A DNA stretch of 64,000 bases, from assembly GCA_963707865.1 (NCBI GenBank), contig OY970175.1, positions 208,748-272,747 of the forward strand, in the 5' to 3' direction. The translations under genes and the position numbers were made by a program. Below, one piece after another: positions 1 to 64,000 of this stretch; within the stretch, counting starts at the first letter, position 1; the number at the start of each line of letters is the position of its first letter. A model generated the notes under the pieces. That model searched no databases, was not told where the DNA came from, and worked only from the letters and a program-made list of their open reading frames with translations. Source of the stretch: an uncultured bacterium. GTDB taxonomy: Bacteria; Patescibacteriota; Minisyncoccia; UBA6257; 2-01-FULL-56-20.

Positions 1-589
1 GGATCCCGAAGAAGTGCGGCGCTCGTTCGGCATCGTGTTCCAGGACCCAAGCTTGGATGACGAACTGACCGCGAAGGAAAACATGGAATTCCATGGGATT
101 CTGTATAATGTTCCTGCGAAATTGCGCAAAGAGCGTGTTGAGCAGCTCATGAAGTTTGTTGAGCTGTGGGATCGGCGCGATAGTTTGGTCAAGGAATTTT
201 CCGGCGGCATGAAGCGGCGGTTGGAAATCGCGCGCGGTCTTCTACACCACCCAAAAGTGATATTTTTGGACGAGCCGACGCTCGGCCTTGATCCGCAGAC
301 GCGCAACCACATGTGGAGCTATCTACAGGATTTGAACAAAAAGGAAGGTATCACGGTTTTCTTCACGACGCACTATATGGAAGAAGCGGCGCGCATCGCA
401 GAGCGTATCGCGATTATTGACCACGGTGAGATTGTCGCGACCGGAAGCGCGCAGGAGCTCATGAAGCAGACGGGAACCCCTTCGCTTGAGGATGCATTCT
501 TGAAACTGACCGGCAACGTGATCCGCGAAGAGGAATCAAGCGCGGTTGACCGCTTGCGCACCCGTGCCCGCAGATGGGGGCGTCGATAG
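1..589 (+). CDS. ABC transporter ATP-binding protein (5'-partial; begins upstream of window)
   Basis: ABC signature/Walker B region 'LSGGMKRRLEIARGLLHHPKVIFLDEPTLGLDP', H-loop 'FTTHYMEE'; reading frame open from base 1. Confidence 0.85.
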   Translation, partial: DPEEVRRSFGIVFQDPSLDDELTAKENMEFHGILYNVPAKLRKERVEQLMKFVELWDRRDSLVKEFSGGMKRRLEIARGLLHHPKVIFLDEPTLGLDPQTRNHMWSYLQDLNKKEGITVFFTTHYMEEAARIAERIAIIDHGEIVATGSAQELMKQTGTPSLEDAFLKLTGNVIREEESSAVDRLRTRARRWGRR

Positions 590-616
590 TGAACCTGGTA
601 AGAAAATTATAAAAAA

Positions 617-1363
617 ATGAAAACAATCTACATAATGTGGCTCCGCGAATTGAAGCGATATTTCCGTTCAAAGTCGCGGATGATCGGTTCGCTCGGGCAG
701 CCGATTCTTTTCCTGCTCGCGCTCGGTTACGGCCTCGGCTCCGTTTTCCAGGCCGCGGGCGAAGGGAGTTATTTCCAGTTTTTGGTGCCCGGCATCGTTG
801 GCATGAGCATCATTTTCACCGCGATTTTTTCCGGCATCCAGCTCATTTGGGACCGGCAGTTCGGATTTTTGAAAGAGACGCTTGTGGCACCCGTGTCGCG
901 GCTGAACATCATGATCGGCCGCACGCTCGGCGGCGCGACCGTCGCGACATTCCAGGGGATCATCGTTTTCTTGATCTCCATGGCGTTCGGTTTCCGCCCG
1001 GATAATTGGTGGCTGGTCCCTGTCGCAATTATCTTTATGCTTCTCGTTGCGCTGCTTTTCACCGCGCTCGGCACCGGCATTGCGTCACTCCTTGAGGACA
1101 TGCAGGGCTTCCAACTCATCATGAACTTCCTTGTCATGCCTTTGTTCTTCCTGTCGGGAGCGCTCTTCCCGCTCTCCGGCCTGCCGGCCATCCTTGCCGG
1201 CCTCACGACGATTGATCCGCTCTCTTATGGTATTGACTCCTTCCGCGCGCTCCTCGTGAATACCACTCATTTCGGTCTCGGCATTGACTTCATTGTGCTT
1301 GCCGCAGTCACGATCGTGTTCTTGGGAGTCGGGAGTTATCTGTTCTCAAAGATTGAGGTATAA
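617..1363 (+). CDS. ABC-2 family transporter permease
   Basis: Immediately downstream of the ABC ATPase; ~6 predicted TM helices; ABC-2 type permease-like hydrophobic profile. Confidence 0.75.
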   Translation: MKTIYIMWLRELKRYFRSKSRMIGSLGQPILFLLALGYGLGSVFQAAGEGSYFQFLVPGIVGMSIIFTAIFSGIQLIWDRQFGFLKETLVAPVSRLNIMIGRTLGGATVATFQGIIVFLISMAFGFRPDNWWLVPVAIIFMLLVALLFTALGTGIASLLEDMQGFQLIMNFLVMPLFFLSGALFPLSGLPAILAGLTTIDPLSYGIDSFRALLVNTTHFGLGIDFIVLAAVTIVFLGVGSYLFSKIEV

Positions 1364-1370
1364 TTGAGAG

Positions 1371-2084
1371 ATGAAAGTGGAATGGAACAAAGTGACGTGG
1401 TATTCCAAGATCATCGCGCTTATTCTTTTTGTGGCGCTTCCCTTCATTGGATTTTGTTACGGTATCCGGTACGGGATGATCCTCCAGGGATCGCGCGATA
1501 TCGCGGCGCTCACACGCGAGAACGCCGCTACGAGCGTGAATTACTACGAAAACGTCTCCGCGTGGCAGATTGGCAATAGGACGGACGCCGGATTCTCCAT
1601 TGCATATCCGATTGATTTTGATACGAACGATATTTATGCAACGACGCTGTCCACTGACTGGCGGTTTGGCGTGGACGCGTCGCAGCAGGGCGTTCTTGCA
1701 TTCACGCTTGTGATCCCACGGGCTTTTGAGCCACAGACAAACTTTGCCGATGCAAAACTCACCGTGGGATATAGCGCGAACGGCGTTGCGGTTGCGCAGT
1801 GCCTTGTGCCGGGTCCGGCATCCGGCCCTTCAAACGCAACCTCCAGTACTGTGATAAATAATATCCAGTTTACCGTGCTCCATTTCACGGATGCGGGCGC
1901 AGGCAATTATTACGAAACGACAAGTTACCGGACGGTCCAGTCAGGGAAGTGCTGGGCAGTGGAATATACCATTCATTCGTCACAGATCGCGAACTATCCG
2001 GAATCCTACGGGTTGCATTCATTTGATCGAGCGATGGTCGCGGGCGTCCTTGACCGGATCGTGGGCACTTTCGCCTTTCGGTAA
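1371..2084 (+). CDS. Membrane-anchored hypothetical protein with conserved N-terminal motif M-x-x-EWNKVTWYS followed by a TM helix
   Basis: N-terminus 'MKVEWNKVTWYSKIIALILFVALPFIGF' is paralogous to N-terminus of ORF 47075..47443(-) 'MTIEWNKVTWYSRTLTIVVFIATFFIGF'; RBS-like gagag upstream. Confidence 0.6.
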   Translation: MKVEWNKVTWYSKIIALILFVALPFIGFCYGIRYGMILQGSRDIAALTRENAATSVNYYENVSAWQIGNRTDAGFSIAYPIDFDTNDIYATTLSTDWRFGVDASQQGVLAFTLVIPRAFEPQTNFADAKLTVGYSANGVAVAQCLVPGPASGPSNATSSTVINNIQFTVLHFTDAGAGNYYETTSYRTVQSGKCWAVEYTIHSSQIANYPESYGLHSFDRAMVAGVLDRIVGTFAFR

Positions 2085-2096
2085 AACAATGCTTCT

Positions 2097-2780
2097 ATGA
2101 AAAAAATAGGGCCTGTCGCCGTAATTATAGTGTTGATACTCGTAATCGCGTTTGGGGTCGGCCAGTTTTTTGCGCTTCCGGTTCAATCTCCGGCGGTGCC
2201 CTCTTCGCCCGGGGCGAATACCTCAACGCTCGCGCTTAGAACGCAAGTAATCACCTATATGCCTGCGACGCCCGCGAGTTCAACTCCAGTACAAGAAGGT
2301 TCATGCTGGACGAGTTCCATCGCGGCGCCTTTTCGGAGGGATGCGTGGCGGTGCGCGGTGGGGAATTCCATAAGCGATCCCTGTTTCCAAATTCCCGGAG
2401 GCACGAACCTTCTTTGCGGTGCAAATCCGGCGGTCCCCGATGCCACTTCTTCATTCGTTTTGAAGCTTACGAAATCACTTCCTGCGCCGGACAATATTCA
2501 AGGTTCCGTTCCCGCGAACTGGGCGTGGCTTATAAAGCTTGCGGACGGGACAGTGTGTTCTCCCTTCACTGGTACGTTCCCCATCGCGGAGGGCGGCGTT
2601 TCTGCGAGCTACGGTTGTGCTCCGAGAATTCCTGGCGGCGAAGGAGTCCTGATTTTTAACGATTTGAACGCCAGCACGAGCAAGTGGACGGCGGAGGTGG
2701 GAACGCTCTCTACCGTTACCTCTGGCTTGCCGACCGTGGTGGGAGAAACGACGGTACCAGTGGACAAAGTATGGCAGTAA
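2097..2780 (+). CDS. Hypothetical secreted/membrane-anchored Cys-containing protein
   Basis: N-terminal TM/signal 'MKKIGPVAVIIVLILVIAFGV'; co-directional and tightly spaced with upstream genes. Confidence 0.5.
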   Translation: MKKIGPVAVIIVLILVIAFGVGQFFALPVQSPAVPSSPGANTSTLALRTQVITYMPATPASSTPVQEGSCWTSSIAAPFRRDAWRCAVGNSISDPCFQIPGGTNLLCGANPAVPDATSSFVLKLTKSLPAPDNIQGSVPANWAWLIKLADGTVCSPFTGTFPIAEGGVSASYGCAPRIPGGEGVLIFNDLNASTSKWTAEVGTLSTVTSGLPTVVGETTVPVDKVWQ

Positions 2781-2792
2781 CGCTAACACAAG

Positions 2793-2810
2793 CCCCCGCC
2801 GGAGCGGGGG
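2793..2810. terminator. GC-rich hairpin (CCCCCGC-cgga-GCGGGGG) between convergent genes
   Basis: Perfect 7-bp inverted repeat with tetraloop between stop of 2097..2780(+) and stop of giant minus-strand gene; weak U-tract. Confidence 0.35.
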
Positions 2811-2838
2811 TCTGTGTGCCGCGTTTTACGCGCGCCCG

Positions 2839-5800
2839 TTACTGTGAGCAGAGTTGATTCAGAACTGATCGGGTCGCGGAACCTACATAACCATTGCCGG
2901 AAGTGAGGCCGTTCGGTGTGAGAATCTCATCAGCAAAGATGTTCTGGAAGATGATGACCGCATTCTTCGTGGCATCACCGAAGTAGGTGCTCTCATTGCC
3001 CGGTGAGCCCGCGCCGCTCTTTGCCACTTGCGTGAGGTTGCTCATATTCAGGACCGTCTGCAGCGACTTCACGTCAGCATCGTTCGTGCCCTGGTGCAGG
3101 TTCTTGTTGAACTGGGCCGAGCAGGAAGCGTCTTTGAGCTGTTGCGTGACTAGTTTTTTCTCAAGCGCGATCAGTTGCTGCGTCAAGCTCTGGAGAAGCT
3201 GGAGGAGTGTCCCTGGATTCGTCGTTGAAGCACCCAAGACCTGGCCACCGCCATTGCCCGTTGTGATCGTCGGTGGGTAGTAGCCACCGCTGCCACCGCC
3301 ACCACCACCGGAAGTCACGATCATGCTATTGCTGCTGGAATTACCGGAGGGTGGCGTCACACTGCCAGTAGTCGTCACGGCCATTTCATCTCCCACGCTC
3401 TCCGGCGAGCCTTGCGAAACAGAGCGGAGATAGTAGGTGGTACCCGGCGTGAGACCGGAAGCCGTCACGCTGTGGTCGGTTGTCGTTGCAGTGTCTTCGC
3501 TGGTGGAGCTCGCGTAGCCGTAGTTCGGCGCGTCTCCGAGCGTCGCATGTGAGACCGTGTCGTAGATCACGCGGCTCGTCGCCGGGTGGTCGGTCGTCCA
3601 CGTAAGCGTGATGGATGTGTCAGCGGCGTTTGTAGAAGTTTCATTTGAGATTACGGGTGCAGGAGGTACGAATGTTTCCGTGATGGCGCAGCTCACCGAA
3701 CCGCCTGCTATGATGCCGCTCCCGTCGTTGCAGTTACCGCTCGTCCCTGCGGAGTAGTTCGCAAGCGACGGGGGATTCACATGGAATGGGGTGTTCGCGT
3801 CAATCGTGACCGCTGTGCCGGACGCATCACCCGCGAAGGTGGACGTCGGGCTCGGGTGGCCGGCGATCACCGTGACCATGAAGTCAGAGGAGGTCGCGCT
3901 GCCGCCCGCAGAGTTATCAACAACGAGCGAGACGTTCAGGGTGCTCGTCGGCGTTGGAGGCAGTTGTGTGTACGTTATGGTGCAGCTGTACGAACTGCTT
4001 GCAGCCACCGTGCCGCTACAATCTCCCAAGGCACCGACGGTGTAGTCGTCCACCGCCGCGCCTGCAACCAAGAACACATCACCGTCATTCAAGGTCACTG
4101 GTCCTGCATATGGAGCGGTCGTACTGTTGACTGTGACCGAAGCCCCTGCTCCGAGAGGAGTCTCCGGAACGGTCACTGTGAGGGTTGAGGTGGCAAAGGA
4201 TCCGCCGCCACCGCCACCGCCACCACCACCACCGCCACCTGACGTGCCTTGTGTGTACGTTATGGTGCAGCTGTACGAACTGCTTGCAGCCACCGTGCCG
4301 CTACAATCTCCCAAGGCACCGACGGTGTAACCGTCCACCGCCGCGCCTGCAACCAAGAACACATCACCGTCATTCAAGGTCACCGGTCCTGCATATGGAG
4401 CGGTCGTACTGTTGACTGTGACCGAAGCCCCTGCTCCGAGAGGAGTCTCCGGAACGGTCACTGTGAGGGTTGAGGTGACGATTGGGTTCTCGCTGGGTGA
4501 GATGTTCACCTCCGTGCCATCATTCGCATTTGTCTGAATAGGAACATTGTAATGACTGTCGGTCACCGAGACATCAGATCCATTCGCGATCTCGAACTGG
4601 AAGTTCTTGCCCGGAGAACCGGCCACATCTGCGAACACTTGAACACTATTAACTCCGGTGATTAACGTGGCGGGAGTTCCTGATGCATCAAAGAAAGCGG
4701 TGTTGTCTTGGGCCACTGAAGTGAGCGTCTGTCCCACCTGCGTGCCATCAACTATCAGTTTCACGTTCTGAAGATCGCCGCTACTTGCGGAGCCGACCAC
4801 GCTGAAGCGAATGCTGTTTAAGAGGACGGGGCTGTTATAGACGGAGAAGTCCCACGCGCCGACAAGGTCATTCGTAGTGTTCACATTCAATGTGTCCCCG
4901 ATGGCAGACGAGGCGATCGTCAACTCTGCAAGCGATGGGTTCTCGTATGCCGACGCGTGAACCGTCAAGATATAGCTTGAACTCGCTATATTGCTTTGCA
5001 CGTTGTTGCCATTCACCGAGACGCTGACCGTTGAGCTGCCAACGTCGCCTATTTGCGGAGTGCCGCTCACCGTTGCGGTGTCGCCGGCGGTCGTCGAGGT
5101 TGCCCATGCCGGCAAGCCCGTGATCTGCCAGGTCAAGGTATCTACTGGGTCGGTCGAGGTTGCAACGATGGTTGCACTGTACGGGGTATCTGCGGTCGCC
5201 GTGTCAGGCGTGAGACCCGAGACGATCGTGATCGTTGGCGCAGCGTTCACCGAGATTGAGAAGTCCTGAGTCGTCGGGGTACTTGCCGGGTTCGCGCCCG
5301 TTGCGACCAAGCTTACCGTCGAGGAGCCAAGATTGATTACTCCTGGCGTACCGGAGATGGTCGCCGTGTCGCCGTTCGCGACAAACGATGTGATCCATGC
5401 AGGCAGCGGCGTTGAAGTGCTCAGAGTCAGGGTATCCGCCGGATTGGTTGAGGTGGCGGTGATCGTCGTCGCGTAGAGGACGCCAACCGTCGCGTCAGGA
5501 AGCGGCGAAGTTGTGACAAACGAGATTGCCGGAGCGGTGCTCACTGTGATCGTATCGATCAGAGAACCGACACTCGCGGCGTTCGAGGTGCTCGTTGCGT
5601 TCACATTCAGAATAATCGGGTCGGTCGTGGTCGGGGTGCCTGTGACGGTGAGCGTTGTCTCTGTTGAAGTGCTCGTGAAGCCGTCAGGCAGACCGGTTAT
5701 ATCGAAGACGAAAGTGTCCGTCGCATTGCTGTCGCTTGCCGTGAAGGTTTGGCTAAACGGCACGCCTACTTGAGCCACGTCAGGCGATGAGGTCGCGATC

Positions 5801-6191
5801 GTGACTGCGGGGGCATCGCTCACCGTGAGCGGATAGGTCTGCGTTACGGTGGTTGAAGCATTCGTCTCGTTTGTCGCAGTCACCGAGACCGTTGTTGAGG
5901 TCGCGGTCGTCGGAGTGCCGGAGATCGTGAGTGTGTTACCCGCTGGGATGCTCGCTATGCCATCCGGCAAACCGCTCACCGTCCAGTCAAAGACGCCGGG
6001 GTCGGTGGAAGAGACTGTGAGGGTCGCGCCCGCGTAGGGGACACCTACCGTCGCCGTGTCAGGCACCAAACCCGTGATCGTTACATCCGCGGAGTTCACG
6101 GTGATCACATAGGTCTGTGTCGTTGAAGCGCTGAATTGGTTGGAACCAGTCACAGTTACGTCGAAGGATCCCTGTTCAGCAATTGTAGGTG
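2839..6191 (-). CDS. Giant Thr/Ser-rich cell-surface protein with Ig-like repeat modules, poly-Gly linkers and C-terminal peptidoglycan-binding (PG_binding_1-like) domain; 5' end interrupted by IS3-family insertion
   Basis: Long minus-strand ORF (track 2839..6360). C-terminus has 'DADVKSLQTVLN...YFGDATKNAVIIFQN...G..G' matching the PG_binding_1 pattern. Repetitive 'TVTGTPTT/ATSTDP' modules. The ORF-track N-terminus (6192..6360) is read-through into the IS and is not genuine. Confidence 0.7.
3283..3311. repeat. GCC/ACC trinucleotide microsatellite encoding Gly run (GGGGGGSGG) inside the surface-protein gene
   Basis: gccaccgctgccaccgccaccaccaccgg. Confidence 0.7.
3965..4478. repeat. Near-identical tandem duplication (~230 bp x2) separated by a (GCC/ACC)n poly-Gly-coding tract (4203..4240) inside the surface-protein gene
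   Basis: Segments ~3965..4193 and ~4246..4478 are almost identical at nucleotide level (e.g. 'gaccgaagcccctgctccgagaggagtctccggaacggtcactgtgagggttgaggtg' at 4136 and 4421). The protein shows module 'TVPETPLGAGASVTVNSTTAPYAGPVTLNDGDVFLVAGAAVD(G/D)YTVGALGDCSGTVAASSSYSCTITYTQ' twice, joined by GTSGGGGGGGGGGGGGS. Confidence 0.85.
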
Positions 6192-6246
6192 TGACCTGGA
6201 CCCCATATATTAGACACAAAGGTCGAAAAGCATTTACCATTGTGTC

Positions 6247-6510
6247 ATGAGCAACAAAACAGGGCATCGGGTGCCGCAAGAAGTGAAGGCGGACATCCTC
6301 CGCCGCGTGAAGGAAGAAGGCGTTTCGGTCGCCCAGGCGGCCAAGGACCACGGCCTGCACGAGTCCACCATCTACAACTGGCTGGGCACCGGAGCTGTGG
6401 GCACTCCTTCGTGGGGCGAGTTCTCACGCCTGCAGAAGCAGAACAAAGAATTGTTTGAGGTGGTGGGCGAGCTCACCGTGAAGCTCTCCCAGGCCCAAAA
6501 AAAGTATTGA
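6247..6510 (+). CDS. IS3-family transposase OrfA (HTH DNA-binding subunit)
   Basis: 'VSVAQAAKDHGLHESTIYNWL' HTH; leucine-zipper-like C-terminus; ends at the A_AAA_AAG slippery heptamer (6498..6504). Confidence 0.85.
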   Translation: MSNKTGHRVPQEVKADILRRVKEEGVSVAQAAKDHGLHESTIYNWLGTGAVGTPSWGEFSRLQKQNKELFEVVGELTVKLSQAQKKY

Positions 6511-7289
6511 GCGAGAGGAGAAACAAGTCCGCCCTGGCAAAAGCCATGGGCGTTTCGCGAGCGAGCCTCTACTACGTGGCGAAACAACACGGGAAGGACT
6601 GGGCGCTCAAGATCCGGATGGAAGAGGTGCTGCAAGAACACCCCTCGTACGGATCGCGCCGCTTGGCTATCGCCCTTGGCATGAACCGCAAACGGACAAA
6701 GCGGGTGATGCGACTGTTCGGCGTGAGACCCTACCGCAGGAGAGGCAGGAAATATCGGAAATCAAAGGCAAAACGTACGTATCCGAACCTGCTCCTCGGC
6801 GTCTGCCCCTCGTATGCGAACCATGTCTGGGCGGCGGATTTCACGGAGATGGTCCAGCACGGCAAAAAGGTGTACGTGGCGACGATCATCGATCTCTTCA
6901 CGCGGCAGACGATGGGCCTTCACGTCGGAACGCGGAAAGGCGCGGCGCTCGTGATCCATGCATTGGCGAACGCCTTGTTCCACCACCCGCGGCCCACGAT
7001 CTTCCACTCGGACAACGGGAGAGAATATGAGGCAAAAGCGTTCATCGCGCTCCTTGAGGAATGGGGCATCACGATTTCACGGTCACGGCCGGGATGCCCG
7101 TGGGAGAACGGCTACCAGGAATCGTTCTACGACAAATTCAAAGTGGATTTCGGCGATCCAAACCGGTTCAGAACCTTGGGCGAGCTCGTGGCCGCGATCT
7201 ACCGCACGGTCTGGGAATACAACCATACCCGGATCCACTCCGCGCTCAAGATGCCGCCCGCGGTGTTTGCCGAGAAAATGGCGGCATGA
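6507..7289 (+). CDS. IS3-family transposase OrfB (DDE/rve integrase catalytic domain), expressed by -1 programmed frameshift from orfA
   Basis: rve-domain motifs 'WAADFTEM...YVATIIDLFTR', 'HSDNGREY', 'PWENGYQESFY'; in -1 frame relative to orfA overlapping at A_AAA_AAG. Confidence 0.85.
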   Translation: MSERRNKSALAKAMGVSRASLYYVAKQHGKDWALKIRMEEVLQEHPSYGSRRLAIALGMNRKRTKRVMRLFGVRPYRRRGRKYRKSKAKRTYPNLLLGVCPSYANHVWAADFTEMVQHGKKVYVATIIDLFTRQTMGLHVGTRKGAALVIHALANALFHHPRPTIFHSDNGREYEAKAFIALLEEWGITISRSRPGCPWENGYQESFYDKFKVDFGDPNRFRTLGELVAAIYRTVWEYNHTRIHSALKMPPAVFAEKMAA

Positions 7290-7328
7290 GGCAACAAAAA
7301 ACGGCGCAAAAAATCGCCGAACTACTGT

Positions 7329-7640
7329 CTAAAGAAAGGGGTCCTTTACAATGGCCGTGATCTGGCCCTGGATCGTGCTGGACAGGCTGCTCTTTTCGTC
7401 CGCGCTCAGACGTACCATGTCGTTCACGCGAGTGCCGAGCGCATTGAGCGCATTGAGCCGCCGCGTGATCTCTTGGTCCGCGCGGTTTTTCGCGCGCGCG
7501 ATAAGATTGGCAAGCCTTGTCGCGGCGCTCGTTCCAATCCCGGTCCCGCTTGAAGAGGCAGTTTGCGCAAGTGCGGGAAGTGCCGCGCCTGCCGTAAGCA
7601 GCGCCGTAAGCATCATTCCTGCGATAAATTTCTTATTCAT
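7329..7640 (-). CDS. Small secreted protein with signal peptide; stop codon lies inside the IS3 right inverted repeat (possible N-terminal fragment of the IS-disrupted surface-protein gene)
   Basis: 'MNKKFIAGMMLTALLTAGAALPALAQ' Sec signal; ORF terminates at TAG 7329..7331 within the IS terminal repeat (7326..7350). Confidence 0.45.
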   Translation of the reverse strand: MNKKFIAGMMLTALLTAGAALPALAQTASSSGTGIGTSAATRLANLIARAKNRADQEITRRLNALNALGTRVNDMVRLSADEKSSLSSTIQGQITAIVKDPFL

Positions 7641-7646
7641 GTTAGT

Positions 7647-7943
7647 TTAGAGCGATTGCTGGCTGACCGGCTGATCGTTCAATCCCTGGGCAATGTTTGC
7701 GGAGTCGGAAGCAAGGCCGTTCAATTCACCGTCTATTTGCGCGAGATCTTGGTTCAGATCGGCATTGGAATTGCCGCTCGTAAGCACGGGACCGCTCGTT
7801 GTCGTCGGTGCCGTTGGTTGCGGCGCGGAGGGAGCATATGCCGTGGAAGGGCTGCTGCTTTGGCTTCCCATCCACCACCAAACGCCGCCCACGATGAGAA
7901 CGAGAACTACCACGATAATGATAATCTTTGCTGTGTTTGACAT
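7647..7943 (-). CDS. Small membrane protein (single TM, Pro/Ser/Thr-rich extracellular tail)
   Basis: 'MSNTAKIIIIVVVLVLIVGGVWWWM' TM then low-complexity region; start chosen at internal Met (ORF track gives 7647..8021). Confidence 0.45.
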   Translation of the reverse strand: MSNTAKIIIIVVVLVLIVGGVWWWMGSQSSSPSTAYAPSAPQPTAPTTTSGPVLTSGNSNADLNQDLAQIDGELNGLASDSANIAQGLNDQPVSQQSL

Positions 7944-8040
7944 TGTTATTGACCTCTTGTCCGATTGTTTATCGACCTTTGCGCACTCCTCTATTATATA
8001 TACGTTTTTCTTTGAGGTCATGTTGCGTTATAATCACAGC

Positions 8041-9408
8041 ATGGATGCCGTACAAGGCATTTTGAATGCGGCGGGCCAAGTGTTTTGGTACGCGTGGTGG
8101 ATATGGATTCCCCTCGTTTTGTTCCCGCTTTTTGAGTCCACGTGGCTTTTTTGGCGGCAGCAGGTTTTCAAGCGCGAATTGGAATTCGTGCATTTGGAGA
8201 TCCGCATCCCGCGCGAGACGAAGAGAAGCCCGCGGGCGATGGAGCAGGTGCTCATGTCTATCCATAACCTTCGCAATGCACCGGCAGACCCGGAGGAAAA
8301 ATGGTGGGACGGTGAGGTCACGCGCTGGTACGCGCTGGAGTTGGTGAGCATTGGCGGAGAGATTCATCTGTACCTACGCGCGTGGAGAAAGCAAAAGGAG
8401 ATCATCCAGGCGGCGTTCTTTGCCCATTACCCCGATGTGGAGATCGTGGAAGTGGATGATTACATTGACCGGCTGCCTGCGAGCGTGGGAGAGATGTACA
8501 AGAGCGGTTACGACCTTTGGGGATCAGAGTTTACCCTTGCGCGTGAACCCGCGTATCCCATCAGGAGCTACGTGGATTTTGAATCACCGGACGAGGAAAA
8601 GCAGTTTGATCCCATGTCCACCTTCCTTGAGGTTCTCGGCAAGGTGAAGCGCGAGGAGATTTTGTGCGTTCAGTATCTCATCGTGCCGGCGAGCATGGAT
8701 TGGAGAGACAAGTATCAGTCCTTGGTTGAATCATTGCGCACGAGGAATCAGAAGATTGGTGCGGCGGGAGGAGCGAAGCACACCCTTGGGATGGAATTCC
8801 CGCACATCCTTCCCACGTTCCCGGTGAAAACGAGCGGAGAAGGTGAGGATGGCCTGCGCGTCCTTGGAAAGGCAATCATGACGCGGACGCCGGGCGAGAC
8901 CGATGTCCTCAAGGCAGTGGAAGAGAACCTTTCCTTCCCGCCGTTTAACACCCTTATTCGATTCGTCTATTTCTCGCCGAAGGAACTGTATTTTGACACG
9001 CTGCCGCGCCGCGGATTGACCGGCGCATTCAACCAATATGCCGCCGCTAACCTTAATTGGTTTACGCGGAACGAGGAAATCAGCACGAGGGTTAAGTTTT
9101 GGGACTTTCCGTACCTCTTTCCGAATGCGCGCCTTGATCGCAGAAAGAGCCGCGTGCTTGCGGACTATCGCGCGCGGGAAATCCCGCCGGAGACCTCAAT
9201 GGGAAAGGTTATCCGCTCAAAATTTTTGCACTGGGAGCACTCCCGCATGTTTCTCTTGAGCACGCGGTCGCTTGCGACGCTTTTTCATCCGCCGACCTAC
9301 CGCGTGATCACGGCGCCGCACATCAAACGGGTGGTGAGCAGGAAGGCAGGCGCGCCGGCTGGCCTTGCGATCTACGGCGGGGAAGAGGAGATGGAGAAAT
9401 TCAAATAA
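8041..9408 (+). CDS. Hypothetical membrane-anchored protein; first gene of the T4CP-like ATPase cluster
   Basis: N-terminal TM 'FWYAWWIWIPLVLFPLF'; translationally coupled to following genes (ATG overlaps stop at 9408). Start could be 8020 or 8041; ORF track gives 7693. Confidence 0.6.
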   Translation: MDAVQGILNAAGQVFWYAWWIWIPLVLFPLFESTWLFWRQQVFKRELEFVHLEIRIPRETKRSPRAMEQVLMSIHNLRNAPADPEEKWWDGEVTRWYALELVSIGGEIHLYLRAWRKQKEIIQAAFFAHYPDVEIVEVDDYIDRLPASVGEMYKSGYDLWGSEFTLAREPAYPIRSYVDFESPDEEKQFDPMSTFLEVLGKVKREEILCVQYLIVPASMDWRDKYQSLVESLRTRNQKIGAAGGAKHTLGMEFPHILPTFPVKTSGEGEDGLRVLGKAIMTRTPGETDVLKAVEENLSFPPFNTLIRFVYFSPKELYFDTLPRRGLTGAFNQYAAANLNWFTRNEEISTRVKFWDFPYLFPNARLDRRKSRVLADYRAREIPPETSMGKVIRSKFLHWEHSRMFLLSTRSLATLFHPPTYRVITAPHIKRVVSRKAGAPAGLAIYGGEEEMEKFK

Positions 9409-9878
9409 TGGCGATTATCATAATCATCAAGTGGATCTGCATTGTGATTACGATACTGCTTGGCGGGGGTTTTATCTTCGCGTTATATAAGGGCTGGTCG
9501 TATCACCCGCATTATGAATTGGAAAAACGGAAGGCAAAGAAAATACTTACTCTGCGCGATGCGGTGACGAAGGAACACTGGGAAACCATCGTGAGGACAT
9601 TCTCGCTTGGAACGCCGGAGGCCGCGCGGACGGCCGTCATTGAGGCGGATACGCTCGTGGATACGGTGCTCAAAAGCATGGAGATTCCCGGCCAGCACCT
9701 TGCCGACCGGCTGTCCAACTTGGAGCCGGAGGAGGTTGCATCGCTTGATCGGGTATGGCGGGCGCACCGCACGCGGAACGATCTTGTGCACACGCCGGGA
9801 TTTGCACTGACCGAGAAGGAGGCGCAGAAGACGCTCGAGGACTACGAGGCTTTTCTCAAAGATCTGGGAGTGTTATAA
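9408..9878 (+). CDS. Small membrane protein (one N-terminal TM helix)
   Basis: 'MAIIIIIKWICIVITILLGGGFIFALY'; TAATG overlap with upstream gene; 8 bp before downstream ATPase gene. Confidence 0.55.
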   Translation: MAIIIIIKWICIVITILLGGGFIFALYKGWSYHPHYELEKRKAKKILTLRDAVTKEHWETIVRTFSLGTPEAARTAVIEADTLVDTVLKSMEIPGQHLADRLSNLEPEEVASLDRVWRAHRTRNDLVHTPGFALTEKEAQKTLEDYEAFLKDLGVL

Positions 9879-9885
9879 CCACGCT

Positions 9886-11376
9886 ATGCCAAGAGCGGGA
9901 AAGATACAAATTATCAGATACGCGCCGCCGCCGCCCGAACTGCCAATTTACGGGCAGGTGGATCCGGCAGAGGTTTCTTTTATCGGCCGCACGAACTATG
10001 TGGCCCAGCTTGAAGAAAAAAAGTTTGTGTTCGGCATCAAGCGGCACGACCGGCGGCGCCACTTTTATATCGTCGGCAAAAGCGGCGTGGGGAAATCCAA
10101 GCTGCTTGAGCTCCTTATTCGCCAGGACATTGCATACGGCCACGGGATATGCCTTATGGATCCGCACGGCGATGTGATCGAGGCTGTCATGGATTTTGTT
10201 CCGGAGAATCGCGTGAACGACGTGGTGATCATAGACCCTACCGATATGGGCTACCCGGCTTCATTTAACCCGCTGCAGAACGTGGATCCCAGTTTTAAGC
10301 ACCAGCTTGCGCAAGGATTGATTGAAGTGATGGAGAAGCAATTCGGCGCGAACTGGACGCCGCGCCTGGAGCACGTGTTTCGCTTCACTGTACTCGCACT
10401 CCTTGATTATCCGCACGCCACGATGCGGGGGATGATCTCCATGCTTACGGACCGCAACTACCGGCAGAAGGTGGTGGAATATATAGAGGACGACATAGTC
10501 AAACGCTTCTGGGCAATCGAGTTCGCCGACTGGTCGGAAAAATTTGATACGGACGCGATTATCCCGCTTGTGAACAAACTCGGCCAGTTCCTCTCCGACC
10601 CGCTTTTGCGCAACATTTTCGGCCAGAAAGAGAACAGAATCAATCTTGAGGAATTGATGGAACAGAAAAAATTGATTTTTATTAATCTTTCCAAAGGACG
10701 CCTGGGCGAAGAAAATTCCAGTTTTTTGGGCGCGATGTTCATCACGAAAATCAAGCAGGCAGGCATGGCGCGCGCTTCCATACCCGAAAAGGACCGCCAC
10801 GATTTTTATCTTTATGTGGACGAGTTTCACAATCTTGTTACAGAAACGTTTGAGAACATTCTCTCCGAGGCGCGGAAATACGCGCTGTGTCTTACGATCA
10901 CGCATCAATACATGGGCCAGCTCTTGCCGCGCGTGCAAGCGGCGGTACTCGGGAATGTGGGGAGCATCATAATCTTCCGCGTCGGCGGCGAGGACGCGGT
11001 GCACCTGAAGCCAGAAATGGCGCCGATCTTTGACGTGAAAGACATGATCAACCTCGGTACGCAGGAATTCTTCATCAAAATGATGATTGACGGTGAAAGC
11101 TACGATCCCTTTTCCGCGGAGACGCTTAAGGTGCTGCCGCCGCCGCATCGCTCGTTCCGTAAGGAGATTCTGGAACAGTCCCGGAAGAAATATACCATCC
11201 CCGCCGACGCCGCGAAGAAGCTTATTCAAGAAGAGGAGGCCACCATTCTCCGCAGCGCCCAGGAAAAAGCTATTATTGAAGGCAAGGCGAGGGGCAGCGG
11301 GGCGGGCACGGCGGGCGCCGGCGGCGGAGCTAAAGAAGAAGCGGCCGTAGACAAGACCCCCGAGCCTTTGATATAA
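9886..11376 (+). CDS. TraD/VirD4/TrwB-like (type IV secretion coupling-protein family / HerA-FtsK superfamily) P-loop ATPase
   Basis: Walker A 'GKSGVGKS', 'MDPHGD', Walker B 'LYVDEFHNL', 'ITHQYMGQL'; low-complexity Gly/Ala C-terminal tail. Confidence 0.8.
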   Translation: MPRAGKIQIIRYAPPPPELPIYGQVDPAEVSFIGRTNYVAQLEEKKFVFGIKRHDRRRHFYIVGKSGVGKSKLLELLIRQDIAYGHGICLMDPHGDVIEAVMDFVPENRVNDVVIIDPTDMGYPASFNPLQNVDPSFKHQLAQGLIEVMEKQFGANWTPRLEHVFRFTVLALLDYPHATMRGMISMLTDRNYRQKVVEYIEDDIVKRFWAIEFADWSEKFDTDAIIPLVNKLGQFLSDPLLRNIFGQKENRINLEELMEQKKLIFINLSKGRLGEENSSFLGAMFITKIKQAGMARASIPEKDRHDFYLYVDEFHNLVTETFENILSEARKYALCLTITHQYMGQLLPRVQAAVLGNVGSIIIFRVGGEDAVHLKPEMAPIFDVKDMINLGTQEFFIKMMIDGESYDPFSAETLKVLPPPHRSFRKEILEQSRKKYTIPADAAKKLIQEEEATILRSAQEKAIIEGKARGSGAGTAGAGGGAKEEAAVDKTPEPLI

Positions 11377-11383
11377 TATAGGT

Positions 11384-11563
11384 ATGTTCGTGCACCCTGT
11401 CTTTTTTGTCATAGGCATTATTTTGGTTATTTATCTCATAGCGACTGATTTCCATGCGCATCGGCGCATCAAACATTTGGAAAAAACCGTGAGGAAGCTC
11501 GAGGGCATAAACGGGGTGGAACATTCAAAACCTCGCTGGGAGAAGAAGGAGGATCTCTCATAG
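11384..11563 (+). CDS. Possible small membrane protein (59 aa)
   Basis: ATG 11384 eight nt after ATPase stop; 'MFVHPVFFVIGIILVIYLIATDF' TM; not in ORF track (<60 aa). Confidence 0.3.
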   Translation: MFVHPVFFVIGIILVIYLIATDFHAHRRIKHLEKTVRKLEGINGVEHSKPRWEKKEDLS

Positions 11564-11613
11564 CCATAGCGCGCGCGACCAACACCCCGCATTAAAAAAT
11601 TATTAAAAACTGT

Positions 11614-11643
11614 TTGACAGTGCTGGCTGACCTGCACTATAAT
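11614..11643 (+). promoter_or_regulatory. Near-consensus sigma70-type promoter (TTGACA-18 nt-TATAAT) with A/T-rich UP-like element
   Basis: TTGACA 11614..11619, 18-nt spacer, TATAAT 11638..11643; upstream 'attaaaaaattattaaaaac'. Confidence 0.55.
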
Positions 11644-11651
11644 GAGAACGA

Positions 11652-12101
11652 TTATTGGGATTTCCCACCGATCCCCGCCTCGCAAGAGGCGGGGTGAATA
11701 TTTTTAAGGCCATAGGTGGTCGAGAGTGCGTCGGTGACTTTTGCGAACGATTCATCACTCAACGTTGTCAGCCTTTTTACAAGTCGCTTGCTATCAAAGG
11801 TTCTTATCTGGCTCAAAATTGCTGTATTAGTTTTGCCGCCCTGAGTTATCGGAAAATACCATCTGCCTTCTTTTGCCCGACTCGTGAGCGGGATGCCGAG
11901 AAATGAATTCGCGTTGAATTTTTTGAATATGATGACGGGGCGCGTGAACCGTTTGCCTTTGCCGTAAATCTCCACGCCGATGTTTATACCAATACTGCAC
12001 CACCAGATTTCGCCTTCCTTGAAAAGCGTTTTTGATGGCGCGCCGTGCAGTATTACTGCTGTTCGCCACCAGCCGATGAGTGTAAGAAAATATTGCAGCA
12101 T
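11652..12101 (-). CDS. PemK/MazF-family toxin-like endoribonuclease (orphan; no adjacent antitoxin ORF evident)
   Basis: Kid/PemK-like motifs 'GEIWW', 'GxExxGKxRFTRPVII', 'IPLTS', 'QIRTFDSKRL...L..L'; true start uncertain. Confidence 0.6.
   Translation of the reverse strand: MLQYFLTLIGWWRTAVILHGAPSKTLFKEGEIWWCSIGINIGVEIYGKGKRFTRPVIIFKKFNANSFLGIPLTSRAKEGRWYFPITQGGKTNTAILSQIRTFDSKRLVKRLTTLSDESFAKVTDALSTTYGLKNIHPASCEAGIGGKSQ
11673..11706 (+). terminator. Intrinsic terminator hairpin (9-bp GC stem, GCAA tetraloop) followed by T-rich tract, ~30 nt downstream of the promoter's predicted start
   Basis: CCCCGCCTC-gcaa-GAGGCGGGG then 'tgaatattttt'; U-tract only on plus strand. Confidence 0.55.
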
Positions 12102-12171
12102 ATCGCCACGTTACCACATCGCCCATTAAAATTTCATAAAATACAGGGCCTAAAAGAGGTATACTATTTAT

Positions 12172-13962
12172 ATGACAAGCGAGACCAAAATTTGCCAAAA
12201 TTGCAAGCAATCCTTCGCGATTGAGCCCGAGGATTTTGCGTTCTATGAGAAAATAAGAGTTCCGCCGCCGACATGGTGCCCGGAATGCCGGCTCGTGCGA
12301 AGACTGTTGTTTTTCAATGAGCGGACGATCTATAAACGCCCTTGCGCCCTTTGCGGGAAGGATTTTATGTCTCTTTTTCCCAAAGAGTCGCCATATACGG
12401 TGTATTGCGATGCTTGCTGGTGGTCTGACAAATGGGATCCGCTCTCTTACGGCAAGGAAGTGGATTTTTCGCGGCCGTTTCTTGAACAACTTCATGAACT
12501 CTTCCGGCAAGTGCCGCAAATCGGGCGGAACGTCATCACGTCCACGTTCGTAAACAGCGACTATTGCAACGCCGCGTCGTATCTCAAAAATTGCTATCTT
12601 ATTTTTAATTCCGACTACGACGAGGACTGTATGTTCAGCACCTATTTGGAACGGAGCAAGAGTTCGTTCGACCTTTATATGTGCGACCATTGCGAGCGGT
12701 GTTATGAGGGAAGCAACCTTTTGAAGGACTTCAATGTCCGGTGGTCGGACAACTGCAACGAATGCATAGACGTTTCTTTCTCCAAAAATTGCATTGGTTG
12801 TTCCCATTGTTTCGGCTGTGTGAACCTCCACCGCAAGCAGTATCACATCTGGAATCAGTCGTACTCAAAAGAGGAATATTTCAAAGAGACTGCGAAGTAC
12901 GATATTGGTTCGTTTCGTGCGGTGGAGGAGTTCAAGAAGCGGAGCCGCGAACTTTCCCTGCGCTATCCAAAAAAGTTTGCCGAAGGGTTCCATAATGAAA
13001 ACGTAAGCGGGGATTATGTGTATAACTCAAAAAATACGTTCTGGAGCGACGAAGTGGGCGATTGCCGCGATTGCAAATTCTGCCAGTTTCTTTTCCTTTT
13101 CCCGACGAGCGATGCCTACGATTACACCATGTGGGGCATCGCGGAGCGGATATATGAATGCATGGGGGCAGGCGGGGGCGCGCGAGACGTGAAGTTTTGC
13201 ACCAACACATGGACCGAGCATATGAATGTGGAATATTCCAGGGACGTGTTTCTCGCAAGCAGCGACCTCTTTGGTTGCATAGCACCCAAGAAGTACCGGT
13301 TTTGCATTTTGAACAAACAATATTCCGAGGGCGAGTACCGCGCGCTTCGCGGAAAAGTGATCGCCCACATGGACGCCATGCCGTATGTGGATAGAAAGGG
13401 ACGTGTCTATAAATACGGTGAATTCTTTCCGCCGGAATTGTCGCCGTTCGGCTACAACGAAACAATTGCCCAAGCGCACCGCCCCCTCACAAAAGACGAT
13501 ACAGAGAAAGCCGGATTTCTCTGGCACCATCTGGAAGCGACCACCTATCAGCCGACCGTGCGCGCGGAAGAGCTCCCTGACAATATCAAAGAAGTTGCCG
13601 ATTCGATTCTGACCGAAGTGATTGAGTGCGCGCATAAAGGAAATTGCATCGATCAATGTCCCGGCGCTTTCCGAATCACACCCCAAGAGCTTGCATTCTA
13701 CCGGCAATCGCTCATACCGCTGCCGCGCCTGTGCCACAATTGCCGCCATTACGCCCGCCTTTTTTATCACAATCCGATTCTGCGTTTGTTCAAAAGGAAA
13801 TGTCAGTGTGGCGGTAGCGACTCGGCAAATGGAGTTTATAAAAACGCAGCGACGCATTTCCACGGCACCGCGTCCTGCCCCAACGGGTTTGAAACCTCCT
13901 ATGCCCCCGATCGTTCTGAGATCGTGTATTGCGAGCAGTGCTACAACGCGGAGGTGGTGTAG
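12172..13962 (+). CDS. Cys-rich multi-zinc-ribbon repeat protein of unknown function (paralog 1)
   Basis: N-terminal 'CQNCK...PPPTWCPECR' and 'CALCGK...YCDACW' ribbons; many CxxC/NC repeats; C-terminal ribbon 'LCHNCR'. N-terminal ~80 aa and nucleotide sequence closely match ORF starting 62886. Confidence 0.8.
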   Translation: MTSETKICQNCKQSFAIEPEDFAFYEKIRVPPPTWCPECRLVRRLLFFNERTIYKRPCALCGKDFMSLFPKESPYTVYCDACWWSDKWDPLSYGKEVDFSRPFLEQLHELFRQVPQIGRNVITSTFVNSDYCNAASYLKNCYLIFNSDYDEDCMFSTYLERSKSSFDLYMCDHCERCYEGSNLLKDFNVRWSDNCNECIDVSFSKNCIGCSHCFGCVNLHRKQYHIWNQSYSKEEYFKETAKYDIGSFRAVEEFKKRSRELSLRYPKKFAEGFHNENVSGDYVYNSKNTFWSDEVGDCRDCKFCQFLFLFPTSDAYDYTMWGIAERIYECMGAGGGARDVKFCTNTWTEHMNVEYSRDVFLASSDLFGCIAPKKYRFCILNKQYSEGEYRALRGKVIAHMDAMPYVDRKGRVYKYGEFFPPELSPFGYNETIAQAHRPLTKDDTEKAGFLWHHLEATTYQPTVRAEELPDNIKEVADSILTEVIECAHKGNCIDQCPGAFRITPQELAFYRQSLIPLPRLCHNCRHYARLFYHNPILRLFKRKCQCGGSDSANGVYKNAATHFHGTASCPNGFETSYAPDRSEIVYCEQCYNAEVV

Positions 13963-13987
13963 CGAAGAAGGCCCGATAATTGTTGTT

Positions 13988-14938
13988 TCATGTCCGTACA
14001 TTTGTCCCCTCGATAGATTGAAGATATTCGACCGGCGTCTTTCCGGCAAGGGCAAGGTGAGGACAGATGGTATTGTACCAGGCACAGTAAGCGGCCTGTT
14101 TTTGTTTTGCCTCGGCCACGGTGCGGAACGCCACCTTGTTCCAGAACCGTTCCCGGTCGTTGCGGTGGGAACGTTCCACCTTGCCGTTCTGCGCGGGATG
14201 CCCGGGAGCGATGAGATAGTGGACCATCTTCTGTTTTGCGCAGGCGAGGTCGAACGGATGCAACCGCGGCTTCATGGGGTCAGCTGATTTCGGATATCCT
14301 ATGTAGCGATTCGTAAAGATGGATCCGTTGTCGGTCTTCACCGCACGGATGCGGAACGGTGCGGCCGCAATGACCCTTTCGAGAAACAGGATCGCGGTTC
14401 TCGTGGATTGTTCCTGGGTTACCCACAGATGCCGCCACCGGGTGCAGCAGTCGATCGCGGTGAACTGGTAGAGCCAGTTGCCCTTGAATTTCCTCACGTA
14501 GACGACGTCGATCTCCACCATCTCGCCGGGGAACGTGGCCGTCGGTTTCCACTTTTCCTTGGGCGTGAGACGCTTCTTCGTACGCGAGAGGCCTTCACGC
14601 TTCAATACTTTTGCAATGCCGCGTGCCGAGAGCCGCATGCCTTCGCGGGCGAGGAGGTGTACGAGCACGTCCGGACCGAGATCGGTCTCCGTTCTCATAG
14701 TCCGGATCTTTTTCACGATATCTCGCGAAAACTGTTTTGGGTGTGCGTGCGGCCTGCGCGATCTGGGCACGAGGGCGCTCGCCCCGCCACTGCGATATGC
14801 CGCCACCCAACGCTTCAGCGTACGGTATGAAAATGGTGCGTGGGCAGCAATGGCCTTGATGCTCATCTCTTTTTCAAGATGCGGCCTGATCCACCGCATT
14901 CGTTCCTCCGCTGCGTCTTTGGCAAGTGTTTGTGGCAT
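13988..14938 (-). CDS. IS481-family DDE transposase
   Basis: 'FTAIDCCTRW', 'VKTDNGSIF', 'PGHPAQNGKVERSH' rve/IS481 motifs; start taken at 'MPQTLAKD' (ORF track extends to 15073). Confidence 0.85.
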   Translation of the reverse strand: MPQTLAKDAAEERMRWIRPHLEKEMSIKAIAAHAPFSYRTLKRWVAAYRSGGASALVPRSRRPHAHPKQFSRDIVKKIRTMRTETDLGPDVLVHLLAREGMRLSARGIAKVLKREGLSRTKKRLTPKEKWKPTATFPGEMVEIDVVYVRKFKGNWLYQFTAIDCCTRWRHLWVTQEQSTRTAILFLERVIAAAPFRIRAVKTDNGSIFTNRYIGYPKSADPMKPRLHPFDLACAKQKMVHYLIAPGHPAQNGKVERSHRNDRERFWNKVAFRTVAEAKQKQAAYCAWYNTICPHLALAGKTPVEYLQSIEGTNVRT

Positions 14939-14980
14939 ATTCCCCAGCTTACGCTTCGAGGGGCCATATGTATGTGCAGA
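13992..14980 (-). mobile_element. IS481-family insertion sequence (copy A)
   Basis: Imperfect terminal inverted repeats 'TGTCCGTACATTTGTCCCCTCGA' (13992..14014) and 'TCGAGGGGCCATATGTATGTGCAGA' (14956..14980), ~18/23 matching; single DDE transposase inside. Confidence 0.8.
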
Positions 14981-15033
14981 GTACCTTGTTGACTGGCGAA
15001 ATCGCAGGAATCGTGGTATAATAGGAACAGAAC

Positions 15034-17022
15034 ATGGAGGAAGTTCCGGATAAAAACGTAATATATTTCGCACGAACCGATTTTCGCAATCAAGATCGGC
15101 TTTTTGGTATTAAGCGGAGCGACCGGCGCCAGCATATGTATGTCATAGGAAAAACCGGTACCGGCAAAAGCGCGCTCCTCAACAATATGGCCGTGCAGGA
15201 TATCGCGAACGGCGAGGGGCTTTGCGTGGTGGACCCGCATGGTGAGCTCGTGGAGGGGCTTATGAAAAGGATCCCGGAGGAACGGATGAAGGATGTCATC
15301 TATTTCAATCCGGCAGATACGGATTTTCACATCGGCTTCAACGTGCTGGAGCTGCCCGACCCAAAGTACAAGCACCTTGTGGCATCGGGACTCATGGGAA
15401 TTTTCACAAAGATTTGGGCGGGCGTCTGGTCGCCGCGCATGGAATACATTTTGAATAATTGCGTGCTCGCGCTCTTGGATACTCCGGGTTCCACGCTCCT
15501 CGGCATCCCTCGGCTTCTGACCGACAAAGATTACCGGCAGAAGATCATCGCGAACATAAAAGACCCCGTCGTGAAGGCGTTTTGGATCCACGAATTTGAA
15601 GGGTGGCAGGACCGGTTCAGGAACGAGGCCATCGCGCCGATACAGAACAAGGTGGGCCAATTCCTTTCCACCGCGCTTATCCGCAACATCGTCGGCCAAT
15701 CAAAGAGTACTGTGGACATTTTTGACGTGATGAACGAGGGAAAAATCTTCCTTGTGAATGTTTCCAAGGGTCGCATCGGGGAGGACAATTCTGCGCTCCT
15801 GGGCGCGATGCTTATCACGAAGATCCAGCTTTCGGCAATGGAGCGCGTGCGCGTCCCCGAGGACGAACGTGTGGACTTTTATCTTTATGTGGACGAGTTC
15901 CAGAACTTCGCCACGGATTCCTTCGCGGGCATCCTTTCCGAAGCGCGGAAGTACCGCCTGGATCTTATTCTCGCGCACCAATATATCGGCCAGCTCATCA
16001 CCGACACTTCGACGAGGGTGCGCGACGCGATCTTTGGTAACGTGGGAACAATGGTCACGTTCCGGGTGGGTGCTACCGATGCGGAGTTCCTGGAGAACGA
16101 GTTCACGCCTGAGTTCGTGATAGAAGACATCGTAAATCTTCCGAATTATTCCATCTATCTGAAGCTTATGGTGGACGGCGTGACGGCGCGCCCATTTTCC
16201 GCGGCCACGCTCCCCCCGCTTCAGGTGAAAACTTCCGCGATGGTAGAATCCGAGATCATCAGGATGTCACAGAAGCGCTACGCCCGGCCGCGCGAGGTCG
16301 TAGAGGAAGAGATCAATCGCTGGAGCGGCGTGATGGGACCGCCTGCGGCTACCAGTGCGGAAAAGAAAGGCGGAGATACGACGAGGTACGAAGCCGTATG
16401 TTCTTCATGCGGCAAGATGACGACGTTGCCGTTCGAGCCGACGCCGGGCCGGCCGGTGTATTGCCGCGATTGTTTGAAGAAAATAGAAGCAGGCGAACTT
16501 CAACCGATACGGGTGCCGCGCGCGTCAGTCGTACGCACGAGACCGCAGAAAAAATACGCAGATGATTTGAGTTATCTCGGCATTGAGTTCCCGGAGCAGG
16601 GAGCGCCGGCCGAGCTGCAGCCGGCGACGAGAAGGGCGCCGGTACCGGTGCGTCCCATGGGTTCCATGGATGGAAGGGGAGGGGCAGGAGCACCAATTTC
16701 CGGTTACGGGCCAAAAGCGGCCATGCCAACCTCTGTACCGGCCGCTGCGCCAGCCGCGCCGCCATCCGCCGAGCCGGCGGGGCGGACGCTTTCGCTATCT
16801 GAATTGAAATCGGCGGATCGGAGACCGAAGCTGAAGAAATCGCAACAACACGAGGAGATCAACATTTCCGAACTTCGGGAGGCAATCAAGGCATCATTGA
16901 GCGCAGATATCGGTGCGGGCTCCGCGCAGGCCGCCGAGGCGGAAAAAAGCGTCAGCGCTGACACCGATAAACGGGATGGCGAAGAAGACGGCAGCGACGA
17001 GGAGCGTGTGCGCCGCATTTGA
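15034..17022 (+). CDS. TraD/VirD4-like P-loop ATPase paralog with C-terminal CxxC-x17-CxxC zinc ribbon and long low-complexity acidic/Ala-Pro tail
   Basis: Walker A 'GKTGTGKS', 'VDPHGE', Walker B 'LYVDEFQNF', 'AHQYIGQL'; 'CSSCGKMTTLPFEPTPGRPVYCRDC'. Confidence 0.8.
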   Translation: MEEVPDKNVIYFARTDFRNQDRLFGIKRSDRRQHMYVIGKTGTGKSALLNNMAVQDIANGEGLCVVDPHGELVEGLMKRIPEERMKDVIYFNPADTDFHIGFNVLELPDPKYKHLVASGLMGIFTKIWAGVWSPRMEYILNNCVLALLDTPGSTLLGIPRLLTDKDYRQKIIANIKDPVVKAFWIHEFEGWQDRFRNEAIAPIQNKVGQFLSTALIRNIVGQSKSTVDIFDVMNEGKIFLVNVSKGRIGEDNSALLGAMLITKIQLSAMERVRVPEDERVDFYLYVDEFQNFATDSFAGILSEARKYRLDLILAHQYIGQLITDTSTRVRDAIFGNVGTMVTFRVGATDAEFLENEFTPEFVIEDIVNLPNYSIYLKLMVDGVTARPFSAATLPPLQVKTSAMVESEIIRMSQKRYARPREVVEEEINRWSGVMGPPAATSAEKKGGDTTRYEAVCSSCGKMTTLPFEPTPGRPVYCRDCLKKIEAGELQPIRVPRASVVRTRPQKKYADDLSYLGIEFPEQGAPAELQPATRRAPVPVRPMGSMDGRGGAGAPISGYGPKAAMPTSVPAAAPAAPPSAEPAGRTLSLSELKSADRRPKLKKSQQHEEINISELREAIKASLSADIGAGSAQAAEAEKSVSADTDKRDGEEDGSDEERVRRI

Positions 17023-17152
17023 CATTTATGATCAACGGAGTATGCTGAAAAAAATGAAACATTTCGCCCCAAAGTTTTACTTTTGGTTTAGCACGCAACC
17101 TCTCTCGAAGAAGGGGCACTTTGTTTAACCGCTCACGCACGATTTCCCAACA

Positions 17153-17188
17153 AACAACCTCTTCTTCGGAAGAGGTTGTTTCGTTCTG
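17153..17188 (+). terminator. Strong hairpin (12-bp perfect stem AACAACCTCTTC/GAAGAGGTTGTT, TTCG loop) with T-rich tail
   Basis: Perfect inverted repeat downstream of ATPase paralog gene. Confidence 0.5.
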
Positions 17189-17245
17189 ACGGTCCATCTT
17201 CCGAAATGTTCGTTGTCATAAAAATAAATCCTGGAGGAAATTGCC

Positions 17246-17500
17246 ATGAATATGGTAGAGATTACGAAGATAGCGGAGACGTGGGTGGAAAGCATACCAA
17301 ACGAGAGACGGCCATCAGCATGTGACTCTCTACAAAGATTCTTTCCGGTGACGCGGGAACAAAAAGCCTATGCGATGAAAGGGAGCGGATTTCCTTTGCC
17401 GGAATGCATTACGACAAAGGAAACTTCGGAAGGGGATTTTCTGCGATTTTGGACCGCAGCCCGAAAGATCCTTGAGAACGGCAACAGCGGTGGTTCATGA
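17246..17500 (+). CDS. Hypothetical protein (84 aa)
   Basis: ORF with RBS-like 'ggagga' upstream; followed by hairpin terminator. Confidence 0.4.
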   Translation: MNMVEITKIAETWVESIPNERRPSACDSLQRFFPVTREQKAYAMKGSGFPLPECITTKETSEGDFLRFWTAARKILENGNSGGS

Positions 17501-17512
17501 GAAACGTTTAAC

Positions 17513-17562
17513 CCCTGGCGCATGCAAGTGCACGATTGCACACCGCGCCAGGGGAGTTTTAT
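17513..17562 (+). terminator. Hairpin CCCCTGGCGC...GCGCCAGGGG followed by 'agttttattta'
   Basis: 10-bp inverted repeat with large loop, T-rich tail. Confidence 0.4.
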
Positions 17563-17610
17563 TTATGGGTGTATAATAGTGATAAAAGGTCGAAAACATA
17601 GACCACTTAC

Positions 17611-17901
17611 ATGGCGAAACAGGTCATTAAAAAGGGCGGGAAGCGCGAGCCGTTTCGGGCCGAAAAGTTGAAGAAGTCCATCCGCATGGCGTGTAAGGAT
17701 GCTCACTTGGGGTCGGTGCGTGCGAAGAGAGTAGTGACGAAAGTTGCCGGACCCGTCCTGCGCTTTGCGGCGAAACGGAAAGCGGTCAAGGTTGCGACGT
17801 TGCGGAAGAAAGTACTCGCAGGGTTGCGAAAGGTGGAGCCAGGCGCAGCGAAGGCATGGCTGCAGTACGAACGCCGGTATCGAGCCCGCAGGCGTCGGTA
17901 A
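17611..17901 (+). CDS. Small highly basic (Lys/Arg/Ala-rich) protein, possible nucleic-acid-binding
   Basis: 'MAKQVIKKGGKREPFRAEKLKK...RRYRARRRR'; preceded by TATAAT (17572..17577) and followed by canonical terminator. Confidence 0.5.
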   Translation: MAKQVIKKGGKREPFRAEKLKKSIRMACKDAHLGSVRAKRVVTKVAGPVLRFAAKRKAVKVATLRKKVLAGLRKVEPGAAKAWLQYERRYRARRRR

Positions 17902-17922
17902 TGGTCGTGCGACGGGTGCACC

Positions 17923-17951
17923 AAAAAACGGCGCCCATGCGCCGTTTTTTT
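17923..17951. terminator. Canonical bidirectional rho-independent terminator (AAAAAACGGCGC-ccat-GCGCCGTTTTTTT)
   Basis: A-tract, perfect GC stem, T-tract; between convergent genes 17611(+) and 17962..18843(-). Confidence 0.7.
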
Positions 17952-17961
17952 GATGGGACTT

Positions 17962-18843
17962 TTATTGCTCAAACCTGCTCCTAAAAAGATTCTGCAGATT
18001 TTGCAGTCGCCCAAAGAGTTGGTTCAAGCGGTTGCTGAATCCGTTTATACTGGAGCTCGTTATGCCGTTTTCGCTTTCGTTCCCGTTGTTCCCGCTACCT
18101 TCGTTCTTGCCGTTCTCTTTTCCCTTGCCGCCCAAAGGGCCATTGGGATTGCCGGATGGCGGTCCGGTCCGCAGAACGGTGATGCTGTAGTCCCGTACCA
18201 CATCCGCGTTCACGACTAGCGGGGAGCTTGTAGCAACCTGACCCGTAACGCCAAGCTGGTCGCCAGCTAAGAGCTGGCTCAAGCTGAACGTTCCGCCGCT
18301 ATTGCCTCCGCGGAGATAGAAATCCGGTCTTCGCCCGTTCGTGGAGCTTGAGACGTTCACTGTGTAGGTGATGCCCCACACTGTGCCCGTAAAGGAATTA
18401 CTGCCCACGCTTTGCACGATGAGATCGCGCGCAAGGAAGTTGCCGTTTGGACCAATTTGGAGCTGGGGCGAAAGATTGACCGAAACGTGTGTCGTTGTGG
18501 ACGATGTGCTGAAGTAGGTGATGGTCCCCGAGCATGAGCCGTTGGCCACGCTTGAAGAAGCATCCGTCACCCGCACCGATGCACTATAGGTGCTATTCGC
18601 CCCGTACGTTGCTGTGGTTGAGGTACTCGTGCTGCTCGCTACGCCCGCATCGCCCGACCAAAGGTAGGCGTAGGGAGCGACGCCGCCGCTCGCAGACGCC
18701 AACCAGGTTATGGTGTTGTTGGATACCGAAGCCGCGCACGTCGCTTGGAGCGCAGCCGTTTGGGCGCTCGCGAGGGATACGCCGACAATGATCGCAGCGA
18801 ACATAACAGTACCTGCCACGCCAATAATTAGTTTGTTGTTCAT
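17962..18843 (-). CDS. Secreted Ser/Thr/Gly-rich protein
   Basis: Signal peptide 'MNNKLIIGVAGTVMFAAIIVGVSLASAQ'; low-complexity extracellular-type composition. Confidence 0.6.
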   Translation of the reverse strand: MNNKLIIGVAGTVMFAAIIVGVSLASAQTAALQATCAASVSNNTITWLASASGGVAPYAYLWSGDAGVASSTSTSTTATYGANSTYSASVRVTDASSSVANGSCSGTITYFSTSSTTTHVSVNLSPQLQIGPNGNFLARDLIVQSVGSNSFTGTVWGITYTVNVSSSTNGRRPDFYLRGGNSGGTFSLSQLLAGDQLGVTGQVATSSPLVVNADVVRDYSITVLRTGPPSGNPNGPLGGKGKENGKNEGSGNNGNESENGITSSSINGFSNRLNQLFGRLQNLQNLFRSRFEQ

Positions 18844-18908
18844 GCAATTGAATATAAATCGACCTTTCCGTCTTGATTATACGGAGGTCCCGTTGATTAG
18901 TTACGTCC

Positions 18909-19268
18909 TTAACCGGTCAGTGGACCCACTTTTTCCTCTTCGTCTTTGTTCTCGCGGAATCCGCCGGCCTGGATACTCCACAGTTTTTGGTAAAGGCCGC
19001 CCTGTGTGAGAAGGTCGCGATGGTTGCCGTGGGCGACAACCTTCCCGTTCTCAATGACCACAATGCGGTCCATCTTCATGATGGTGGAAAGGCGATGGGC
19101 GATTACAATGACAGTCTTTCCTTTCATGAGCGTTTGGAGGGCATCCTGAATAAGGGCTTCGGATTCAGAGTCCAAACTTGACGTTGCCTCGTCCAAGACG
19201 AGGATAGGCGCGTTTTTGAGGATCGCACGGGCGATAGCCACCCTTTGGCGTTCGCCGCCAAAGCGCAC
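18909..19268 (-). pseudogene. Truncated ABC exporter ATP-binding protein (C-terminal ~120 aa only: signature, Walker B, H-loop)
   Basis: '[35 protein letters not shown]...VIAHRLSTI' (MsbA-like exporter NBD C-terminus). The frame is closed by a stop at 19281..19283; the Walker A region and the TMD are absent. The truncation point coincides with the low-GC island boundary. Confidence 0.7.
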
Positions 19269-19370
19269 AAACGGGACTCTCTAGGGCATTTGGGACTCGT
19301 TCGGTTTGACTAACATTACCCCTTACCAATGCCTTTGACTAAATTGAAAAATAGTTGTAAGGTTTAAAAT

Positions 19371-19742
19371 ATGCCTAAAATAATCACAAAACCTACGAGA
19401 ATCGAAGAAAATGGCGATAAAATCAAAATCGTTGAAGAGTATATTGGATTAGCCAATAGTAAGGATAAAAACGTTAGCATTGCTCATATGCGTGCCCCTA
19501 CGGGCTGGAAAGACCTCGGACAATGCCCAGAGTTTGATGAATTTACTATTGTTTTAAATGGTGTCTTACAGGTCGAATTTAAAGGGGGATCAATCGATAT
19601 TAAAGCTGGTCAAGCCGCGATAATGCACAAAGGCGAATGGGTTCGTTATAGCAGTTCGGACCCAGATGGGGTGGAATATATTTCTGTATGTATGCCAGCT
19701 TTTTCTCCTCAGAAGGTTCATAAAGATATTTTAATGCATTAG
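19371..19742 (+). CDS. Cupin-domain small protein
   Basis: ~120 aa beta-barrel-type sequence 'GEWVRYSSSDPDGVEYISVCMP'; first gene of island. Confidence 0.55.
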   Translation: MPKIITKPTRIEENGDKIKIVEEYIGLANSKDKNVSIAHMRAPTGWKDLGQCPEFDEFTIVLNGVLQVEFKGGSIDIKAGQAAIMHKGEWVRYSSSDPDGVEYISVCMPAFSPQKVHKDILMH

Positions 19743-19798
19743 CGTTAAGATAAAATGATAAAATCGGCGAGAATAGAAATAATTTTTACTTAATTTAT

Positions 19799-20878
19799 AT
19801 GTCTAAAAAATTAGAAACAATTTCATGGATTATAAACAGCAGGTGTAATTTGGAATGTTTGCATTGTTATACTAAATCTATCCAAGGCAAAGAACTAAGG
19901 CCGGATTACTCTGAAAAAGATATAGCACTGATGGCAAAAAATATTGGTAGTGTAAATCCTAAGGTTGTTATTATTTCCGGCGGAGAACCCTTAATAGATA
20001 AAGACTTGCTAATTTTTTTAAGAGAGGCCCGCAAAATCGCTTCTGAAGAGTTATGGCTTTGCACTAATGGAATGTTGCTTTCTGATGAATTTGTGGAACT
20101 CTTGAAGAAAAAAGGTGTAAACGGCATAACCTTGAGTCTGCGTCATCCAAATCCGATAAAAGAAGCAGAAATTTCTCAAAATAACGGGATTCATGGAAGG
20201 GTATTGAAAGCTATAAAAAAAATAGAGCGGGCAGGCATACGTGTCGTGCTTGAAATGACGATAATGAAATCAAATTGTGATAGCATTGATGATTTTATAG
20301 ACTTATGCGCTTGCAACAAAGTGGACACTATAATGTTTAAAAGATTTAGACCGATTGGCCGAGGAGAAGAAAATAATTTGGCATTATCAAAAACAAAAAA
20401 TAAACAAGTATTGCACCACATTTTTTTAAGGGCGAAAAGCAATCCAAAGCTAAATATAAGAGTGCATGATCCGTTGTATAGTTTAGAAATTTATGAGCAC
20501 TTTAAAAATAACAAAATAAAAACTAATGTTCCAGATTTTGATTTTTGTTCAAATATACAAACAGATGAAAATGAATCTCAGCGTTATTGGGGTTGCAGTG
20601 CAGGAATAGAATGGGTAGGCATAGACCCCCTTGGAAACGTCAGTCCATGTCCGCTTTTGTTGTATACGGGATTGGTTATCGGCAACATAAGAGAGAATAA
20701 ATTGTCAGAAATAATGAAAACATCTCCTGTCATAAAAGCATTGGAAGATGGCTATGAAAATGGGAAGTGCTCAAAGCGCAAGATTTGTGGCGGATGCCGG
20801 TCGCACGCCGCTGCAACAGGAAAGGGGTATCTTTCAAAAGATCCTATGTGTTTGCAAGAATGCGCAGAATGTTTTTAG
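19799..20878 (+). CDS. Radical SAM enzyme with C-terminal SPASM domain
   Basis: 'CNLECLHCY' CxxxCxxC; 'SGGEPL'; C-terminal Cys cluster 'CSAG...CP...CGGCRSHA...C..C'. Confidence 0.85.
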   Translation: MSKKLETISWIINSRCNLECLHCYTKSIQGKELRPDYSEKDIALMAKNIGSVNPKVVIISGGEPLIDKDLLIFLREARKIASEELWLCTNGMLLSDEFVELLKKKGVNGITLSLRHPNPIKEAEISQNNGIHGRVLKAIKKIERAGIRVVLEMTIMKSNCDSIDDFIDLCACNKVDTIMFKRFRPIGRGEENNLALSKTKNKQVLHHIFLRAKSNPKLNIRVHDPLYSLEIYEHFKNNKIKTNVPDFDFCSNIQTDENESQRYWGCSAGIEWVGIDPLGNVSPCPLLLYTGLVIGNIRENKLSEIMKTSPVIKALEDGYENGKCSKRKICGGCRSHAAATGKGYLSKDPMCLQECAECF

Positions 20879-20911
20879 TTAAACTGAACCTTATTTACCC
20901 TTGTTTATTAT

Positions 20912-22606
20912 ATGAAAAAAGAAATTGCCTCTCTTATAAAAGAAAAATTAAAATCAATAACAGATATAGATATAAATGAAGAAGAATTAGTCGGTAAAAT
21001 TGAAATACCACCCAATAAAGAATTGGGTGATTTTGCATTCCCATGTTTTTTTGTTGCTAAAAAGGTATCTATGAGTCCCCACACCTTAGCTCTTAAATTA
21101 AAAGAACTGTTTGCTGACGTTAGCGAGTTCAATGAGGTCAAGGTAATTGGTCCATATTTAAATTTATTTGTAGATAAGGTCAATTTTACTAAAAGAGTTT
21201 TGTCAGAAATTGATCAAAATTTTTCAACTACAATTTCTGATGCAAGTAAAAGAATTGTCATAGAATTTCCATCGCCAAATACTAATAAACCATTACATCT
21301 TGGACATTTAAGAAATATGGCAATAGGCGAATCACTAGCCAGAATATTGGAAAGTAATGGCAACAAGGTGTTTAGAGTTAATTTGTTTAACGATAGAGGG
21401 ATTCATATTTGTAAGTCGATGTTGGCTTATAAAAAATTTGGGGGGAATAAGGAACCAGACAAAAAACCAGATCATTTTGTTGGCGACTATTATATAAAAT
21501 TTAACGATCTCGCAAAAGAAAATGATAACTATAATAAAGAGGCGCAAGAAATGCTTCTTCAATGGGAAAGCGGTAATGAGGAGGTTAGATCTCTTTGGAG
21601 AAAAATGAACGCATGGGCGTATCAAGGACTTAAACAAACGTTCGAATTGTTCGGTATCAAGCATGATAAATATTATTATGAAAGTGAAATATTTAATCAC
21701 GCTAAAGAACTTGTTTTGGAAGGACTAAGATCGGGCGTTTTTAAAAAACGAGATGATGGTGCTGTAATTATGGACTTAACCGAAGATGGACTAGACGAAA
21801 AGGTGCTCTTGCGGCCAGATGGTACCACGGTTTACATGACCCAAGATTTATATCTGATAAAATTAAAAGATATGGATTATAACCCGGATAAATCCATTTA
21901 CATTGTTGGGAACGAACAAGATTATCACTTTAAAGTGCTATTCCTTATAGTAAAAAAAATGGGCTGGAAACAACAATTAAAGCATTTATCATATGGAATA
22001 GTAGCACTGCCAGAAGGTAGAATGAAATCACGGGAAGGCAATGTTGTGAACGCCGATGATTTAATAGAAACGGTTACACAGCTTGCAAAGAAAGAATGTG
22101 TTGATCGCAATAAGAATATCAGTAAAGATGAGCTAGAATATAGAAGTAAAAAAATCGCATTAGCCGCCATAAAATATACCCTACTTAAACCTAATATATT
22201 TAACGATATGGTTTTTGATCCCAAGAAGTCAATTAGCTTTGACGGAGATACTGGACCATATTTACTTTATTCTTATGCGCGCGCCTCTTCTATACTAGAA
22301 AAAAGCGAGACTGAAAACAAAAACCAATCCCAAGATATAAAGAGAATAGATGTTTATGAACACGAACTAGTTAAAAAAATTAGTAATTTCCATGAAATAA
22401 TAAAAAGTGCAGCAGATGAATTAAATCCTTCAATTGTTGCTCATTATTCCTTTGATTTAGCTAAAACATTTAATGAGTTTTATCACGCCTGTCCCGTACT
22501 AAAATCTGACAATGAGGATATTAGAATAAAATTAGTTAAGGCATTTTATGTCATCTTTAAAAAATCCCTTTATTTATTAGGTATAGATGCATTGGAAAAA
22601 ATGTAA
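20912..22606 (+). CDS. argS: Arginyl-tRNA synthetase (class I aaRS), full length, encoded inside the AT-rich island
   Basis: HIGH motif 'PLHLGHLRN', KMSK-type 'RMKSREGN', C-terminal anticodon-binding DALR-like region; 564 aa. Confidence 0.85.
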   Translation: MKKEIASLIKEKLKSITDIDINEEELVGKIEIPPNKELGDFAFPCFFVAKKVSMSPHTLALKLKELFADVSEFNEVKVIGPYLNLFVDKVNFTKRVLSEIDQNFSTTISDASKRIVIEFPSPNTNKPLHLGHLRNMAIGESLARILESNGNKVFRVNLFNDRGIHICKSMLAYKKFGGNKEPDKKPDHFVGDYYIKFNDLAKENDNYNKEAQEMLLQWESGNEEVRSLWRKMNAWAYQGLKQTFELFGIKHDKYYYESEIFNHAKELVLEGLRSGVFKKRDDGAVIMDLTEDGLDEKVLLRPDGTTVYMTQDLYLIKLKDMDYNPDKSIYIVGNEQDYHFKVLFLIVKKMGWKQQLKHLSYGIVALPEGRMKSREGNVVNADDLIETVTQLAKKECVDRNKNISKDELEYRSKKIALAAIKYTLLKPNIFNDMVFDPKKSISFDGDTGPYLLYSYARASSILEKSETENKNQSQDIKRIDVYEHELVKKISNFHEIIKSAADELNPSIVAHYSFDLAKTFNEFYHACPVLKSDNEDIRIKLVKAFYVIFKKSLYLLGIDALEKM

Positions 22607-22615
22607 AATTGATTT

Positions 22616-23680
22616 ATGCCTCATTGTAAAAAAAATTGTATTAGCTTATTCGTTACAAATCAATGCAATTTATCCTGCCGGTATTGTTATTGTGAGAAAA
22701 AATCGGAAAAGCAGTCTATCAATATTGATTTTGCTAAAGCGGGCATTAACGATTTTTATTTAAATTTCGGCCATATTTATTTGCGCCTTTTCGGTGATGG
22801 AGAGCCAACTTTAGAATTTAAAAAAATTAAGTCCATTATTTCGTTTGCAAGAAAAAAAGATAAAAATGCCATAATCGAATTACAAACCAATGGCTTTTTC
22901 CCTAAAAAAATTGCCGATTATATAACTAAAAACATAGATATTGTTTGGATATCTTGTGATGGAGTACCAGAAATTCAAAATTATTATAGGCCCACTATAA
23001 ATAATACCCCGACAAGCACGATTGTCGAAAAAAATATCCGTTATTTAACTAAAAAAATTAGGACGCTAGGAATCAGAATTACCATTGGCAATAAAAATGT
23101 AAAACGACAAAAAGAAATCATCGACTATTTCAAAGATCTAGGAGTAAAATATATCTATACGGATCTATTATTTAAGCCAATAAAAAATAAATTGGGTGTT
23201 GAAGGCACGAGTCCTTTAAATTATGCCAAGCAATTTATTGTTGCTAAAAAATATGCCGAACGAAACAATATTTTTTACGGCTCTTTTTTTGAAATAAATT
23301 TTGATGGTAAAACTGATATTCACTGCAGAGCATGCAATCCATCACCTCACCTAACTTCTGATGGGTATGTTACCTGCTGTGATATGGCTTATAACGGAAC
23401 GACCTTTCCCGTTATGGTATACGGAAAATACGATCCTAAAACCAAATCAATTGTTTATTACGAAGATAAAATAAAGGTAATTCAATCGAGGCGAGTTGAC
23501 AATATTCAAGAATGTAAAAATTGCGAAATTAGATATAACTGTGCTGGGGGTTGTTTGGGCGAAGCTCTTAATGAATCGGGATCCATTTTTAGTATTAAAA
23601 AAGAAAATTGCAGAGCAATTAAATTTCTCGCCAAGCGATTGCCTTTAAATAAAAAAAAATTACCAGTTTTTCATCCATAA
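22616..23680 (+). CDS. Radical SAM enzyme with SPASM domain
   Basis: 'CNLSCRYCY'; 'FGDGEPTL'; C-terminal 'CKNCEIRYNCAGGCLGEA...C'. Confidence 0.85.
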   Translation: MPHCKKNCISLFVTNQCNLSCRYCYCEKKSEKQSINIDFAKAGINDFYLNFGHIYLRLFGDGEPTLEFKKIKSIISFARKKDKNAIIELQTNGFFPKKIADYITKNIDIVWISCDGVPEIQNYYRPTINNTPTSTIVEKNIRYLTKKIRTLGIRITIGNKNVKRQKEIIDYFKDLGVKYIYTDLLFKPIKNKLGVEGTSPLNYAKQFIVAKKYAERNNIFYGSFFEINFDGKTDIHCRACNPSPHLTSDGYVTCCDMAYNGTTFPVMVYGKYDPKTKSIVYYEDKIKVIQSRRVDNIQECKNCEIRYNCAGGCLGEALNESGSIFSIKKENCRAIKFLAKRLPLNKKKLPVFHP

Positions 23681-23689
23681 TTTAAAGTA

Positions 23690-24589
23690 ATGAGAATATT
23701 GTATTTAGTAGCAACAAATAAATGTACCCTATCATGTAGCTATTGTTTTTATAATACGGGCCTTTCTAAAAAAAGTTTATCTGATATAAAAACAGAAAAA
23801 ATCTTAGGAAAAGTAAAGTCGCTCTCAAAATATTTTGATCATGTTATTTTTACTGGCGGAGAGGCATTGCTTATAAAGGATATATTTTTACTAGCTTCAG
23901 AGTTTAAAAAGAATAAAGTTAAAACAAGCATTATAACTAACGGAACTCTATTAACTCATGATATTTGTAACAAAATATCTTCTGTATTTGATAAGGTGTC
24001 CCTTTCTTTAGATTCTCTTGATTCAAAACTAAATGATCTAACTAGGGGAAAATCTTCTATTGTAAGAAATGGGTTGAATAATTTGTTAAACGTTAGGTCA
24101 GAAAGCCTTGAGATTGAAATAATACAGACAATTACGGCTGTAAATTATGAATCCATTGATGAGATGATAAAGTTTTGTAATGAAAAAAACATAAAACTTT
24201 GGCTTCCGCCAGTAGATTTAAATTATAATAACCCGTTTTCTCTTAAAAGATTAAATGCTGTTCAAGTGGATAAGTTAAAAAAAAATTTTAAAAGATGGAT
24301 TAAGTTTAAGTCCGGCAATGATAAAAAAGAACAAATTGCTTTAAGCGACTTTTTGAATAATATAGAAAGTTTATTGCAAGACAAATCGATACAGATTCCT
24401 TGCAAGATGGGAGTTGAAAATTTTGTGTTAGATCCTGATGGTAACATATATGCGTGTTTTTTTAGGAAAGATCTATTTTTTGGTAACTTATATAAAGATA
24501 AATTATCGCAAATAATGAAAAAAATTCCTGGAAAAGACATATTAAGCAATTGTGTTAGTTTGGGTTGTTTATCTTGTACAGATTTTTAA
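23690..24589 (+). CDS. Radical SAM enzyme (SPASM/twitch-like C-terminal Cys cluster)
   Basis: 'CTLSCSYCF'; 'FTGGEALL'; C-terminal 'CKMG...C...CVSLGCLSC'. Confidence 0.8.
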   Translation: MRILYLVATNKCTLSCSYCFYNTGLSKKSLSDIKTEKILGKVKSLSKYFDHVIFTGGEALLIKDIFLLASEFKKNKVKTSIITNGTLLTHDICNKISSVFDKVSLSLDSLDSKLNDLTRGKSSIVRNGLNNLLNVRSESLEIEIIQTITAVNYESIDEMIKFCNEKNIKLWLPPVDLNYNNPFSLKRLNAVQVDKLKKNFKRWIKFKSGNDKKEQIALSDFLNNIESLLQDKSIQIPCKMGVENFVLDPDGNIYACFFRKDLFFGNLYKDKLSQIMKKIPGKDILSNCVSLGCLSCTDF

Positions 24590-24598
24590 ATGAAAAAG

Positions 24599-24629
24599 GA
24601 TACCCAAGGACTGTAAAGGCGTGGGTATC
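24599..24629. terminator. Hairpin (GATACCCA...TGGGTATC) between convergent island genes
   Basis: 8-bp inverted repeat between 23690..24589(+) and 24660..25538(-). Confidence 0.4.
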
Positions 24630-24659
24630 TATATCCAACTCCGTGATAAATTTGTTTTT

Positions 24660-25538
24660 TTAACTATACTTTTCTATTTTTTTAAGATCTTTTTCTCGAT
24701 TTTGTGCAATCAAAATCTCTTTTAGTGTTGCGTTAAAGTTATCAAATAGGTTATTTTGAGTTAGTATTTCATTTTTATTTTTTTCGTTAGCAGTTATTAT
24801 TACTTCACCGTTTGGTCTAACGATTATTTCCGGGTTGACAGTGTCGTTTGCTTCGCGGGTAACTTTTATTTTTCCTGAAAATTTTTTCTTTAGTTTATCT
24901 ACTTTTTCATTAAAGTCAGATGTTTCAATTAGCATTGTATCTAAGATGGGATCGCTTTCTCCCTTTCCCAATCTTCGAATTTGGTATAGTTTCCAGATAC
25001 TTTCGTTTTCTCTTATTCTTTTTTCATAGTTTAGTTTTAGCAAGAGGTTTCCTATGTTTTCCAAGTCATCAAAGTTTTGTTTAAATACGCAGGTCCCGAT
25101 TTTTAGTTTTATTTGAGGATATTTTTCAAGTATGTACTTTATTGAACTTATTGATCTTTCAAATCCTCTTTTGCCACGCCGGAAATCTATTTCTGGGCTT
25201 GATGCTTCAAGTGAGATCGCGATTGTGTTTAGGTATAGAGCTACCTTCGGCATTAGTTTAATCAGATTCGCGCCGTTTGTTTGCAAAACAATGTCTAAGC
25301 CCAGTTCTTTTTTGGCATATTTTATGAATTCGTATATTTTTGGGACCAAGGTAGGTTCTCCTCCAGTTAGTATTATTTTGGTGAGTCCAAATAATCTTAG
25401 TTTTTTTATAGCCTGTTTAAAATCATTTAGAGGTCTGTTTTCGATTTCTATTGGTGGCCCCCAACAGCCTGGGCAGTTTGCATCGCAACTACTTGTTACC
25501 TCTAAGTGAACGACAGGAGTTATAGTTAATTTTTGCAT
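24660..25538 (-). CDS. Radical SAM enzyme (no obvious SPASM domain)
   Basis: 'CDANCPGCW' CxxxCxxC; 'TGGEPTL'. Confidence 0.8.
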   Translation of the reverse strand: MQKLTITPVVHLEVTSSCDANCPGCWGPPIEIENRPLNDFKQAIKKLRLFGLTKIILTGGEPTLVPKIYEFIKYAKKELGLDIVLQTNGANLIKLMPKVALYLNTIAISLEASSPEIDFRRGKRGFERSISSIKYILEKYPQIKLKIGTCVFKQNFDDLENIGNLLLKLNYEKRIRENESIWKLYQIRRLGKGESDPILDTMLIETSDFNEKVDKLKKKFSGKIKVTREANDTVNPEIIVRPNGEVIITANEKNKNEILTQNNLFDNFNATLKEILIAQNREKDLKKIEKYS

Positions 25539-25578
25539 AAATAATTAGTAAATTTATAAATATTTAATTTTGTTGGTT

Positions 25579-26247
25579 TCATTTGCAATATTTTTTTGAG
25601 TAATTGTTTATTTTTTTTAAAATGTCTGGGTTTATTGTATAGTGTTGAGCATATTTTTGAATTAGACGGCGGGAGTTTGTAATTGAGTAGAAAGGTATCT
25701 TAAAATCTTCGCGTATTGATTTTTCAACTGTTTTTCCGTCACTCCTTGTTTCTAATCGGTTGGTGATTGAAATAACTGCTTGAATTTTTACGTTGAGTTT
25801 TAGCAATAGTTTTATGCACTTTCTTAAAGAATTCCCCGTTGTTACATCATCTTCGATTAAAACAAATTTTAGATTTTTCGGTACTGGCGTTACTGAGTAG
25901 TGCGTTTCTTTTGCTTGATATTTTTTCGGGTGTGATCGAAGTACTATTTGTGGAACTGTTGAAGGTTTTTTGTAATTTATTAGTGTATTTAAAACAATAG
26001 CTATTGGTGTTCCGGTTTCGGGGACCCCTAAGTAAGCATCTGGCTTTAAATTATTCTTTTTTGTGTAGGCATAGATATGCCTACACAATTTTTTCAAAGA
26101 TTCGGAGTTTTTCATGCTGTTTCTGATGTCCACATCATAATAGCTGATTCTTCCAGACTTAAGTTTGATTGGTTTTTTATTTATTATTAAGCAATCGTTA
26201 TCTAAGAGAAACTTTTCAAATTTTTCTAGTTCGAACATAATTACCAT
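25579..26247 (-). CDS. Type I phosphoribosyltransferase, orotate-PRTase (PyrE)-like paralog
   Basis: 'LKSGRISYYDVD' (compare chromosomal PyrE 'LVSGRFSPWYANW') and PRPP-binding 'VLIEDDVTTGNSL'. Confidence 0.7.
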   Translation of the reverse strand: MVIMFELEKFEKFLLDNDCLIINKKPIKLKSGRISYYDVDIRNSMKNSESLKKLCRHIYAYTKKNNLKPDAYLGVPETGTPIAIVLNTLINYKKPSTVPQIVLRSHPKKYQAKETHYSVTPVPKNLKFVLIEDDVTTGNSLRKCIKLLLKLNVKIQAVISITNRLETRSDGKTVEKSIREDFKIPFYSITNSRRLIQKYAQHYTINPDILKKINNYSKKYCK

Positions 26248-26750
26248 TTATGAATGATTGTAAGGGAATTTACCTTTATTTATTGATAGATGTTTTGCAA
26301 GATATCTGATTGCTTTATGGAACTTCTGTAATATTACAATTTTATATTATCTTTTTATTTTTGTCAAATTAAAATTCAGCTCAACCTAAGGTTTTAAAAT
26401 TTTACTGAACATACTACCGCCTGGAAGGCGGCAGGTTCACCGAGCGGCCGTCAATTTGAAATTGACTGTTGTCTTCCACCGGTTCGCCCTCTTGCTCCTT
26501 GATGTAGTCCCTGTCGAAAGATGTTTCTGAAGAGAAGGTGAGTAAAACAATAACGAAATCGATTGGGCCACTATTAATCGAAGGGCCAGTGCTTTTCGAC
26601 CGCTTTCCGAAGAATGTCGCGTGTCTCTTGCCTTCCGCCAAGTTTTTCAATCTTATGAGAGAACCCTCTCCGATGAAGAAGTGAACGGAATAATGAACGA
26701 AGTAATTGCAGCGCTGGAAGGAAAGGGGTAGGAGGTGAGAAAGTAGCCAA

Positions 26751-26993
26751 TCACCCTTTAATTTCTATGGCTCTTCTTGGGCAGCTTCTCTCTGCCATCT
26801 TTAGACAGACCATAAACTTTTTGTTTGATGTGAGTGCGGGAGGCACGGTTCTACGAACCTTAATTCCATTTTCGCCATAGGAAAAGACTTCGGGGCATAT
26901 GCTTACGCACGTACCGCACTGAGCGCACTTGCGTTTGTGATAGACAATTTTCATTTGCTGTTGGCTTTGTTGCTTCTCGCCTGATAACGACAT
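26751..26993 (-). CDS. Single-cluster 4Fe-4S ferredoxin
   Basis: 'CAQCGTCVSICP' ... 'CP'; true start may be internal Met (MKIVYHKRKC). Confidence 0.65.
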   Translation of the reverse strand: MSLSGEKQQSQQQMKIVYHKRKCAQCGTCVSICPEVFSYGENGIKVRRTVPPALTSNKKFMVCLKMAERSCPRRAIEIKG

Positions 26994-27052
26994 TTTAAAA
27001 TGGAATCGTGCTATTGTATAGGATGAAAATAGTTCAACGCATGGCTGGCATG

Positions 27053-27970
27053 TTAAAGCACCGAGCGGAGAAGCGCCATCCGGACGTAGACGCCGTTCTT
27101 GGTCTGCCGGAAGTATGCCGCCCGCACGTCGTCATCCACTTCCTTTGCGATCTCATTCACGCGGGGCAGGGGATGCACGATGATGGCCTCCTTCTTTAGT
27201 ACGCGAAGCACTCCGCTGTCTATCGTGTATGAATCTTTTACCTTGTTATATTCTGCTTCCGATTGGAACCGTTCTTTTTGCACCCGCGTGACCGAAAGCA
27301 CATCGGTCTTCCCCGCGATTGTTTTGATATCCGCTGATTCCTCCAGTGGGATATTGTGCTCTTTGAGATATGCGACATATTCGTCGGGAAGCCGCAACTG
27401 CGGCGGCGTGACGCAATACACGCGCACGTTGCGGAAAAGGGGAAGAAGAAACGCGGTGGAGTGAACCGTGCGGCTGTAGCGCAGGTCGCCGACGAAGGTG
27501 ATCACAAGGTCATCCAATCTTCCGAGTTCCTTCTGGATGGTGTAGAGATCAAGGAGCGCCTGCGTGGGGTGTTCCTTGCTGCCATCGCCCGCGTTTATGA
27601 CAGGCACGGGTGAGGTGGATGCCATCCGTTCTGCGGCGCCCGCTTCGGGATGGCGAACGATGATTACGTTTGCATAGCCGCCGACCACGTGCGCCGTATC
27701 CTCCAGTGTTTCGCCTTTCTTCGCGGAAGAGAATTCCCCGGCGCTTTCGGCGGAGATGACATTGCCGCCGAGCTTGTACATCGCGGTTTCAAACGAGAAC
27801 CGAGTGCGCGTGCTCGGTTCGTAGAATATAGTAGCTGCAATCTTTCCGGCACATTCCGCAGAGAGCTTCCCTTCCTTGTCCCGCCCTTCCATTTCTCCCG
27901 CGGTCCGGAAGAGCTCTTCAAGAAGCGGTCGATCAAGGAATTGTTTTGCGCTTAAAATGTGCTTCATCAA
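27053..27970 (-). CDS. pyrB: Aspartate carbamoyltransferase catalytic subunit
   Basis: 'STRTRFSFE', 'HPTQALLDLYT', 'HPLPRVNEI'. Confidence 0.9.
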   Translation of the reverse strand: MMKHILSAKQFLDRPLLEELFRTAGEMEGRDKEGKLSAECAGKIAATIFYEPSTRTRFSFETAMYKLGGNVISAESAGEFSSAKKGETLEDTAHVVGGYANVIIVRHPEAGAAERMASTSPVPVINAGDGSKEHPTQALLDLYTIQKELGRLDDLVITFVGDLRYSRTVHSTAFLLPLFRNVRVYCVTPPQLRLPDEYVAYLKEHNIPLEESADIKTIAGKTDVLSVTRVQKERFQSEAEYNKVKDSYTIDSGVLRVLKKEAIIVHPLPRVNEIAKEVDDDVRAAYFRQTKNGVYVRMALLRSVL

Positions 27971-29223
27971 GAATTATTATATACCTTTCCGCCGACGATG
28001 TTGTGGATGACGCTGCCCGGGAACCTCATGCCCTCAAACGGCGACCAGCCGCACTTTGTTTTTAGATCTTCCTGTCGGACCGTCATGGGGAGGTCCGGAT
28101 TTATAATGGTGAATGAACCATAGTAGCCCTCCGCGATCACACCGAATCCCTTTCCATATTTTTTCGGGAGGTAGGGATTTACGAAATTGCCCGGGTTGAA
28201 CGCGGAAACGCGGGCGATGTCCTGTGGTGTGAATTTGTGCTCGCGCATGAGCCACGCCGTGAAGGGACCGTAGGTATCAAGATGCGGCATGCCGGAAGTG
28301 CCTTTCATTTTTTCTTCTTTTGTGTGCGGCGCATGATCGGTTGCAAGAAAATCAATGCCGCCCGTGCGCAGAAGCTCAATGAGCGCGTTTCGATCTGCGG
28401 GATTCGTACGCAGGGCCGGGTTTACCTGGAGCCAACGCCGCTTCTCGTCGCTCACCGACGCAGCGTCAAAATAAAGATGGTGCGGCGCGATCTCGCAGGT
28501 TACCGACACGCCGCGCTGTTTCGCCTCAATGATCTTCCGCACGGCGGAAAGCGTGGATGCATGGCATATTTTCCCCGCAAGATCGTATTTTTGAATGAGG
28601 GCGAGCGCAAAATCAACGGCGATGATTTCTGCCTCGGGCGAGCGGCGCAGTTCGTGCGTCGATTCGTGTTCGTGCGCCTTGAGCGCCGCGGGATCTTCGC
28701 AGTGGAAGCTAATATTTTGGCCGCGATAGTGCGCGAGGGACGCCTCCAACTCCTCTTGTGACGTAAAAAAGAGATCTCCCACCGACGGTCCCATGAAGAC
28801 CTTGTAGGGGACAGGGAACGAGAGCGGTTTTGTCTTTGGTCCAATGCCACCGTAGAGGACGACGGGCACAAGCGATCGCCCGGCAATCTTTTCCTTTTCG
28901 CGGTAACGTTCATCCGTTACGGGCGCCACGGGATTGTTCGGCATTTCGGCGAAGAACGTAACGCCGCCACGGATCGCCGCCTCTGATGCCGTTCGGAAGG
29001 TCTCTTTGTATGATTGCGTGCCGCCCGCGTCCTCGCGCGCATGCACGTGGATGTCGCCGAAGCCGGGGAAAATGAGGCAGCCCGTGGTGTCTATTTCCGA
29101 TTTTGATGGGCCCCGTGCACGGCTCACGTGCTCTATCAATCCTGTTGCGCGGTTCACGTCCACCCGCCCATCAAATTCTCCGTCGTGATTAATGAATTTT
29201 CCGTCCAAAACAAGCGCGTTCAT
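27967..29223 (-). CDS. pyrC: Dihydroorotase
   Basis: 'DIHVHAREDAGG', 'DHAPH'; overlaps pyrB by 4 nt. Confidence 0.9.
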   Translation of the reverse strand: MNALVLDGKFINHDGEFDGRVDVNRATGLIEHVSRARGPSKSEIDTTGCLIFPGFGDIHVHAREDAGGTQSYKETFRTASEAAIRGGVTFFAEMPNNPVAPVTDERYREKEKIAGRSLVPVVLYGGIGPKTKPLSFPVPYKVFMGPSVGDLFFTSQEELEASLAHYRGQNISFHCEDPAALKAHEHESTHELRRSPEAEIIAVDFALALIQKYDLAGKICHASTLSAVRKIIEAKQRGVSVTCEIAPHHLYFDAASVSDEKRRWLQVNPALRTNPADRNALIELLRTGGIDFLATDHAPHTKEEKMKGTSGMPHLDTYGPFTAWLMREHKFTPQDIARVSAFNPGNFVNPYLPKKYGKGFGVIAEGYYGSFTIINPDLPMTVRQEDLKTKCGWSPFEGMRFPGSVIHNIVGGKVYNNS

Positions 29224-30305
29224 TTGTTTTTTATGCCGACCGCTTCTTTGATAGACGAAAGGCCGTCCCGTTCAAGAAGTTTCACAAGGCCTTTTTTGAT
29301 TTTCTTTACAAGCCCCGGTCCTTCATAAACAAGGCCGGTATAGAGTTCCACAAGCGAGGCTCCCGCCTGTATTTTCTCATACGCATCCTCTGCCGAAAAG
29401 ATGCCGCCCACGCCCACGAGCGGAATGGTTCCGTGAGATCTTTTATAAAGATAGCGGATGATCTCGTTCGCGCGCTCCTGGAGGGGGCGCCCGCTTAATC
29501 CGCCGGCACCAAGGGCAGCCACTGCTGCCTCCGGGGTTCCAAGATTGACGCGGGCAACTGTCGTATTTGTCGCGATGATGCCGCTCGTGCCGGTTTCGCG
29601 GACGATGTCCACAACGTCGTCCAGCTGCCCCTCCGTGAGATCAGGCGCAATCTTCAAAAGGATCGGTTTTTGATTTTTCGCATCGCGGTTAAGTTTTTGC
29701 AGTACTTTCAAAAGTTTCATAAGGGCATCTTTTTCCTGCAATGCGCGAAGGCCCGGCGTATTGGGGGAGCTGACATTCACTGCGATGTAGTCGGCGAGGG
29801 GGGAAAGTGCGCGGAAGCATGTTTCGTAATCATCCACTGCGTTTTCGTTTGGCGTGACTTTGTTTTTGCCGATGTTCACACCAAGCACGCAGTCCCGTTT
29901 TCCCGCGCATGCCATAAGATTGTTTTTCGCCGTCTCAACGCCGTTCCCATTGAATCCCATCCGGTTGATGATCGCCCCATCTTTGGGAAGACGGAAAAGG
30001 CGCGGCTTGGGATTGCCCGCTTGGGGCCGCGGCGTGATGGTACCTACTTCAACGAATCCAAAGCCGAGCGCGGAGAGTGCGGGAACGATCTCGGCATTCT
30101 TGTCAAACCCTGCGGCAAGGCCGACGGGATTTTTGAACGAGAGACCAAAAACGTTCATACGGAGCCGCTCGTCCTCAAATGCGTAGAGAGACCTCAAAAT
30201 TTCGCGAAAAGGGGAATATCCGAAACCTCTTCCGAGTGCGTGGGCCCTCATATGCGACACTTCGGCATCCGGCAGAAAAAGGAATGGCCTCACGAGCTTA
30301 TACAT
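29220..30305 (-). CDS. pyrD: Dihydroorotate dehydrogenase
   Basis: 'GFDKNAEIVPALSALGFGFVEVGTITPRPQAGNPKPRLFRL'; FMN-binding C-terminus. Confidence 0.9.
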   Translation of the reverse strand: MYKLVRPFLFLPDAEVSHMRAHALGRGFGYSPFREILRSLYAFEDERLRMNVFGLSFKNPVGLAAGFDKNAEIVPALSALGFGFVEVGTITPRPQAGNPKPRLFRLPKDGAIINRMGFNGNGVETAKNNLMACAGKRDCVLGVNIGKNKVTPNENAVDDYETCFRALSPLADYIAVNVSSPNTPGLRALQEKDALMKLLKVLQKLNRDAKNQKPILLKIAPDLTEGQLDDVVDIVRETGTSGIIATNTTVARVNLGTPEAAVAALGAGGLSGRPLQERANEIIRYLYKRSHGTIPLVGVGGIFSAEDAYEKIQAGASLVELYTGLVYEGPGLVKKIKKGLVKLLERDGLSSIKEAVGIKNK

Positions 30306-30319
30306 GGGACAAGTGGATG

Positions 30320-31117
30320 TTATCGGAACGCATTGATGGCGTCCTTTAATTGCTTAGTTTCCCGTGCGGGATCTTTTGCAAAGATGATACCGCGGGAGGA
30401 GTTCACGATCATGCCTTTCTTCTTGGTGTTCAAGCCCGCCCTTACCATCTTTTCAATATCGCCGCCCTGGGGGCCCACGCCGGGCACGAGGAAGGTCATA
30501 TCTCCCATTAGCTTTCGGAGTGCCGCCATCTCTTCCGGATATGTCGCGCCCACGACGAGCAGGCAATTCCCGCTTTCGTTCCATTCGTCCCGTACCTTTT
30601 CCGCGATGATTTGCCACAACGGTTTCCCACCGATTGTGAGGTCCTGCACCTCGCGCGCCCCGGGGTTGGAAGTGCGGCAAAGGATAATGCACCCTTTGTC
30701 TTTTCGCTTAAGAAATGGCGCGAGCGGTTCCTTTCCGAGATAAGGAGAGAGCGTAACGGCATCAAAGCCGAACCAGTCAAAGAGCTCCCTTGCATACTGT
30801 TCGTTCGTGTTTACGGTGTCTCCGCGCTTGGCGTCGCAAATGGTCACGATATCAGGATAGTTTTTTTGTATATATTCCATGGTGAGCTTCAGTTCGCTCA
30901 TTCCCTCCTCGCCGCGAGATTCGTAAAATGCGATGTTCGGTTTGTAGGCGGCAACGTCCTGATGGGTAAGGTCAATAATATATTTGTTGAACGCAAACTG
31001 CGGGAATTTTTCCTTGTGGAAGGAGGCAGGGATCTGCTCAAAATCGGAATCCAACCCGACGCAGACAAGCGATTGCGCCGCGTCCGCGCGAAGGTTGTAC
31101 TTTTGAACCATATTCAT
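30320..31117 (-). CDS. pyrF: Orotidine 5'-phosphate decarboxylase (long, type 2 form)
   Basis: 'ICDAKRGD' and overall ODCase fold length. Confidence 0.85.
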   Translation of the reverse strand: MNMVQKYNLRADAAQSLVCVGLDSDFEQIPASFHKEKFPQFAFNKYIIDLTHQDVAAYKPNIAFYESRGEEGMSELKLTMEYIQKNYPDIVTICDAKRGDTVNTNEQYARELFDWFGFDAVTLSPYLGKEPLAPFLKRKDKGCIILCRTSNPGAREVQDLTIGGKPLWQIIAEKVRDEWNESGNCLLVVGATYPEEMAALRKLMGDMTFLVPGVGPQGGDIEKMVRAGLNTKKKGMIVNSSRGIIFAKDPARETKQLKDAINAFR

Positions 31118-31129
31118 GGAGTTGAGCGG

Positions 31130-31822
31130 TTAAAATTTCAGCGGCTGCTCGCCATATTTTTCAAATGCATTTTCCAGTTCCTTTTTTATAAAATCGCTCG
31201 GCTGGAGTTTGCGGAGCAGCTTGGGCAAAAACGCTTTTGCGTCCGTAAGGGCGTAATAGGGAATATTTTTTTCTTTGAGCGCCTGGGCGACCGTGGCGCC
31301 GTCGTCGCGCTTTTCGTTGCGGTGGGTAAGTGCGATGGCGGCGACAATGTTTACTTTTGCCTCAAGCAGGTCGTCCGCGGTTTTGAGCAGCGAGCCGCCA
31401 GTGGTGACGGCATCCTCCAAAACAATAGTTTTCCCCGAGGGAACGCCGACAAAGTGCCGGTCCTTGACTTCGCCGTGATCCTTCGGCTTGCCGCGGCCCA
31501 TTGCAAGCGGATACGACCGGGTTTTGTAATCCGGTTGCCCTTTCGCCCATTTGTATTGCGTGAGGACCCCGAGCTTCGTCGCGCCCTCCGGGACTCCGTA
31601 AAAACAATCGGGCGAGAGTCCCAAATCTTCCACAAAAGCGATCACGTAATCGGTGAGCTCGTCCATGGAGCGCACATCTCCGGCGACCGTCCGCCAGTTT
31701 GCATACCACGGAGAAAACCGCCCTGATACCAATTTGATCGGTGTCTCGTAAAATCCAGCCACGTCGTGCTCTAACATGAAGGCTTCAAACGCTTGTTGGT
31801 CAAAGTTGCGTCCACGGTCCAT
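31130..31822 (-). CDS. pyrE: Orotate phosphoribosyltransferase
   Basis: 'LVSGRFSPWY', 'IVLEDAVTTGGSL'; start at 'MDRGRNF' (ORF track extends to 31972). Confidence 0.85.
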   Translation of the reverse strand: MDRGRNFDQQAFEAFMLEHDVAGFYETPIKLVSGRFSPWYANWRTVAGDVRSMDELTDYVIAFVEDLGLSPDCFYGVPEGATKLGVLTQYKWAKGQPDYKTRSYPLAMGRGKPKDHGEVKDRHFVGVPSGKTIVLEDAVTTGGSLLKTADDLLEAKVNIVAAIALTHRNEKRDDGATVAQALKEKNIPYYALTDAKAFLPKLLRKLQPSDFIKKELENAFEKYGEQPLKF

Positions 31823-32220
31823 TGAACTAAGTATACAAAACTGGCGTAATTGCAAAAAGTTAGCACCAGGTGTAGTTTGCTTACAGGGGGTGTGCCATGA
31901 CAAGAGAAGAACGGAAAAAAGAGCAGCAAGTTGAGGCAAGGTTGCGGGAGCAACGCAGGGTAATGGAAGCATATTCTCAAGCAGTGGCCAATGGGGATTT
32001 CGCGAAAACCAAAGAGCTTGTTACGAAAGGTCTTGGGATAGGAATTTCACTTGGGCGTCTCCGATGAGATCTCAAGACTTTTACCTCGCCTTGGAATGCT
32101 CCCGAGTGGAAGGGCGGGCAATGGATATTTTCTCCACCTGCACCGCCCTCCAAACCTGAATTCACAAACACGTTGCGGATTGAGGTTTGGAAAGAATCGC
32201 ACAGAGAGAGTCGTCTTGGC

Positions 32221-35200
32221 TTATTTCTGTTTTCTCGTCCCAAGATACTCCTGCCAGGAGCGGATTGCGATGTCGCGGAGGCCGTAGGTCACACGGGCGC
32301 GAACAAAAGCTCTCGCAAGCTGGAGGTCGGTGAAGAGAGGAATATTGGTGTCCACGGCGGCGCGGCGGATGAGGTAGCCGTCGGTCCGCCGCAGGCGCGA
32401 TTCCTTGGAGTGATTTTCGTGATTGCTCACATTTACGACAAAAGCAATCTTTTTTTTCTGGATAAGTGCGAGCGCGTTCGGACTTTTCCCTTCGCTTACC
32501 TTATATATCCGCGTCGCACGGATGCCGCGATGATTGAGAAACTCGGTGGTGCCCTGGGTGGCATACAGGGTGAAACCATTTGTGGCGAGGGCCTTTGCCG
32601 ATTCCAGAAACTCCCTCTTATTGGACCCTCCGCCGAGCGAGACGAACGCGCTTTCCGCTTCGCTCAAGGGCATGCTCGCCGCGACGGAGGTAAGCAGCGC
32701 CTCTTCGAGATCGCGACCGAAGCAGGCAACCTCGCCAGTGGAGGCCATTTCCACATGGAGGACCGGGTCGGAACCCGGGAGACGGCCAAAGGAAAACTGC
32801 GGCGACTTTACGACTGCGTATTTGGGATAGTGAAGAGTGATGCTACGCGCATGCCCGTAGAATGCGTCCACGATCATGTCGGCAAAATTCACGCCGCTTG
32901 CTTTGCTGATGAAGGGAAACGTGCGGGATGCCCGTGCGTTGAGCTCTATCACGTATACTTTATTGTCTTTCACGAGACATTGCAGGTTGAAGGGGCCGGT
33001 GATGCGGAGCGCGCGGGCGAGTTTTACGGAAACGGTTTGGATCTCATTCGCGGTCTTTGCGTACACCTTCTGCGGCGGATAGACGATGGTGGCGTCGCCG
33101 GAGTGGACGCCCGCGTTCTCAATATGCTCGGCGATCGCGGAAACTTTGATAATTCCGTTCTGCGCGACCGCATCAAATTCTATTTCTTTTGCGCCGAGGA
33201 TGAATTTGGAGATTGTCACCGGGTGGTCATGGTTCAAAAGGATTGCGCGTTCCACGAATTGCTTGAGCTCCGCCGCGTCGGCACACACGCGCATGGCGCT
33301 TCCCGAGAGCACGTACGAGGGCCGGACAAGCACGGGATAGCCGACTTTCTCAGCGAAATGCGCGGCAGCTTTCACGGTAGTGAAGGTGTCCCACTCCGGC
33401 TGGGCGATTTTTAGCGAATCAAGCAGCGCCGAGAATTTGCTGCGATCTTCGGCGCGATCAATATCATGCGGGTTGGTGCCCATGATTGGCACATGGAGCG
33501 CCGATAATTTCTGAACAATATTATTAGGCGCCTGGCCGCCGACCGAAACCACGACCCCCGCCGCACGTTCAAATTCGTAAATGTCTGCAACCGATTCCAA
33601 GCTCACGTTTTCAAAATAGAGACGGTCGGAAATGTCGTAATCAGTGGAGACCGTCTCGGGATTGCAGTTTACGATCACTGCCCGCTTATCGTGTTTTTTG
33701 AGTGCGAGGGCAGTGTGCACTGCCGACCAGTCAAACTCTACCGAGGAGCCGATGTGATAAGGCCCCGAGCCAAGTACCATAACGCTCTTTTTGCCGAGTG
33801 GTGCGACGTCGTTGTGAAAACCATTATAAGTGAGATAGAGGTAGTTCGTCCGCGCGGGAACTTCGCCCGCGAGCGTGTCAATCTGAAACACCGACGGCAC
33901 GACGCGGAACCTTTTTCTCACCGCGCGGATCTGCATTTCGGCAGCTCCGCGAAGGTGGCCGATGCGCGAGTCGGAAAAGCCGAACTGTTTCGCGCGGAGA
34001 AGCTTGTCCTTCGTGAGCCCTCCGCCTTTTATTTCCTTTTCCGTCCGGACGATGTTCTGAATGCGATAAAGGAACCAGGGATCAATGCCCGTCAATTGGT
34101 AAATAGTTTTCGGTGAGATCCCGGCGCGAAGTCCCGCTGCGATCGCAAAGAGCCGGTGGGGGGTAGGTATCTTAAGGCGCCGCACGAGAGGGACGCTTGC
34201 TTCGCCCGGCACTTCGTCCGTCACGCCTTGGAGGTGAAGGTGGAGCATGCGGACTGCTTTTTGAATAGCCTCCTCAAATGTCCGCCCGATCGCCATCACT
34301 TCGCCCACCGATTTCATGGCACTCGTGATGGTCTCCTCGGCGCGCGCGAACTTGCTTATGTCCCAGCGGGGGATCTTCACGACCACATAGTCCAGCGCCG
34401 GTTCAAAGAACGACTGCGTCACTTTCGTGATCTGGTTCGGTATGTTGTGAAGAGCGTGGCCCAGGGCGAGCTTCGCCGCAACGTAGGCGAGGGGATAGCC
34501 GGTCGCCTTTGAGGCAAGCGCGGAAGACCGCGAGAGCCGCGCATTCACTTCAATCACATAGTAATCAAGCGATCCGTTCTTTGGTTTTGGATTCAGCGCA
34601 AACTGGACGTTGCACTCGCCGACGATCCCCAGGCTTTTCACGATTTTGATTGATGCCGCGCGCAGCTCGTGATACTCGGTGTTCGTAAGCGTCTGGCTCG
34701 GTGCGATGACGATGGAATCGCCGGTATGGATGCCCAAAGGATCCATGTTTTCCATATTGCAGACCGTAACGCAGTTATCATATTTGTCGCGCACCACTTC
34801 GTATTCAATTTCTTTATAATGATGCAGATATTTTTCAACCAGCACCTGCGGTGAGAGGGCAAGCGCTCCCGAAACAATGGTGCGGAGTTCTCGGCTGTTT
34901 TTTGCGACGCCGGACTTCTGTCCTCCGAGCGCGAAGGCTGCTCGCACCATAACCGGGAAGCCGACGGCTTTCGCGATATTTTCCGCTTCGCGGATACTCG
35001 TCGCTGCGCCTGAAGGTGGCACGGGGATGTTTATCCTTTTTAAATGATCGGCAAACTTTTTTCGGTCTTCCGTAAGGATGATGCTTTTAAGGGGCGAGCC
35101 CAGCACTTCAATGCCGTATTTTTTGAGGATGCCGCGCTCGCCAAGGCGCACGCCGCAGTTCAGGGCCGTTTGCCCGCCAAATGCGAGCGCGATGCCTTGC

Positions 35201-35454
35201 GGACGTTCTTTCTTGATTATTTTTTCCACGAAATAATCCGTGACTGGCAGGAAATAAATTTTGTCCGCGAGGAGCGGCGAGGTCTGGATCGTCGCAATGT
35301 TGGGATTCACGAGCACGGTCACAAGCCCCGCTTCCTTGAATGCTTTCATTGCCTGTGAGCCGGAGTAGTCAAATTCGCCCGCTTCGCCGATCTTGAGCGC
35401 GCCGGAGCCGAGTACCAGGACCTTCTTGATTTTCTTCTGATTTGTGCGCGCCAT
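32221..35454 (-). CDS. carB: Carbamoyl-phosphate synthase large subunit
   Basis: Two ATP-grasp repeats, 'VLVLGSGALKIGEAGEFDYSGSQA', MGS-like C-terminus; start at 'MARTNQKK'. Confidence 0.95.
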   Translation of the reverse strand: MARTNQKKIKKVLVLGSGALKIGEAGEFDYSGSQAMKAFKEAGLVTVLVNPNIATIQTSPLLADKIYFLPVTDYFVEKIIKKERPQGIALAFGGQTALNCGVRLGERGILKKYGIEVLGSPLKSIILTEDRKKFADHLKRINIPVPPSGAATSIREAENIAKAVGFPVMVRAAFALGGQKSGVAKNSRELRTIVSGALALSPQVLVEKYLHHYKEIEYEVVRDKYDNCVTVCNMENMDPLGIHTGDSIVIAPSQTLTNTEYHELRAASIKIVKSLGIVGECNVQFALNPKPKNGSLDYYVIEVNARLSRSSALASKATGYPLAYVAAKLALGHALHNIPNQITKVTQSFFEPALDYVVVKIPRWDISKFARAEETITSAMKSVGEVMAIGRTFEEAIQKAVRMLHLHLQGVTDEVPGEASVPLVRRLKIPTPHRLFAIAAGLRAGISPKTIYQLTGIDPWFLYRIQNIVRTEKEIKGGGLTKDKLLRAKQFGFSDSRIGHLRGAAEMQIRAVRKRFRVVPSVFQIDTLAGEVPARTNYLYLTYNGFHNDVAPLGKKSVMVLGSGPYHIGSSVEFDWSAVHTALALKKHDKRAVIVNCNPETVSTDYDISDRLYFENVSLESVADIYEFERAAGVVVSVGGQAPNNIVQKLSALHVPIMGTNPHDIDRAEDRSKFSALLDSLKIAQPEWDTFTTVKAAAHFAEKVGYPVLVRPSYVLSGSAMRVCADAAELKQFVERAILLNHDHPVTISKFILGAKEIEFDAVAQNGIIKVSAIAEHIENAGVHSGDATIVYPPQKVYAKTANEIQTVSVKLARALRITGPFNLQCLVKDNKVYVIELNARASRTFPFISKASGVNFADMIVDAFYGHARSITLHYPKYAVVKSPQFSFGRLPGSDPVLHVEMASTGEVACFGRDLEEALLTSVAASMPLSEAESAFVSLGGGSNKREFLESAKALATNGFTLYATQGTTEFLNHRGIRATRIYKVSEGKSPNALALIQKKKIAFVVNVSNHENHSKESRLRRTDGYLIRRAAVDTNIPLFTDLQLARAFVRARVTYGLRDIAIRSWQEYLGTRKQK

Positions 35455-35461
35455 GTTTTGG

Positions 35462-36511
35462 TTATCGTTGGCGGACATGTTCCAGGAAGTAATCAAAAAT
35501 CCAGCCCGTATCCAATGGACCCGGGCTTGCTTCTGGATGAAACTGTACGGACATAAAGGGCAAGCGCTCGTGGATCAGGCCCTCGTTTGTGCGGTCGTTC
35601 GCGTTCACGAACCACGGGCGGAAGCCGCGCGGGATCCTTTTCACGGCAAAGCCATGATTCTGGGTCGTGAGATACGAGCGGTTGGTGCCCACAAGCCGGC
35701 ATGGCTGGTTCTGGCCCCGGTGCCCGAACTTGAGCTTGTAGGTGGTACCGCCGGCGGCGAGTGCCAAGATTTGGTTGCCGAGGCAGATGCCCAGCATCGG
35801 CACTTTTCGGAGAAGCGCCTCGTGGACGTTCGCGATAGTGGCGCGGGCCATCATAGGATCGCCCGGGCCGTTTGAGATCACAATAGCGTCAAAGGCGGGC
35901 GCACCCTTTTTAAAGATCGGATAATTCCACGGCACGGTCGTAACCCGCACGCCGCGCGCGAGCAGATTGCGACGGATATTTTCCTTCGCGCCGCAATCAA
36001 CGAGCGCAATCGTTCGTTTGCCATTGCCTTCACGAAGGACTGTCTTTATAGAAACCTCGTTCACGAGGTTCCGCCGATTTGGATCCTCAAACGGAACGTT
36101 TTTTCCGTCGATCAAAATTTTCCCGATCATCGCGCCTTCTCCCCGTAACTTTTCTGCAAGCGCACGAGTGTCTTTTATCTCAAGCGCGGGCACCCCCTCG
36201 CGCCGAAGCCATTCGCCCAAGGTCATCATGCTTGTGGGATGCGACGGCGTATCAACATACTGTGATACTACGACGCCCGCCACCTGAACCCTTTTCGATT
36301 CCCAGTGTGTTTTGTCCGGCACACCGTAGTTTCCAAGCAGGGGATAGGTGAAAATAAGAATCTGACCCGCATAGGACGGGTCAGTGAGCGATTCCGGATA
36401 TCCGACCATGCCGGTCGTAAAAACAATTTCACCGGCAATGGAAATGGGCTTGCCGAAACTTGCCCCCTCAAAAACTATGCCGTCTTTGAAAACGAGTTTT
36501 CCGCGCTTCAT
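35462..36511 (-). CDS. carA: Carbamoyl-phosphate synthase small (glutaminase) subunit
   Basis: Class I GATase 'GICLGNQILA', 'FHPE'. Confidence 0.9.
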   Translation of the reverse strand: MKRGKLVFKDGIVFEGASFGKPISIAGEIVFTTGMVGYPESLTDPSYAGQILIFTYPLLGNYGVPDKTHWESKRVQVAGVVVSQYVDTPSHPTSMMTLGEWLRREGVPALEIKDTRALAEKLRGEGAMIGKILIDGKNVPFEDPNRRNLVNEVSIKTVLREGNGKRTIALVDCGAKENIRRNLLARGVRVTTVPWNYPIFKKGAPAFDAIVISNGPGDPMMARATIANVHEALLRKVPMLGICLGNQILALAAGGTTYKLKFGHRGQNQPCRLVGTNRSYLTTQNHGFAVKRIPRGFRPWFVNANDRTNEGLIHERLPFMSVQFHPEASPGPLDTGWIFDYFLEHVRQR

Positions 36512-36627
36512 ATAAATGGGCCATCAGCCCGTTCGTACTATTGTAGCAAATGGAGCTAAGCGCCGCTATGCCGGGGGCGTTGCCGGAGCGTTGAAACGCC
36601 TGCAGTGCGCACAAGCGGCAGTCGCTA

Positions 36628-37677
36628 TCATGACGCAACGTATTTCCCTTCGCGCGCAAGAGCCGTTTCCCGTATCCGTGCCGCAAATATTTTCTGGGCT
36701 TTTTCCTTGTCGGTGTCTTTGCCCACCCATGCGTCCATTGCGGGATCCTGCAAGACGCGGCTGTAGGAAAAAGAAAGTTGCCATGGATATTCTCCCGTCT
36801 TTGCCATTGCATTCAGAACAATCGCATTCAAATTCTCGGTTGCTTCGCGAGGGGATTGGCCTCCCGAGAGGAAGACAATGCCGGGAACTTCGGCCGGTAC
36901 CGAGGCCTTGAACGCGCGAAGTGTGGCATCCGCTACTTCCTGCGGCGTCGCGTGTACAGCCGATTCTTTCCCCGGGAGCGCCATACTGCTTTTTAGGATC
37001 ATGCCCTGGAGGGAGACGCGATACTTTTTGAGTGCGGCAAAGACCGTCGTGAGCGTTCGTACGATGGTCGCTTCGGATTGGGCGAGGGTGTGGACGCCCT
37101 CAATCAACACTTCTGGCTCCACGATGGGCACGAGCCCCGCTTCCTCCGAAAGCGCGGCATATTGCGCGACGAGATACGCATTCGCTTCAAGGCATTCTGC
37201 GGTGGGAATTCCATTCCCGATCTTTATAACTGCGCGCCACTTCGTGAACCGCGCACCCATTGCCGTGTATTCCTGAAGCCGCTCTGCAAGTCCCTCCAAC
37301 CCCTCCGTCACTTTCTCTTCGGGAGAGTTTGGAAGCGTGACCATCCCTTTGTCCACCTTGATCCCGACCGCGATGCCGCGCTTCGCGAGAACCTCGCGCA
37401 AGGGAGTGCCATCAGAAGCGTTTTGCCGGATGGTTTCGTCGTAGAGAATTACGCCGCCAAGGCCCTTCTCAATTTCCGGCGCGGTAAAGAGAAGTTCGCG
37501 CCATCGCCGCCGCATTTCTTCGTTTTGCGGGATGTTGCGCGCGGCAAGGCGCTTGTCGGCAGTGCCCGTACTCTCGTCCGCCGCAAGGATGCCTTTCCCT
37601 GGCGCAAGGAGGTGCGACACGGTTTCTTGAAGTGAGCGGGTGTCCATGTACTCAAGTATATCAAAGATAGCCCTCAA
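36628..37677 (-). CDS. fba: Fructose-bisphosphate aldolase, class I
   Basis: 'GKGILAADESTGT', 'IVLEP...' class I FBA pattern; start may be 37647 (MDTRSL). Confidence 0.85.
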   Translation of the reverse strand: MRAIFDILEYMDTRSLQETVSHLLAPGKGILAADESTGTADKRLAARNIPQNEEMRRRWRELLFTAPEIEKGLGGVILYDETIRQNASDGTPLREVLAKRGIAVGIKVDKGMVTLPNSPEEKVTEGLEGLAERLQEYTAMGARFTKWRAVIKIGNGIPTAECLEANAYLVAQYAALSEEAGLVPIVEPEVLIEGVHTLAQSEATIVRTLTTVFAALKKYRVSLQGMILKSSMALPGKESAVHATPQEVADATLRAFKASVPAEVPGIVFLSGGQSPREATENLNAIVLNAMAKTGEYPWQLSFSYSRVLQDPAMDAWVGKDTDKEKAQKIFAARIRETALAREGKYVAS

Positions 37678-37796
37678 AGAAATCAGCCGCTCATCGCCGC
37701 TACCATCGCTGCTACCTAGCTTTATTTAGCGCTGTGTCGAACCATGCGGCCGCCCCCTTGCCCTCCGACGCATTGACCCTCCTCAAATTTTTTGTC

Positions 37797-37830
37797 TTGA
37801 CTTGAGTAAACCGGCGGTGAGACGTATAAT
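37797..37830 (+). promoter_or_regulatory. Candidate promoter of cold-shock gene (TTGACT ... TATAAT), long 5' UTR
   Basis: TTGACT 37797..37802 and TATAAT 37825..37830 but spacer 22 nt (non-optimal); ~170-nt leader before csp ATG. Confidence 0.3.
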
Positions 37831-37998
37831 GAAAATGATAAAGAAATGAGAGGCGGCAAAAAAACAAAAATCAAGCGCAATCGGAAAGCGCGGCCAAAGT
37901 TTAATAGTCGGATTGTTTTCCCATCAGAAAGAAGGAGATGATACAGGAACTAAGAGATCTAGTCGAATTTCTAGTGTAGAAAACAAAATAACAAAAAC

Positions 37999-38196
37999 AT
38001 GAAAGGAACTATCAAAAGACTTACGGAGAAGGGGTTCGGATTTATTGCTCGCGAAGGCGAGACAAAAGACCTCTTCTTTCACTCGAACGAGTTGAGGGGC
38101 GTTACCTTCGATGAACTTAAGGTTGGCGATGCCGTCACCTTCGAGGTCGCCCAGAGCGACAAGGGCCCGAACGCCACGAACGTTACGCGCGCATAA
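37999..38196 (+). CDS. cspA: Cold-shock protein (CspA family)
   Basis: 'KGFGFI' RNP1 and 'DLFFH' RNP2-like motifs; 65 aa. Confidence 0.9.
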   Translation: MKGTIKRLTEKGFGFIAREGETKDLFFHSNELRGVTFDELKVGDAVTFEVAQSDKGPNATNVTRA

Positions 38197-38235
38197 CGCA
38201 TTGGTTTTACAAAAGACCGCCGCAGAGAACCGGCG

Positions 38236-38263
38236 GTTTTTTTAGTATCCGCAATTAAGTGGT
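38236..38263. terminator. Rho-independent terminator (ACCGCCG-loop-CGGCGGT + T6)
   Basis: Perfect 7-bp GC stem followed by TTTTTT, 40 nt after csp stop. Confidence 0.65.
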
Positions 38264-38274
38264 AGCATTAGGAC

Positions 38275-38546
38275 CTCCGTCCTCGTTCCGTTCAGTGGCC
38301 GATCTTATTCTTCCAATCAACTCTTCGGTTGAGGTGCTAGGATCGTATTCCACATTCAGATCCTCGGCGATGGACCTTAACTTCTCCAATGCTCCCGGGC
38401 TGCCGTTCGTCGCGAGGGATTGAAGATATTCAAAATCAGGCTGGCCGTGCTCGTTGAGCTAGTCTTCCCTTTCTTCAACCGCTCCCTCGCTCGATGCGTT
38501 AGCCTTATCCGTAAAATCCTTGTTATAACCGTCGCTTTGTGCCATA
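38275..38546 (-). pseudogene. Small Rho_N/SAP-like domain protein gene with an in-frame TAG (38460..38462) after codon 28
   Basis: 'MAQSDGYNKDFTDKANASSEGAVEERED*LNEHGQPDFEYLQSLATNGSPGALEKLRSIAEDLNVEYDPSTSTEELIGRIRSA...' is one frame that continues 68 codons past the amber stop. Confidence 0.35.
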
Positions 38547-38877
38547 GAGCTCAATTATACCCCTTTCGATAATAAAAGAATCTCTTGCCCCCATATGCAC
38601 TTATCCTACCAGAGTTGGCTGTGTGACCCAGTTGCGGAACGCCCAGATGTCAACCTTTGAGGGATTCTTTGAGGGTCGGGTTTGGAAATTTTTTGACCCG
38701 TCCCAGTTAAAGGCATTTCGGGCAATAATTGGATAAAGAGCGGAATTGAGAGATAGGCAAGAACCACAAGGTAAAGGAGCCAGATCGGAGAATCCTGATG
38801 AGATACTTTGAGATATAAAATAAGGGGTCGATTTACCGCCACGTTGACATAATAGGGGGAGGGAGTATTATGGGGAT

Positions 38878-39150
38878 ATGGATGCAAAGATAAAAAGGCG
38901 AAGCCTGCATCGCGCCAAAATCCTTGAGGGGCAGATGAAGGGGCTTACCAAGACCATTGAAAGCGAGAAATACTGCGTTGACCTCTTGCTGCAATCGCTC
39001 TCTATCCAGCAATCGTTGAAAAGCCTCAGCGGCTTGCTTCTTGAGAACCACATTCGAACGCATGTGAAACATCAGCTCCGCAATCCGAAACAAGAAGACA
39101 AAGCGGTCGCGGAGCTCCTTAAAATCTTCACCCTCTCAAATAAGTTATGA
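38878..39150 (+). CDS. csoR: CsoR/RcnR-family metal-sensing transcriptional repressor
   Basis: 'KYCVDLLLQ' and His residues in the DUF156 pattern; 90 aa. Confidence 0.7.
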   Translation: MDAKIKRRSLHRAKILEGQMKGLTKTIESEKYCVDLLLQSLSIQQSLKSLSGLLLENHIRTHVKHQLRNPKQEDKAVAELLKIFTLSNKL

Positions 39151-39563
39151 ACAAGGTCGCCGTTCAAATAATGTTCCCAATCATCATCATGGCCGTCGTC
39201 GCGACGGCGATCTTCGGCTTCTCGGTGATGAGCGAGCCGGGGCACATGATGGCAGGATGTTTCGGGTCTGTGCCCGGCGGGAGCTGCTCGATGCTTTCCC
39301 CGATCGAACATTTCGCGGCGCACCTCCATGCGTTTCAGAGCATCTCCACGGCGGTGGTTCAGGCATCTTCGCTGCTTGCTGCTCTTCTCCTTCTCACGCT
39401 TGCGGCGCTTTTCTTGGCCATCAAACAGATCGCCGATCCGCAAAGAGATTTCGCCGTGCGACAGAGGGATGATTTCATATCGCCCCAACACCTTCAGCTT
39501 GTGCGATGGATCGCGCTTCATGAAAAGAGTGACCCGTCCTTTGCCCGTGCCATGAATAGTTAG
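39147..39563 (+). CDS. Membrane protein with Cys motifs (GCFGSVPGGSC), likely metal-related
   Basis: Two TM segments; overlaps csoR stop (ATGA). Confidence 0.5.
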   Translation: MNKVAVQIMFPIIIMAVVATAIFGFSVMSEPGHMMAGCFGSVPGGSCSMLSPIEHFAAHLHAFQSISTAVVQASSLLAALLLLTLAALFLAIKQIADPQRDFAVRQRDDFISPQHLQLVRWIALHEKSDPSFARAMNS

Positions 39564-39642
39564 CGAAAACCCTTCGCTTCTTGTTCATGGCATAAACCGC
39601 TCGCACGCGGTTTTTTCGTCCGTAAATTCATCACACAAAGCA

Positions 39643-40137
39643 ATGAATACAAAAACAATCATTATTATCGTCCTCATCGCCGTCGCCGTGCTCGGATTCA
39701 TGGTATGGGGATACGGCAGAATGGCCGGGCCGACGCAGGCCCAGCTCAGCGAAAAGAGCTCGCTTACCGCAGCCGAGACATTCCACGACTTTGGCACGAT
39801 CTCAATGGCGAACGGCAAGGTGGATCACATGTTCCAGATAACGAATCCGACTGGCGGGGACATCACGATCAACAACCTCCAGACATCGTGCATGTGCACG
39901 ACGGCCTACATCGTGGACGGCAGTTCTAAAGAAGGCCCGTTCGGCATGCCTGGCATGGGGGGCGCGACGGCAGCCAACGATGTCATTCCCGCCCACGGCA
40001 CGCAGAGCATTGACGTCGTCTTTGATCCTGCGGCCCACGGCCCCGCTGGCGTGGGAAACATTGATCGTTTTATCTATGCGACCGAAGAGAACGGCGGGAC
40101 GCTCCAACTTGAAATCAAAGCAGTCGTGACCCCATAG
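39643..40137 (+). CDS. DUF1573-like membrane-anchored protein
   Basis: N-terminal TM; 'FQITNPTGGDITINNLQTSCMCTTA' resembles DUF1573 consensus. Confidence 0.55.
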   Translation: MNTKTIIIIVLIAVAVLGFMVWGYGRMAGPTQAQLSEKSSLTAAETFHDFGTISMANGKVDHMFQITNPTGGDITINNLQTSCMCTTAYIVDGSSKEGPFGMPGMGGATAANDVIPAHGTQSIDVVFDPAAHGPAGVGNIDRFIYATEENGGTLQLEIKAVVTP

Positions 40138-40142
40138 CCCCC

Positions 40143-40922
40143 ATGAAACGATTTCTCATAACATTGGGGACTGTTGCCCTTGCGATCGCGGGCATCGTAT
40201 TCCTCCAGCACAGCCCGTTCGTCAGTTCGTTCCTTTGGAATGTGAGCAACAAGGGCTCGTGGCTTCTGCCGCTCGTTCTCGTGGCAGCGCTCCTCGACAG
40301 CGTACACCCGTGCTCGTTCTCGATCCTCCTCATCACGATTGCGTTCCTCTTCGGGATGCAGATGGAACGGAAGAAAATCCTACAGATCGGCGGCGTCTAC
40401 ATCGCGGGCATCTTCGCGGCATACTTCCTGATCGGCCTCGGCATCCTTCACGCGCTTGTGCTCTTCAACGTACCGCATTTCATGGGCAAGCTCGGCGCGG
40501 TGCTGCTCATTGCCTTCGGCTTGATTAATATCGTGAATGAGTTCTTTCCGCAGTTCCCGATAAAACTCCAACTGCCCGCCGCCGCGCATCGGAGCATGGC
40601 CAAGCTCATGAACCGGGCATCAGTTCTCGCGGCGTTCGGGTTGGGACTCCTTGTAGGCGCGTGCCAGTTCCCGTGCATGGGCGGGCCATACCTTATGGTC
40701 ATCGGACTCCTGCACGACAAAATGACCTACTTCGCCGGATTCGGATATCTTGCGCTTTATAACCTTATCCTCATCCTCCCGCTCATCGTCGTGCTCTGGA
40801 TCGCGTCGGACAAGATTGTCGTCCTCAAGGCGCAGGAATGGAAAAAGGAAAAAACAAAGGGCGTGAGATTGTGGGCCGGGATCATCATGATCATTCTCGG
40901 TTTCTTCATCTTCTGGCTCTAA
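40143..40922 (+). CDS. ccdA: CcdA/DsbD-family thiol-disulfide transmembrane protein
   Basis: Six TM helices; 'DSVHPCSFSIL' and second TM Cys 'GACQFPCMG'. Confidence 0.7.
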   Translation: MKRFLITLGTVALAIAGIVFLQHSPFVSSFLWNVSNKGSWLLPLVLVAALLDSVHPCSFSILLITIAFLFGMQMERKKILQIGGVYIAGIFAAYFLIGLGILHALVLFNVPHFMGKLGAVLLIAFGLINIVNEFFPQFPIKLQLPAAAHRSMAKLMNRASVLAAFGLGLLVGACQFPCMGGPYLMVIGLLHDKMTYFAGFGYLALYNLILILPLIVVLWIASDKIVVLKAQEWKKEKTKGVRLWAGIIMIILGFFIFWL

Positions 40923-40934
40923 CCAACAAAAACC

Positions 40935-41426
40935 ATGGATAAAAAACCAACATTAGAGGAGTTTCTCGGTAAGGTAGAATCCTTCAAAGAAAAGGCGGGC
41001 GTGGATCTTTCGACGACGGAAGACCTGAGCATCGCCGTCATGAACCTCGTGAGCTTAGAAGAGCATTTCTTCTTCACGGCTGCCAAAACCAAGAAGGACG
41101 AATACTTCGATACGGTCCAAGAGATTCGCGCGTTAAGAAAAGAGTTCCTTGCGCAGCTCATGCCGAATAACGAAGGCGAAACGTGGTGCATTGCAAAGCA
41201 TCTTTTGGCAGCGACGATGCGCCTTACCGAGGTCGGCAACAAACTGCAATCCGAAGGAGAAAAGAAAAAGGCAAAGCAGACTTTCGAGGGGGCATATAAA
41301 GTGTATTCGCTTTTCTGGGCGCTCAAGTTGAAGTTGATCAAAGGTCAAAATATAAAGGAGGCGGCAAAGAGCAGCTCAACGGTTGAGGATCTGGTGAACA
41401 AGCTCGCCGATTGCTGCGATGAATAA
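40935..41426 (+). CDS. Hypothetical protein (163 aa)
   Basis: ORF in operon context. Confidence 0.45.
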   Translation: MDKKPTLEEFLGKVESFKEKAGVDLSTTEDLSIAVMNLVSLEEHFFFTAAKTKKDEYFDTVQEIRALRKEFLAQLMPNNEGETWCIAKHLLAATMRLTEVGNKLQSEGEKKKAKQTFEGAYKVYSLFWALKLKLIKGQNIKEAAKSSSTVEDLVNKLADCCDE

Positions 41427-42357
41427 CATGGAAAACGAAAATCAGACGGAAATCAAAAGCAGCGGCAACGGCATCATTATCGGCAGCGCGATGATCGCCG
41501 CCGCGCTCCTTATCTTTTCCGGCGTCCAGCTGTATATCGCGAGGATCTCTCCGAGATCCGTAACGGCGGAAACTGCTGCCGTCCCGGCGAATCAAAACAT
41601 CAACGCGTTGCAGGAGGAAGTGATACCGGCGAATGGCATCGTCTTGCCCGTTACGTGGGGCGATCTCGGAAAACAGATGGTTCAAGCGGGAGTCATCGAT
41701 GAAGCGCAGTTCGCGGTGCTCTACGCGGAGCGGGGCGGACTACCGCAGGACATGAAAGCGCTGCTCGATTCGCCGAATAACGGGCAGATCACAATAACAT
41801 CGCAGAACTCCGGCATTCTCCTCAATCTCTTGTGGGCGTTGGGCCTCGGCAACAAGAACCCGATTCTTGAAAGCGGGCCGATGCAGAACCCGCAATACGG
41901 CGGCGCGGGGAACTTCGCCTCGACGGGCGGGTGGACGCTCGCTCAGGGCAAAGCGATGGCCCACTACGACGCGCACCAGTTCGTGACGCTCACGCCAAGC
42001 GAGCAGTCGCTCGTGGAAAGCGTCGCGAAGAACATCTACCGTCCGTGCTGCGGCAACTCGGTGTATTTCCCCGATTGTAACCACGGCATGGCGATGCTCG
42101 GCCTGCTTGAACTCATGGCTTCGCAGGGCGCGTCGGAGGACCAGATGTACGAAACCGCGCTCGCGGTGAACTCATATTGGTTCCCCGACAACTACCTGAC
42201 CATAGCGCAATACTTGCAGGGCAAAGGCATTGATTGGAAAACGGTAAATCCAAAAGACATTTTGGCAGCCAACTTCTCAAGCGCACAGGGATACTCGCAG
42301 ATCGTCGCGCAAACGCAGCCCGTGCAGAACAAATCGTCGGGCGGATGCGGGGTATAA
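41419..42357 (+). CDS. Membrane-anchored hypothetical protein with Cys motif (RPCCGNSVYFPDCNHG)
   Basis: N-terminal TM; stop overlaps start of P-type ATPase (TAATG). Confidence 0.5.
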   Translation: MNNMENENQTEIKSSGNGIIIGSAMIAAALLIFSGVQLYIARISPRSVTAETAAVPANQNINALQEEVIPANGIVLPVTWGDLGKQMVQAGVIDEAQFAVLYAERGGLPQDMKALLDSPNNGQITITSQNSGILLNLLWALGLGNKNPILESGPMQNPQYGGAGNFASTGGWTLAQGKAMAHYDAHQFVTLTPSEQSLVESVAKNIYRPCCGNSVYFPDCNHGMAMLGLLELMASQGASEDQMYETALAVNSYWFPDNYLTIAQYLQGKGIDWKTVNPKDILAANFSSAQGYSQIVAQTQPVQNKSSGGCGV

Positions 42358-44489
42358 TGAAACCCATGGACCATATGAACCGCGAAAACGCGAAAACATA
42401 TACCTGCCCGATGCACCAGGGAGTAGTTCAGGACCATCCCGGGCTGTGCCCCGAATGTGGAATGAACCTTATTCCCGCAAAGCCCCAAAAATCAAAGATG
42501 CAGATTGATCACGGCGGGCATGGCACCGCATCCTTCGACAAACACGAAGGCCACAGCACGAACATCTTCAGAACGAAGTTCTGGGTGAGTTTGGTGTTGA
42601 GTATCCCGCTCGTGCTGTATTCGGACATGACGCAGGCGATTTTCCATTGGAGCGCGCCCGCGTTCCCGGGATTGGTCTACATACAGTTCGTCCTCGCCTC
42701 AATCGTTTTCCTCTACGGCGGATGGGTTTTCATTGCAAGCGCGTGGCGCGAACTTAAGGCGCACTTGCCCGGCATGATGACACTGATCGCGCTTGCGATC
42801 ACGACGGCATATGCGTGGAGCGTCTACGCCGTTCTTGCGAGCCGGAGCGATACGCTCTTTTGGGAGCTTGCCACGTTGATTACGATCATGCTTCTTGGGC
42901 ATTGGATTGAGATGCGGGCGGTGGGCGGTGCCCAGAGCGCATTGAAAGAACTCTCGAAACTCCTGCCGGACACGGCGGAGGTCGTGCGGGGAGACCGCAC
43001 GGAGGTTGTCCCACTCGCCGAACTTCGCGAAGGCGATATCGTCCTCGTGAAGCCGGGCGGAAAGATCGCTGCGGATGGCGAAATCGTTGAAGGCGAATCA
43101 TCTGTTGATGAGTCGCTCGCGACGGGTGAATCGAAACCGGTTACGAAACAAAAAGGAAGCGCGGTTATCGCTGGCACGGTGAACGGCGACGGAGCACTCA
43201 AAATAAAAGTGACGAAGATCGGAGAGCATACGTTCCTTGCGGGGGTGATGCGGCTTGTCGCCGAAGCGCAATCATCGAAGTCGCGCCTGCAGGTGCTTTC
43301 TGACCGCGCGGCGTTCTACCTTACGCTGGTCGCCGTTGGGGCGGGCGTTATTACGGTCATCGCGTGGATCGCGGCGGGAGGCGGGACCGCATTCGCCATT
43401 GAACGGCTTGTCGCGGTCCTCGTGATCGCGTGTCCGCACGCTCTGGGACTCGCCGTGCCGCTCGTTGCATCCATCTCCACGACCAAGGCCGCCAAGAATG
43501 GGTTCCTCGTGAAACAGCGGCTTGCCCTCGAGGCCGCGCGGAACGTTGACGTGGTTCTTTTTGACAAGACAGGTACGCTCACGAAAGGCGAATACGGCGT
43601 AACGGATGTATGGCCGATCGGCGTGAAAGACAAACACGAGGTTATTCAGCTTGCCGCATCGGTTGATGCGTATTCCGAGCATCCGGTCGCGAAGGCCATC
43701 GTCGCCTATGCGCGTGCTGAAAACATTCCGCTTGCCGATATCAAGGACTTCGCGCGGATCCCCGGCAAGGGTTCGCAGGCGCGGATAGGCGAGGCGGTAG
43801 TCGTCATTGGAGGCGCGGGCGTGGTTGAAGGGAAAAATGTTTCGTTGCCTGGCGAGATTGCAGCGGAACACAAAAAGGGCAAGACGATCATCTATGTGCT
43901 TCGCGACGGTACGCTTGTGGGTGTACTTGCCCTTGCGGACATCATTCGTGACGAATCGCGCGAGGCGATCAAAACGCTGAAAGGCATGGGAGTTGACGTC
44001 GCCATGATCACGGGCGACGCGGACGATGTGGCAGCGTGGGTGGCGGGGGAGTTGGGTATAAAAGAGTATTTTGCGCGAGTTTTGCCTAGTGAGAAATCGG
44101 AAAAGGTAAAATTACTGCAGTCAAAAGGAAAACGAGTCGCGATGGTGGGGGATGGAATAAATGACGCGCCCGCGCTCACACAGGCGGAGCTTGGTATCGC
44201 AATCGGCGCAGGGACGAATGTGGCGATCGAATCAGCCGGTATTATTCTTGTAAAGAATGATCCGAGGGACATCCCAAAGATCATTACACTTTCGCGCCTT
44301 ACCTACGCGAAGATGATGCAAAATCTCTTCTGGGCCGCAGGTTACAACGTGGTCGCCATCCCGCTTGCTGCGGGAGTACTTGCTTCGCGCGGCGTATTGC
44401 TTTCACCCGCCTTGGGAGCAGTCTTCATGTCCCTGAGCACGGTGATCGTTGCCGCGAATGCGATGCTATTGCGCCGAAAGGAATTATAA
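42357..44489 (+). CDS. P1B-type heavy-metal (copper) translocating ATPase, CPH-motif subclass
   Basis: N-terminal 'CPMHQGVVQDHPGLCPECGM' metal-binding domain, 'CPH' in TM6, 'DKTGTLT', 'GDGINDAP'. Confidence 0.9.
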   Translation: MKPMDHMNRENAKTYTCPMHQGVVQDHPGLCPECGMNLIPAKPQKSKMQIDHGGHGTASFDKHEGHSTNIFRTKFWVSLVLSIPLVLYSDMTQAIFHWSAPAFPGLVYIQFVLASIVFLYGGWVFIASAWRELKAHLPGMMTLIALAITTAYAWSVYAVLASRSDTLFWELATLITIMLLGHWIEMRAVGGAQSALKELSKLLPDTAEVVRGDRTEVVPLAELREGDIVLVKPGGKIAADGEIVEGESSVDESLATGESKPVTKQKGSAVIAGTVNGDGALKIKVTKIGEHTFLAGVMRLVAEAQSSKSRLQVLSDRAAFYLTLVAVGAGVITVIAWIAAGGGTAFAIERLVAVLVIACPHALGLAVPLVASISTTKAAKNGFLVKQRLALEAARNVDVVLFDKTGTLTKGEYGVTDVWPIGVKDKHEVIQLAASVDAYSEHPVAKAIVAYARAENIPLADIKDFARIPGKGSQARIGEAVVVIGGAGVVEGKNVSLPGEIAAEHKKGKTIIYVLRDGTLVGVLALADIIRDESREAIKTLKGMGVDVAMITGDADDVAAWVAGELGIKEYFARVLPSEKSEKVKLLQSKGKRVAMVGDGINDAPALTQAELGIAIGAGTNVAIESAGIILVKNDPRDIPKIITLSRLTYAKMMQNLFWAAGYNVVAIPLAAGVLASRGVLLSPALGAVFMSLSTVIVAANAMLLRRKEL

Positions 44490-44602
44490 AATCTATGCCT
44501 AGTTCTAAGTCCAGAACCCGTACCGGATTTTAAATTTAGAACCGACGATTGAGAGGACAGTAAAATGACGCTCTCCGGTCTCCCACGATACTGCGCTGAC
44601 TG

Positions 44603-44628
44603 TGGCTGCGGGGTTTGGATTCGAACCG
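44603..44628 (-). repeat. Degenerate 3'-end fragment of a tRNA (T-loop through acceptor-CCA), similar to the 3' end of tRNA-Gln at 48990..49060; putative att-site remnant
   Basis: Minus strand 'GGTTCGAATCCAAACCCCGCAGCCA' vs tRNA-Gln 3' end 'GGTTCGAATCCAAGCCCGGCAGCA'; no matching 5' half so not a functional tRNA. Confidence 0.5.
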
Positions 44629-44821
44629 TGTGGGTCGCCCCGTTACCCTCGGCATTTGATTTTCCTTGATTTATCTATATGCCGCGGAGTAACCCTCGCC
44701 CCTACGAAGAGAGCCGTAGTGGCGGCATATCCTCTCTCCCTCCATCGCTGGTTGTCTACCCTAGAGAAGAAGAACCGCTGAAACAATCAGCGATTTTTCT
44801 TCTATCTCGCCCTGCCCTCTT

Positions 44822-47008
44822 TCACTTCACCGTCAACGTGACGCTGGTTGTGCTCGAAAGCGAACCGCTCGTTCCTTTTATAGTAAGCACGTAAGTACCT
44901 GTAGGCGTTCTGAAACCGACATTGACCCTAAGCGTAGAAGAGGACTTGGTAGGATTCGTACTGAAGCTTACGCTTGTGCCGGAAGGAAGTCCGCTAACAG
45001 AGAGGGTTACCGATCCGGTAAATCCTCCTGCGGGGGTCACGGTAACCTTATAGCTTCCGCTTCTCCCACGAGAAACGCTAAGCGATGATGGGCTCGCCGA
45101 AAGTGAGAAGCTTTGTGCGGATTGTTTTACGAGCGTTGCTGTCGCCGTGTGTGTCAGGGCACCGCTTACGCCGGTAATAGTAATCGGATACGATCCGGGA
45201 ATTGTCGTCGAACTCACTGTTATCGACAACGCCGATGAGCTGCCACTTGCCGGGTTAGGATTGAAGCTGCCTACCGTTCCTGCGGGAAGGCCGCTTACGG
45301 ACAGCGCAACCGCCGAGCTAAATCCTCCACTCTGAGCAATGGTGATCGCATAATTCGCCGTCCCCCCTGCGGCTGGCACTGTCATCGAAGCAGGACTAAC
45401 CGAGAGGGAGAAATCAGGCGTGGAGACGATAAGAGTTGCGGTCGCCGTATGCGAGAGTAAACCACTCGTCCCAGTAATAGTCAAAAGATAGGTGTCAGTG
45501 GGCGTGGTGGAGGCGGTGCTCACTATCATAGCGGAAGAACCGGGAGCGGTCACTGATGGCGGATTGAAGCTCGCCGTGGCACCCGTCGGCAACCCGCTCA
45601 CGCTAAACGTAACCGTTCCGGTGAATCCTACTAATGGCGTGGCGGTGACGGTGTAACTGGTGCTTGTCCCCGTTAGTACTGTTTGAGAGGATGGGGTAAC
45701 GGCAACAGTGTAGTCGGGCGTAGGATAGAAAGCGGTTGTTCCTTTAGGAGTGCCTAAACCGGTTGGACCATCGTAGCCTACCTGTGCAGTACAGAGATAA
45801 CTGCCGCCACAAGAACCGTTACTCCCCGTGGTTATATCATTCAGGTTAGAAGAATTACCATAGGTATAAGGCAGTGAATTAGCCATAACGCCGCTCGGAA
45901 CTCCGTGCAAGGTATATACCGCAGCGACGAAGGGGGATGATAGGCTTGTTCCACCTACTTGGACCCAACCGCCATAGCCATAGCTATCATAGACCGCGGC
46001 ACCGGTCGCCGGATCGGCATCGGCCGAAACGTCATTTATGGTTCGATAAGCGCAAGATGGATCGTGCTGCCAGGTAGGTTTCGCTTCCTGCTGCGTACTG
46101 CAGCCGCTGCCAGTTCCGCCGTATTGATTGTTCCAAACGCTCTCACTTAGGTAGGAATTGCCACTCAGCAACAAGGTCGTTCCGCCAACTGCGGTCACGT
46201 ATTGTGAGGCCGCTGGATAGAGAGTCCCGTAACCGCTATCTCCCGCGCTGAAAGTGAAAGCGACGCCAGTCTTGTTAAAGTGGCTGTCGTAGGCTGCCTC
46301 GCCGGAGAATTCACTTCCACCCCAAGAGCCGGATACCGCGGTCGCGTTATTCGCCACAGCCGTGTCTATTGCCGTAAGTAAATCGGTGAAACTGTTTGAA
46401 TTTGCTTCAACGAGGAGGATGCTGCAGTTCTCACAAGTTGCATGAGCAATCTCAACGTCGAGCGAGATTTCAAGAGCCCAGGATGAGTTTGGTGACGGCA
46501 AAGGAGAAGTACTTCCGTTCTGGTTCATTTTTTCAAAACAAGCCGACGTAGAAGTGGCGATTGAGCCGCTACAGGTCGGCAGCTGAGAGATGCCATAGGT
46601 CGAGCTGTAGGTACTGAGATCACTCGCGATATTCGGGTCATCATAAGCGTCAACGATGGCAATTACCGGCGGCAGAGCTGAAGTGGATGATCCGGTAAGA
46701 TCGTAGGCTCCAAGAAACTGGGCTGGGCCGTAACCGATCGGCAACGCATTAGCTTTTACCCTGCCGCTTGAATCTACGACTACCCTGGCAGTACAGGCAA
46801 CATTGCCTCCCGTAGCGACATCACACACTCTTTTATTCTGCACCTGTGAAATTTCAGCGAGTTTGTCTTTGACCATTTGTTGGAATTGGTCCTGGGTGCC
46901 CCTGAACCAATCTGGTCGAGTCTCGGCATGGACGATAGAGGCGCTTCCGATCAAAGCAGCGGTGCTGATGAATACGACTGAAACTATGAATTTATTTATT
47001 CTAGTCAT
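44822..47008 (-). CDS. Secreted S53 (sedolisin/kumamolisin-like) serine peptidase with three C-terminal Ig-like repeat domains
   Basis: Signal peptide; 'AIVDAYDDPNIASDL', 'WALEISLDVE' (E..D), 'SAGDSGY', 'GGTSLSSPFVAAV' catalytic Ser; repeated ~90-aa 'SVSGLP.G...F....TGTSG.L..T' modules. Confidence 0.7.
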   Translation of the reverse strand: MTRINKFIVSVVFISTAALIGSASIVHAETRPDWFRGTQDQFQQMVKDKLAEISQVQNKRVCDVATGGNVACTARVVVDSSGRVKANALPIGYGPAQFLGAYDLTGSSTSALPPVIAIVDAYDDPNIASDLSTYSSTYGISQLPTCSGSIATSTSACFEKMNQNGSTSPLPSPNSSWALEISLDVEIAHATCENCSILLVEANSNSFTDLLTAIDTAVANNATAVSGSWGGSEFSGEAAYDSHFNKTGVAFTFSAGDSGYGTLYPAASQYVTAVGGTTLLLSGNSYLSESVWNNQYGGTGSGCSTQQEAKPTWQHDPSCAYRTINDVSADADPATGAAVYDSYGYGGWVQVGGTSLSSPFVAAVYTLHGVPSGVMANSLPYTYGNSSNLNDITTGSNGSCGGSYLCTAQVGYDGPTGLGTPKGTTAFYPTPDYTVAVTPSSQTVLTGTSTSYTVTATPLVGFTGTVTFSVSGLPTGATASFNPPSVTAPGSSAMIVSTASTTPTDTYLLTITGTSGLLSHTATATLIVSTPDFSLSVSPASMTVPAAGGTANYAITIAQSGGFSSAVALSVSGLPAGTVGSFNPNPASGSSSALSITVSSTTIPGSYPITITGVSGALTHTATATLVKQSAQSFSLSASPSSLSVSRGRSGSYKVTVTPAGGFTGSVTLSVSGLPSGTSVSFSTNPTKSSSTLRVNVGFRTPTGTYVLTIKGTSGSLSSTTSVTLTVK

Positions 47009-47074
47009 TTTGTATGTTTTTGATCGACGTTATATCAATTAACATCATAACATCTCAGGGGTTGTTCCGCAATC

Positions 47075-47443
47075 TTAGAGAGGTACCGCTTGTCCGGTAG
47101 GTACGCAAACCCTAGGTGACTGTTGACCCGCTATTATCGGCCCGGGCTGCATACACGAATAACCGGCGGGGCAACCACTATTATTCTTGCAGATCAGCAT
47201 ACCATTGTAATGGGTCGCGTTCGGCGGCGCTGTCTTGGTAGTTCCATTTTTTGAGGTCTGACTTGTACTCGCCACAGTGTTGGATGTCGATGTTGATCGC
47301 GCAGCAGTCAAGGGCAGGGCGGAATAATCTTTAGCCTGCTGATAGAGGGAGCCGAATTTGAATCCGATGAAGAACGTCGCGATAAAAACTACTATCGTGA
47401 GGGTCCTCGAGTACCACGTTACTTTATTCCATTCGATAGTCAT
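47075..47443 (-). CDS. Small membrane protein sharing N-terminal EWNKVTWYS+TM motif with ORF 1371..2084
   Basis: 'MTIEWNKVTWYSRTLTIVVFIATFFIGF'; C-terminal Cys-rich 'CKNNSGCPAGYSCM'. Confidence 0.6.
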   Translation of the reverse strand: MTIEWNKVTWYSRTLTIVVFIATFFIGFKFGSLYQQAKDYSALPLTAARSTSTSNTVASTSQTSKNGTTKTAPPNATHYNGMLICKNNSGCPAGYSCMQPGPIIAGQQSPRVCVPTGQAVPL

Positions 47444-47545
47444 CTATTTATATTAGATCTTTTTGCGACTGTATCTTATGAACTTAGATTATAGCACGAA
47501 CCATATCTGCTCCATACGTGAGCCTTTCCAAGCCTTGTAGGGTGC

Positions 47546-48907
47546 TTGACTTCCTTGACTGTGGCGGCACCCTTGTCCTTGATGAATACAAACCAAGGGT
47601 TGATGGGGGCCGCGACCCAACAAAAAGTGCCGGCTTCCATAAAGGTCAGATATTGCCTGTACGCGAGAAAAAGCAGCGAGCAGGACGAGCGTCAGGCGCT
47701 TTCCATCGAGAGTCAGGTAAAGGAGATGAAGCAGATCGCGGAACGCGAGGAACTGGATGTCGCGGAGATACGGCAGGAAAGCCATTCAGCAAAGAACTCC
47801 GGAGGACGTCCGGTGTTCAACAAAATCCTTGATGACGTGAGGAACGGCACGTTCAACGGTATCCTCACTTGGGCACCCGATCGCTTGAGCCGCAATGCTG
47901 GGGATTTGGGAAAGCTCGTTGATCTTATGGACCAAGGCCTGCTCGTGGGCATCCGTACCTTCGGGCAGAAATTTGCCAATACCCCGAACGAAAAGTTCTT
48001 GCTCATGATATTATGTTCACAGGCGAAGCTTGAAAACGACAATAAAGGTCAAAATGTGATGCGTGGCCTCCGGGCGAGGGTCGAGACCGGCCTCTGGCCG
48101 GGCAAAGCTCCGTTGGGATATCTGAACCAGATGCTGCGGGACAAGAAATGCGAAGTCATCGTGGACAAGAAGCGGGCGCCCGTCGTGAGGCTGATTTTCA
48201 AAAAAGCGGGCGAGGGCTGGAGCGGGAGAAAGATCTACCGCTGGCTGAAGGACGAGAAGCAGTTTAGAACCCGCGGCGACAAATCTCTTAGCCTGAGCGG
48301 TATCTACCGCGTTCTCACGAGCCCCTTCTTCTATGGCATGCTGGAATTTCCCAGAAAGAGCGGAAACTGGTATCAAGGGAAACATCAACCGCTCATCTCT
48401 GAGGAACTTTTCCGAAATGTGCAACTTCAGCTGAAACGCGAGGAAACGAGGAGAAAAGCAAGCGAGTTCGCTTTCACCAAACTCATTGCCTGCGGCATCT
48501 GCGGATCGCACATCATCGCCGAGCAGAAATTCGTCAAAAGAAAAGACGGCACGACCACCCGCTGTGTCTATTATGGATGTAGCAGATCAAAAGACCGTTC
48601 CTGCAAGAACCACTACATGAAAGAGGACGATTTCATGGCCAAGATCGCTGACATCATCGATGCGGTGAAGCTCAACGAACTGGGCGTCGCGATGCAGTGC
48701 GAGGAGGAGATCAAGCGGCTGAGGAACTTATCGACAGTAATGGGCGTAGAGGGGACTCACGGCATTGACCTGGAAAAGATCAATGTCAAAACCTACGCAA
48801 AGCACCTTCTCAAGAACGGCAGCTCGTCTGAAAAGAGAATTCTCCTTTCGCATCTCCGGAGCATGCTGATATACAAGAACAAAACGATTGAAGTTGCAGG
48901 TGAGTAA
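47546..48907 (+). CDS. Large serine recombinase (resolvase/invertase catalytic domain + recombinase domain + zinc ribbon)
   Basis: 'YARKSSEQDERQALSIESQ' catalytic Ser region; 'CGICGSHI...CVYYGCS' zinc ribbon; true start likely internal (~47600). Confidence 0.85.
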   Translation: MTSLTVAAPLSLMNTNQGLMGAATQQKVPASIKVRYCLYARKSSEQDERQALSIESQVKEMKQIAEREELDVAEIRQESHSAKNSGGRPVFNKILDDVRNGTFNGILTWAPDRLSRNAGDLGKLVDLMDQGLLVGIRTFGQKFANTPNEKFLLMILCSQAKLENDNKGQNVMRGLRARVETGLWPGKAPLGYLNQMLRDKKCEVIVDKKRAPVVRLIFKKAGEGWSGRKIYRWLKDEKQFRTRGDKSLSLSGIYRVLTSPFFYGMLEFPRKSGNWYQGKHQPLISEELFRNVQLQLKREETRRKASEFAFTKLIACGICGSHIIAEQKFVKRKDGTTTRCVYYGCSRSKDRSCKNHYMKEDDFMAKIADIIDAVKLNELGVAMQCEEEIKRLRNLSTVMGVEGTHGIDLEKINVKTYAKHLLKNGSSSEKRILLSHLRSMLIYKNKTIEVAGE

Positions 48908-48989
48908 TAAAAATATTTAACCAACGAGGCCCTGCGGGTCGCAAAAGAACCTCATATTACGAGAACACGCCGATAGAAAAAAGTCAATG

Positions 48990-49060
48990 CTGCCGGGCTT
49001 GGATTCGAACCAAGATGACGACTTCCAGAGAGTCGCATCCTACCATTAGATGACCCGGCA
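48990..49060 (-). tRNA. tRNA-Gln (anticodon CUG)
   Basis: Minus strand 'TGCCGGG TC ATCT AATGGTA GGAT G CGACT CTCTGGA AGTCG TCAT CTTGG TTCGAAT CCAAG CCCGGCA G'; U1-A72 pair as in bacterial tRNA-Gln; CCA not encoded. Confidence 0.85.
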
Positions 49061-49126
49061 ATGTCGCAACCGTACCACCGTGCTGCGGTTGCGTTTCCTA
49101 TAATATAACAAAAATCCCTCGGGCGT

Positions 49127-50227
49127 CTATAGATTCTCAATGATCGTGATCTCAAGCGGCACGATCGCGAAGGGCGAGTACCGCATTTCGGCGTACGCGC
49201 GGATAAGGGATTTGATGAACTTCACGAGGAATGCGGCGTCGGCGGGCGCAGCAAGTTTCTTCACTGCCGCGATCTCGTCGCGTGTGAGCTCCTTTTCAAA
49301 AATTTTATCAAGCGAAGGGTTCACTTTGAGGGAGAGCACCTTTCGCAGATAGTGGATAAGGTCTCTCGCGAACTGCACGAGGTTATATCCTTCGTCGGTG
49401 AGGAGCGAAACGTAGGCAAGCGCGCCCTTCGCATCCTTCGCGAGTATGAGTGCGGCAAGCTCATGGATTTTCTTGAGGCCGGTACGGCCCGTCACGCGTT
49501 CCACGGTCGCGAGGTCGATGTGTGTTGCGAGAGACGCGATCTGGTCCAGGAGCGAGATGGCGTCGCGGAGACTTCCTTCACCTGCCGCCGCAATGAGTTC
49601 CAGTGCCGGTTCGTCGATTCCTATTTTTTCCCCTTTCGCGATCGCCGCGAGCATTTCCATGATATGGGTTTTAGAGATCTTTTTGAAGGTGAACCGTTGT
49701 GCGCGCGAGGTGATCGTGGCCGGCAGTTTTTCGTACTCAGTCGTTGCAAGCACGATCACCGCGTGGCGCGGCGGTTCCTCCAATGTTTTCAAAAGCGCGT
49801 TGAAGGCGAAGCCAGTCAGCGAATGCGCTTCATCAATGATGTACACCTTGTGGGCGGCCGTGGCGGGGGAGGTGCGGATGCTCTCGCGCAAATTGCGGAT
49901 CTCGTCAATGCCGCGGTTGGAGGCAGCATCTATTTCAATCACGTCAAACGAGTTCTGCGTGTCTATCTCGCGGCATTCGCGACACTCATTGCACGGTTCG
50001 CCGAGTTTCGCGAACTCAGGGTCGCCCCGCCGTTTTTCGCAGTTGAGAAGCTTTGCCAAGAGCCGCGCCGTGGTCGTTTTCCCCGTCCCGCGCGGCCCGT
50101 GGAAGATATACGCTTGCCCCAAACGCCCCGCTTTCGCGGCGTTTTTGAGGATCAACATGTTCGTTTCCTGTCCGAGAACCTCGTCCAGTTTTTTGGGGCG
50201 ATACTTTCGGTAGAGCGCTTGTGCCAT
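49127..50227 (-). CDS. dnaX: DNA polymerase III subunit gamma/tau (short form)
   Basis: 'GPRGTGKTT', zinc module 'CNECRECRE', 'IIDEAHSLT', sensor-2 'GSLRDAISLLDQ'. Confidence 0.9.
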   Translation of the reverse strand: MAQALYRKYRPKKLDEVLGQETNMLILKNAAKAGRLGQAYIFHGPRGTGKTTTARLLAKLLNCEKRRGDPEFAKLGEPCNECRECREIDTQNSFDVIEIDAASNRGIDEIRNLRESIRTSPATAAHKVYIIDEAHSLTGFAFNALLKTLEEPPRHAVIVLATTEYEKLPATITSRAQRFTFKKISKTHIMEMLAAIAKGEKIGIDEPALELIAAAGEGSLRDAISLLDQIASLATHIDLATVERVTGRTGLKKIHELAALILAKDAKGALAYVSLLTDEGYNLVQFARDLIHYLRKVLSLKVNPSLDKIFEKELTRDEIAAVKKLAAPADAAFLVKFIKSLIRAYAEMRYSPFAIVPLEITIIENL

Positions 50228-50289
50228 TTACGAAAATTATAGGCAATCCCGTTGATTTCGGCAATTTTTTTCCATATGATGGAAGAGAC

Positions 50290-51702
50290 ATGAAATTGAT
50301 ATCAGGAGTCGTCTTTATTTGCGTTATTCTTGCCGCAGCATTTTTTTTATCCTTTTCTTCAAACAATGTCGCAGTGAACCCCGCGACCAGCGCCGATATC
50401 GCAGGCGTCGTGACGTCCAGAACGAACGGAACGGCGGCCCTTTCCGCAACGTCTTCAGCGTCTTCCAGCCCGCTTCTTAGAGAATCGGAGGCGCCACAAC
50501 TACCTCCCAACGTGGCCGCCGCATCGTCTGCAGGTGGGGATGACATCGCTCCCCAGCCGAAGCTCGCAAACCCTCCTTCTATAGTGAAGGGAATTTATTT
50601 GACCGCGTGGGTTGCGGGATCTCCCGGCAGGGTGCAATCAATCATCAATCTTCTTAAGAGTACCGGTCTCAATGCGGTCGTCATTGACCTCAAAGATTAT
50701 TCCGGCTACGTCTCGTACGCGATGGACGTGCCGCAGGTGAAGGCGTCCGGTGCGGAGAGCGAGATCCGCATTGCGCGTCCGAACGCGCTCATCAAAGAAC
50801 TGCACGACAACGGCATTTACGCGATCGGCCGCATCACCGATTTTCAGGATCCGATCCTTGCGAAGGCACATCCGGAGTGGGCGCTGCGCAATAAGACAAC
50901 GGGCGGCGTTTGGAAGGACAATAACGGGCTTGCGTGGATGGATCCCGCCGCGACCCCCGTGTGGGATTATCTCGCCACAATCGCGAGTGACGCCTTTGGC
51001 CGCGGCTTTGACGAAATTCAATTTGACTACATTCGTTTCGCCTCTGACGGATCGCTTGGCAATATTTCCTATCCATATTGGAATGGGAAGACGCCCATGG
51101 CGACCGTGATTGCCGACTATTTCAAATTCCTGCGCGCGCAATTCCCGAACGAAAAACTCTCCGCCGACCTCTTCGGGCTTTCAACGATCAATAACGATGA
51201 CCTTGGCATCGGCCAGGTCATCCAAAGCGCCTACGAATATTTTGATTACGTGTCGCCGATGGTTTACCCATCCCATTATGCAAGTAGATTTTTGGGATAT
51301 AAAAGCCCCGCTTCGTATCCGTACCAAGTGATCAGTTATTCGCTTACACATGCGATCGCAAAGCTTGTAGCGATGGGGAATAGCAATTCAACTATCGCGA
51401 CTGCAACGGGCACCACGACCAGCACCACTACAACCAGTACTACCGCCAGTACCACCGCAACCAGCACGAAGGCGGCAGCGCACTCGCCATTCAATCTCGG
51501 CTATATCCCGCAGACAAAGCTCCGCCCGTGGCTTCAGGATTTTGACCTGTACGGCGTGCCGTACACGCCCCAAATGGTCGCGCTTGAAAAGCATGCGGTT
51601 TACGATACGTTGGATACCACGACCACGAGCCAGTACTACGGTGGCTGGCTTCTGTGGGATGCCGCGAACAGCTACACCGCCGCGGACCTCGGGGCGGAAT
51701 AA
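50290..51702 (+). CDS. Membrane-anchored putative glycoside-hydrolase-like TIM-barrel protein (GHL/DUF4015-type)
   Basis: N-terminal TM; 'GIYLTAWVAGSP...NAVVIDLKDYSGYVSY...MDP' pattern typical of DUF4015; start at 50290 (ORF track 50221). Confidence 0.55.
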   Translation: MKLISGVVFICVILAAAFFLSFSSNNVAVNPATSADIAGVVTSRTNGTAALSATSSASSSPLLRESEAPQLPPNVAAASSAGGDDIAPQPKLANPPSIVKGIYLTAWVAGSPGRVQSIINLLKSTGLNAVVIDLKDYSGYVSYAMDVPQVKASGAESEIRIARPNALIKELHDNGIYAIGRITDFQDPILAKAHPEWALRNKTTGGVWKDNNGLAWMDPAATPVWDYLATIASDAFGRGFDEIQFDYIRFASDGSLGNISYPYWNGKTPMATVIADYFKFLRAQFPNEKLSADLFGLSTINNDDLGIGQVIQSAYEYFDYVSPMVYPSHYASRFLGYKSPASYPYQVISYSLTHAIAKLVAMGNSNSTIATATGTTTSTTTTSTTASTTATSTKAAAHSPFNLGYIPQTKLRPWLQDFDLYGVPYTPQMVALEKHAVYDTLDTTTTSQYYGGWLLWDAANSYTAADLGAE

Positions 51703-51706
51703 AGTC

Positions 51707-52456
51707 ATGCCGTACGAAATCAAAACGGAACAGTTCAGTGGACCACTTGAGAAACTTCTGGAACTTATTGAAGCCGAGAAGTTAGGGGTAAGTGAGGTGA
51801 GCCTGGCGAAGGTCACTGATGGCTTTTTGAAATACCTTGAACGGTTCCGGCAAGGCGGGGGAGAGGGCGAGGAGAAATTCCGCGTGGACTTGCGCGTCCT
51901 AGCCGACTTTATCTCTGTCGCAAGCAAGCTCATTTTTTTGAAGTCAAAGCATCTTTTGCCTGGGCTTGCGCTTATGGAGGATGAGGAAACGGACATCAAA
52001 GAATTGGAAGAACGCTTGAGGCGGTACCAGGCGCTGAAGCCGGTACTGAAACATTTCAATAAGCTTTGGCGCGAAAGCCACCGTTCCTACAGCCGGCCGT
52101 ACTTTTTGGGGCGCGGGACGGGGCTTGCCGCGGGACAGAAGGTCTTCTACCCGGGCGACAATTTGGATACGCCCACGCTCCAGGCGGGGCTTCTCAAAAT
52201 CTTTGAAATCGTAAAAACCTATGCCTTTGAAACGGAAACCATCAAAGAAAAGATCATTACGCTTGAAGAGAAGATTTCCGAAGTGCTCAACCGCGTCAAA
52301 GCCGAGGGCGACCTGCAATTCCGACGGCTTTCGGGTGAAAAATCGCGCTCGGAAATGATCGTGCTCTTCCTCGCGATTCTCCACCTCGCGCGCGAACAGC
52401 TCATCCTTCTTGAGCAAATAGATAATTTTTCTGATATAATGGTCAAGAAAAAATGA
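51707..52456 (+). CDS. scpA: Segregation and condensation protein A
   Basis: 'FSGPLEKLLELIEAEKL', C-terminal winged helix; start at MPYEIK (ORF track 51542). Confidence 0.85.
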   Translation: MPYEIKTEQFSGPLEKLLELIEAEKLGVSEVSLAKVTDGFLKYLERFRQGGGEGEEKFRVDLRVLADFISVASKLIFLKSKHLLPGLALMEDEETDIKELEERLRRYQALKPVLKHFNKLWRESHRSYSRPYFLGRGTGLAAGQKVFYPGDNLDTPTLQAGLLKIFEIVKTYAFETETIKEKIITLEEKISEVLNRVKAEGDLQFRRLSGEKSRSEMIVLFLAILHLAREQLILLEQIDNFSDIMVKKK

Positions 52457-53067
52457 GTGACGCGCCCGATCAGAAATTAGCTTCCTTGGAAGCGCTGCTT
52501 TTCATTCACGGCGAACCGCTTTCGTATAAAAAGATAGAGTCGGTATTAAATTTGAAGAAGGGCGAAGCCGAATCGCTCGCGGAGGAATTAAAAAAGCATT
52601 TGGAAACGCCGGAGCGGGGATTGCATTTGGTCGCGGATAAAGAAAAGATCCAGCTCGCGACAAAGCCCGCATTTGGCAAGCTTTTGGAGGACTTTGTGAA
52701 AGACGAGCTTACGGAAGAACTCACGCCGGCGTCGCTTGAGGCGCTTTCCATCGTGGCGTATCTCGGTCCCATCTCGCGCGCGAAATTGGAATATCTGCGC
52801 GGGGTGAATTCCATCGTGATCTTGAGAAGTTTGATGATCCGCGGGCTCATAGAGCGCCTGCCGGATCCCGAGCACCCCTCCGGATTCCTGTACCGGCCGA
52901 CGTTTGAACTTATGAAACATCTCGGCATTGCCGCAGAAAAAGACCTGCCGGAGTACGAAAGATTCCAAGAGCTTTTGAAAATCTTTGAAACGCAAAACGT
53001 GGCGGGACCGGTGCCGACCGAACCGGCATCGCCAATCTCGCCTCCGGAACAACCAACCCATGAATAA
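52453..53067 (+). CDS. scpB: Segregation and condensation protein B
   Basis: 'LEALLFIHGEPLSYKKIESVL' ... 'LEALSIVAYLGPISRAKLEYLRGV'; overlaps scpA stop. Confidence 0.85.
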   Translation: MSDAPDQKLASLEALLFIHGEPLSYKKIESVLNLKKGEAESLAEELKKHLETPERGLHLVADKEKIQLATKPAFGKLLEDFVKDELTEELTPASLEALSIVAYLGPISRAKLEYLRGVNSIVILRSLMIRGLIERLPDPEHPSGFLYRPTFELMKHLGIAAEKDLPEYERFQELLKIFETQNVAGPVPTEPASPISPPEQPTHE

Positions 53068-54103
53068 CACCTTCGCAAAATTTGCGTTTTTGGTCGTCGT
53101 GATCGGTGCGGTGCTGTTTTCAAAGATGATGTATCCGGCGGCCGCTCCCGCTGCGAACCTTGCTTCAGCGAACAATGTGATACGAGGGAACGCTTCAAGT
53201 GCGGTGCCAATGTTCATTTTGCCTTCTGCCGCCGTCACTGCCCACGGTGCGAGCGGCGTCGGTAGTGTGGGTGATGTGGAAAGCGACACCCAAGCCAAAG
53301 CGGACGTTCCCAAAATGAACACTCCCGCAGCGAACATTCCCGCGATACTTTCCGGGCAGAGCGCTCCGCCGCCTGTGCTCACGGACGCGGCATCGCTCGT
53401 CGCCGATCTTACGAGCGGGACATCGTTTGCATCGGCAAACGGCGATGCGCGGTGGCCGACCGCCTCTATCGCAAAGCTTATGACCGCGACCGTTGTGGAA
53501 GACAAACTCAATGTGGCGACCGCGACCGCGACTGCGATCACCATCACCGAAAATATGTTCGCGGCCGACGTGACCGAGCAGGCGCTCGTGGTCGGCGGCA
53601 GGTATGCGGTATCCGATTTGTTGCGCGCCATATTGCTTCCCTCGTCCAACGTCGCTGCGGAAGCGCTCGCATCGTTCTACGGCAGAGAAGCATTCCTTGC
53701 GGAGATGAACGCGCGCGCCGCGGTATGGGGAATGAACAATACCCATTTTGACGACCCCTCCGGCATTTCCGCGGGCGACGAATCCACCGCGAACGACCTT
53801 TTGAAGCTCGCAGAGAAGTTATATGCCGATTATCCGCAGATTCTTCGGATTACAAGAACTCCGCAGGCCACCATTACCGAGGAGAATTCTGGAAAGAAAA
53901 TCTTATTGAAAAGTATCAATGAGTTCGCGGGCGATGCGGATTTCGTCGGCGGGAAGACCGGCTATACCGATCAGGCGGATGGCAACCTTCTCTCGGTGTT
54001 CCGCAACGGCGGGAAGCCGCTCGTCGTCATTGTCCTGGGGAGTAGCGCTCGCTTTGACGATACGAAAGCGTTGTATGATTGGTATAAAGCAAATTTCAAG
54101 TAA
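53060..54103 (+). CDS. D-alanyl-D-alanine carboxypeptidase (S11, PBP5/6-like)
   Basis: SxxK 'SIAKLMT', SxN 'SSN', 'KTG'; N-terminal TM; start at MNNTFAKF. Confidence 0.75.
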   Translation: MNNTFAKFAFLVVVIGAVLFSKMMYPAAAPAANLASANNVIRGNASSAVPMFILPSAAVTAHGASGVGSVGDVESDTQAKADVPKMNTPAANIPAILSGQSAPPPVLTDAASLVADLTSGTSFASANGDARWPTASIAKLMTATVVEDKLNVATATATAITITENMFAADVTEQALVVGGRYAVSDLLRAILLPSSNVAAEALASFYGREAFLAEMNARAAVWGMNNTHFDDPSGISAGDESTANDLLKLAEKLYADYPQILRITRTPQATITEENSGKKILLKSINEFAGDADFVGGKTGYTDQADGNLLSVFRNGGKPLVVIVLGSSARFDDTKALYDWYKANFK

Positions 54104-54109
54104 TACTGC

Positions 54110-55168
54110 ATGAGCATACTGGTTACGCAAACAATAAGGGTTCTTGTGCTTTCGGCGATCGCATTCACGGTGGCGCTTTTTATTACGCCTGCCTGGTACC
54201 GATTTCTCAAACGGCGGCATTTTGACAAGCAGATCCGCGAGGAGGCCGACGCACCAGTGTTCTACGAATTGCACAAGAAGAAAGCCGGAACGCCGACCGG
54301 CGGCGGTGTCATTATCTGGGGCACCGTGATCGGCCTCGCTGCAATTTTCGGCATCCTAAACAGACTGTTTGACGGCCGCGTGTGGCACTATCTGAACTTC
54401 ATCAATCGTGCGGAAACCTACTTGCCACTCGCCGCACTCATGGGCGCCGCACTCCTGGGCCTACTGGACGATTGGTTGGGGGCACTACGGGCCGGCGGCG
54501 GGTCCGGCGGGGGATTAAAAGTCCGCCAGAAATCCGTTCTGTATCTCGCGATCGCGCTCGTGGGCGCATGGTGGTTCTATTTCCGTCTTGGCTGGGATGT
54601 TATCACGGTGCCCTTCCTCGGCAACTACCAGATTGGCTGGTGGTACATTCCCATTTTCATTTTCATTATTTTCGCGAGCGCGTTTTCCGCGAACGAAACG
54701 GATGGCTTGGACGGCCTTCTGGGCGGCGTGTCACTCTTCGCATTCGTCGCGCTCACGACCGTTGCTTTCGTTCTCCACCGTTACGACCTCGCGGCGTTTG
54801 GAGGAATGATGGTTGGCGCTCTCCTCGCATTCCTTTGGAACAACATTTACCCGGCGAAGTTCATCATGGGCGACACCGGCTCAATGTCTCTCGGTATCAC
54901 GATCGGCGTGATCGCAATGCTTACGAACACCGCACTCCTCCTCCCGTTCTTCGCGATCATCCTCGTCATAGAATCCCTTTCCGTCATTGTCCAGATAGCC
55001 TCAAAAAAACTCCGCGGCGGCAAAAAGATATTCCGCTCCACGCCTATCCACCACCACTTTGAAGCACTCGGTTGGCCCGAATCGCAGGTCACCATGCGCT
55101 TCTGGATCATCTCCGCTATCTTCTGCGCGCTCGGGCTCGTCATTTTCTTCCTCTCGGTGGCGACATAG
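54110..55168 (+). CDS. mraY: Phospho-N-acetylmuramoyl-pentapeptide transferase
   Basis: 'NETDGLDGL', 'MGDTGS', 10 TM helices. Confidence 0.9.
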   Translation: MSILVTQTIRVLVLSAIAFTVALFITPAWYRFLKRRHFDKQIREEADAPVFYELHKKKAGTPTGGGVIIWGTVIGLAAIFGILNRLFDGRVWHYLNFINRAETYLPLAALMGAALLGLLDDWLGALRAGGGSGGGLKVRQKSVLYLAIALVGAWWFYFRLGWDVITVPFLGNYQIGWWYIPIFIFIIFASAFSANETDGLDGLLGGVSLFAFVALTTVAFVLHRYDLAAFGGMMVGALLAFLWNNIYPAKFIMGDTGSMSLGITIGVIAMLTNTALLLPFFAIILVIESLSVIVQIASKKLRGGKKIFRSTPIHHHFEALGWPESQVTMRFWIISAIFCALGLVIFFLSVAT

Positions 55169-55188
55169 GGTGAAAGGGTGTTTTCTGT

Positions 55189-55386
55189 TTGTATGTTGAT
55201 ATAAGTGGCAGTTTATGGTATGAGGACAATGGGAAGGAGGTTCCCATGACTACTCTTTTTGGTGAGCAAAAACAGCCGCGCCGCGAAAAATGGCAACTCG
55301 TCCTCGGCATCCTATTGGCGGCAGCGATCATCGTCGGCGCTTGCCTCCTTGCAATCACACACGTTGCGCATCACGCGGCGAGGTAG
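55189..55386 (+). CDS. Possible small membrane protein
   Basis: 'WQLVLGILLAAAIIVGACLLAI' TM; weak. Confidence 0.3.
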   Translation: MYVDISGSLWYEDNGKEVPMTTLFGEQKQPRREKWQLVLGILLAAAIIVGACLLAITHVAHHAAR

Positions 55387-55512
55387 GGAAGTATCTCCGG
55401 GTTGTGGCGCCCCAATCCGGAGAAAATAATCATTAGGGCGCCTTTTAATTTTGCTGCGCTGCAACGAGACAAGTTGACACTCCGCTTTTTTCTTTGTTAT
55501 ACTGTGTTTCAT

Positions 55513-56325
55513 ATGCCAGAAGAGGCCTTGATGTATCCCTCGGAAGCTTCCCGCGAGATGATTGACGCGGGAGTTTTCTATGGACGGAAAAAGAGCAAAA
55601 CGAATCCGAAGATGCGGCAGTTTGTTCTTGCGAACCGCGCCGGGATTGAGATTATCAATCTTCAGAAAACAAGTGATGCATTGGACGTGGCGCTCGGCTT
55701 CATAAAAGAAAAAATGCGCGGGAATTGCCTTGCGCTCTTTGTGGGTACCGAGCCGGCGGCCGAGGCATCTATCGTGCGCCTCGCAAAAAAGTTTAACTTT
55801 CCCTACGTGACCTATCGCTGGGTGGGCGGCGCGATCACGAACTTCAAGATCATCGCAAAACGGATTGAATATCTCAAAAAACTGCGCAGCGATTTTGCGT
55901 CGGGCGCCCTTGAAAAGTACACCAAGAAAGAGCGGCTGGAGCTTGAACGCGAGATGAAACGTTTGGAGGAGTTGATGGGCGGCTTGGAGAACCTTTCGCG
56001 CGAGCCGGATTTTCTGATCATGGTGGATCCGATCATGCACCATACGGCGCTCCGCGAAGCGCGGCGCAAAAAGATCCCGGTCGTCGCGTTTGCGAACGTG
56101 GACGCCGATCCGGATGATATTGACTACCTCGTGCCGGGCAACGACAAGGCGAAGAAAAGCATTGAATGGTTTTTTGAGAAGGTGGAAAAGGCGATGGACG
56201 AGGGGATTGCTGTGCGGACGGCGGCGCCTCCACCGCCCGCACCTGCACCCGTTGCGGAGGCAGGAGCAACGATAGCGGCGCAGCAAGAGCCGCCCACGCC
56301 CAAACCAGAAGGGGCGAGCGTATAA
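55513..56325 (+). CDS. rpsB: 30S ribosomal protein S2
   Basis: 'MIDAGVFYGRKKSKTNPKMRQFV', 'VGTEPAA', Ala/Pro-rich C-terminal tail; start 55513 or 55531. Confidence 0.9.
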   Translation: MPEEALMYPSEASREMIDAGVFYGRKKSKTNPKMRQFVLANRAGIEIINLQKTSDALDVALGFIKEKMRGNCLALFVGTEPAAEASIVRLAKKFNFPYVTYRWVGGAITNFKIIAKRIEYLKKLRSDFASGALEKYTKKERLELEREMKRLEELMGGLENLSREPDFLIMVDPIMHHTALREARRKKIPVVAFANVDADPDDIDYLVPGNDKAKKSIEWFFEKVEKAMDEGIAVRTAAPPPPAPAPVAEAGATIAAQQEPPTPKPEGASV

Positions 56326-56333
56326 TCAAAGAT

Positions 56334-56795
56334 ATGAGCAACAAGAAAGAGGTAACCGCCGAGACGGTGCAAACCTTGCGTGAAGCGACGGGCGCGGGCG
56401 TGATGGATTGCCGCAGGGCGCTCCTTGAGGCGCACGGCGACTTTGATGCGGCGAAAAAGATCATCCAGGAAAAGGGACTTTCAAAAGTTGAGAAGCGCGC
56501 GGGCAGGGCGACTGGTGCCGGCCTCGTACATTCTTATGTACATGGCGGTCGCATCGGCGTTTTGGTGGATCTCCGCGCCGAGACGGATTTTGTGGTCCGC
56601 TCCGAGCCGTTCCAAAAGCTTATTCACGAACTTGCGATGCAGATCGCAGCCGCGGCGCCCGCGAACGTGGAGGAGCTCCTCGCGCAGCCGTACATCAAGG
56701 ATGAATCGCGCACTGTGAAGGACATCGTGAACGACGTGATCGCGAAGGTAGGGGAGAACATCACCGTAAACCAGTTCTCGCGGATTGAGGTATAA
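56334..56795 (+). CDS. tsf: Elongation factor Ts (short form)
   Basis: UBA-like N-terminus 'TVQTLREATGAGVMDCRRALLEAHGDFDAA'; 'LVHSYVHGGRIGVLV'. Confidence 0.85.
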   Translation: MSNKKEVTAETVQTLREATGAGVMDCRRALLEAHGDFDAAKKIIQEKGLSKVEKRAGRATGAGLVHSYVHGGRIGVLVDLRAETDFVVRSEPFQKLIHELAMQIAAAAPANVEELLAQPYIKDESRTVKDIVNDVIAKVGENITVNQFSRIEV

Positions 56796-56812
56796 GAGTA
56801 TAATAGAAAGCG

Positions 56813-57151
56813 ATGGCAATGTTCATTTTCACAAGCGTTTTGATGATCTCGCTTTCGGCGATGCTTTATCTTATGGTCCGCGCCCTGCCGCGGATCGTGG
56901 AAGAGCCGCCTACCGAGAAACCCGGCTTGCTTGACCGCTGGGTGCATTCCCAGCTGCCGGAAAAATTTGACGCGGCTCTGAACGGTTTTCTTTTGAAGGT
57001 CCTGCGGCGGCTGAAAGTGTTGATGCTAAAAATTGACAACGGTCTAAGCAAGCGCTTGGAAAAGGTAAAGCCGGAGGACAACGGCAAAAAGCCGAACATT
57101 GATTTTAAGGAAATTGCGGGGCAGAATAAGGAAGGCGAAAGCGCTCAATAA
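56813..57151 (+). CDS. Hypothetical membrane protein
   Basis: N-terminal TM 'MAMFIFTSVLMISLSAMLYLMV'. Confidence 0.45.
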   Translation: MAMFIFTSVLMISLSAMLYLMVRALPRIVEEPPTEKPGLLDRWVHSQLPEKFDAALNGFLLKVLRRLKVLMLKIDNGLSKRLEKVKPEDNGKKPNIDFKEIAGQNKEGESAQ

Positions 57152-57154
57152 AAC

Positions 57155-57239
57155 GCGCAGGTGACGGAGAGGCCAATCGTAGCACGCTGTAAACGTGCCG
57201 CCCTTTCGGGCTACGCAGGTTCGAATCCTGCCCTGCGCA
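57155..57239 (+). tRNA. tRNA-Tyr (anticodon GUA), type II long variable arm
   Basis: Acceptor GCGCAGG/CCTGCGC, D-loop 'GGCCAA', anticodon loop CTGTAAA, variable arm CGCCCTTTCGGGCTAC, T-arm GCAGGTTCGAATCCTGC; 85 nt. Confidence 0.85.
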
Positions 57240-57301
57240 CAAAAAAGAAAAGCCCAGCGCCAGAGCGCGGGGCTTTCGTAGGAAATCAGAAAATTGCGAA
57301 C

Positions 57302-57619
57302 CTACCGAAGGAGATAAACAATCATGCCTCCGACAAAGACCACAAGGGTTGTGCAGACGTACCCACTGCTGAAACCCATAAACCATGTTTCCCCGTTGGT
57401 ATGATAGGTGAACCAACGACGCAGATGTGTGTCGTAGTCTCGCCCGGATTCGCTCATGACCGCGTTGGCGAAGCAGATGATAATTGTTAGAAGCACCAGG
57501 AAAACTTCGAGCATCTCGTACACCCGTTCACTGAGCCGATGGGCTAAAAGCAAGGCAACTGCGGCAAGGAGACCCGCCAAAATTCCCGAGAGAGTGGGGT
57601 GTTTCTGTATCCAAGTCAT
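57302..57619 (-). CDS. Hypothetical membrane protein (3 TM)
   Basis: Hydrophobic segments; located between tRNA-Tyr and IS481 copy. Confidence 0.45.
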   Translation of the reverse strand: MTWIQKHPTLSGILAGLLAAVALLLAHRLSERVYEMLEVFLVLLTIIICFANAVMSESGRDYDTHLRRWFTYHTNGETWFMGFSSGYVCTTLVVFVGGMIVYLLR

Positions 57620-57895
57620 GACATCCTCCTTATAGGATTAAAACGCCAAAGAGCTTTGAGGTCGTCGTCTCCAGCACGATTCCTCACCTGAAATTTCTAT
57701 CCGGCGATACAAGACTCAAGTGCTACTGAACCGCAAATTCTGTTTAGAATCCGGCCACTTGGTAGAACTTTACCCTGCGAATATTATAATCCATTGGATA
57801 TCATTTGTCAAGCATAAGAAAAACAGGCCTGTTTTGGGCTAAAAGCCAAAATTGTTCGAAAATCGTCCAGGCCCGTGCACAGTCAAATGTTTTAG

Positions 57896-58885
57896 GCACA
57901 CACATATGGCGGACTAGGTTTTGAACTCGGCAAGCGCTTCGTTCGGCGTCTTGCCATTCAGGCCACAGTGTTCAAGGTTGTTGTACTCAGTATTCCACCA
58001 TCGTACCCTTTGGCGCAAATCCTTTGCCGAAGCAAATGTTGTTTCGTGGTAGAGCGTTCTCTGGTCCGACCCATGCGAGCGTTCGACCTTGCCGTTCTGC
58101 GCGGGCTTCCCCGGATCGATGAGGTAGTGCACGATGCCGCGTTCGGCGCAGAAGCGGTCCAAAGCGTGTTGATGGGCAGGCGAAAGATCCGCCCGCTTGT
58201 ACGTGCCCGTGTACCGGTTGGTGAAGGTCGCATGGTTGTCCGTCTTCACGCCGGTGATCCGATATTCAAATCGCCGGATGACATCCGCAAGAAAGAGGAG
58301 GGTGTTCTGCGTGGACTCTTCCTCGAAAATCCGGAGGTAGCGCCAGCGGGAGGCACAATCGATCGCCGTATATTGAAAATATGCACGTCCCGCAACGGTT
58401 CCCGGCACATGCTTCACGTCGATCTCCATGAGGTCGCCAGGCTTCCAGGTGGCTTTGATATATTTGTACGTGATCTTTTTGGTACGATACTTCCGCACGA
58501 GCCTTTCTGTCTTCAAGATTTTTCCGATGGTGCGCTCATGGATATGGATGCCCACCTTTTCGAGCTTCCAATGCAGTTTGAGCGCGCAGACCTTTCTCTT
58601 CTTGCGCAACGCGATGATTGCTTCCTTGATGCTGATCGGTGTTTCCTTGGGCGAGGTCTTCGGCCGGGTGGAACGCGGTTCAAGCGCTGATTCACCGCCA
58701 CGCCGGTATGCCTGCAGCCACCGCTCCAAGGTCCGCTTCCCATACGGAAACACCTTCATCACTTCGGTGGTGCTTGTGCGACCTTTTACAATGGGTTCCA
58801 CCCACCGCACCCGCTCTTGTTTGATATTCTCAGCCATATGGATCGACATTCCCCGATTGTACGGGAGTCCGCCATATGTGTGTGC
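57896..58885 (-). mobile_element. IS481-family insertion sequence (copy B, different element from copy A)
   Basis: Perfect 20-bp terminal inverted repeats 'GCACACACATATGGCGGACT' (57896..57915) / 'AGTCCGCCATATGTGTGTGC' (58866..58885). Confidence 0.85.
57914..58837 (-). CDS. IS481-family DDE transposase
   Basis: 'YTAIDCASRW', 'VKTDNHATF', 'PGKPAQNGKVERSH'. Confidence 0.85.
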   Translation of the reverse strand: MAENIKQERVRWVEPIVKGRTSTTEVMKVFPYGKRTLERWLQAYRRGGESALEPRSTRPKTSPKETPISIKEAIIALRKKRKVCALKLHWKLEKVGIHIHERTIGKILKTERLVRKYRTKKITYKYIKATWKPGDLMEIDVKHVPGTVAGRAYFQYTAIDCASRWRYLRIFEEESTQNTLLFLADVIRRFEYRITGVKTDNHATFTNRYTGTYKRADLSPAHQHALDRFCAERGIVHYLIDPGKPAQNGKVERSHGSDQRTLYHETTFASAKDLRQRVRWWNTEYNNLEHCGLNGKTPNEALAEFKT

Positions 58886-58937
58886 ACATTACCTCAAGCA
58901 TTTGCATTCTTCTCCAAATCTGTTACAGTAATTTCCA

Positions 58938-60200
58938 ATGAGGCGGCATCCGGGCCTTTTTTTGACGATTATCATTCTCGTCGCGATTGCGGCGGGATTT
59001 TTCGTCTATCCGAAGTGGATTGGTTCGCAGTGGCAGCCATGGCACCTGGGGTTGGACCTCGTGGGGGGCAGCCATTTGGTCTACCAAATTGACCTTTCAA
59101 AAGTGGCGGCAGCGGACCAGGACTCCGTCGTGCAGGGGCTCCGCGACGTGATTGAAAAACGCGTGAATCTTTTTGGTGTGAGCGAACCACAAGTATATAC
59201 CGCGCAGACGGGGAACCAGGCGCAGCTTATTATTGATCTCGCGGGCGTGAAGAATGTGAGCGATGCGATCAACCAAATCGGCCAGACGCCGCTTTTGGAT
59301 TTCCGCGAGGTGGAGCAGAACGGTTCAACCACGCAATATGTGTATACGAACCTCACCGGTGAATACGTGACGGGCGCGCAGCTGAATTTCAACCAAACGA
59401 CCGGCGCGGCGGAGGTGCAGGTCTCATTCAACGATCAGGGCGCGCAGATTTTCGCCAAGATCACGGCGGCCAACGTCGGGAAACCTTTGGCGATTTTTTT
59501 GGATAATAATCTGATTGAGGCGCCCGTGGTGCAAGAAGCGATTCCGAACGGCAAGGCGGTCATCAGCGGCAATTTCACGGTGGATAGCGCCCGCACGCTC
59601 GTGGAACGCTTCAACGCTGGCGCACTGCCTGCGCCCATTACGCTCATTAACCAGCAGACGGTAAGCCCCACGCTCGGCGCCGATTCACTGCGGAAGGTGA
59701 TTGTGGCGGGCATCGCAGGAACGCTCCTTGTAATTCTTTTCATGCTTTTTTACTACCGGCTGCTCGGCCTTTTCGCCGCATTTGCGCTCATCATTTACAT
59801 TGCGCTCACGCTCGGAGTCTTCAAAATTATTCCCATTACCTTAAGCTTGTCCGGACTTGCGGGATTTATTCTTACGATCGGCATGGCGGTAGACGCAAAT
59901 ATCCTTATTTTTGAACGTATTAAAGAAGAATTAAAGAGGGGACTGCCAAAGTCGTCCGCCATAGAAGAAGGATTCCGGCGTGCGTGGCCGTCCATCAGGG
60001 ACTCCAACACGTCCACTATCATCACCGCGATCATCCTGTATTATTTCACCTCAAGTTTCGTGCAGGGCTTCGCTTTGACGCTCCTTCTCGGTGTCATCGT
60101 AAGTTTGTTCAGCGCCATCACGACCACGCGCCTCTTCCTTCGCGCATTTTTGAAGGACACGAAACCATCGCAGCCGTCGCCCAAGCCCGCCACCACATAA
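58938..60200 (+). CDS. secD: Protein translocase subunit SecD
   Basis: Periplasmic domain followed by 6 TM; 'LPAPITLINQQTVSPTLGADSL'. Confidence 0.9.
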   Translation: MRRHPGLFLTIIILVAIAAGFFVYPKWIGSQWQPWHLGLDLVGGSHLVYQIDLSKVAAADQDSVVQGLRDVIEKRVNLFGVSEPQVYTAQTGNQAQLIIDLAGVKNVSDAINQIGQTPLLDFREVEQNGSTTQYVYTNLTGEYVTGAQLNFNQTTGAAEVQVSFNDQGAQIFAKITAANVGKPLAIFLDNNLIEAPVVQEAIPNGKAVISGNFTVDSARTLVERFNAGALPAPITLINQQTVSPTLGADSLRKVIVAGIAGTLLVILFMLFYYRLLGLFAAFALIIYIALTLGVFKIIPITLSLSGLAGFILTIGMAVDANILIFERIKEELKRGLPKSSAIEEGFRRAWPSIRDSNTSTIITAIILYYFTSSFVQGFALTLLLGVIVSLFSAITTTRLFLRAFLKDTKPSQPSPKPATT

Positions 60201-60201
60201 T

Positions 60202-61101
60202 ATGCTCAACATCGTCGGCCGCAAAAAAATTTGGTTTACGCTGTCCGGCATTCTTGTCGGCTTGGCGCTTTTGGCCATCGCATTCTACGGTTTTAAGCAA
60301 AGTGCGGAATTCTTGGGCGGCTCCCTTTGGGAATTCAAAATTCCAGCGAACCAGCCGTCACTTTCCGATGTGCAGGACTTTTTTGCGAACGATCTCACGA
60401 TCAATGGCGCGGAGATAACGCTTGACACCACAAACCAATCCTTCATCGCGCGTTTCAATATCGTAGACGAAGCGACCCACGAACGGTATTTGGGCATGCT
60501 GCAAAATAAGTGGCCGTCGTTCACCGAGTTGAGTTTCTCGTCCATCGGCCCTACGGTCGGCGCGAGCTTGAAGAAAAATGCGCTCATTGCGATCGGACTT
60601 GTCCTCGTCGGCATCTCACTCTATATTGCCTTCGCTTTCCGAAAGGCGTCGCGGCCCGTGAGTTCGTGGAAATATGGATGGGTTACGCTCCTTACACTCT
60701 TCCACGATGTTTCCATTCCGGCGGGATTACTCGCGGTGCTTGGACGCTTTAAGGGGGTGGAGATTGACACGAATTTCATCGTGGCGTTGCTTGTCGTGAT
60801 GGGCTTTTCGGTACATGACACCATCGTCGTGTTTGACCGCATCCGCGAGAATCTGATCACGCATCGCGGGAAATCCAGCTTCACCACTATTGTGAACGAC
60901 AGCGTGAATCAGACACTCGCACGGTCAATAAACACGTCCCTCACGTTGATCCTCGTGCTTCTCGCGCTCTATTTCGTGGGCCCTGCGGATCTTCGATACT
61001 TCATTCTTACTCTTCTCGTGGGGGTGACCACCGGCATCTATTCTTCCATCTTTATCGCCAGTCCCGCCCTCGTGCTTTTGAAGCCGAGGGGTGTGGATTA
61101 A
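60202..61101 (+). CDS. secF: Protein translocase subunit SecF
   Basis: 'FLGGSLWEF', 'LFHDVSIPAG', 'VVFDRIREN'. Confidence 0.9.
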   Translation: MLNIVGRKKIWFTLSGILVGLALLAIAFYGFKQSAEFLGGSLWEFKIPANQPSLSDVQDFFANDLTINGAEITLDTTNQSFIARFNIVDEATHERYLGMLQNKWPSFTELSFSSIGPTVGASLKKNALIAIGLVLVGISLYIAFAFRKASRPVSSWKYGWVTLLTLFHDVSIPAGLLAVLGRFKGVEIDTNFIVALLVVMGFSVHDTIVVFDRIRENLITHRGKSSFTTIVNDSVNQTLARSINTSLTLILVLLALYFVGPADLRYFILTLLVGVTTGIYSSIFIASPALVLLKPRGVD

Positions 61102-61139
61102 CGTGCTTGCTAAAAAGATACTGATAAGTTATAATAACC

Positions 61140-62174
61140 TTGATGACTTTGGCAGTAAAAATTGTTGATGTGGCGCTCGCGAACCTAAAGCCTCGCCAGA
61201 AAGAGGTGCTTGAGGCGCGTTTTGGTTTGGCCAAGGAGGGGGAGGGGGAAACCCTTGCCGCGATCGGTGATCGGCTAAAGGTAACGCGGGAGCGCGTGCG
61301 GCAGATAGAATCAAGCGGCATCACGCTTGCGAAAGCGAATATCTTGAAGAGTCCCGACGCGACGGCGTTCTTGGACAAAGTGAAGAAGTATCTTGCGACC
61401 CGCGGCGGCGCGGCAAAGAAACCCGACGTGCTCCAGTATGCGGCAACGCTCGCGAAGGGAGTACGCGAAAGCCAACTTGATTTTCTTGCCACGGTTTCGG
61501 GTGCGTTCAAGGTGTACCATGAAGACAACGATTTTATCCCATTTTATTATGCAGGCGACAAAGAGCTCAAAGAAACAAAAGCGTTTGTGGAAGGATGGGT
61601 AAACTTCTTGAATGCGCACAAGGAAAAAATACTCGGCGGGACGTACGCGACCCAACTCGCGAGCTTTGTGAAAACGAGGGCGATCGGCGATGCCGTTGCG
61701 GAAAATTACCTGAGCGTGGCAAAACATATCCATAAGAATCCCTACGGCGACGTAGGACTTCGCGATTGGGCGGAGATCCGTCCGATGACCGTACGCGACA
61801 AGATCTATCTTGTTTTGAAAAAGCACGGCGAGCCGCTGCACTTTGAGGATATCGCGCGCCATATCAATAAGGTGAACTTTGACGAGCAGGAAGCGCTCGC
61901 GCCGACCGTGCACAATGAACTGATCAAAGACGACCGGTTTGTTTTGGTTGGGCGCGGCATGTACGGCCTCCGCGAACACGGGTATGAGCCGGGTACCGCA
62001 CGCGAGGTGATCGCGAAAGTTTTGAAGAGTGCAGGTCCGCTCCGCCCGACGGACGTCGTGACGCATGTGAACAAGCAGCGCTTCTTCAAACCGAACACGA
62101 TCCTCATTAATTTGCAGAATCGTAACTTCTTTGAGCGGCTGCCCGACGGGAGGTACCGCGTCCGCGAAGCATAA
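61140..62174 (+). CDS. Sigma-70 region 4-like HTH DNA-binding domain protein with uncharacterized C-terminal domain
   Basis: 'QKEVLEARFGL...TLAAIGDRLKVTRERVRQIESSGI'. Confidence 0.6.
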   Translation: MMTLAVKIVDVALANLKPRQKEVLEARFGLAKEGEGETLAAIGDRLKVTRERVRQIESSGITLAKANILKSPDATAFLDKVKKYLATRGGAAKKPDVLQYAATLAKGVRESQLDFLATVSGAFKVYHEDNDFIPFYYAGDKELKETKAFVEGWVNFLNAHKEKILGGTYATQLASFVKTRAIGDAVAENYLSVAKHIHKNPYGDVGLRDWAEIRPMTVRDKIYLVLKKHGEPLHFEDIARHINKVNFDEQEALAPTVHNELIKDDRFVLVGRGMYGLREHGYEPGTAREVIAKVLKSAGPLRPTDVVTHVNKQRFFKPNTILINLQNRNFFERLPDGRYRVREA

Positions 62175-62185
62175 CGCAGCATAAC

Positions 62186-62851
62186 GTGCGGTTCCACATC
62201 CTTACGATCTTCCCTGACATCTTTGATTCCTATCTCAAGGAATCTTTTTTGAAAAAAGCGCAGGAGAAGGGGCTTATTAAAATTACGCCGCACAACCTGC
62301 GCGACTTCACGAGCGACAAGCATAGGAAGGTGGACGACCGGCCGTTCGGCGGTGGGCCGGGGATGGTTTTGAAAGTGGAACCGATCCATAAGGCGGTTTG
62401 CGCGATTGCCCAAAAGTCCCGCGTTGCCTCACGCAAGCGGCGGGTTGTTTTGTTTTCGCTCCGCGGGAAGAAACTTGACGCGAAGGTCTCGCGCCGGCTC
62501 GCAAAGTACGACGAGCTCGTTTTGATCTGCGGCCGCTACGAAGGCGTGGACGAACGGGTAGTGCAGCATATCGCCGACGAGGAGATTTCAATAGGGGATT
62601 ACGTGCTCTCCGGCGGCGAACTCCCTGCGCTCGTCCTTATGGAATCTGTGTGCCGTTTCATCCCCGGTTTTTTGGGAAAACAGGAATCACTGGAGGAGTT
62701 CAAAGGTTCTTATCCTGCATACACGCGGCCGGAGGCTTTTGTTGCGAAGGGGAATGGTGCGAAAAGGAAAGCGCAAAAGTGGAGCGTGCCGAAAGTGCTC
62801 TTGTCCGGCGACCATAAAAAGATCGCAGAGTGGCGCCGTAGGAAACAGTAA
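62186..62851 (+). CDS. trmD: tRNA (guanine37-N1)-methyltransferase
   Basis: 'ILTIFPD', 'GGGPGMV', 'CGRYEGVDERV', 'ISIGDYVLSGGELPAL'. Confidence 0.9.
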   Translation: MRFHILTIFPDIFDSYLKESFLKKAQEKGLIKITPHNLRDFTSDKHRKVDDRPFGGGPGMVLKVEPIHKAVCAIAQKSRVASRKRRVVLFSLRGKKLDAKVSRRLAKYDELVLICGRYEGVDERVVQHIADEEISIGDYVLSGGELPALVLMESVCRFIPGFLGKQESLEEFKGSYPAYTRPEAFVAKGNGAKRKAQKWSVPKVLLSGDHKKIAEWRRRKQ

Positions 62852-62885
62852 GTGGCACCCGCTCCCGTTCTGCTAGAATAAGAGC

Positions 62886-64000
62886 ATGGATCAGGAAATA
62901 CGGGTTTGCCAGAATTGCAAAAACCAGCTCGCGATTGAGCCGGAGGATTTTCAATTCTACGAGAAGATGCAGGTCCCGCCGCCGACGTGGTGCCCGGAAT
63001 GCCGGTTCATAAGGCGCCTTACGTTACGGAATGAGCGAAGTTTGTACAAGCGGAAATGCGACCTCTGCGGACAGGAAAAAATAATGCAGTTTAGTCCTCG
63101 GTCGCCCTTCACCGTCTATTGCAAAGAATGTTGGTTGAGCGATCGGTGGGACGCCTCCGCGCATGCGAAAGAATTTGATTTTTCAAAGCCCCTTTTTGCA
63201 CAGTTCTTTGAACTGTTGCGTGCTGTGCCGCGGCTCGGGATTGTCCATCAAGGAACGATCGTAGATAGTCAGTATACAAACCGCGTGAGCAATTTAAAAA
63301 ACTGCTATCTTATCTACGGCAGTAATTTTGACGAAAACTGCATGTACGGCACATGGTTTAATAACTCCAAAGATTCGATGGACGGACTCTCAGTGCAGAA
63401 ATCGGAACAATGTTATGAATGCATTGACTGCTTTGAATCACACAAGCTCCTTTACTCTCAAGAATGCACGGCATGCAGCAATTCGTACTTTCTCTTTAAC
63501 TGCCGCAACTGCGAGAGTTGCTTTGGTTGCACGAATTTGAGAAACAAGAGTTATTGCGTGTTTAACAAGCAACATACCAAAGAAGAATATCAAAAGATCG
63601 TCGCCGGATTCAATCTCGGGAGCCGAACAATGCGTGATGCGCTGAAGCTCAAGTTCCTAACAGAAAAAACAAAGTATGTTGTCCCCGCCCTCGTGGAACA
63701 CCATAGCAAGAACGTATCGGGAAACTGGATAGAGGAATCAAAAAATGTTGCCGAAGGGTTTAGCTGCCGGAAGGTTGAGGACGGAAAATACCTCTACGGA
63801 CTCGTAGAATCCAAGGATGTCATGGATTACTCCTTCTGGGGGCGCGCCACAGAACTGGTCTATGATTCAGTGAACATCGGTTATCAGGCCTCAAGTATCC
63901 GCTTCAGCAATGAAGTATGGGATCAAGTAACCGATGCGACATATGTATTCAACTGCCACAACGCCCATGACCTTTTTGGATGCGTTGGATTAAGAGGGAA
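62886..64000 (+). CDS. Cys-rich multi-zinc-ribbon repeat protein (paralog 2; 3'-partial, runs off window)
   Basis: 'MDQEIRVCQNCKNQLAIEPEDFQFYEKMQVPPPTWCPECRF...' with strong protein and DNA similarity to 12172..13962 N-terminus; open to end of window. Confidence 0.75.
   Translation, partial: MDQEIRVCQNCKNQLAIEPEDFQFYEKMQVPPPTWCPECRFIRRLTLRNERSLYKRKCDLCGQEKIMQFSPRSPFTVYCKECWLSDRWDASAHAKEFDFSKPLFAQFFELLRAVPRLGIVHQGTIVDSQYTNRVSNLKNCYLIYGSNFDENCMYGTWFNNSKDSMDGLSVQKSEQCYECIDCFESHKLLYSQECTACSNSYFLFNCRNCESCFGCTNLRNKSYCVFNKQHTKEEYQKIVAGFNLGSRTMRDALKLKFLTEKTKYVVPALVEHHSKNVSGNWIEESKNVAEGFSCRKVEDGKYLYGLVESKDVMDYSFWGRATELVYDSVNIGYQASSIRFSNEVWDQVTDATYVFNCHNAHDLFGCVGLRG

Follow-up and report, generated by a model that had tools for sequence, protein, structure and literature searches.

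A Parcubacteria-group protein family with predicted terminal zinc modules, encoded in paralog arrays linked to VirD4-like ATPase genes

The 64,000-nt stretch of patescibacterial DNA analyzed herein (the window) encodes two cysteine-rich proteins, which a preliminary description had regarded as paralogs built of zinc ribbons and belonging to a family that it did not recognize, and the locus raises the question of what these proteins are and with which partner they might act. Parcubacteria-group genomes are about 0.5-1 Mb in size, the organisms are thought to be symbionts of other microbes, and their distinctive traits are mostly encoded by unannotated genes; the family described below occupies a striking share of this limited coding capacity.

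As summarized in Table 1, copy 1 is a complete gene with an ATG start codon and an upstream AAGAGG-like ribosome-binding site, and its product, which is exactly represented in the database (P0001), possesses neither a signal peptide nor a transmembrane segment (maximal 19-residue hydropathy 0.83, pI 6.2). Copy 2, located directly downstream of trmD, runs open to the window end, and its full-length product (P0121, 592 aa) was found on the same 898,885-bp contig, the part encoded in the window being 100% identical. A six-frame search with the family HMM, against which copy 1 scored 985 bits, yielded, within the window, precisely these two copies and not a single fragment. The two proteins were 41% identical over 375 aligned columns (BLASTP, E 5e-100), that is, across all the residues shared by both copies; the similarity therefore encompasses the whole shared length rather than the N-terminus alone, which upholds the paralogy and is not confined to a generic zinc ribbon. 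The motifs quoted in the preliminary description were found as written in the translations. The DNA-level conservation that it had also pointed out was confirmed for nt 20-123 (81% identity, E 1e-23), the remainder being undetectable at this level, and the third-codon identity, 54% over codons 1-50, ranged between 30% and 49% in the blocks that follow.

Table 1. Features of the family genes and their neighbors in the window (positions in nt of the window; residues in copy 1 numbering)
Feature	Position	Strand	Basis or remark
ATPase A1, first cassette gene	7693..9408	+	BLAST clusters with A2/A3; start codon uncertain
Small membrane protein between A1 and A2	9408..9878	+	One N-terminal transmembrane helix, hydropathy 2.77 at residue 1
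ATPase A2, soluble VirD4/TrwB/HerA-like P-loop ATPase	9886..11376	+	Pfam
PemK/MazF-type toxin, divergent from copy 1	11652..12101	-	Pfam PemK_toxin 51 bits
Copy 1, complete family gene	12172..13962	+	ORF list; 596 aa, 37 Cys
N-terminal zinc module, aa 1-100	12172..12471	+	pLDDT 93-96
Finger A, C8/C11/C36/C39, zf_Tbcl-like	within 12172..12471	+	Cys invariant or nearly so
Finger B, C58/C61/C78/C81, zf_Tbcl_2 / CxxC-x17-CxxC-like	within 12172..12471	+	
Repeat domain M1, aa 116-243	12517..12900	+	12-residue repeats; Cys/Ser/Val ladder, every third residue
Repeat domain M2, aa 267-396	12970..13359	+	13-residue repeats; M1 homologue
Alpha/beta linker, conserved, aa 397-480	13360..13611	+	Conservation profile, 556 sequences
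C-terminal zinc module, aa 486-596	13627..13959	+	Diverged copy of N-terminal module
Finger A', C486/C492/C496 + C521/C524	within 13627..13959	+	
Finger B', C544/C546 + C569 + C587/C590	within 13627..13959	+	H562/H564 conserved
IS481-type insertion sequence between copy 1 and A3, not family	13990..14980	-	Pfam rve, rve_3, LZ_Tnp_IS481
ATPase A3, VirD4/TrwB-like, low-complexity tail after finger	15034..17022	+	Pfam
trmD	62186..62851	+	Pfam tRNA_m1G_MT 170 bits; synteny maps
Copy 2, first 371 codons of second family gene	62886..64000	+	Translation, open to window end

Searches with three different members returned at least 4,000-7,600 matches each, all of about 550-600 aa and all unnamed, and the family comprised 5,147 clusters at 50% identity (2,178 representatives at E ≤ 1e-30). 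Every one of these clusters originated from Patescibacteria of the Parcubacteria group, demonstrating a restriction of the family to this group, in which its members are cytoplasmic proteins of about 550-600 aa.

In good agreement with the failure of the earlier reader to recognize the family, the family proteins matched no Pfam, NCBIfam, PHROG or PADLOC family, no well-characterized family claimed them, and a profile search of the PDB sequences gave no match at E ≤ 10. PHROGs yielded nothing beyond noise (E ≥ 0.026), PADLOC yielded none, and no relative was found among the 2.9 million viral contigs of IMG/VR; after these blank results, the phage-borne and known-defence readings were dropped. 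Our search of the literature on cysteine-rich or zinc-ribbon paralog families of CPR/Parcubacteria found no description of the family, and a CPR protein-family survey mentions only 20 Parcubacteria-enriched families, mostly hypothetical. The family is uncharacterized: it is unnamed, neither Pfam nor NCBIfam has a model of it, and its structure has been neither solved nor recognized. One database record labels a member "putative phage protein", a label for which no support was found here.

Predicted terminal zinc modules and central repeat domains

The family members share a fixed architecture, in which paired treble-clef-type zinc fingers are followed by the repeat domains M1 and M2, an alpha/beta linker, and a second finger pair. 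Finger A carries a motif, C..C..F.I...E..FY......P.P..CP.CR, that is visibly of the zf_Tbcl (PF13451) type, and is followed by a basic patch, CRxxRRLxxRNERxLYKRK. Finger B, spaced C58-x2-C61-x16-C78-x2-C81 in copy 1 and followed by a conserved WWSDxWD motif, has the zf_Tbcl_2 layout of two CxxC pairs about 17 residues apart. PF13451, PF23477 (zf_Tbcl_2) and TIGR04272 describe small "probable treble clef" fingers with the same paired-CxxC layout as the A and B fingers of the N- and C-terminal modules alike. The matches themselves were weak: at E ≤ 0.1, PF13451 was found in 18 of 39 members (best E 0.0012) and PF23477 in 13 of the 39, while residues 51-85 of copy 2 scored 24.7 bits with PF23477 and 23.2 bits with TIGR04272, the curated cut-offs being 27 and 36 bits, respectively. 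Copy 1 matched none of the three models, and a few database members bear a precomputed PF23477 match. The zf_Tbcl and zf_Tbcl_2 models span about 35 residues each, or about 12% of the protein, leaving the other approximately 450 residues uncovered and giving no hint of a function.

The C-terminal module was revealed to be homologous to the N-terminal one (HHalign probability 99.3%, E 7e-21), and residues 496-550 of copy 1 also matched the N-terminus of copy 2 in BLAST (E 6e-7), so that the N-to-C internal repeat noted earlier for copy 1 was substantiated. Across 556 aligned members, the behavior expected of metal tetrads was confined to the cysteines of these terminal modules. Columns 58/61/79/82 were lost jointly (phi 0.6-1.0), the finger B tetrad being missing as a unit in about 36% of members, and, in profile numbering, columns 497/522/525 (phi 0.80-0.85) and 569/587/590 (phi 0.93-0.97) covaried likewise. 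The central cysteines, in contrast, showed no covariation: they are spaced at every third residue, occupy their columns in only 25-77% of members (except at 141, 210/213/216 and 370/379), and are replaced one by one by Ser, Val, Leu, Ile or Ala. Such spacing and single replacement without covariation suggest that the central cysteines are core residues, as they look in the alignment, rather than ligands of zinc ribbons. The predicted metal sites are thus confined to the two homologous terminal modules, four sites in all, and the "long arrays" of ribbons that had been read into the middle of the protein were not supported by this analysis, on which an Fe-S reading of the middle was likewise rejected; co-occurring Cys tetrads with cluster spacing (CxxCxxCxxxCP) and Fe-S Pfam matches were both absent. 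The tempting "multi-zinc-ribbon" annotation is corrected here as unsupported, and a usable family definition is gained in its place, consisting of the architecture, the four terminal metal sites, the two internal duplications, and the conserved motifs.

The two repeat domains proved to be homologous to each other (HHalign probability 99.85%, E 1.3e-30), and each is capped by a conserved motif (CFGCVNLRNKxYxIFNxxYSKEEY in M1, LFGCxGLRxKxYCILNKQYxKEEY in M2) and a helix. The autocorrelation of M1 peaked at lag 12 (z = 8.1, reached by 0 of 2000 shuffles) and that of M2 at lag 13 (z = 5.4 versus shuffles); lag 18 fell short of lag 12 in M1 and gave a negative value in M2. AlphaFold renders the central region as stacked short strands, modelled in M1 at residues 133-139, 145-150, 157-160 and 169-172, and the model confidence was low in M1 (pLDDT only 66-81) and reached a pLDDT of 98 in M2. 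M1 and M2 are thus probably beta-solenoids. A second AlphaFold model of a family protein (pLDDT 88, pTM 0.89) implies a single rigid body.

Foldseek found no PDB match for the first model (pLDDT 81), and the top matches of the better model (3c8v, PerB, GlmU, LpxA/LpxD and gamma-carbonic anhydrases) were all left-handed beta-helix proteins, though none was significant (E 0.04-1, probability ≤ 0.14, TM ≤ 0.23). The beta-helix assignment, based on these matches at E ≥ 0.04, is a tentative one. Left-handed beta-helices, the sole PDB fold class retrieved for the repeat domains, resemble them in their stacked short strands and regularly spaced small or aliphatic core residues, but have a period of 6/18 instead of 12/13; moreover, the family gave no Hexapep HMM match and displayed no catalytic His and no sign of trimer formation. 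Against viral structures, Foldseek retrieved only generic zinc-ribbon matches. The antifreeze protein of Tenebrio molitor is a 12-residue Cys-ladder beta-helix with regularly spaced core cysteines, and is a small, secreted, disulfide-bonded protein with a TCT ice-binding face. The family shares the 12-residue repeat and the regular core cysteines, but its proteins are cytoplasmic, their cysteines are interchangeable with Ser, Val or Leu, and zinc modules flank the repeats; the antifreeze repeat gave no Pfam match in them. A DNA mimic was ruled out by the pI of about 5-7 and the small net charge of the solenoids.

Conservation was distributed unevenly along the protein, with a mean information content of 2.6-3.2 bits in aa 1-60, 205-236, 367-440 and 565-596, and 1.4-1.9 bits in aa 241-360. 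The linker carries a near-invariant motif, MPYxDxxGRxYxYGEFFPxExSPFAYNETxAQEYFPL. Inside the repeat domains, conserved acidic or polar residues were found at E151, D167, E175, E299, D317, E329 and N381, and an active site or a metal-binding site built from these residues is still conceivable.

Paralog arrays and their linkage to VirD4-like ATPase genes

The family genes are arranged in co-directional tandem arrays, the longest with nine genes of 1.8 kb that take up 16 kb of one locus, with a median gap of 9 nt between neighboring family genes (≤ 60 nt in 82%). The median best identity was 44% within an array versus 57.5% to another species; 98% of the members were nearer to a gene of another species than to an array neighbor, and no pair within an array reached 70% identity. 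The arrays are therefore operon-like sets of anciently diverged paralogs, and recent tandem amplification or antigenic-variation cassettes were ruled out by the same figures; all the family copies are full-length ORFs, and the window is free of fragments. Since the paralogs are ancient and each is separately conserved, they are under selection. Copy numbers of 5-9 in several other genomes are lower bounds.

The sister genome (0.89 Mb) holds eight copies at two sites, five and three, where the window has one and one, and the junctions of the sister arrays map to the conserved first ~120 nt of the family genes. Copy 2 was 92% identical at the nucleotide level to the third gene of a sister array (93% at the amino acid level to its ortholog), and copy 1 shared no more than 52% identity with any of the five sister genes at its site, although the flanks of this site were 82-87% identical to those of the sister genome in nucleotides.

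The arrays were found to be embedded in, or located beside, a conserved cassette with genes for three VirD4/TrwB-like ATPases and a small membrane protein, which frequently includes CutA as well. A1, a paralog of A2 and A3, has a hydrophobic N-terminal segment (hydropathy 2.25 near residue 75) and no Pfam match at E ≤ 0.1, its sister ortholog matching DUF8128 weakly. A2 matched TrwB_AAD_bind (40 bits), T4SS-DNA_transf (33 bits) and DUF87 (31 bits) and is highly conserved across lineages (64-88% identity), and A3 matched TrwB_AAD_bind (44 bits), TraG-D_C (25.5 bits) and, at aa 451-483, zf_Tbcl_2 (56 bits). This C-terminal finger of A3 belongs to the type represented in the family by finger B, and a C-terminal CxxC...CxxC was present in 14 of 24 A3-type genes. 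Neither A2 nor A3 contains a transmembrane segment.

Among the 85 loci selected for family genes, 33 hold ATPase genes (64 in total, 5% of all ORFs), and the small membrane protein is kept in nine. Reciprocally, 66 of 80 metagenomic loci selected for A2 contained family genes, as did 33 of the 35 that extended at least 3 kb on both sides. Two gene orders, A1-TM-A2-F(n) and A3-F(n)-A2, keep the link, and CutA1 was adjacent in 9 of the 10 loci having it. A stricter claim of direct adjacency was dropped, as the 34 family-ATPase adjacencies observed within 20-kb loci were not above those of a random gene order (28.4 +/- 4.1); the claim is thus limited to a locus-level linkage, backed by the reciprocal A2-selected test. 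The sampled loci are related (A2 72-95% identical), so that inherited synteny could inflate the association. In addition, many family genes lie distant from any ATPase, beside gltX, murG/ftsW, mreB or trmD, and these housekeeping neighbors differ from locus to locus.

By comparison with the 64 ATPase genes of the 33 family loci, Patescibacteria are reported to possess about two VirD4 homologues per genome; most of these are orphans that lack an assigned role and for which exaptation has been suggested, and the orphan VirD4-like ATPases were left unexplained in a recent survey of type IV secretion in Patescibacteria (PMC12102498). The reciprocal link found herein offers a concrete partner for both these ATPases and the family. 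Compared with the type IV coupling proteins VirD4, TrwB and TraG, the family arrays are linked to three such ATPases, one of them membrane-anchored, but the family loci contain no relaxase, virB4 or channel genes, and no known substrate or adaptor family resembles the family proteins.

Proposed role of the family and alternative readings

Based on the gene neighborhood and the conservation pattern, we tentatively propose that the family proteins serve as non-enzymatic adaptor or specificity subunits of the ATPase cassette, a reading that we hold to be quite possible though short of probable. They would be rigid, zinc-stabilized solenoids and not enzymes, as suggested by the lack of matches in Pfam, NCBIfam, PHROGs, PADLOC and the PDB sequences. 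All the paralogs would attach to a single shared partner by means of their highly conserved terminal zinc modules and domain caps. This partner would most likely be the membrane-associated VirD4-like ATPase assembly, of which A3 bears the same finger type, or a nucleic acid that the assembly handles, and the variable solenoid faces would confer ligand or cargo specificity on each paralog. Through recombination between their conserved 5' and 3' ends, family genes may be gained, lost or exchanged in the arrays, as the copy-number difference from the sister genome, the position of the junctions and the drop in third-codon identity suggest.

It is conceivable, if rather doubtful, that the arrays together with the membrane-anchored A1, A2, A3, the small membrane protein and CutA constitute an unrecognized envelope-associated machine, distributed throughout the Parcubacteria group, whose motor would be an exapted coupling protein. 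In each genome, the 5-10 or more paralogs would then be exchangeable specificity or cargo-adaptor subunits, for example in the import or export of macromolecules at the host contact. If true, this would give a role to the orphan VirD4 homologues and to one of the largest unannotated families of Patescibacteria.

The terminal modules may still mediate metal-dependent binding of nucleic acids or proteins, as the preliminary description had suggested from the density of ribbons. The zf_Tbcl and zf_Tbcl_2 fingers are small treble-clef/ribbon modules, and the CxxC-x17-CxxC domain type binds zinc in small proteins of M. mazei, for which a role in transcription was merely hypothesized by the authors (PMC12704099). 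Together with the basic patch after finger A and with neighbors such as trmD, gltX, EF-Ts, ribosomal protein genes, comEC and a sigma-r4/HARE-HTH protein gene, this would fit a group of DNA- or RNA-binding factors, particular to this lineage, that use the terminal fingers independently of the ATPases, in transcription, RNA/tRNA handling or the processing of imported DNA. We consider it unlikely, albeit worth keeping in view: taken as a whole, the zinc modules lack a basic character (median pI 5.8 for the N-terminal and 7.3 for the C-terminal module), the whole protein has a pI of about 6 and a net charge of -7, no known nucleic-acid-binding domain was detected in Pfam or NCBIfam, and the variation of the neighbors by locus indicates general conserved gene order and no specific link.

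Coupling proteins recruit secretion substrates, and the TrwB_AAD_bind, T4SS-DNA_transf and TraG-D_C signatures of A2 and A3 would accord with a delivery of the family proteins themselves, through type IV secretion or another envelope channel, to a host cell or to the cell surface, with the termini as recognition signal and the variable solenoids binding host targets. The numerous paralogs with variable middles, their turnover in number and content between sister genomes, and the predominance of orphan VirD4 homologues are in line with such translocated effectors. Nevertheless, neither virB4 nor any further channel gene turned up in the loci, and the paralogs, unlike typical fast-evolving effectors, diverged long ago, retain stable orthologs (about 57% identity) and include no recent duplicates. 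Many copies also lie within housekeeping operons, and Pfam, NCBIfam and PADLOC revealed no toxin or enzymatic domain. A rigid solenoid with four tightly folded zinc sites would also be awkward to secrete, and an effector role appears improbable to us.

Still less probable is a hetero-oligomeric assembly, in which the paralogs would be joined head to tail through their homologous end modules into filaments or a scaffold. Homologous ends on a rigid elongated repeat body are reminiscent of polymerizing solenoids, ancient equal-length paralog sets kept in operons resemble those of paralog-built complexes, and mreB recurs as a neighbor; a copy number of two versus eight in close relatives, however, is hard to fit to a fixed stoichiometry. 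It also seems very unlikely that the whole protein is a metal-binding ribbon chain of the multi-zinc, Fe-S or metal-buffering kind. Cysteine makes up 6.2% of copy 1 (37 residues), partly in runs of the type C-x2-C-x2-C-x2-C; the near-invariant C210/C213/C216 with a C/H column at 225, and C370/C379, could provide a candidate extra site per repeat domain, and CutA1 belongs to a divalent-ion tolerance family, but most central cysteines lack the tetrad covariation of the terminal sites, and neither a ferredoxin-type motif nor an Fe-S family match was found. Finally, acyl-/acetyltransferase or gamma-carbonic-anhydrase-like enzymes with a substrate differing per paralog, as the left-handed beta-helix proteins retrieved by Foldseek might imply, are hardly to be expected given the non-significant matches, the 12/13 period, the missing Hexapep Pfam match, and repeat domains without an invariant His.

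Genes flanking the two copies

Copy 1 had been placed between a MazF-like locus and an IS481 element, and both flanks were verified, with the PemK/MazF-type toxin gene upstream and the IS481-type transposase downstream. The transposase element extends over 13988..15073, with terminal inverted repeats at 13997-14013 and 14956-14972, and is missing from the syntenic site in L002; in the sister genome, four additional family genes occupy the position of this insertion. The sister genome has the toxin gene in the corresponding position, and trmD, upstream of copy 2, belongs to an ancestral SecDF-HARE_HTH-...-TrmD-ComEC block.

Two paralogs of a large patescibacterial family

The proteins of the two family genes (P0001, the exact copy 1 protein, and P0121 for copy 2) are encoded on one contig of 898,885 bp. 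The preliminary description had taken these genes for paralogs, which was borne out by a protein identity of 41% (E = 5e-100), and since this identity spans 375 aligned columns, the copies are related along their whole shared length. Its further claim of conservation at the DNA level held for nucleotides 20-123 of the genes (81% identity, E = 1e-23), but the similarity was limited to that stretch. The proposed N-to-C internal repeat was recovered when the C-terminal "ribbon" of copy 1 was compared with its N-terminus (E = 6e-7), and a profile-profile comparison matched the N module (aa 9-83) to the C module (aa 494-591) with 99.3% probability (E = 7e-21). The surroundings of copy 1 were also as described, with a PemK/MazF toxin gene upstream in divergent orientation and an IS481-type element downstream. 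A six-frame HMM scan of the 64-kb window detected no family genes beyond these two copies, and no fragments.

Features of the window and of the copy 1 protein
Feature	Position	Strand	Remarks
A1	7693..9408		ATPase with hydrophobic N-terminal segment
A2	9886..11376		Soluble ATPase
59-aa ORF	11384-11563		Between A2 and copy 1; N-terminal hydrophobic helix
PemK/MazF toxin gene	11652-12101		Between A2 and copy 1
Copy 1	12172..13962	+	ORF, 596-aa product
IS481-type element	13990-14980	- (transposase)	17-nt terminal inverted repeats at 13997-14013 and 14956-14972
A3	15034..17022		Soluble ATPase; clear C-terminal zf_Tbcl_2 finger (56 bits)
Copy 2	62886..window end		Frame open for 371 codons; full-length P0121, 592 aa
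Finger A	C8/C11/C36/C39		Copy 1 residue numbering
Finger B	C58/C61/C78/C81		Copy 1 residue numbering
Finger A'	C486/C492/C496 with C521/C524		Copy 1 residue numbering
Finger B'	C544/C546/C569/C587/C590		Copy 1 residue numbering; plus two conserved histidines

The two proteins belong to a huge, lineage-restricted and uncharacterised family with a fixed, internally duplicated architecture and ancient paralog arrays. Searches from three diverged members, two of them limited to 8,000 candidates, returned at least 7,612, 3,997 and 6,809 matches of approximately 550-600 aa, nearly all without a name or labelled "hypothetical protein", and the named sources were Parcubacteria-group Patescibacteria (Lipton-, Jorgensen-, Staskawicz-, Nomura-, Giovannoni-, Portnoy-, Uhr- and Magasanikbacteria, and Paceibacterota/Minisyncoccia). 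When 1.84 billion representatives clustered at 50% identity were searched exhaustively with the family HMM, 5,147 matched at E <= 1e-3, of which 2,178 reached E <= 1e-30, and their architecture was uniform. Neither a curated model nor a solved structure or published account of the family was found; the PHROG and PADLOC models gave no match, and IMG/VR viral contigs yielded no relatives. The sequences are already public as hypothetical proteins and their component folds (treble-clef fingers and solenoid repeats) are well known; the new elements are the definition of the family, its scale, the dynamics of its arrays and its link to orphan coupling-protein ATPases.

In the best 150 representatives, the sole clear length outlier was P0382 (731 aa), whose 184-residue N-terminal extension ahead of the family region could represent a fusion or a miscalled start. 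One family-bearing contig (L050) carries the label "uncultured Gammaproteobacteria", and a single protein (P0503) that of "Bacteroidia bacterium"; both probably derive from mis-binned patescibacterial contigs rather than from true occurrences outside the phylum.

Terminal fingers and central repeat domains

Alignments of 39 and 134 members, together with an HMM alignment of 556 members, predicted two four-ligand sites in each terminal module; the family has approximately four predicted terminal metal sites and two Cys-ladder repeat domains. Several cysteine sets of the terminal modules showed strong covariation in the 556-member alignment; Finger B was lost as a whole block in approximately 36% of members (phi 0.6-1.0), and the Finger A columns were nearly invariant, so that covariation was not measurable there. 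Against PF13451 (zf_Tbcl) and PF23477/TIGR04272 (zf_Tbcl_2, CxxC-x17-CxxC), the terminal fingers gave weak, mostly sub-threshold matches.

The central domains M1 (aa 116-243) and M2 (aa 267-396) were mutually homologous (HHalign 99.85%, E = 1.3e-30), with internal repeat periods of 12 residues in M1 (z = 8.1) and 13 in M2 (z = 5.4) relative to column shuffles, and both are closed by a conserved cap, FGCxxLRxKxYCIxNxxYSKEEY, followed by a helix. The Cys-rich middle had been read as zinc ribbons, a reading that the alignment did not support: the M1 cysteines are spaced at each third residue, and most of them, at 30-77% occupancy, are replaced singly by Ser, Val, Leu, Ile or Ala without covariation. 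We read these ladder cysteines as putatively facing the core rather than acting as metal ligands. Two near-invariant sets, C210/C213/C216 (together with a Cys or His in column 225) and C370/C379, are exceptions and could form a candidate extra site, one per repeat domain.

A conserved alpha/beta linker containing the motif YGEFFPxExSPFAYNETxAQEYFPL lies ahead of the C module. In the AlphaFold2 model (134 sequences; pLDDT 88.2, pTM 0.89), short strands recurred at the repeat period and the entire chain formed one rigid body, with M1 as the least confident region (pLDDT 66-81). The copy 1 protein has a pI of approximately 6, a Cys content of 6.2% and neither a signal peptide nor a transmembrane segment.

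Array structure and turnover

ORF calling covered 85 loci (80 belonging to species-representative genomes) and gave 235 family genes. The largest array comprised nine genes in 16 kb (L027), followed by eight in each of two others (L017 and L026). Almost all arrays were co-directional, and neighbouring family genes were separated by a median gap of 9 nt (<= 60 nt in 82%). Judged from their sequences, the arrays are old: the median best identity was 44% inside an array versus 57.5% to a gene of another species, 98% of members were nearer to an other-species gene, and no within-array pair reached 70%. Clustering at 45% identity gave approximately 35 subfamilies.

In a sister genome (887,956-bp contig) whose flanks share 82-87% nucleotide identity with the window, five family genes occupy the copy 1 site and three the copy 2 site, all eight being family members with pairwise identities of 31-52%. 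Copy 1 showed a best identity of only 52% to any member of the corresponding five-gene array. Copy 2 is orthologous to gene three of the array found in its place (93% aa, 92% nt), but the synteny of its first ~120 nt and upstream region follows the first gene; this hybrid synteny is a signature of deletion, or of expansion in the sister genome, via recombination between conserved 5' ends. Third-codon identity between copies 1 and 2 fell from 54% over codons 1-50 to 30-49% in later blocks, and the last ~90 nt of paralogs were 78-90% identical between genomes. DNA-level conservation between paralogs was seen at the 5' ~100 nt (12172-12300, 62886-63010) and the 3' ~90 nt (13870-13962), and not in the interiors. 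Because the junctions of the copy-number differences map inside the 5' conserved stretch, recombination or gene conversion between paralogs is suggested.

The IS481-type element lies exactly between copy 1 and A3. Since the sister genome has four additional family genes and no such element at this position, the element may be connected with array contraction. The 59-aa ORF and the PemK/MazF toxin gene both recur in the sister genome, and no antitoxin gene was identified around this locus. A low-GC island at 20000-28000 (GC 0.33-0.39 versus 0.52-0.57 elsewhere in the window) may be horizontally acquired DNA.

Linkage to orphan VirD4-like ATPases and proposed role

Clustering of the non-family ORFs revealed VirD4/TrwB/HerA-like P-loop ATPases as the dominant neighbour (64 genes in 33 of the 85 loci). 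The recurrent order was SecD-SecF-(sigma-r4/HARE-HTH)-A1-small membrane protein-A2-(CutA)-family array-A3-TrmD-ComEC, unbroken in other lineages (e.g. L052); in the window the same block stands in two pieces ~50 kb apart (7693-17022 and 58938-64000), with one family gene left at each break. CutA1 was confirmed (58 bits) and adjoins a family gene in nine of the ten loci having it. A3 carries a long low-complexity Ala/Pro/Gly/Ser-rich tail past its finger, and a C-terminal CxxC...CxxC finger is kept in 14 of 24 A3-type genes of other loci.

In the reciprocal test, 80 metagenomic loci were selected solely by an A2 homolog. Family genes occurred in 66 of these, lay within two genes of A2 in 59 and directly adjacent to it in 39, and made up 17% of the ORFs; of the 35 loci that had 3 kb or more on each side, 33 contained them. 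The link holds in two distinct arrangements, A1-TM-A2-F(n) and A3-F(n)-A2 (TM, the small membrane protein; F, family gene). As a caveat, the sampled lineages are related to one another. Strict family-ATPase adjacency within loci was not above random gene order (34 versus 28.4 +/- 4.1), and the family is thus linked to the orphan ATPase cassette at the level of the locus. Across 2,918 patescibacterial genomes, a survey counted 5,713 VirD4 homologues, of which only 148 were near virB4, and its authors raised exaptation as a possibility (PMC12102498).

Judging function from context, we tentatively propose that the family proteins may serve as non-enzymatic adaptor or specificity subunits. Their most conserved parts, i.e., finger A with the basic stretch that follows, both repeat-domain caps, the linker carrying YGEFFP and the C-terminal finger, would bind a partner common to all paralogs, and the solenoid faces would be variable, differing from paralog to paralog. 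Among candidates for this partner the ATPase assembly ranks first, given its reciprocal linkage to the family and the finger type that A3 shares with it. Rival explanations are that the proteins constitute a repertoire of translocated effectors, that they bind nucleic acids independently of the ATPases, or that they build a hetero-oligomeric structural polymer. Two further rivals, a true multi-metal protein and a beta-helix enzyme, are disfavoured, as the covariation, periodicity and HMM results count against them.

Many family genes sit away from the ATPase cassette. Recurrent positions, which may reflect no more than conserved gene order, are the one after trmD and, in two distant genomes, the one directly upstream of gltX, the glutamyl-tRNA synthetase-type gene (tRNA-synt_1c; L003 10001-13337 and L004 10001-13317).

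What the first reader, a model, noticed from the sequence alone, without database searches (positions are those of the whole stretch)
19270..26410. AT-rich island: four radical SAM enzymes + ArgRS + PyrE-like PRTase + cupin, inserted into an ABC exporter gene
A ~7.1-kb block has strikingly lower GC than both flanks. It is bounded on the left by a truncated ABC exporter NBD and on the right by a return to high-GC host sequence. It encodes a compact two-strand cluster:
- a cupin;
- three radical SAM enzymes with SPASM or SPASM/twitch-type C-terminal Cys clusters (19799, 22616, 23690);
- a fourth radical SAM enzyme on the opposite strand (24660);
- a complete arginyl-tRNA synthetase (20912);
- an orotate-PRTase-like phosphoribosyltransferase (25579).

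I found no precursor peptide, integrase or transposase in the island. SPASM radical SAMs usually mature peptides or cofactors. An aaRS embedded in such a cluster suggests two alternatives. One is aminoacyl-tRNA-dependent chemistry, meaning Arg-tRNA used as a substrate; PEARL and cyclodipeptide-synthase systems are precedents for tRNA-dependent natural-product steps. The other is a self-resistance copy of the target of an ArgRS-inhibiting product. The PRTase suggests a nucleotide or nucleoside scaffold. I do not recognise the combination as any described cluster. It is a candidate horizontally acquired biosynthetic or modification system.
Basis: partly seen in the sequence, partly recalled or inferred. 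Interest (0 to 1): 0.9.

Follow-up and report, generated by a model that had tools for sequence, protein, structure and literature searches.

The report
Mobile radical-SAM/ArgRS gene cassette in CPR bacteria
A very rare seven-gene cassette (four radical SAM enzymes, an orotate-PRTase-like enzyme, a small cupin and a complete arginyl-tRNA synthetase) was recently transferred between ultra-small Patescibacteria and replaced the front of an ABC exporter gene; its chemistry is unknown but probably builds a modified nucleotide.

Summary
Window 19260-27053 is foreign DNA. Its AT-rich core (19333-26243; GC 0.32, GC3 0.23-0.34 against host 0.65-0.67) carries seven intact genes. A close relative's genome preserves the empty site: there pyrB is followed by an intact 601-aa ABC exporter, whose first 489 codons are replaced by the insert here.

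The host is itself a GC-rich Patescibacterium (CPR), not an ordinary bacterium. The cassette recurs, rearranged, in a handful of CPR-type metagenome contigs and in one Moranbacteria MAG. It is under strong purifying selection (dN/dS 0.05-0.21) and extremely rare: about 10 rSAM4 clusters among 5.8 billion proteins, and 2 of about 185,000 reference genomes.

An ArgRS is adjacent in 6 of 7 informative loci. In Moranbacteria that position holds an ArgRS only 27% identical to this one, which argues for a functional link. The ArgRS is catalytically canonical.

rSAM4 has a viperin-type fold, and the PRTase keeps all PRPP and catalytic residues. There is no precursor peptide, tRNA gene, riboswitch or known tRNA-dependent transferase.

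Best reading (about 40%): a nucleotide-derived metabolite pathway with ArgRS as immunity or as Arg-tRNA supplier. Main rival: the ArgRS is a hitch-hiker. It matches no described system.

The parts
18927..19259 (-). 3' remnant of the host ABC exporter gene (residues 490-600 of 601; the ORF call is 18909-19268)
   Evidence: It is 93.7% identical at protein level and 93% at DNA level to the intact exporter of the relative L027. It matches only the C-terminal end of MsbA-type models.
19260..27053 (.). Whole foreign block that replaces 1,477 bp of the ABC exporter gene
   Evidence: Synteny with L027 breaks exactly at 19259/19260 and at 27053/27054. No terminal repeats were found.
19333..26243 (.). 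The conserved cassette proper (AT-rich core)
   Evidence: Nucleotide homology to the other cassette copies (L024, L011, L016, L012, L007, L005) covers exactly this span. GC is 0.325.
19371..19742 (+). Small cupin (123 aa), first gene of the plus-strand operon
   Evidence: The AraC_binding/cupin match is weak (25 bits). Homologues occupy the same cassette position in L011 (68% identical) and L024 (78%). The only PDB relatives are EutQ-like cupins at E of about 0.02.
19799..20878 (+). rSAM1, a radical SAM/SPASM enzyme (NirJ/AhbD-like, below all cut-offs)
   Evidence: Radical_SAM and SPASM domains. Best NCBIfam hits are NirJ2 at 145 bits and AhbD at 136 bits, both against a cut-off of 500. The CX3CX2C motif and the C-terminal cysteines are conserved.
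20912..22606 (+). Complete, canonical arginyl-tRNA synthetase of the CPR/DPANN lineage
   Evidence: TIGR00456 466 bits. The HLGH, TVYMTQD and MKSR motifs are intact, and 168 of 181 conserved columns are retained. dN/dS is 0.09. It lies 33 nt after rSAM1 and 9 nt before rSAM2.
22616..23680 (+). rSAM2, a radical SAM/SPASM enzyme (PapB/CteB/anSME-like)
   Evidence: PapB model 101 bits (cut-off 340), aligned over the full length. CteB 5wgg gives 46 bits. All 16 of its cysteines are conserved in 7/7 homologues.
23690..24589 (+). rSAM3, a radical SAM enzyme with a partial SPASM/twitch domain
   Evidence: Radical_SAM and SPASM domains. Remote matches to SkfB, BlsE, QueE and MoaA. Conserved C238, C256, C288 and C293.
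24660..25538 (-). rSAM4, a viperin-fold radical SAM enzyme and the cassette's rare marker gene
   Evidence: pVip HMMs give 71-88 bits over the full length, below the cut-off of 180. The AF2 model has pLDDT 82. The top 26 PDB fold matches are viperins, several with bound CTP or UTP. Only about 10 protein clusters exist among 5.8 billion proteins.
25579..26247 (-). OPRTase-like type I phosphoribosyltransferase, co-operonic with rSAM4
   Evidence: Pribosyltran domain. The pyrE model gives 65 bits against a cut-off of 107. KSGR, the loop Arg and Lys, the EDDVTTG motif and R164 are conserved with E. coli and host PyrE. It is 31% identical to the host PyrE-like gene. The family is tiny.
26339..26367 (-). 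Promoter-like site upstream of the PRTase-rSAM4 operon
   Evidence: TTGACA-17-TAAAAT, 11/12 matches. This is a consensus scan only, and such sites are not enriched in the region.
26538..26731 (+). Frameshifted remnant of the C-terminal FDX-ACB domain of PheRS beta subunit (pheT)
   Evidence: PF03147 34.6 bits (cut-off 31.1). It matches pheT_bact positions 758-790 of 798. It is absent from the relative's empty site. GC is 0.48.
26751..26993 (-). 80-aa single-cluster ferredoxin inside the insert, a possible electron donor
   Evidence: Fer4_13 36.6 bits. It has a CxxCxxCxxxCP motif. It is absent from the relative and from the other cassette loci. GC is 0.45.
27053..27970 (-). Host pyrB, the right-hand anchor of the insertion site
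   Evidence: TIGR00670 340 bits. It is syntenic with L027.

Best explanation
Shown: a 7.8-kb piece of DNA from another, lower-GC Patescibacterium recombined into this GC-rich Patescibacterium directly downstream of pyrB. It deleted the first 489 codons of an ABC exporter. It carries a conserved, selectively maintained seven-gene cassette with two convergent operons: cupin-rSAM1-ArgRS-rSAM2-rSAM3 on the plus strand and PRTase-rSAM4 on the minus strand.

Inferred mechanism: the cassette makes a modified nucleotide or nucleoside-type metabolite.
1. The OPRTase-like PRTase condenses a pyrimidine-like base with PRPP to give a nucleoside 5'-monophosphate.
2. After phosphorylation by host kinases, the viperin-fold rSAM4 performs radical chemistry on the nucleotide's ribose.
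3. The twitch and SPASM enzymes rSAM3, rSAM2 and rSAM1, together with the cupin, tailor the product further.
4. The co-transcribed ArgRS is a functional component, in one of two ways. It may be an insensitive target copy that lets any recipient tolerate an ArgRS-directed product. Alternatively it may guarantee Arg-tRNA(Arg) for a tRNA-dependent arginylation carried out by one of the Fe-S enzymes.
For: Transfer and site:
- An empty site exists in relatives.
- The GC3 contrast is strong.
- Cassette homology is limited to 19333-26243.

Real, maintained unit:
- The same genes recur in L005, L007, L011, L012, L016, L018 and L024 at 64-93% identity.
- dN/dS is 0.05-0.21 for every gene.
- All Fe-S motifs are conserved.

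Nucleotide chemistry:
- The PRTase keeps all PRPP and catalytic residues.
- It is always adjacent to rSAM4.
- The closest sequence families and folds for rSAM4 are viperins, several solved with bound CTP or UTP.
- In the L002 variant, a related PRTase sits beside a YjjG-like pyrimidine nucleotidase, a glycosyltransferase and a deacetylase.

Not a RiPP: there is no room for a precursor gene.

ArgRS link:
- An ArgRS is adjacent in 6 of 7 informative loci despite rearrangements.
- It is separated by only 9-33 nt from the rSAM genes in the same operon.
- In Moranbacteria the slot at the 5' end of rSAM2 holds a 27%-identical, E. coli-type ArgRS, while the rSAM and PRT genes are 66-84% identical.

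Precedents:
- BGC-encoded ArgRS copies confer immunity to a natural ArgRS inhibitor (preprint 10.64898/2025.12.02.691738).
- BlsK is an Fe-S, tRNA-dependent aminoacyltransferase acting on an arginine-containing nucleoside (review PMC12710036).
Against: - No enzyme reaches any characterised family's cut-off, so substrates are inferred from fold and context only.
- The cassette encodes no exporter, no kinase and no recognised tRNA-dependent transferase.
- The ArgRS arginine pocket and catalytic motifs are identical to CPR housekeeping enzymes. By contrast, the tiarin immunity ArgRSs have altered pockets.
- L012 has the cassette without an ArgRS.
- The ArgRS clade includes stand-alone members in housekeeping-like contexts (L003, L025).
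- Other aaRS genes also lie next to the cassette: AspRS in L024, a PheT remnant here, and LeuRS 3.8 kb away in L007.
- Translation genes are generally enriched in Patescibacteria islands (PMC12455944). Adjacency may therefore reflect neighbourhood rather than function.
- Archaeal rSAM4 relatives (40-55% identical) sit with HMG-CoA reductase, NUDIX and cytidylyltransferase-like genes instead. The substrate of rSAM4 may therefore not be a classical NTP.
Confidence: 0.4

Rival explanations
1. The cassette is the same, but the ArgRS is a hitch-hiker. It is an ordinary (xenologous) housekeeping argS that lay next to the rSAM/PRTase genes in an ancestral CPR genome and is dragged along by physical linkage. 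It plays no role in the cassette's chemistry.
For: - The ArgRS is fully canonical.
- All cassette-linked copies of the window's type fall in one clade. That is compatible with a single ancestral juxtaposition.
- Clade members also serve alone in housekeeping-like contexts.
- L012 lacks an ArgRS.
- Other aaRS genes flank the cassette.
- Translation genes are enriched in Patescibacteria islands.
Against: - Linkage survives several rearrangements: the window's order differs from that of L011 and L024, and L005 has lost rSAM1 and rSAM2.
- A non-orthologous ArgRS occupies the same slot in Moranbacteria. I estimate the chance of a random neighbour being argS at roughly 2 in 1,000 genes.
- The ArgRS sits inside the operon with 9-33 nt gaps.
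Confidence: 0.3
2. The cassette is a translation-apparatus modification system. It builds or installs a hypermodified nucleoside or residue on tRNA(Arg), on another tRNA, or on an aaRS or ribosomal component. That would explain why it sits among aaRS genes.
For: - The cassette is repeatedly close to aaRS genes: two ArgRS lineages, AspRS, a PheT remnant and LeuRS.
- rSAM2 resembles protein- and peptide-modifying SPASM enzymes such as PapB, CteB and anSME.
- Established knowledge: several complex tRNA modifications use radical SAM enzymes (TYW1, QueE, MiaB, RaSEA).
Against: - No tRNA gene, transglycosylase or RNA-binding domain is in the cassette.
- To my knowledge, no described tRNA modification pathway uses a soluble type I PRTase.
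- The cassette is far too rare to be a core translation function.
Confidence: 0.12
3. The cassette is an anti-phage defence module of the viperin type. rSAM4 makes a chain-terminating ddh-nucleotide from a nucleotide supplied by the PRTase, and the remaining genes are accessory.
For: - pVip models are the best defence-library hits for all four rSAMs, with rSAM4 at 87.5 bits.
- rSAM4 has a viperin fold.
- The best plasmid hits are annotated pVips.
- Some loci sit among RM, Abi, HEPN/NT toxin-antitoxin and integrase genes.
Against: - rSAM4 scores 71 bits against the viperin cut-off of 180, with only 17-22% structural identity.
- As far as I recall, known pVips work alone or with a kinase, not with three further rSAMs, a cupin and an aaRS.
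- Archaeal relatives are fused to HMG-CoA reductase in a metabolic context.
- No other gene of the cassette has a PADLOC match.
Confidence: 0.1
4. The cassette is a RiPP maturation cluster whose precursor peptide is encoded elsewhere, or is one of the encoded proteins.
For: Three of the four rSAMs have SPASM or twitch domains. Their best named hits include PapB, SkfB, StsB and CteB.
Against: - No conserved small ORF fits in the 9-70 nt intergenic gaps.
- An all-frame comparison gave only shadows of coding DNA.
- No RRE, protease or exporter is present.
- RiPP logic does not explain the invariable PRTase partner.
Confidence: 0.05

Closest known systems
Viperin / prokaryotic viperins (pVips, radical-SAM nucleotide dehydratases)
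   Same: rSAM4 aligns over its full length with pVip HMMs. Its model's best 26 structural neighbours are viperins. Like viperin it has no auxiliary Fe-S cluster. It is paired with a nucleotide-supplying enzyme, loosely as viperin is paired with CMPK2 (from memory).
   Different: - It scores far below the family cut-off (71 against 180 bits) and shares only 17-22% structural identity.
- Its partner is a PRTase, not a kinase.
- It is embedded with three further rSAMs, a cupin and an ArgRS.
- Archaeal relatives are fused to HMG-CoA reductase.
Biosynthetic gene clusters carrying a resistant aaRS copy (tiarin clusters with ArgRS; albomycin with SerRS plus two rSAMs, from memory)
   Same: A complete aaRS is embedded in, and co-transcribed with, tailoring enzymes. 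The unit moves horizontally as a block. ArgRS is a proven natural antibiotic target with BGC-encoded immunity copies.
   Different: - Tiarins are YcaO-type RiPPs with precursor peptides, and nothing of that kind is here.
- Their immunity ArgRSs have altered arginine pockets, whereas this one is unchanged.
- A second, housekeeping argS has not been demonstrated in this genome.
Blasticidin S-type peptidyl-nucleoside pathways (BlsE radical SAM decarboxylase; BlsK Fe-S, tRNA-dependent aminoacyltransferase)
   Same: The combination is similar: nucleoside scaffold chemistry, radical SAM/twitch enzymes, arginine, and aminoacyl-tRNA use by an Fe-S protein. rSAM3 has a weak match to BlsE (29 bits).
   Different: No homologues of the other Bls enzymes are present. 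The similarity to BlsE is at superfamily level only. BlsK could not be compared because its sequence and primary paper were unavailable.
rSAM/SPASM peptide maturase systems (PapB, CteB, SkfB, anSME)
   Same: rSAM1-3 share the domain architecture and auxiliary-cluster cysteines.
   Different: No precursor peptide, RRE, protease or transporter is present. All scores are far below the equivalog cut-offs.
Orotate phosphoribosyltransferase (PyrE)
   Same: It has the type I PRTase fold with KSGR, the flexible-loop Arg and Lys, the acidic PRPP motif and R164 (E. coli R156) conserved. It is 31% identical to the host's own PyrE-like protein.
   Different: It is below the pyrE cut-off (65 against 107 bits). 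The base-contacting hood differs. It is a tiny separate branch, with 5 representative clusters at E <= 1e-30. It is located in the cassette, not in the pyr operon.
Genomic islands of Patescibacteria (PMC12455944)
   Same: The transfer is intra-phylum. The island carries a translation gene and lies next to mobile-element genes.
   Different: This cargo has not been described. There is no integrase or att repeats. The insertion occurred by replacing part of a host gene.

Membership tests
Horizontally acquired genomic island | Compositional discontinuity with the host | tested here: met
   GC is 0.325 against about 0.55. GC3 is 0.23-0.34 against 0.65-0.67.
Horizontally acquired genomic island | Absent from the same site in a close relative (empty site) | tested here: met
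   L027-L029 have pyrB followed directly by an intact ABC exporter. The breakpoints are at 19259/19260 and 27053/27054.
Horizontally acquired genomic island | Own integrase or transposase and flanking att or inverted repeats | tested here: not met
   No such gene lies in 19260-27053, and there are no border repeats. An IS481 transposase and TraG-like genes lie outside the insert to the left.
Viperin / pVip family | Score at or above the curated family cut-off (NF038283, 180 bits) | tested here: not met
   rSAM4 scores 71.5 bits, and the other three rSAMs score lower or do not list the model.
Viperin / pVip family | Viperin-type fold over the full length, with no auxiliary cluster | tested here: met
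   The top 26 Foldseek matches are all viperins, TM 0.62-0.76. The only conserved cysteines are the CX3CX2C triad plus C150.
Viperin / pVip family | Converts an NTP to a 3'-deoxy-3',4'-didehydro-NTP | not testable with these tools
   This needs an enzyme assay.
RiPP cluster with rSAM/SPASM maturase | Adjacent precursor peptide gene | tested here: not met
   Intergenic gaps are 9-70 nt. There is no conserved intergenic small ORF.
RiPP cluster with rSAM/SPASM maturase | SPASM or twitch auxiliary-cluster domain in the maturase | tested here: met
   PF13186 is found in rSAM1 and rSAM3, and there is a conserved Cys array in rSAM2.
tRNA-dependent natural-product systems (PEARL, CDPS, Fem/GNAT-type transferases) | Presence of a LanB-like, CDPS or Fem-type aminoacyl-tRNA-using enzyme | tested here: not met
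   No such domain was found in any of the seven proteins.
BGC with self-resistance aaRS | aaRS embedded in and co-oriented with biosynthetic genes | tested here: met
   The ArgRS lies between rSAM1 and rSAM2 with 33- and 9-nt gaps. This arrangement recurs in L011, L016, L024 and L002.
BGC with self-resistance aaRS | A second, housekeeping copy elsewhere in the genome | not testable with these tools
   Only 64 kb of the 899-kb contig is available. No second copy lies in the window.
BGC with self-resistance aaRS | Resistant copy differs from housekeeping enzymes in the inhibitor or substrate pocket | tested here: not met
   Only 13 of 181 conserved columns vary in the clade, and most of those changes are conservative. 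The HLGH, TxYxTQD and MKSR motifs are identical. The only notable change is A316 to I/M/T in the three closest copies.
Tiarin (trifolitoxin-like) BGC | Precursor peptide with YcaO/TfxB-type enzymes | tested here: not met
   None are present. The family is described.
Arginyl-tRNA synthetase (argS) | Full three-domain architecture above the equivalog cut-off, with catalytic motifs | tested here: met
   TIGR00456 466 bits against 262. Arg_tRNA_synt_N, tRNA-synt_1d and DALR_1 domains are all present, as are the motifs.
Orotate phosphoribosyltransferase (pyrE) | Score at or above the TIGR00336 cut-off (106.8 bits) | tested here: not met
   65 bits.
Orotate phosphoribosyltransferase (pyrE) | PRPP-binding and catalytic residues | tested here: met
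   K30, S31, G32, R33, R104, K108, D133, T136, G138 and R164 are invariant with E. coli and host PyrE.

The most novel reading that the evidence does not exclude
The cassette is the first antibiotic-type pathway of CPR/Patescibacteria. It would be a radical-SAM route to an arginine-linked or arginyl-adenylate-mimicking nucleotide that targets ArgRS, or uses Arg-tRNA, in neighbouring or host cells. The embedded ArgRS would be the mobile immunity or supply gene that must travel with it. This would also define a new enzymology: a viperin-fold rSAM plus a PRTase acting on a non-canonical base, and possibly an Fe-S enzyme that uses aminoacyl-tRNA.
Probability: 0.15. Interest if true: 0.85.

Novelty: new variant of a known kind. 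Interest (0 to 1): 0.62.

Why it matters
CPR/Patescibacteria are regarded as metabolically minimal episymbionts. A selectively maintained, horizontally mobile seven-gene cassette with four radical SAM enzymes is a large investment for a genome of about 1 Mb, which suggests an important ecological function such as interaction with hosts or competitors, or nucleotide scavenging.

The recurrent pairing with an ArgRS, filled by two unrelated ArgRS lineages, is a testable clue. It points either to a new ArgRS-directed or Arg-tRNA-dependent metabolite or to an unrecognised link between translation genes and radical-SAM nucleotide chemistry.

The locus also gives an unusually clean example of intra-CPR gene transfer, with an exact empty site. 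It also supplies a new, very small viperin-fold enzyme family whose archaeal relatives are fused to HMG-CoA reductase.

Tried and rejected
1. An all-frame small-ORF comparison across loci, meant to find a precursor peptide, returned only alternative-frame shadows of conserved coding DNA. I rejected it as uninformative. The intergenic gaps alone exclude a separate precursor gene.
2. Searches for border repeats or att sites gave only AT-rich chance matches.
3. Viral-contig scans with rSAM4, rSAM2, PRTase and ArgRS and a phage tblastn found nothing, so there is no evidence for a phage vector.
4. tRNA and Rfam scans of the window and seven loci found no tRNA-Arg and no riboswitch.
5. An exact-sequence cluster look-up for organism names returned no names. 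The host was identified through CarB homologues instead.
6. Literature searches for the gene combination and for the NCBIfam names NrtL and SrmL found no description. The latter search hit only acronym collisions. The primary BlsK paper is not held.
7. A search for clade-specific active-site substitutions in the ArgRS found none of note except A316.
8. I first assumed the host was an ordinary GC-rich bacterium receiving DNA from CPR. One search rejected that.
9. I considered that the PRTase is simply a second pyrE linked to the neighbouring pyr operon. I rejected this because the relative's pyr operon lacks it, and because it travels with rSAM4 at 84-91% identity in the unrelated cassette loci.

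Full report
OBSERVATION

The compositional island is real. In 500-bp windows GC falls to 0.28-0.36 between 19500 and 26499, against roughly 0.52-0.62 on both sides. It is the only such trough in the 64-kb window. Third-codon GC of the seven island genes is 0.23-0.34, against 0.65-0.67 for flanking genes.

Pfam and NCBIfam confirm the following:
- a small cupin
- four radical SAM proteins (rSAM1-4)
- a three-domain ArgRS (TIGR00456 466 bits, cut-off 262)
- a type I PRTase closest to pyrE (65 bits, cut-off 107)

None of the four rSAMs reaches any curated equivalog cut-off. Every CX3CX2C motif is present and conserved in homologues. The C-terminal cysteine arrays show SPASM-type sets in rSAM1 and rSAM2 and a smaller twitch-like set in rSAM3. 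rSAM4 has none.

HOST AND INSERTION SITE

The right flank is a pyrimidine operon: pyrB, pyrC, pyrD, pyrF, a PyrE-like gene, carB and carA. The left flank contains an IS481-family transposase and two TraG/TrwB-type genes.

CarB is 94% identical to a protein of a 'Minisyncoccia bacterium' MAG. Nearly all the other named hits are Patescibacteria. So the host is itself a CPR bacterium, unusually GC-rich. The source contig is 898,885 bp.

Contigs of the close relative (L027-L029) preserve the empty site. There pyrB is followed 10 nt later by an intact 601-aa ABC exporter, then a 168-aa ORF, an ATP-cone protein and the same TraG-like gene.

Alignment gives exact breakpoints. L027 13717-18515 matches window 31864-27054, and L027 19993-20319 matches window 19259-18933. 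Hence window 19260-27053 (7,794 bp) replaces 1,477 bp encoding exporter residues 1-489. No terminal repeats, integrase or tRNA gene mark the borders.

Homology to other copies of the cassette covers only 19333-26243. The remaining right-hand 810 bp (26244-27053) includes an intermediate-GC stretch (GC 0.45-0.48). It holds a frameshifted remnant of the PheT FDX-ACB domain and an 80-aa ferredoxin. Both are absent from the relative and from the other loci. I infer that this is a scrap of donor backbone.

THE CASSETTE ELSEWHERE

The viperin-like rSAM4 is extremely rare. There are about 10 protein clusters among 5.8 billion, nearly all 78-87% identical. It occurs in two of about 185,000 species-representative genomes and in eight metagenome contigs.

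In the group with rSAM4 at least 78% identical, the same genes recur:
- L011 and L024 show the commonest order: cupin-rSAM1-PRT-rSAM4 converging on rSAM3-rSAM2-ArgRS. The short contig L016 holds PRT-rSAM4 converging on rSAM3-rSAM2-ArgRS, consistent with that order.
- The window has cupin-rSAM1 moved in front of the ArgRS.
- L005 has lost rSAM1 and rSAM2. A 63-nt rSAM1 remnant survives there.
- L012 has PRT, rSAM4, rSAM3 and rSAM2 only.
- The Moranbacteria MAG (L007 and its duplicates) has rSAM1-PRT-rSAM4, then rSAM3-rSAM2, then an ArgRS.

dN/dS is 0.05-0.21 for all seven genes. Each gene has a different nearest locus, which indicates recombination among copies.

No close relatives occur on viral contigs or phage genomes. 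On plasmids, only distant pVips match.

IS THE ArgRS PART OF IT?

Evidence for a functional link:
- An ArgRS is adjacent in 6 of 7 informative loci, or 7 of 8 counting the L002 variant.
- In the window it sits inside the operon with 33- and 9-nt gaps.
- In Moranbacteria the ArgRS beside the 5' end of rSAM2 is only 27% identical to the window's, while the other genes are 66-84% identical. It is a bona fide argS of the E. coli/Neisseria type. The window's ArgRS belongs to a CPR/DPANN lineage.
- Two unrelated ArgRS lineages in the same slot are hard to ascribe to chance.

Evidence against:
- The cassette exists without an ArgRS (L012).
- In an NJ tree, the linked ArgRSs form one clade that also holds unlinked members (L003 in a housekeeping-like context, L025 beside AMP-binding and AsnB-like genes). 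Its sister group is CPR housekeeping enzymes.
- The enzyme is entirely canonical. Of 181 columns at least 90% conserved in 108 other ArgRSs, only 13 vary in the clade, and most of those changes are conservative. The HLGH, TVYMTQD and MKSR motifs are unchanged.
- Other aaRS genes also border the cassette: a non-discriminating AspRS in L024, the PheT remnant here, and LeuRS 3.8 kb away in L007.
- Translation genes are reported to be enriched in Patescibacteria islands (PMC12455944).

WHAT IT PROBABLY DOES

The PRTase keeps every PRPP-binding and catalytic residue shared by E. coli and host PyrE. It is a tiny divergent branch. It is always next to rSAM4.

rSAM4 aligns over its full length with pVip models, though well below the cut-off. 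Its AlphaFold model (pLDDT 82, pTM 0.82) has viperins, several with bound CTP or UTP, as its 26 best structural neighbours.

rSAM3 is remotely like SkfB, BlsE, QueE and MoaA. rSAM2 resembles CteB, PapB and anSME. rSAM1 resembles NirJ, AhbD, SkfB and MoaA.

There is no room for a precursor peptide. No tRNA gene, riboswitch or known tRNA-dependent transferase is present.

The L002 variant couples ArgRS-rSAM2 with a 48%-identical PRTase, two other rSAMs, a YjjG-like nucleotidase, a glycosyltransferase, a deacetylase and a SpoT-type HD hydrolase. That has the look of a nucleoside or sugar pathway.

I therefore favour a nucleotide-derived small-molecule pathway. The ArgRS would act either as an immunity copy or as the Arg-tRNA supplier. 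The immunity idea has a precedent in tiarin clusters, where BGC-encoded ArgRS confers resistance. The supplier idea has a precedent in the Fe-S, tRNA-dependent transferase BlsK. This is inference, and I give it about 0.4. The rivals are ArgRS as hitch-hiker (0.3), a tRNA or translation modification system (0.12), a viperin-type defence module (0.1) and a RiPP cluster (0.05).

COMPARISON AND NOVELTY

The locus is not a member of the pVip, PyrE, RiPP-maturase, PEARL/CDPS or tiarin families, because defining features were tested and not met (see the membership table). It works most like an aaRS-bearing biosynthetic cluster on a genomic island.

No paper or curated model describes this gene set. 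I rate it a new variant of a known kind. It is of real interest for CPR biology and radical SAM enzymology, but its function is unproven.

LIMITS

- Whether the genome has a second argS could not be tested.
- The ArgRS tree is an unbootstrapped NJ tree.
- The number of independent loci is small, about eight.
- Several contigs are short.
- The taxonomic assignment of most loci to CPR is inferred from composition and gene content, except for the Moranbacteria MAG and the window's host.

Noticed in passing
L015:9995-12100 (archaeon SO_2017_GW1_24); also L019, L020, L021, L013: Archaeal relatives of rSAM4 (40-55% identical) are fused or adjacent to HMG-CoA reductase. They are flanked by a conserved NUDIX and a cytidylyltransferase-like gene, near GcpE, UbiA and cis-prenyltransferase genes. 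This is an isoprenoid, CoA or NAD-type context with no PRTase or ArgRS.
   Followed up: partly
L024:6955-7866 (-); L007:18283-20380: A non-discriminating AspRS (383 bits) lies directly upstream of the cassette's cupin in L024, so that copy has an aaRS at both ends. A LeuRS lies 3.8 kb from the Moranbacteria cassette.
   Followed up: partly
window 26538-26731 and 26751-26993: A frameshifted PheT C-terminal remnant and an intact 80-aa ferredoxin, both of intermediate GC (0.45-0.48), lie inside the insert but outside the conserved cassette. They may be donor backbone, and the ferredoxin may serve as reductant for the rSAMs.
   Followed up: partly
L002:4749-14600: A variant cluster has a SpoT-type HD hydrolase, ArgRS (75%) and rSAM2 (79%). 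These converge on a deacetylase, a GT28-type glycosyltransferase, an HprK-like kinase, a W-cofactor-maturase-like rSAM/SPASM, a twitch rSAM, a PRTase (48%) and a YjjG-like HAD nucleotidase.
   Followed up: partly
L025:177-6948: An ArgRS of the same clade (69% identical) lies next to an AMP-binding enzyme, an AsnB-like amidotransferase and two unknown proteins. This is another biosynthetic-looking neighbourhood without the rSAM cassette.
   Followed up: no
window 27053-36562: The CPR host carries a complete de novo pyrimidine operon: carA, carB, a PyrE-like gene, pyrF, pyrD, pyrC and pyrB. From general knowledge, this is unusual for Patescibacteria, which mostly lack nucleotide biosynthesis.
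   Followed up: partly
window 17962-18843 and 9886-17022: The site is a variability hot spot. A 293-aa ORF with no Pfam match replaces the relative's 168-aa ORF next to the exporter remnant. Two TraG/TrwB-type paralogues (9886-11376 and 15034-17022) and an IS481 transposase (13988-15073) lie just to the left.
   Followed up: partly
window 20912-22606, residue 316: Ala316 lies four residues after the Arg-binding TxYxTQD motif and is invariant in 108 other ArgRSs. It is Ile, Met or Thr in the window's ArgRS and its two closest relatives.
   Followed up: no
L007:7522-7629: A 35-aa ORF upstream of rSAM1 in Moranbacteria (MDHVKILPPRLKKGQKIGIFTPADPV...) resembles, from memory, the N-terminus of LD-carboxypeptidase/MccF-type peptidases. 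It is probably a gene fragment.
   Followed up: no
L003:1-21689: A contig labelled 'Deltaproteobacteria bacterium' has GC of only 0.36. It carries the CPR-type ArgRS (65% identical) among housekeeping genes and beside TrfA, ParA and ParB. The taxonomic label or the replicon type may be wrong.
   Followed up: no
L012:13658-13730: In the one cassette copy without an ArgRS, a tRNA-Gln(CTG) gene lies about 700 nt beyond the 5' end of rSAM2. It may be an island integration site.
   Followed up: no

Follow-up and report, generated by a model that had tools for sequence, protein, structure and literature searches.

An arginyl-tRNA synthetase gene within a foreign island

A complete gene for arginyl-tRNA synthetase (ArgRS) lies inside a foreign island in the window, by which we mean the whole 64-kb stretch of DNA that was analysed (Table 1). 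The ORF opens with ATG, and its product scores 466.2 bits against the NCBIfam argS equivalog TIGR00456 (cut-off 261.65), with an end-to-end alignment of residues 6-564 to profile positions 2-569 of 569. The three Pfam domains of ArgRS, each above its gathering score, are Arg_tRNA_synt_N (PF03485) at residues 4-87, tRNA-synt_1d (PF00750) at 107-436 and DALR_1 (PF05746) at 451-564. The signature motifs are HLGH at residues 129-132 and MKSR(E) at 371-375, and by alignment the arginine pocket E118/N123/Y308/D312/Q336 corresponds to E148/N153/Y347/D351/Q375 of the yeast enzyme, all pocket and signature residues being retained. The sequence-only reading, which had recognised a full-length class I ArgRS with HIGH- and KMSK-like motifs and an anticodon-binding C terminus, was right on each of these points, and the enzyme is predicted from its sequence to be canonical and catalytically ordinary.

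Table 1. Features of the island and its left junction (window positions)
Feature	Position	Strand	Basis
Host ABC transporter remnant at the left junction, C-terminal ~119 aa only	18909..19268	-	MsbA model; GC 0.544
Inserted island, ~7.8 kb	19260..27053		blastn against relatives L006-L009; GC drop
Small protein with a cupin fold, 123 aa, opening the plus-strand operon	19371..19742	+	Weak AraC_binding/Cupin_2 matches
Radical SAM/SPASM enzyme, 359 aa	19799..20878	+	Radical_SAM 6e-24, SPASM 1.7e-8
Arginyl-tRNA synthetase (ArgRS), 564 aa	20912..22606	+	TIGR00456 466 bits; three ArgRS domains
Radical SAM enzyme, 354 aa, resembling PapB/CteB/anSME SPASM-type peptide maturases	22616..23680	+	Radical_SAM 1e-13
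Radical SAM/SPASM enzyme, 299 aa, conserved core	23690..24589	+	Radical_SAM 3e-19, SPASM 1.4e-5
Predicted viperin-fold radical SAM enzyme rSAM292, 292 aa, conserved core	24660..25538	-	pVip models, AF2 fold
Orotate-PRTase-like phosphoribosyltransferase PRT222, 222 aa, conserved core	25579..26247	-	Pribosyltran 6e-10
Best promoter-like site TTGACA-17-TAAAAT, upstream of the PRTase/rSAM292 pair	26339..26367	-	Consensus match 11/12
Right-hand segment of intermediate composition	26400..27053	-	GC 0.45, GC3 0.48

The borders of the island are defined by comparison with relatives L006-L009, to which blastn aligns the 3' end of an ABC-transporter gene (window 18933-19259, 93% nucleotide identity) and pyrB (27054 onward, 85-88% identity) but nothing between 19259 and 27054. 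In the relatives the site reads pyrC-pyrB-ABC601 without interruption. The island replaces ~1.48 kb of host DNA, namely the 5' ~490 codons of this MsbA-like transporter gene, and the remnant aligns to the 572-position MsbA model over positions 473-570 alone, compared with a full length of 601 aa in relatives. Because four close relatives carry an intact ABC-transporter gene at the site, the island is a true insertion accompanied by a deletion. GC falls to 0.30-0.35 within the island, and GC3 is 0.23-0.34 in its genes compared with 0.65-0.67 in the host genes pyrB, pyrC and carB. Thus, the empty site in four related genomes and the break in GC3 both uphold the earlier claim that the island is foreign. 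ArgRS itself (GC 0.324, GC3 0.26) has the codon usage of the island and not that of the host, as had been proposed, and differs clearly from the housekeeping genes with which a comparison had been called for.

The loss of 1.48 kb upon insertion suggests illegitimate or recombinational replacement. No integrase domain was found in the island (Pfam, NCBIfam) and no tRNA gene at its borders, and the search for att-like or flanking direct repeats returned AT-rich chance matches only. A phage origin was considered and rejected, as both the phosphoribosyltransferase and ArgRS are without relatives in a viral contig collection. Rfam gave no riboswitch or other RNA element between 18500 and 27500 at E<=1. 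The right-hand segment, which holds an 80-aa 4Fe-4S ferredoxin ORF (26751-26993; Fer4_13, 7e-9), lies within the insertion and is missing from the relatives' empty site as well as from all other cassette loci; it is not part of the conserved cassette.

Genes of the cassette

The cassette comprises seven genes, which encode a cupin, three SPASM-type radical SAM enzymes, a viperin-fold radical SAM enzyme, an orotate phosphoribosyltransferase (OPRT)-like enzyme and ArgRS. ArgRS is separated from its neighbours by 33 bp and 9 bp and belongs to a closely packed run of genes in one direction, with intervals of 33, 9 and 9 bp and no terminator-like site found around it. The order cupin-rSAM-ArgRS-rSAM is borne out by L001, a short assembly obtained independently (run ERR10755942) that is 100% identical across window positions 19398-22654.

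The description of ArgRS as flanked by SPASM radical SAM enzymes is correct for the upstream gene and needs qualification for the downstream one. The upstream 359-aa enzyme is distantly NirJ/AhbD/SkfB/MoaA-like and lies under every NCBIfam cut-off. The downstream 354-aa protein is a radical SAM enzyme that does not match the Pfam SPASM model, yet it aligns over its full length to the SPASM-type maturases PapB, anSME and CteB; it reaches 101 bits with the PapB model (cut-off 340), and its best PDB sequence matches are CteB (5wgg) and anSME. It directly adjoins ArgRS in the window and in L003, L013, L016, L017 and L019. Homologs of the other plus-strand neighbours are found in cassettes elsewhere: the 359-aa enzyme at 70-73% identity in L013, L014, L017 and L019, the cupin at 68-78% in L017 and L019, and the 299-aa enzyme at 66-85% in L002, L004, L013, L016, L017 and L019.

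The two minus-strand genes form a constant pair, since PRT222 is always beside rSAM292. The latter aligns over its full length to the PADLOC pVip models (87.5 bits) and falls below the cut-off of the prokaryotic viperin family NF038283 (71.5 bits vs 180). The 28 best PDB fold matches of its AF2 model (pLDDT 82.3) are all viperins with bound CTP or UTP (TM 0.62-0.73 over ~280-300 columns), and by this model rSAM292 is predicted to have the viperin fold, including its C-terminal extension. The family is rare, with ~10 clusters among 5.8 billion proteins. A defence system was considered and set aside, as PADLOC gave only generic pVip matches to the radical SAM cores. PRT222 is below the cut-off of the pyrE model TIGR00336 (65 bits vs 106.8) and aligns to an OPRT of known structure over residues 10-220 (PDB 3mjd, 1e-11); the host's own pyrE sits in the adjacent pyr operon. 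Homologs of PRT222 are 84-91% identical in seven loci and 48% identical in L003. The promoter-like site upstream of this pair is a consensus match only, the total of such sites in the region being no higher than the shuffled expectation.

Searches of the seven island proteins with Pfam and NCBIfam found no transferase of a kind that uses aminoacyl-tRNA (GNAT/Fem, CDPS, PEARL/LanB-like or aaRS-like), and with the same databases no exporter, uptake-peptide gene or precursor peptide was recognised in the cassette. Our literature search returned no paper that joins ArgRS to radical SAM clusters or viperin to phosphoribosyltransferases.

Recurrence of ArgRS beside the cassette

ArgRS adjoins the cassette in seven of eight informative loci. 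When cassettes are enumerated through rSAM292 or the phosphoribosyltransferase, and hence without bias for ArgRS, ArgRS is adjacent in the window, L004, L019, L013 and L016 and missing only in L002; two further loci with an adjacent ArgRS, L003 and L017, were located by way of ArgRS itself. In three higher-GC hosts ArgRS has the composition of the cassette and not of the host. In Moranbacteria, the cassette (66-84% identity) abuts a different ArgRS type that is 27% identical and represents the usual ~620-aa housekeeping form of Patescibacteria. There, a relative with an 84%-identical argS is without the cassette and shares no flanks; L013 and L021 have only argS in common, which defines no empty site for an insertion at a conserved argS locus. 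By our own estimate, the chance of a cassette adjoining ArgRS is ~2 in roughly 1000 genes. Other cassette loci have nucleotide-handling neighbours (NUDIX, NTPase_I-T, HAD, HD and PurD-like ATP-grasp). No tRNA-Arg gene was found at the island or in ten related loci; a tRNA-Gln gene is near the L002 cassette. The cassette moves horizontally among CPR/Patescibacteria, and the recurring ArgRS beside it suggests a pathway, not yet described, that needs or targets ArgRS.

Across cassette loci ArgRS is 64-87% identical, compared with 84-91% for the phosphoribosyltransferase, which makes it the most divergent cassette gene; it is saturated at synonymous sites and the core genes are not. These patterns point to a history that is partly separate from that of the other cassette genes. 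Strong purifying selection acts on the gene (dN/dS 0.09 against L016), and 129 of 153 near-invariant columns are kept across its clade, one member of which, P0010, stands in a plain housekeeping context. The pocket motifs of the cassette type are EFPSPN/HLGH/YMTQD, compared with DYSAPN/GVGH/YLSRD in the usual Patescibacteria type, and they are identical between cluster-associated and housekeeping ArgRSs of the same type. As for the active-site check that had been proposed for inhibitor resistance, the arginine pocket is unaltered with respect to housekeeping members of its own type and differs from that of the native Patescibacteria type, no resistance-type substitution is common to all cluster-associated ArgRSs, and the sole local oddity is A316I/M/T in P0001-P0003. 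As for a second argS, tblastn of ArgRS against the window (~7% of the genome) matched only itself, and with the native-type ArgRS as query no protein of the host's 898,885-bp contig is among the best 120 matches.

Possible roles of ArgRS in the cassette

We consider it most likely that ArgRS works within the cassette, as a source of Arg-tRNA or as a copy that the product does not inhibit. The two roles named in the sequence-only reading, an immunity gene and a supplier of aminoacyl-tRNA, remain the best readings, and they are strengthened because the association of ArgRS with the cassette is recurrent and partly independent. Between them we tentatively favour a dedicated pathway enzyme that supplies Arg-tRNA for arginyl transfer and may also be product-insensitive (probability about 0.4). 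The 7.8-kb block arrived in this Minisyncoccia genome and destroyed the MsbA-like transporter gene next to pyrB. In the favoured scenario, the phosphoribosyltransferase and its viperin-fold partner would build and then radically modify a (phospho)ribosyl or nucleotide scaffold, which the other radical SAM enzymes would elaborate. ArgRS, presumably co-transcribed with the cassette, would supply Arg-tRNA(Arg) for arginyl transfer onto this scaffold, and it might be insensitive to the product as well, a dual role like that of AcmD, the extra AlaRS of the ascamycin cluster. Nucleotide chemistry is supported by the viperin fold, the OPRT-like phosphoribosyltransferase and the nucleotide-handling neighbours in other loci. 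Supply, or co-expression, is favoured over immunity alone because a native-type ArgRS abuts the cassette in Moranbacteria, as would be expected if any neighbouring ArgRS were useful.

Several observations speak against a dedicated ArgRS. An aminoacyl-tRNA-dependent transferase is not recognisable, nor is there a tRNA-Arg gene in any locus; L002 is without an adjacent ArgRS and P0010 has a plain housekeeping setting; and ArgRS is the most divergent gene of the cassette, with its partly separate history. Moreover, to our knowledge an ArgRS is present in every cell already, and it is not evident why a dedicated one should be needed. The absence of a known transferase lowers the case for a pathway that uses aminoacyl-tRNA and still leaves room for a new type of enzyme. 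A more specific and speculative version, which we consider improbable, is that a novel CPR pathway makes an arginylated, radically modified nucleotide analogue directed at the bacterial host of the CPR cell or at phages, with Arg-tRNA(Arg) used by a SPASM-type radical SAM enzyme or the cupin as a new class of aminoacyl-tRNA-dependent enzyme.

One may argue that ArgRS is only a passenger, i.e. that the cassette once adjoined the housekeeping argS of a low-GC donor and has carried it along with no role, or at most a redundant one. This would agree with the placement of all cassette-linked ArgRSs in one clade that includes the housekeeping-context P0010, with the lack of cluster-specific changes, with the missing ArgRS of L002, and with the divergence and synonymous saturation of ArgRS, which fit an exchange of the core among genomes that each keep their own argS. 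Nevertheless, we find a passenger doubtful: the ArgRS gene of the window lies within the cassette and not at an edge, with a radical SAM gene on either side; ArgRS follows the cassette's composition in three hosts that differ in their own; that the Moranbacteria cassette should independently have come to lie beside a 27%-identical ArgRS type is highly improbable as a chance event; and a useless 1.7-kb gene is unlikely to stay at a dN/dS of ~0.09 in sub-megabase genomes. The cassette might instead make an inhibitor of ArgRS, for example an arginyl-adenylate mimic on a nucleotide derived from the phosphoribosyltransferase and viperin-fold enzymes, with the cassette ArgRS naturally insensitive and sustaining translation. 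Cluster ArgRS genes experimentally confer immunity in tiarin clusters (doi 10.64898/2025.12.02.691738), nucleotide-type chemistry suits an aminoacyl-adenylate mimic, and the cassette enzyme differs from the usual Patescibacteria type (27% identity, other pocket motifs) and has the full length and the strong purifying selection that a substitute for an essential enzyme requires. However, immunity as the sole role appears unlikely, as it would make the native-type ArgRS beside the Moranbacteria cassette explicable only as coincidence and would have to accommodate pocket motifs shared by cluster and housekeeping ArgRSs of one type with no clade-wide substitution, a cassette without an exporter or uptake-peptide gene, and the L002 cassette without ArgRS.

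The remaining explanations concern the host genome and its assembly. The island ArgRS could have become the host's only one, making the island indispensable, a xenologous replacement that would be compatible with a dedicated role, with immunity or with a passenger. The frequent horizontal exchange of aaRS genes, the lack of a second argS in the window and the absence of any ArgRS of the host contig from the best 120 native-type matches are in its favour. On the other hand, the island is unameliorated (GC3 0.26 vs 0.66) and absent from relatives at 85-93% nucleotide identity; such a recent island implies that the ancestor had its own argS until recently, and we regard replacement as quite improbable. 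That the DNA of a low-GC organism was chimerically joined into a high-GC contig is far less credible still. The genome is metagenome-derived, and its composition changes abruptly; but both flanks match the relatives' locus in synteny and orientation, the exchange falls cleanly within a single gene, two coincident chimeric joins would be needed, the internal order is confirmed by L001, which spans 19398-22654 inside the two junctions, and other contigs, unrelated to this one, contain the same cassette.

Implications

The genomes of CPR/Patescibacteria are smaller than a megabase, and specialised metabolism is regarded as scarce in them. A spreading cassette of seven genes, four of them for radical SAM enzymes, that remains under purifying selection and has a recurrent ArgRS would be a rare and costly accessory pathway in this group. 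Should ArgRS serve as donor or for immunity, the product would be a new compound of nucleotide type for which arginyl-tRNA synthesis is either a source or a target, and the cassette would offer a concrete handle for finding it. The case also shows that an aaRS gene can travel with accessory genes into a genome whose own enzyme, judging by the form common in Patescibacteria, is probably of another type, which matters both for inferring aaRS phylogenies and for judging the completeness of such genomes.

Comparison with known systems

The housekeeping ArgRSs of Falkowbacteria and DPANN archaea (~565-aa type) are 52-65% identical to the island ArgRS and agree with it in all three domains and in the pocket and signature motifs. 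Their genes lie in housekeeping neighbourhoods and have native composition (L010, L012), whereas the island ArgRS belongs to a compositionally foreign cassette. Prokaryotic viperins (pVips) are often paired with nucleotide kinases, and rSAM292 resembles them in its predicted full-length viperin fold and its constant pairing with a nucleotide-forming enzyme. It differs in its low similarity (~20% identity; 71.5 bits against a cut-off of 180), in having a phosphoribosyltransferase and not a kinase as partner, and in its company of three further radical SAM enzymes and ArgRS. Albomycin biosynthesis also combines radical SAM enzymes with a resistant SerRS, and is not used as evidence here.

Among systems with a cluster-encoded ArgRS, tiarin (trifolitoxin-like RiPP) clusters were reported in 2025 to carry ArgRS immunity genes; the resistant ArgRS is a divergent type with a different arginine pocket, and the producers have a housekeeping copy elsewhere in every case (doi 10.64898/2025.12.02.691738). 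The cassette shares with them an ArgRS encoded in the cluster that diverges, its arginine pocket included, from the housekeeping enzyme, here the usual Patescibacteria type. However, tiarin clusters have an X-Q-G-C precursor and TfxB/C/YcaO-type enzymes, and the cassette has neither. The pattern RQ[GAS]C, sought in all six frames of the island and of seven cassette loci, occurs only as three isolated matches in short non-coding frames, none of them conserved, and Pfam and NCBIfam found no TfxB/TfxC-type or YcaO domain in the island proteins, all of which are radical SAM, phosphoribosyltransferase or cupin proteins beside ArgRS; a tiarin cluster was therefore rejected. The earlier remark that an Arg-specific case is unusual is softened by these immunity genes, which belong to clusters of a different kind.

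In valanimycin biosynthesis, the SerRS VlmL supplies aminoacyl-tRNA to the GNAT-fold transferase VlmA (PMC12945691, citing Garg et al. 2008). VlmL is a cluster-encoded aaRS dedicated to aminoacyl-tRNA supply for biosynthetic transfer, the role proposed here for ArgRS, although no counterpart of VlmA is recognisable in the cassette. The aminoacyl-nucleoside antibiotic clusters contain extra aaRS copies, AcmD/AcmF for ascamycin and SbzA for SB-203208, which supply or perform aminoacyl transfer and are less product-sensitive (PMC12945691). Those clusters are from Streptomyces, have Ala or Ile specificity and include an aaRS-like transferase, whereas the cassette has Arg specificity, CPR hosts, four radical SAM enzymes with a phosphoribosyltransferase and a cupin, and no aaRS-like transferase. 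What they share is a full-length aaRS gene within a cluster that builds, or here would build, a nucleoside-type compound, and the ascamycin/SB-203208 arrangement is the model favoured here.

An ArgRS gene in an inserted island

The host is a Minisyncoccia bacterium (CPR/Patescibacteria) with a source contig of 898,885 bp, and the GC profile of the window has a sharp low-GC block at ~19.3-26.4 kb. On contigs of four close relatives, with flanks of 85-93% nucleotide identity, pyrC-pyrB runs straight on into an uninterrupted gene for a 601-aa MsbA-like ABC transporter. In the window, 18933-19259 matches the 3' end of this transporter and the sequence from 27054 onward matches pyrB; thus, 7.8 kb of other DNA (19260-27053) stands in place of ~1.48 kb that coded for the first ~490 residues of the transporter. 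This makes the island a genuine insertion, and the strain consequently lacks this transporter unless a second copy exists. No integrase, tRNA target, Rfam element or att-like repeat was found at the island.

The sequence-only reading placed a full-length ArgRS of non-host composition in a foreign radical SAM island, and it is upheld on each count. The ORF is real and matches the argS equivalog TIGR00456 end to end (466 bits against a cut-off of 262), with the signature motifs HLGH (residues 129-132) and MKSR (371-374). Its GC3 is 0.26, similar to island neighbours (0.23-0.34) and far from host genes (0.65-0.67).

Features of the island, its flanks and two related loci
Feature	Position	Strand	Remarks
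ArgRS	20912-22606	+	564 aa; three ArgRS domains
Cupin		+	123 aa; first of plus-strand run
Radical SAM/SPASM (rSAM359)		+	359 aa; before ArgRS
Radical SAM (rSAM354)		+	354 aa; after ArgRS
Radical SAM/SPASM (rSAM299)		+	299 aa; last of plus-strand run
Radical SAM (rSAM292)			292 aa; converges on plus-strand run
Phosphoribosyltransferase (PRTase)			222 aa; converges on plus-strand run
Ferredoxin ORF	26751-26993	-	80 aa; single-cluster 4Fe-4S
MsbA-like ABC exporter remnant	18909-19268	-	first ~490 codons deleted; intact in four relatives
Ser/Thr/Asn-rich secreted-looking protein	17962-18843	-	293 aa
tRNA-Gln(CTG), locus L002	3321-3393		~690 bp upstream of cassette; overlaps called DUF2204 ORF
Cassette flanks, locus L019	3406-4350 and 19244-21695		some way off: phage-type integrase on one side; HTH/M78 peptidase pair and DNA methylase on the other

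The final ~650 bp of the insertion (26400-27053), whose GC3 of 0.48 lies between those of island and host, are missing from the host's relatives and from all other cassette loci. This segment of a third composition is possibly a donor flank or a separate acquisition, and its ferredoxin could be a reductant for the radical SAM enzymes. At the opposite border (17986-18932), the 293-aa protein stands where relatives have an unrelated 168-aa protein without nucleotide similarity, so the locus beside the island is variable in its own right.

A rare cassette around a viperin-fold enzyme

The ArgRS is embedded in an apparent plus-strand operon, with gaps of 56, 33, 9 and 9 bp between the genes. None of the ArgRS's partner enzymes reaches a curated family cut-off; rSAM354 is PapB/CteB/anSME-like. 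The rSAM292 protein aligns over its full length, with a low score, to prokaryotic viperin models, and the 28 best PDB matches of its AlphaFold model (pLDDT 82) are viperins with bound CTP or UTP (TM 0.62-0.73). The PRTase is OPRT-like along its entire length yet falls under the pyrE cut-off, and the host's own pyrE lies in the neighbouring pyr operon. These two proteins, the viperin-fold rSAM292 and the OPRT-like PRTase, form the conserved pair of the cassette.

This cassette is rare. Among 5.8 billion proteins, only ~10 clusters belong to the rSAM292 family: nine share 78-87% identity, a tenth 41%, and below these lies noise. Of 185,579 species-representative genomes scanned with a PRTase profile, one carries the cassette (Candidatus Moranbacteria RIFOXYA12_FULL_35_19), as do three metagenome contigs; it was not found on the viral contigs searched. 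The distinct loci are the window, L002, L003, L004, L013 (Moranbacteria; identical to L015), L016, L017 and L019, plus the fragment L014. They share rSAM299-rSAM292-PRTase as a core, and all seven genes occur together in the window, L017 and L019. Values of dN/dS of 0.05-0.2 over the cassette genes (0.09 for the ArgRS against L016) indicate purifying selection on all of them. Identities are modular, 93% to L002 and 77% to L016 for rSAM354 but 67% and 85% for rSAM299, indicating recombination among cassette variants.

In several hosts the cassette's GC3 is below that of its surroundings. The integrase, HTH/M78-peptidase and DNA-methylase genes around the L019 cassette suggest that it lies within a larger integrated element, and tRNA-Gln(CTG) is a possible integration site for L002, the sole variant lacking ArgRS. 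The L003 cassette (8289-13229) is divergent, with a PRTase of 48% identity. Between its PRTase block and ArgRS-rSAM354 lie two other radical SAM enzymes (315 and 397 aa), a glycosyltransferase, a polysaccharide deacetylase, an HprK-like protein and a HAD phosphatase, suggesting a sugar-decorated variant of the product.

ArgRS recurs beside the cassette

Enumeration through rSAM292 or PRTase is unbiased with respect to ArgRS. In this set, an ArgRS adjoins the cassette in the window, L004, L019, L013 and L016, with L002 as the only exception; starting from ArgRS instead added two further adjacencies, L003 and L017. In the window, L004 and L003, the GC3 of the ArgRS (0.26-0.34) is that of the cassette rather than that of the host (0.47-0.67), and therefore the gene travels with the cassette. 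One clade of the ArgRS tree (≥64% identity) holds all the cassette-linked enzymes, with Falkowbacteria-type housekeeping enzymes as sister. The clade also includes P0010, in a housekeeping context, and two members that have AMP-binding and AsnB-like genes behind them. At these last two loci (L018 1931-6948 and L020 1877-6920; ArgRSs 69-70% identical), a convergent block 3' of the ArgRS encodes an Asn-synthetase-like amidotransferase, an AMP-binding enzyme and two unknown proteins; it looks like a second small-molecule neighbourhood by this ArgRS type, with the upstream side cut by the contig end.

The Moranbacteria locus is the most telling: five of the cassette genes recur there at 66-84% identity, and the ArgRS next to them is a 622-aa enzyme of the housekeeping type common in Patescibacteria, sharing just 27% identity with that of the window. 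In a relative whose argS is 84% identical, the cassette is absent and none of the flanking sequence is shared. An ArgRS has been recurrently placed beside the cassette, at least once independently. Upstream (181-7388), this locus encodes a weak EamA-type transporter match, a 343-aa radical SAM enzyme, a PurD-like ATP-grasp protein (GARS_A/GARS_C), a histidine kinase and an amidohydrolase, possibly further pathway genes joining a phosphoribosyl scaffold to an amino acid. Just 3' of its argS, two 459-bp copies (14625-15083 and 16122-16580; 89.5% identical), each encoding a 152-aa protein with methyltransferase and weak MobA/VirD2 relaxase-like matches, hint at mobile DNA. In addition, P0258 (an rSAM292 homolog, 80% identity) and P0134 (a Moranbacteria-type ArgRS, 88% identical to the L013 enzyme) may lie on one contig (the longest for each is 8,590 bp), as a second cassette beside a native-type argS.

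Proposed role and alternatives

Judged from sequence, the enzyme is a canonical ArgRS with an unaltered pocket. In alignment, the arginine-pocket residues E118/N123/Y308/D312/Q336 correspond to E148/N153/Y347/D351/Q375 of yeast ArgRS, and of the 153 near-invariant columns of 49 outgroup sequences, the whole clade retains 129. Cluster-linked and housekeeping enzymes of this type have the same pocket motifs (IEFPSPN...HLGH, DGTTVYMTQD and VGNEQDYH), which differ from those of the native CPR type (DYSAPN...GVGH, YLSRD). Against these outgroup sequences, no substitution is common to all cluster-linked ArgRSs. A single local peculiarity was seen: residue 316 (codon ~21857-21859), four residues past the Arg-binding Asp312, is Ala in 49/49 outgroup enzymes and in P0004-P0011, and the three closest cassette ArgRSs (P0001-P0003) have Ile, Met or Thr there.

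The cassette would build a modified (phospho)ribosyl or nucleotide compound, since other loci have nucleotide-handling neighbours (NUDIX, NTPase_I-T, HAD, HD and PurD-like ATP-grasp), and the ArgRS would serve it. We tentatively favor supply of Arg-tRNA, possibly with insensitivity to the product (probability about 0.4), because the Moranbacteria juxtaposition implies that any adjacent ArgRS is useful and because the pocket is unaltered; the lack of a recognizable aa-tRNA transferase in the cassette counts against it. A role in immunity only seems unlikely, and that the gene is a mere passenger only slightly less so: neither chance (by our estimate ~2 in roughly 1000 genes) nor simple hitch-hiking readily accounts for two kinds of ArgRS beside a cassette this rare. 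The island copy might also have replaced the host's own argS, which is compatible with the other readings but rather improbable: with an island that is unameliorated and missing from relatives, the lineage must have had an argS of its own until recently. For the same reason a second argS in the host genome is likely; the window, 7% of that genome, holds no other. An assembly artefact is hardly credible, and the cupin-rSAM359-ArgRS stretch is 100% identical in an independent assembly from another sequencing run. The earlier choice between immunity gene and aa-tRNA supplier is supported in part: the ArgRS does recur beside the cassette, and its service to the cassette is inferred.

Comparison with known systems

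Precedents in the literature cover both candidate roles. The extra AlaRS AcmD provides Ala-tRNA for AcmF and is itself less sensitive to ascamycin, the IleRS copy SbzA resists SB-203208 and also installs the isoleucyl group of that compound, and VlmL provides Ser-tRNA for VlmA (PMC12945691). ArgRS variants encoded in biosynthetic clusters give immunity against trifolitoxin-type ArgRS inhibitors, and such clusters always have a housekeeping ArgRS copy elsewhere (doi 10.64898/2025.12.02.691738). Domain content and motif search ruled out a tiarin (trifolitoxin-like RiPP) cluster for the window cassette. An aaRS gene in a biosynthetic cassette is known; what is unusual here is the Arg specificity, the CPR hosts and the setting, in which four radical SAM enzymes are present and the core is of the viperin-fold/PRTase kind.
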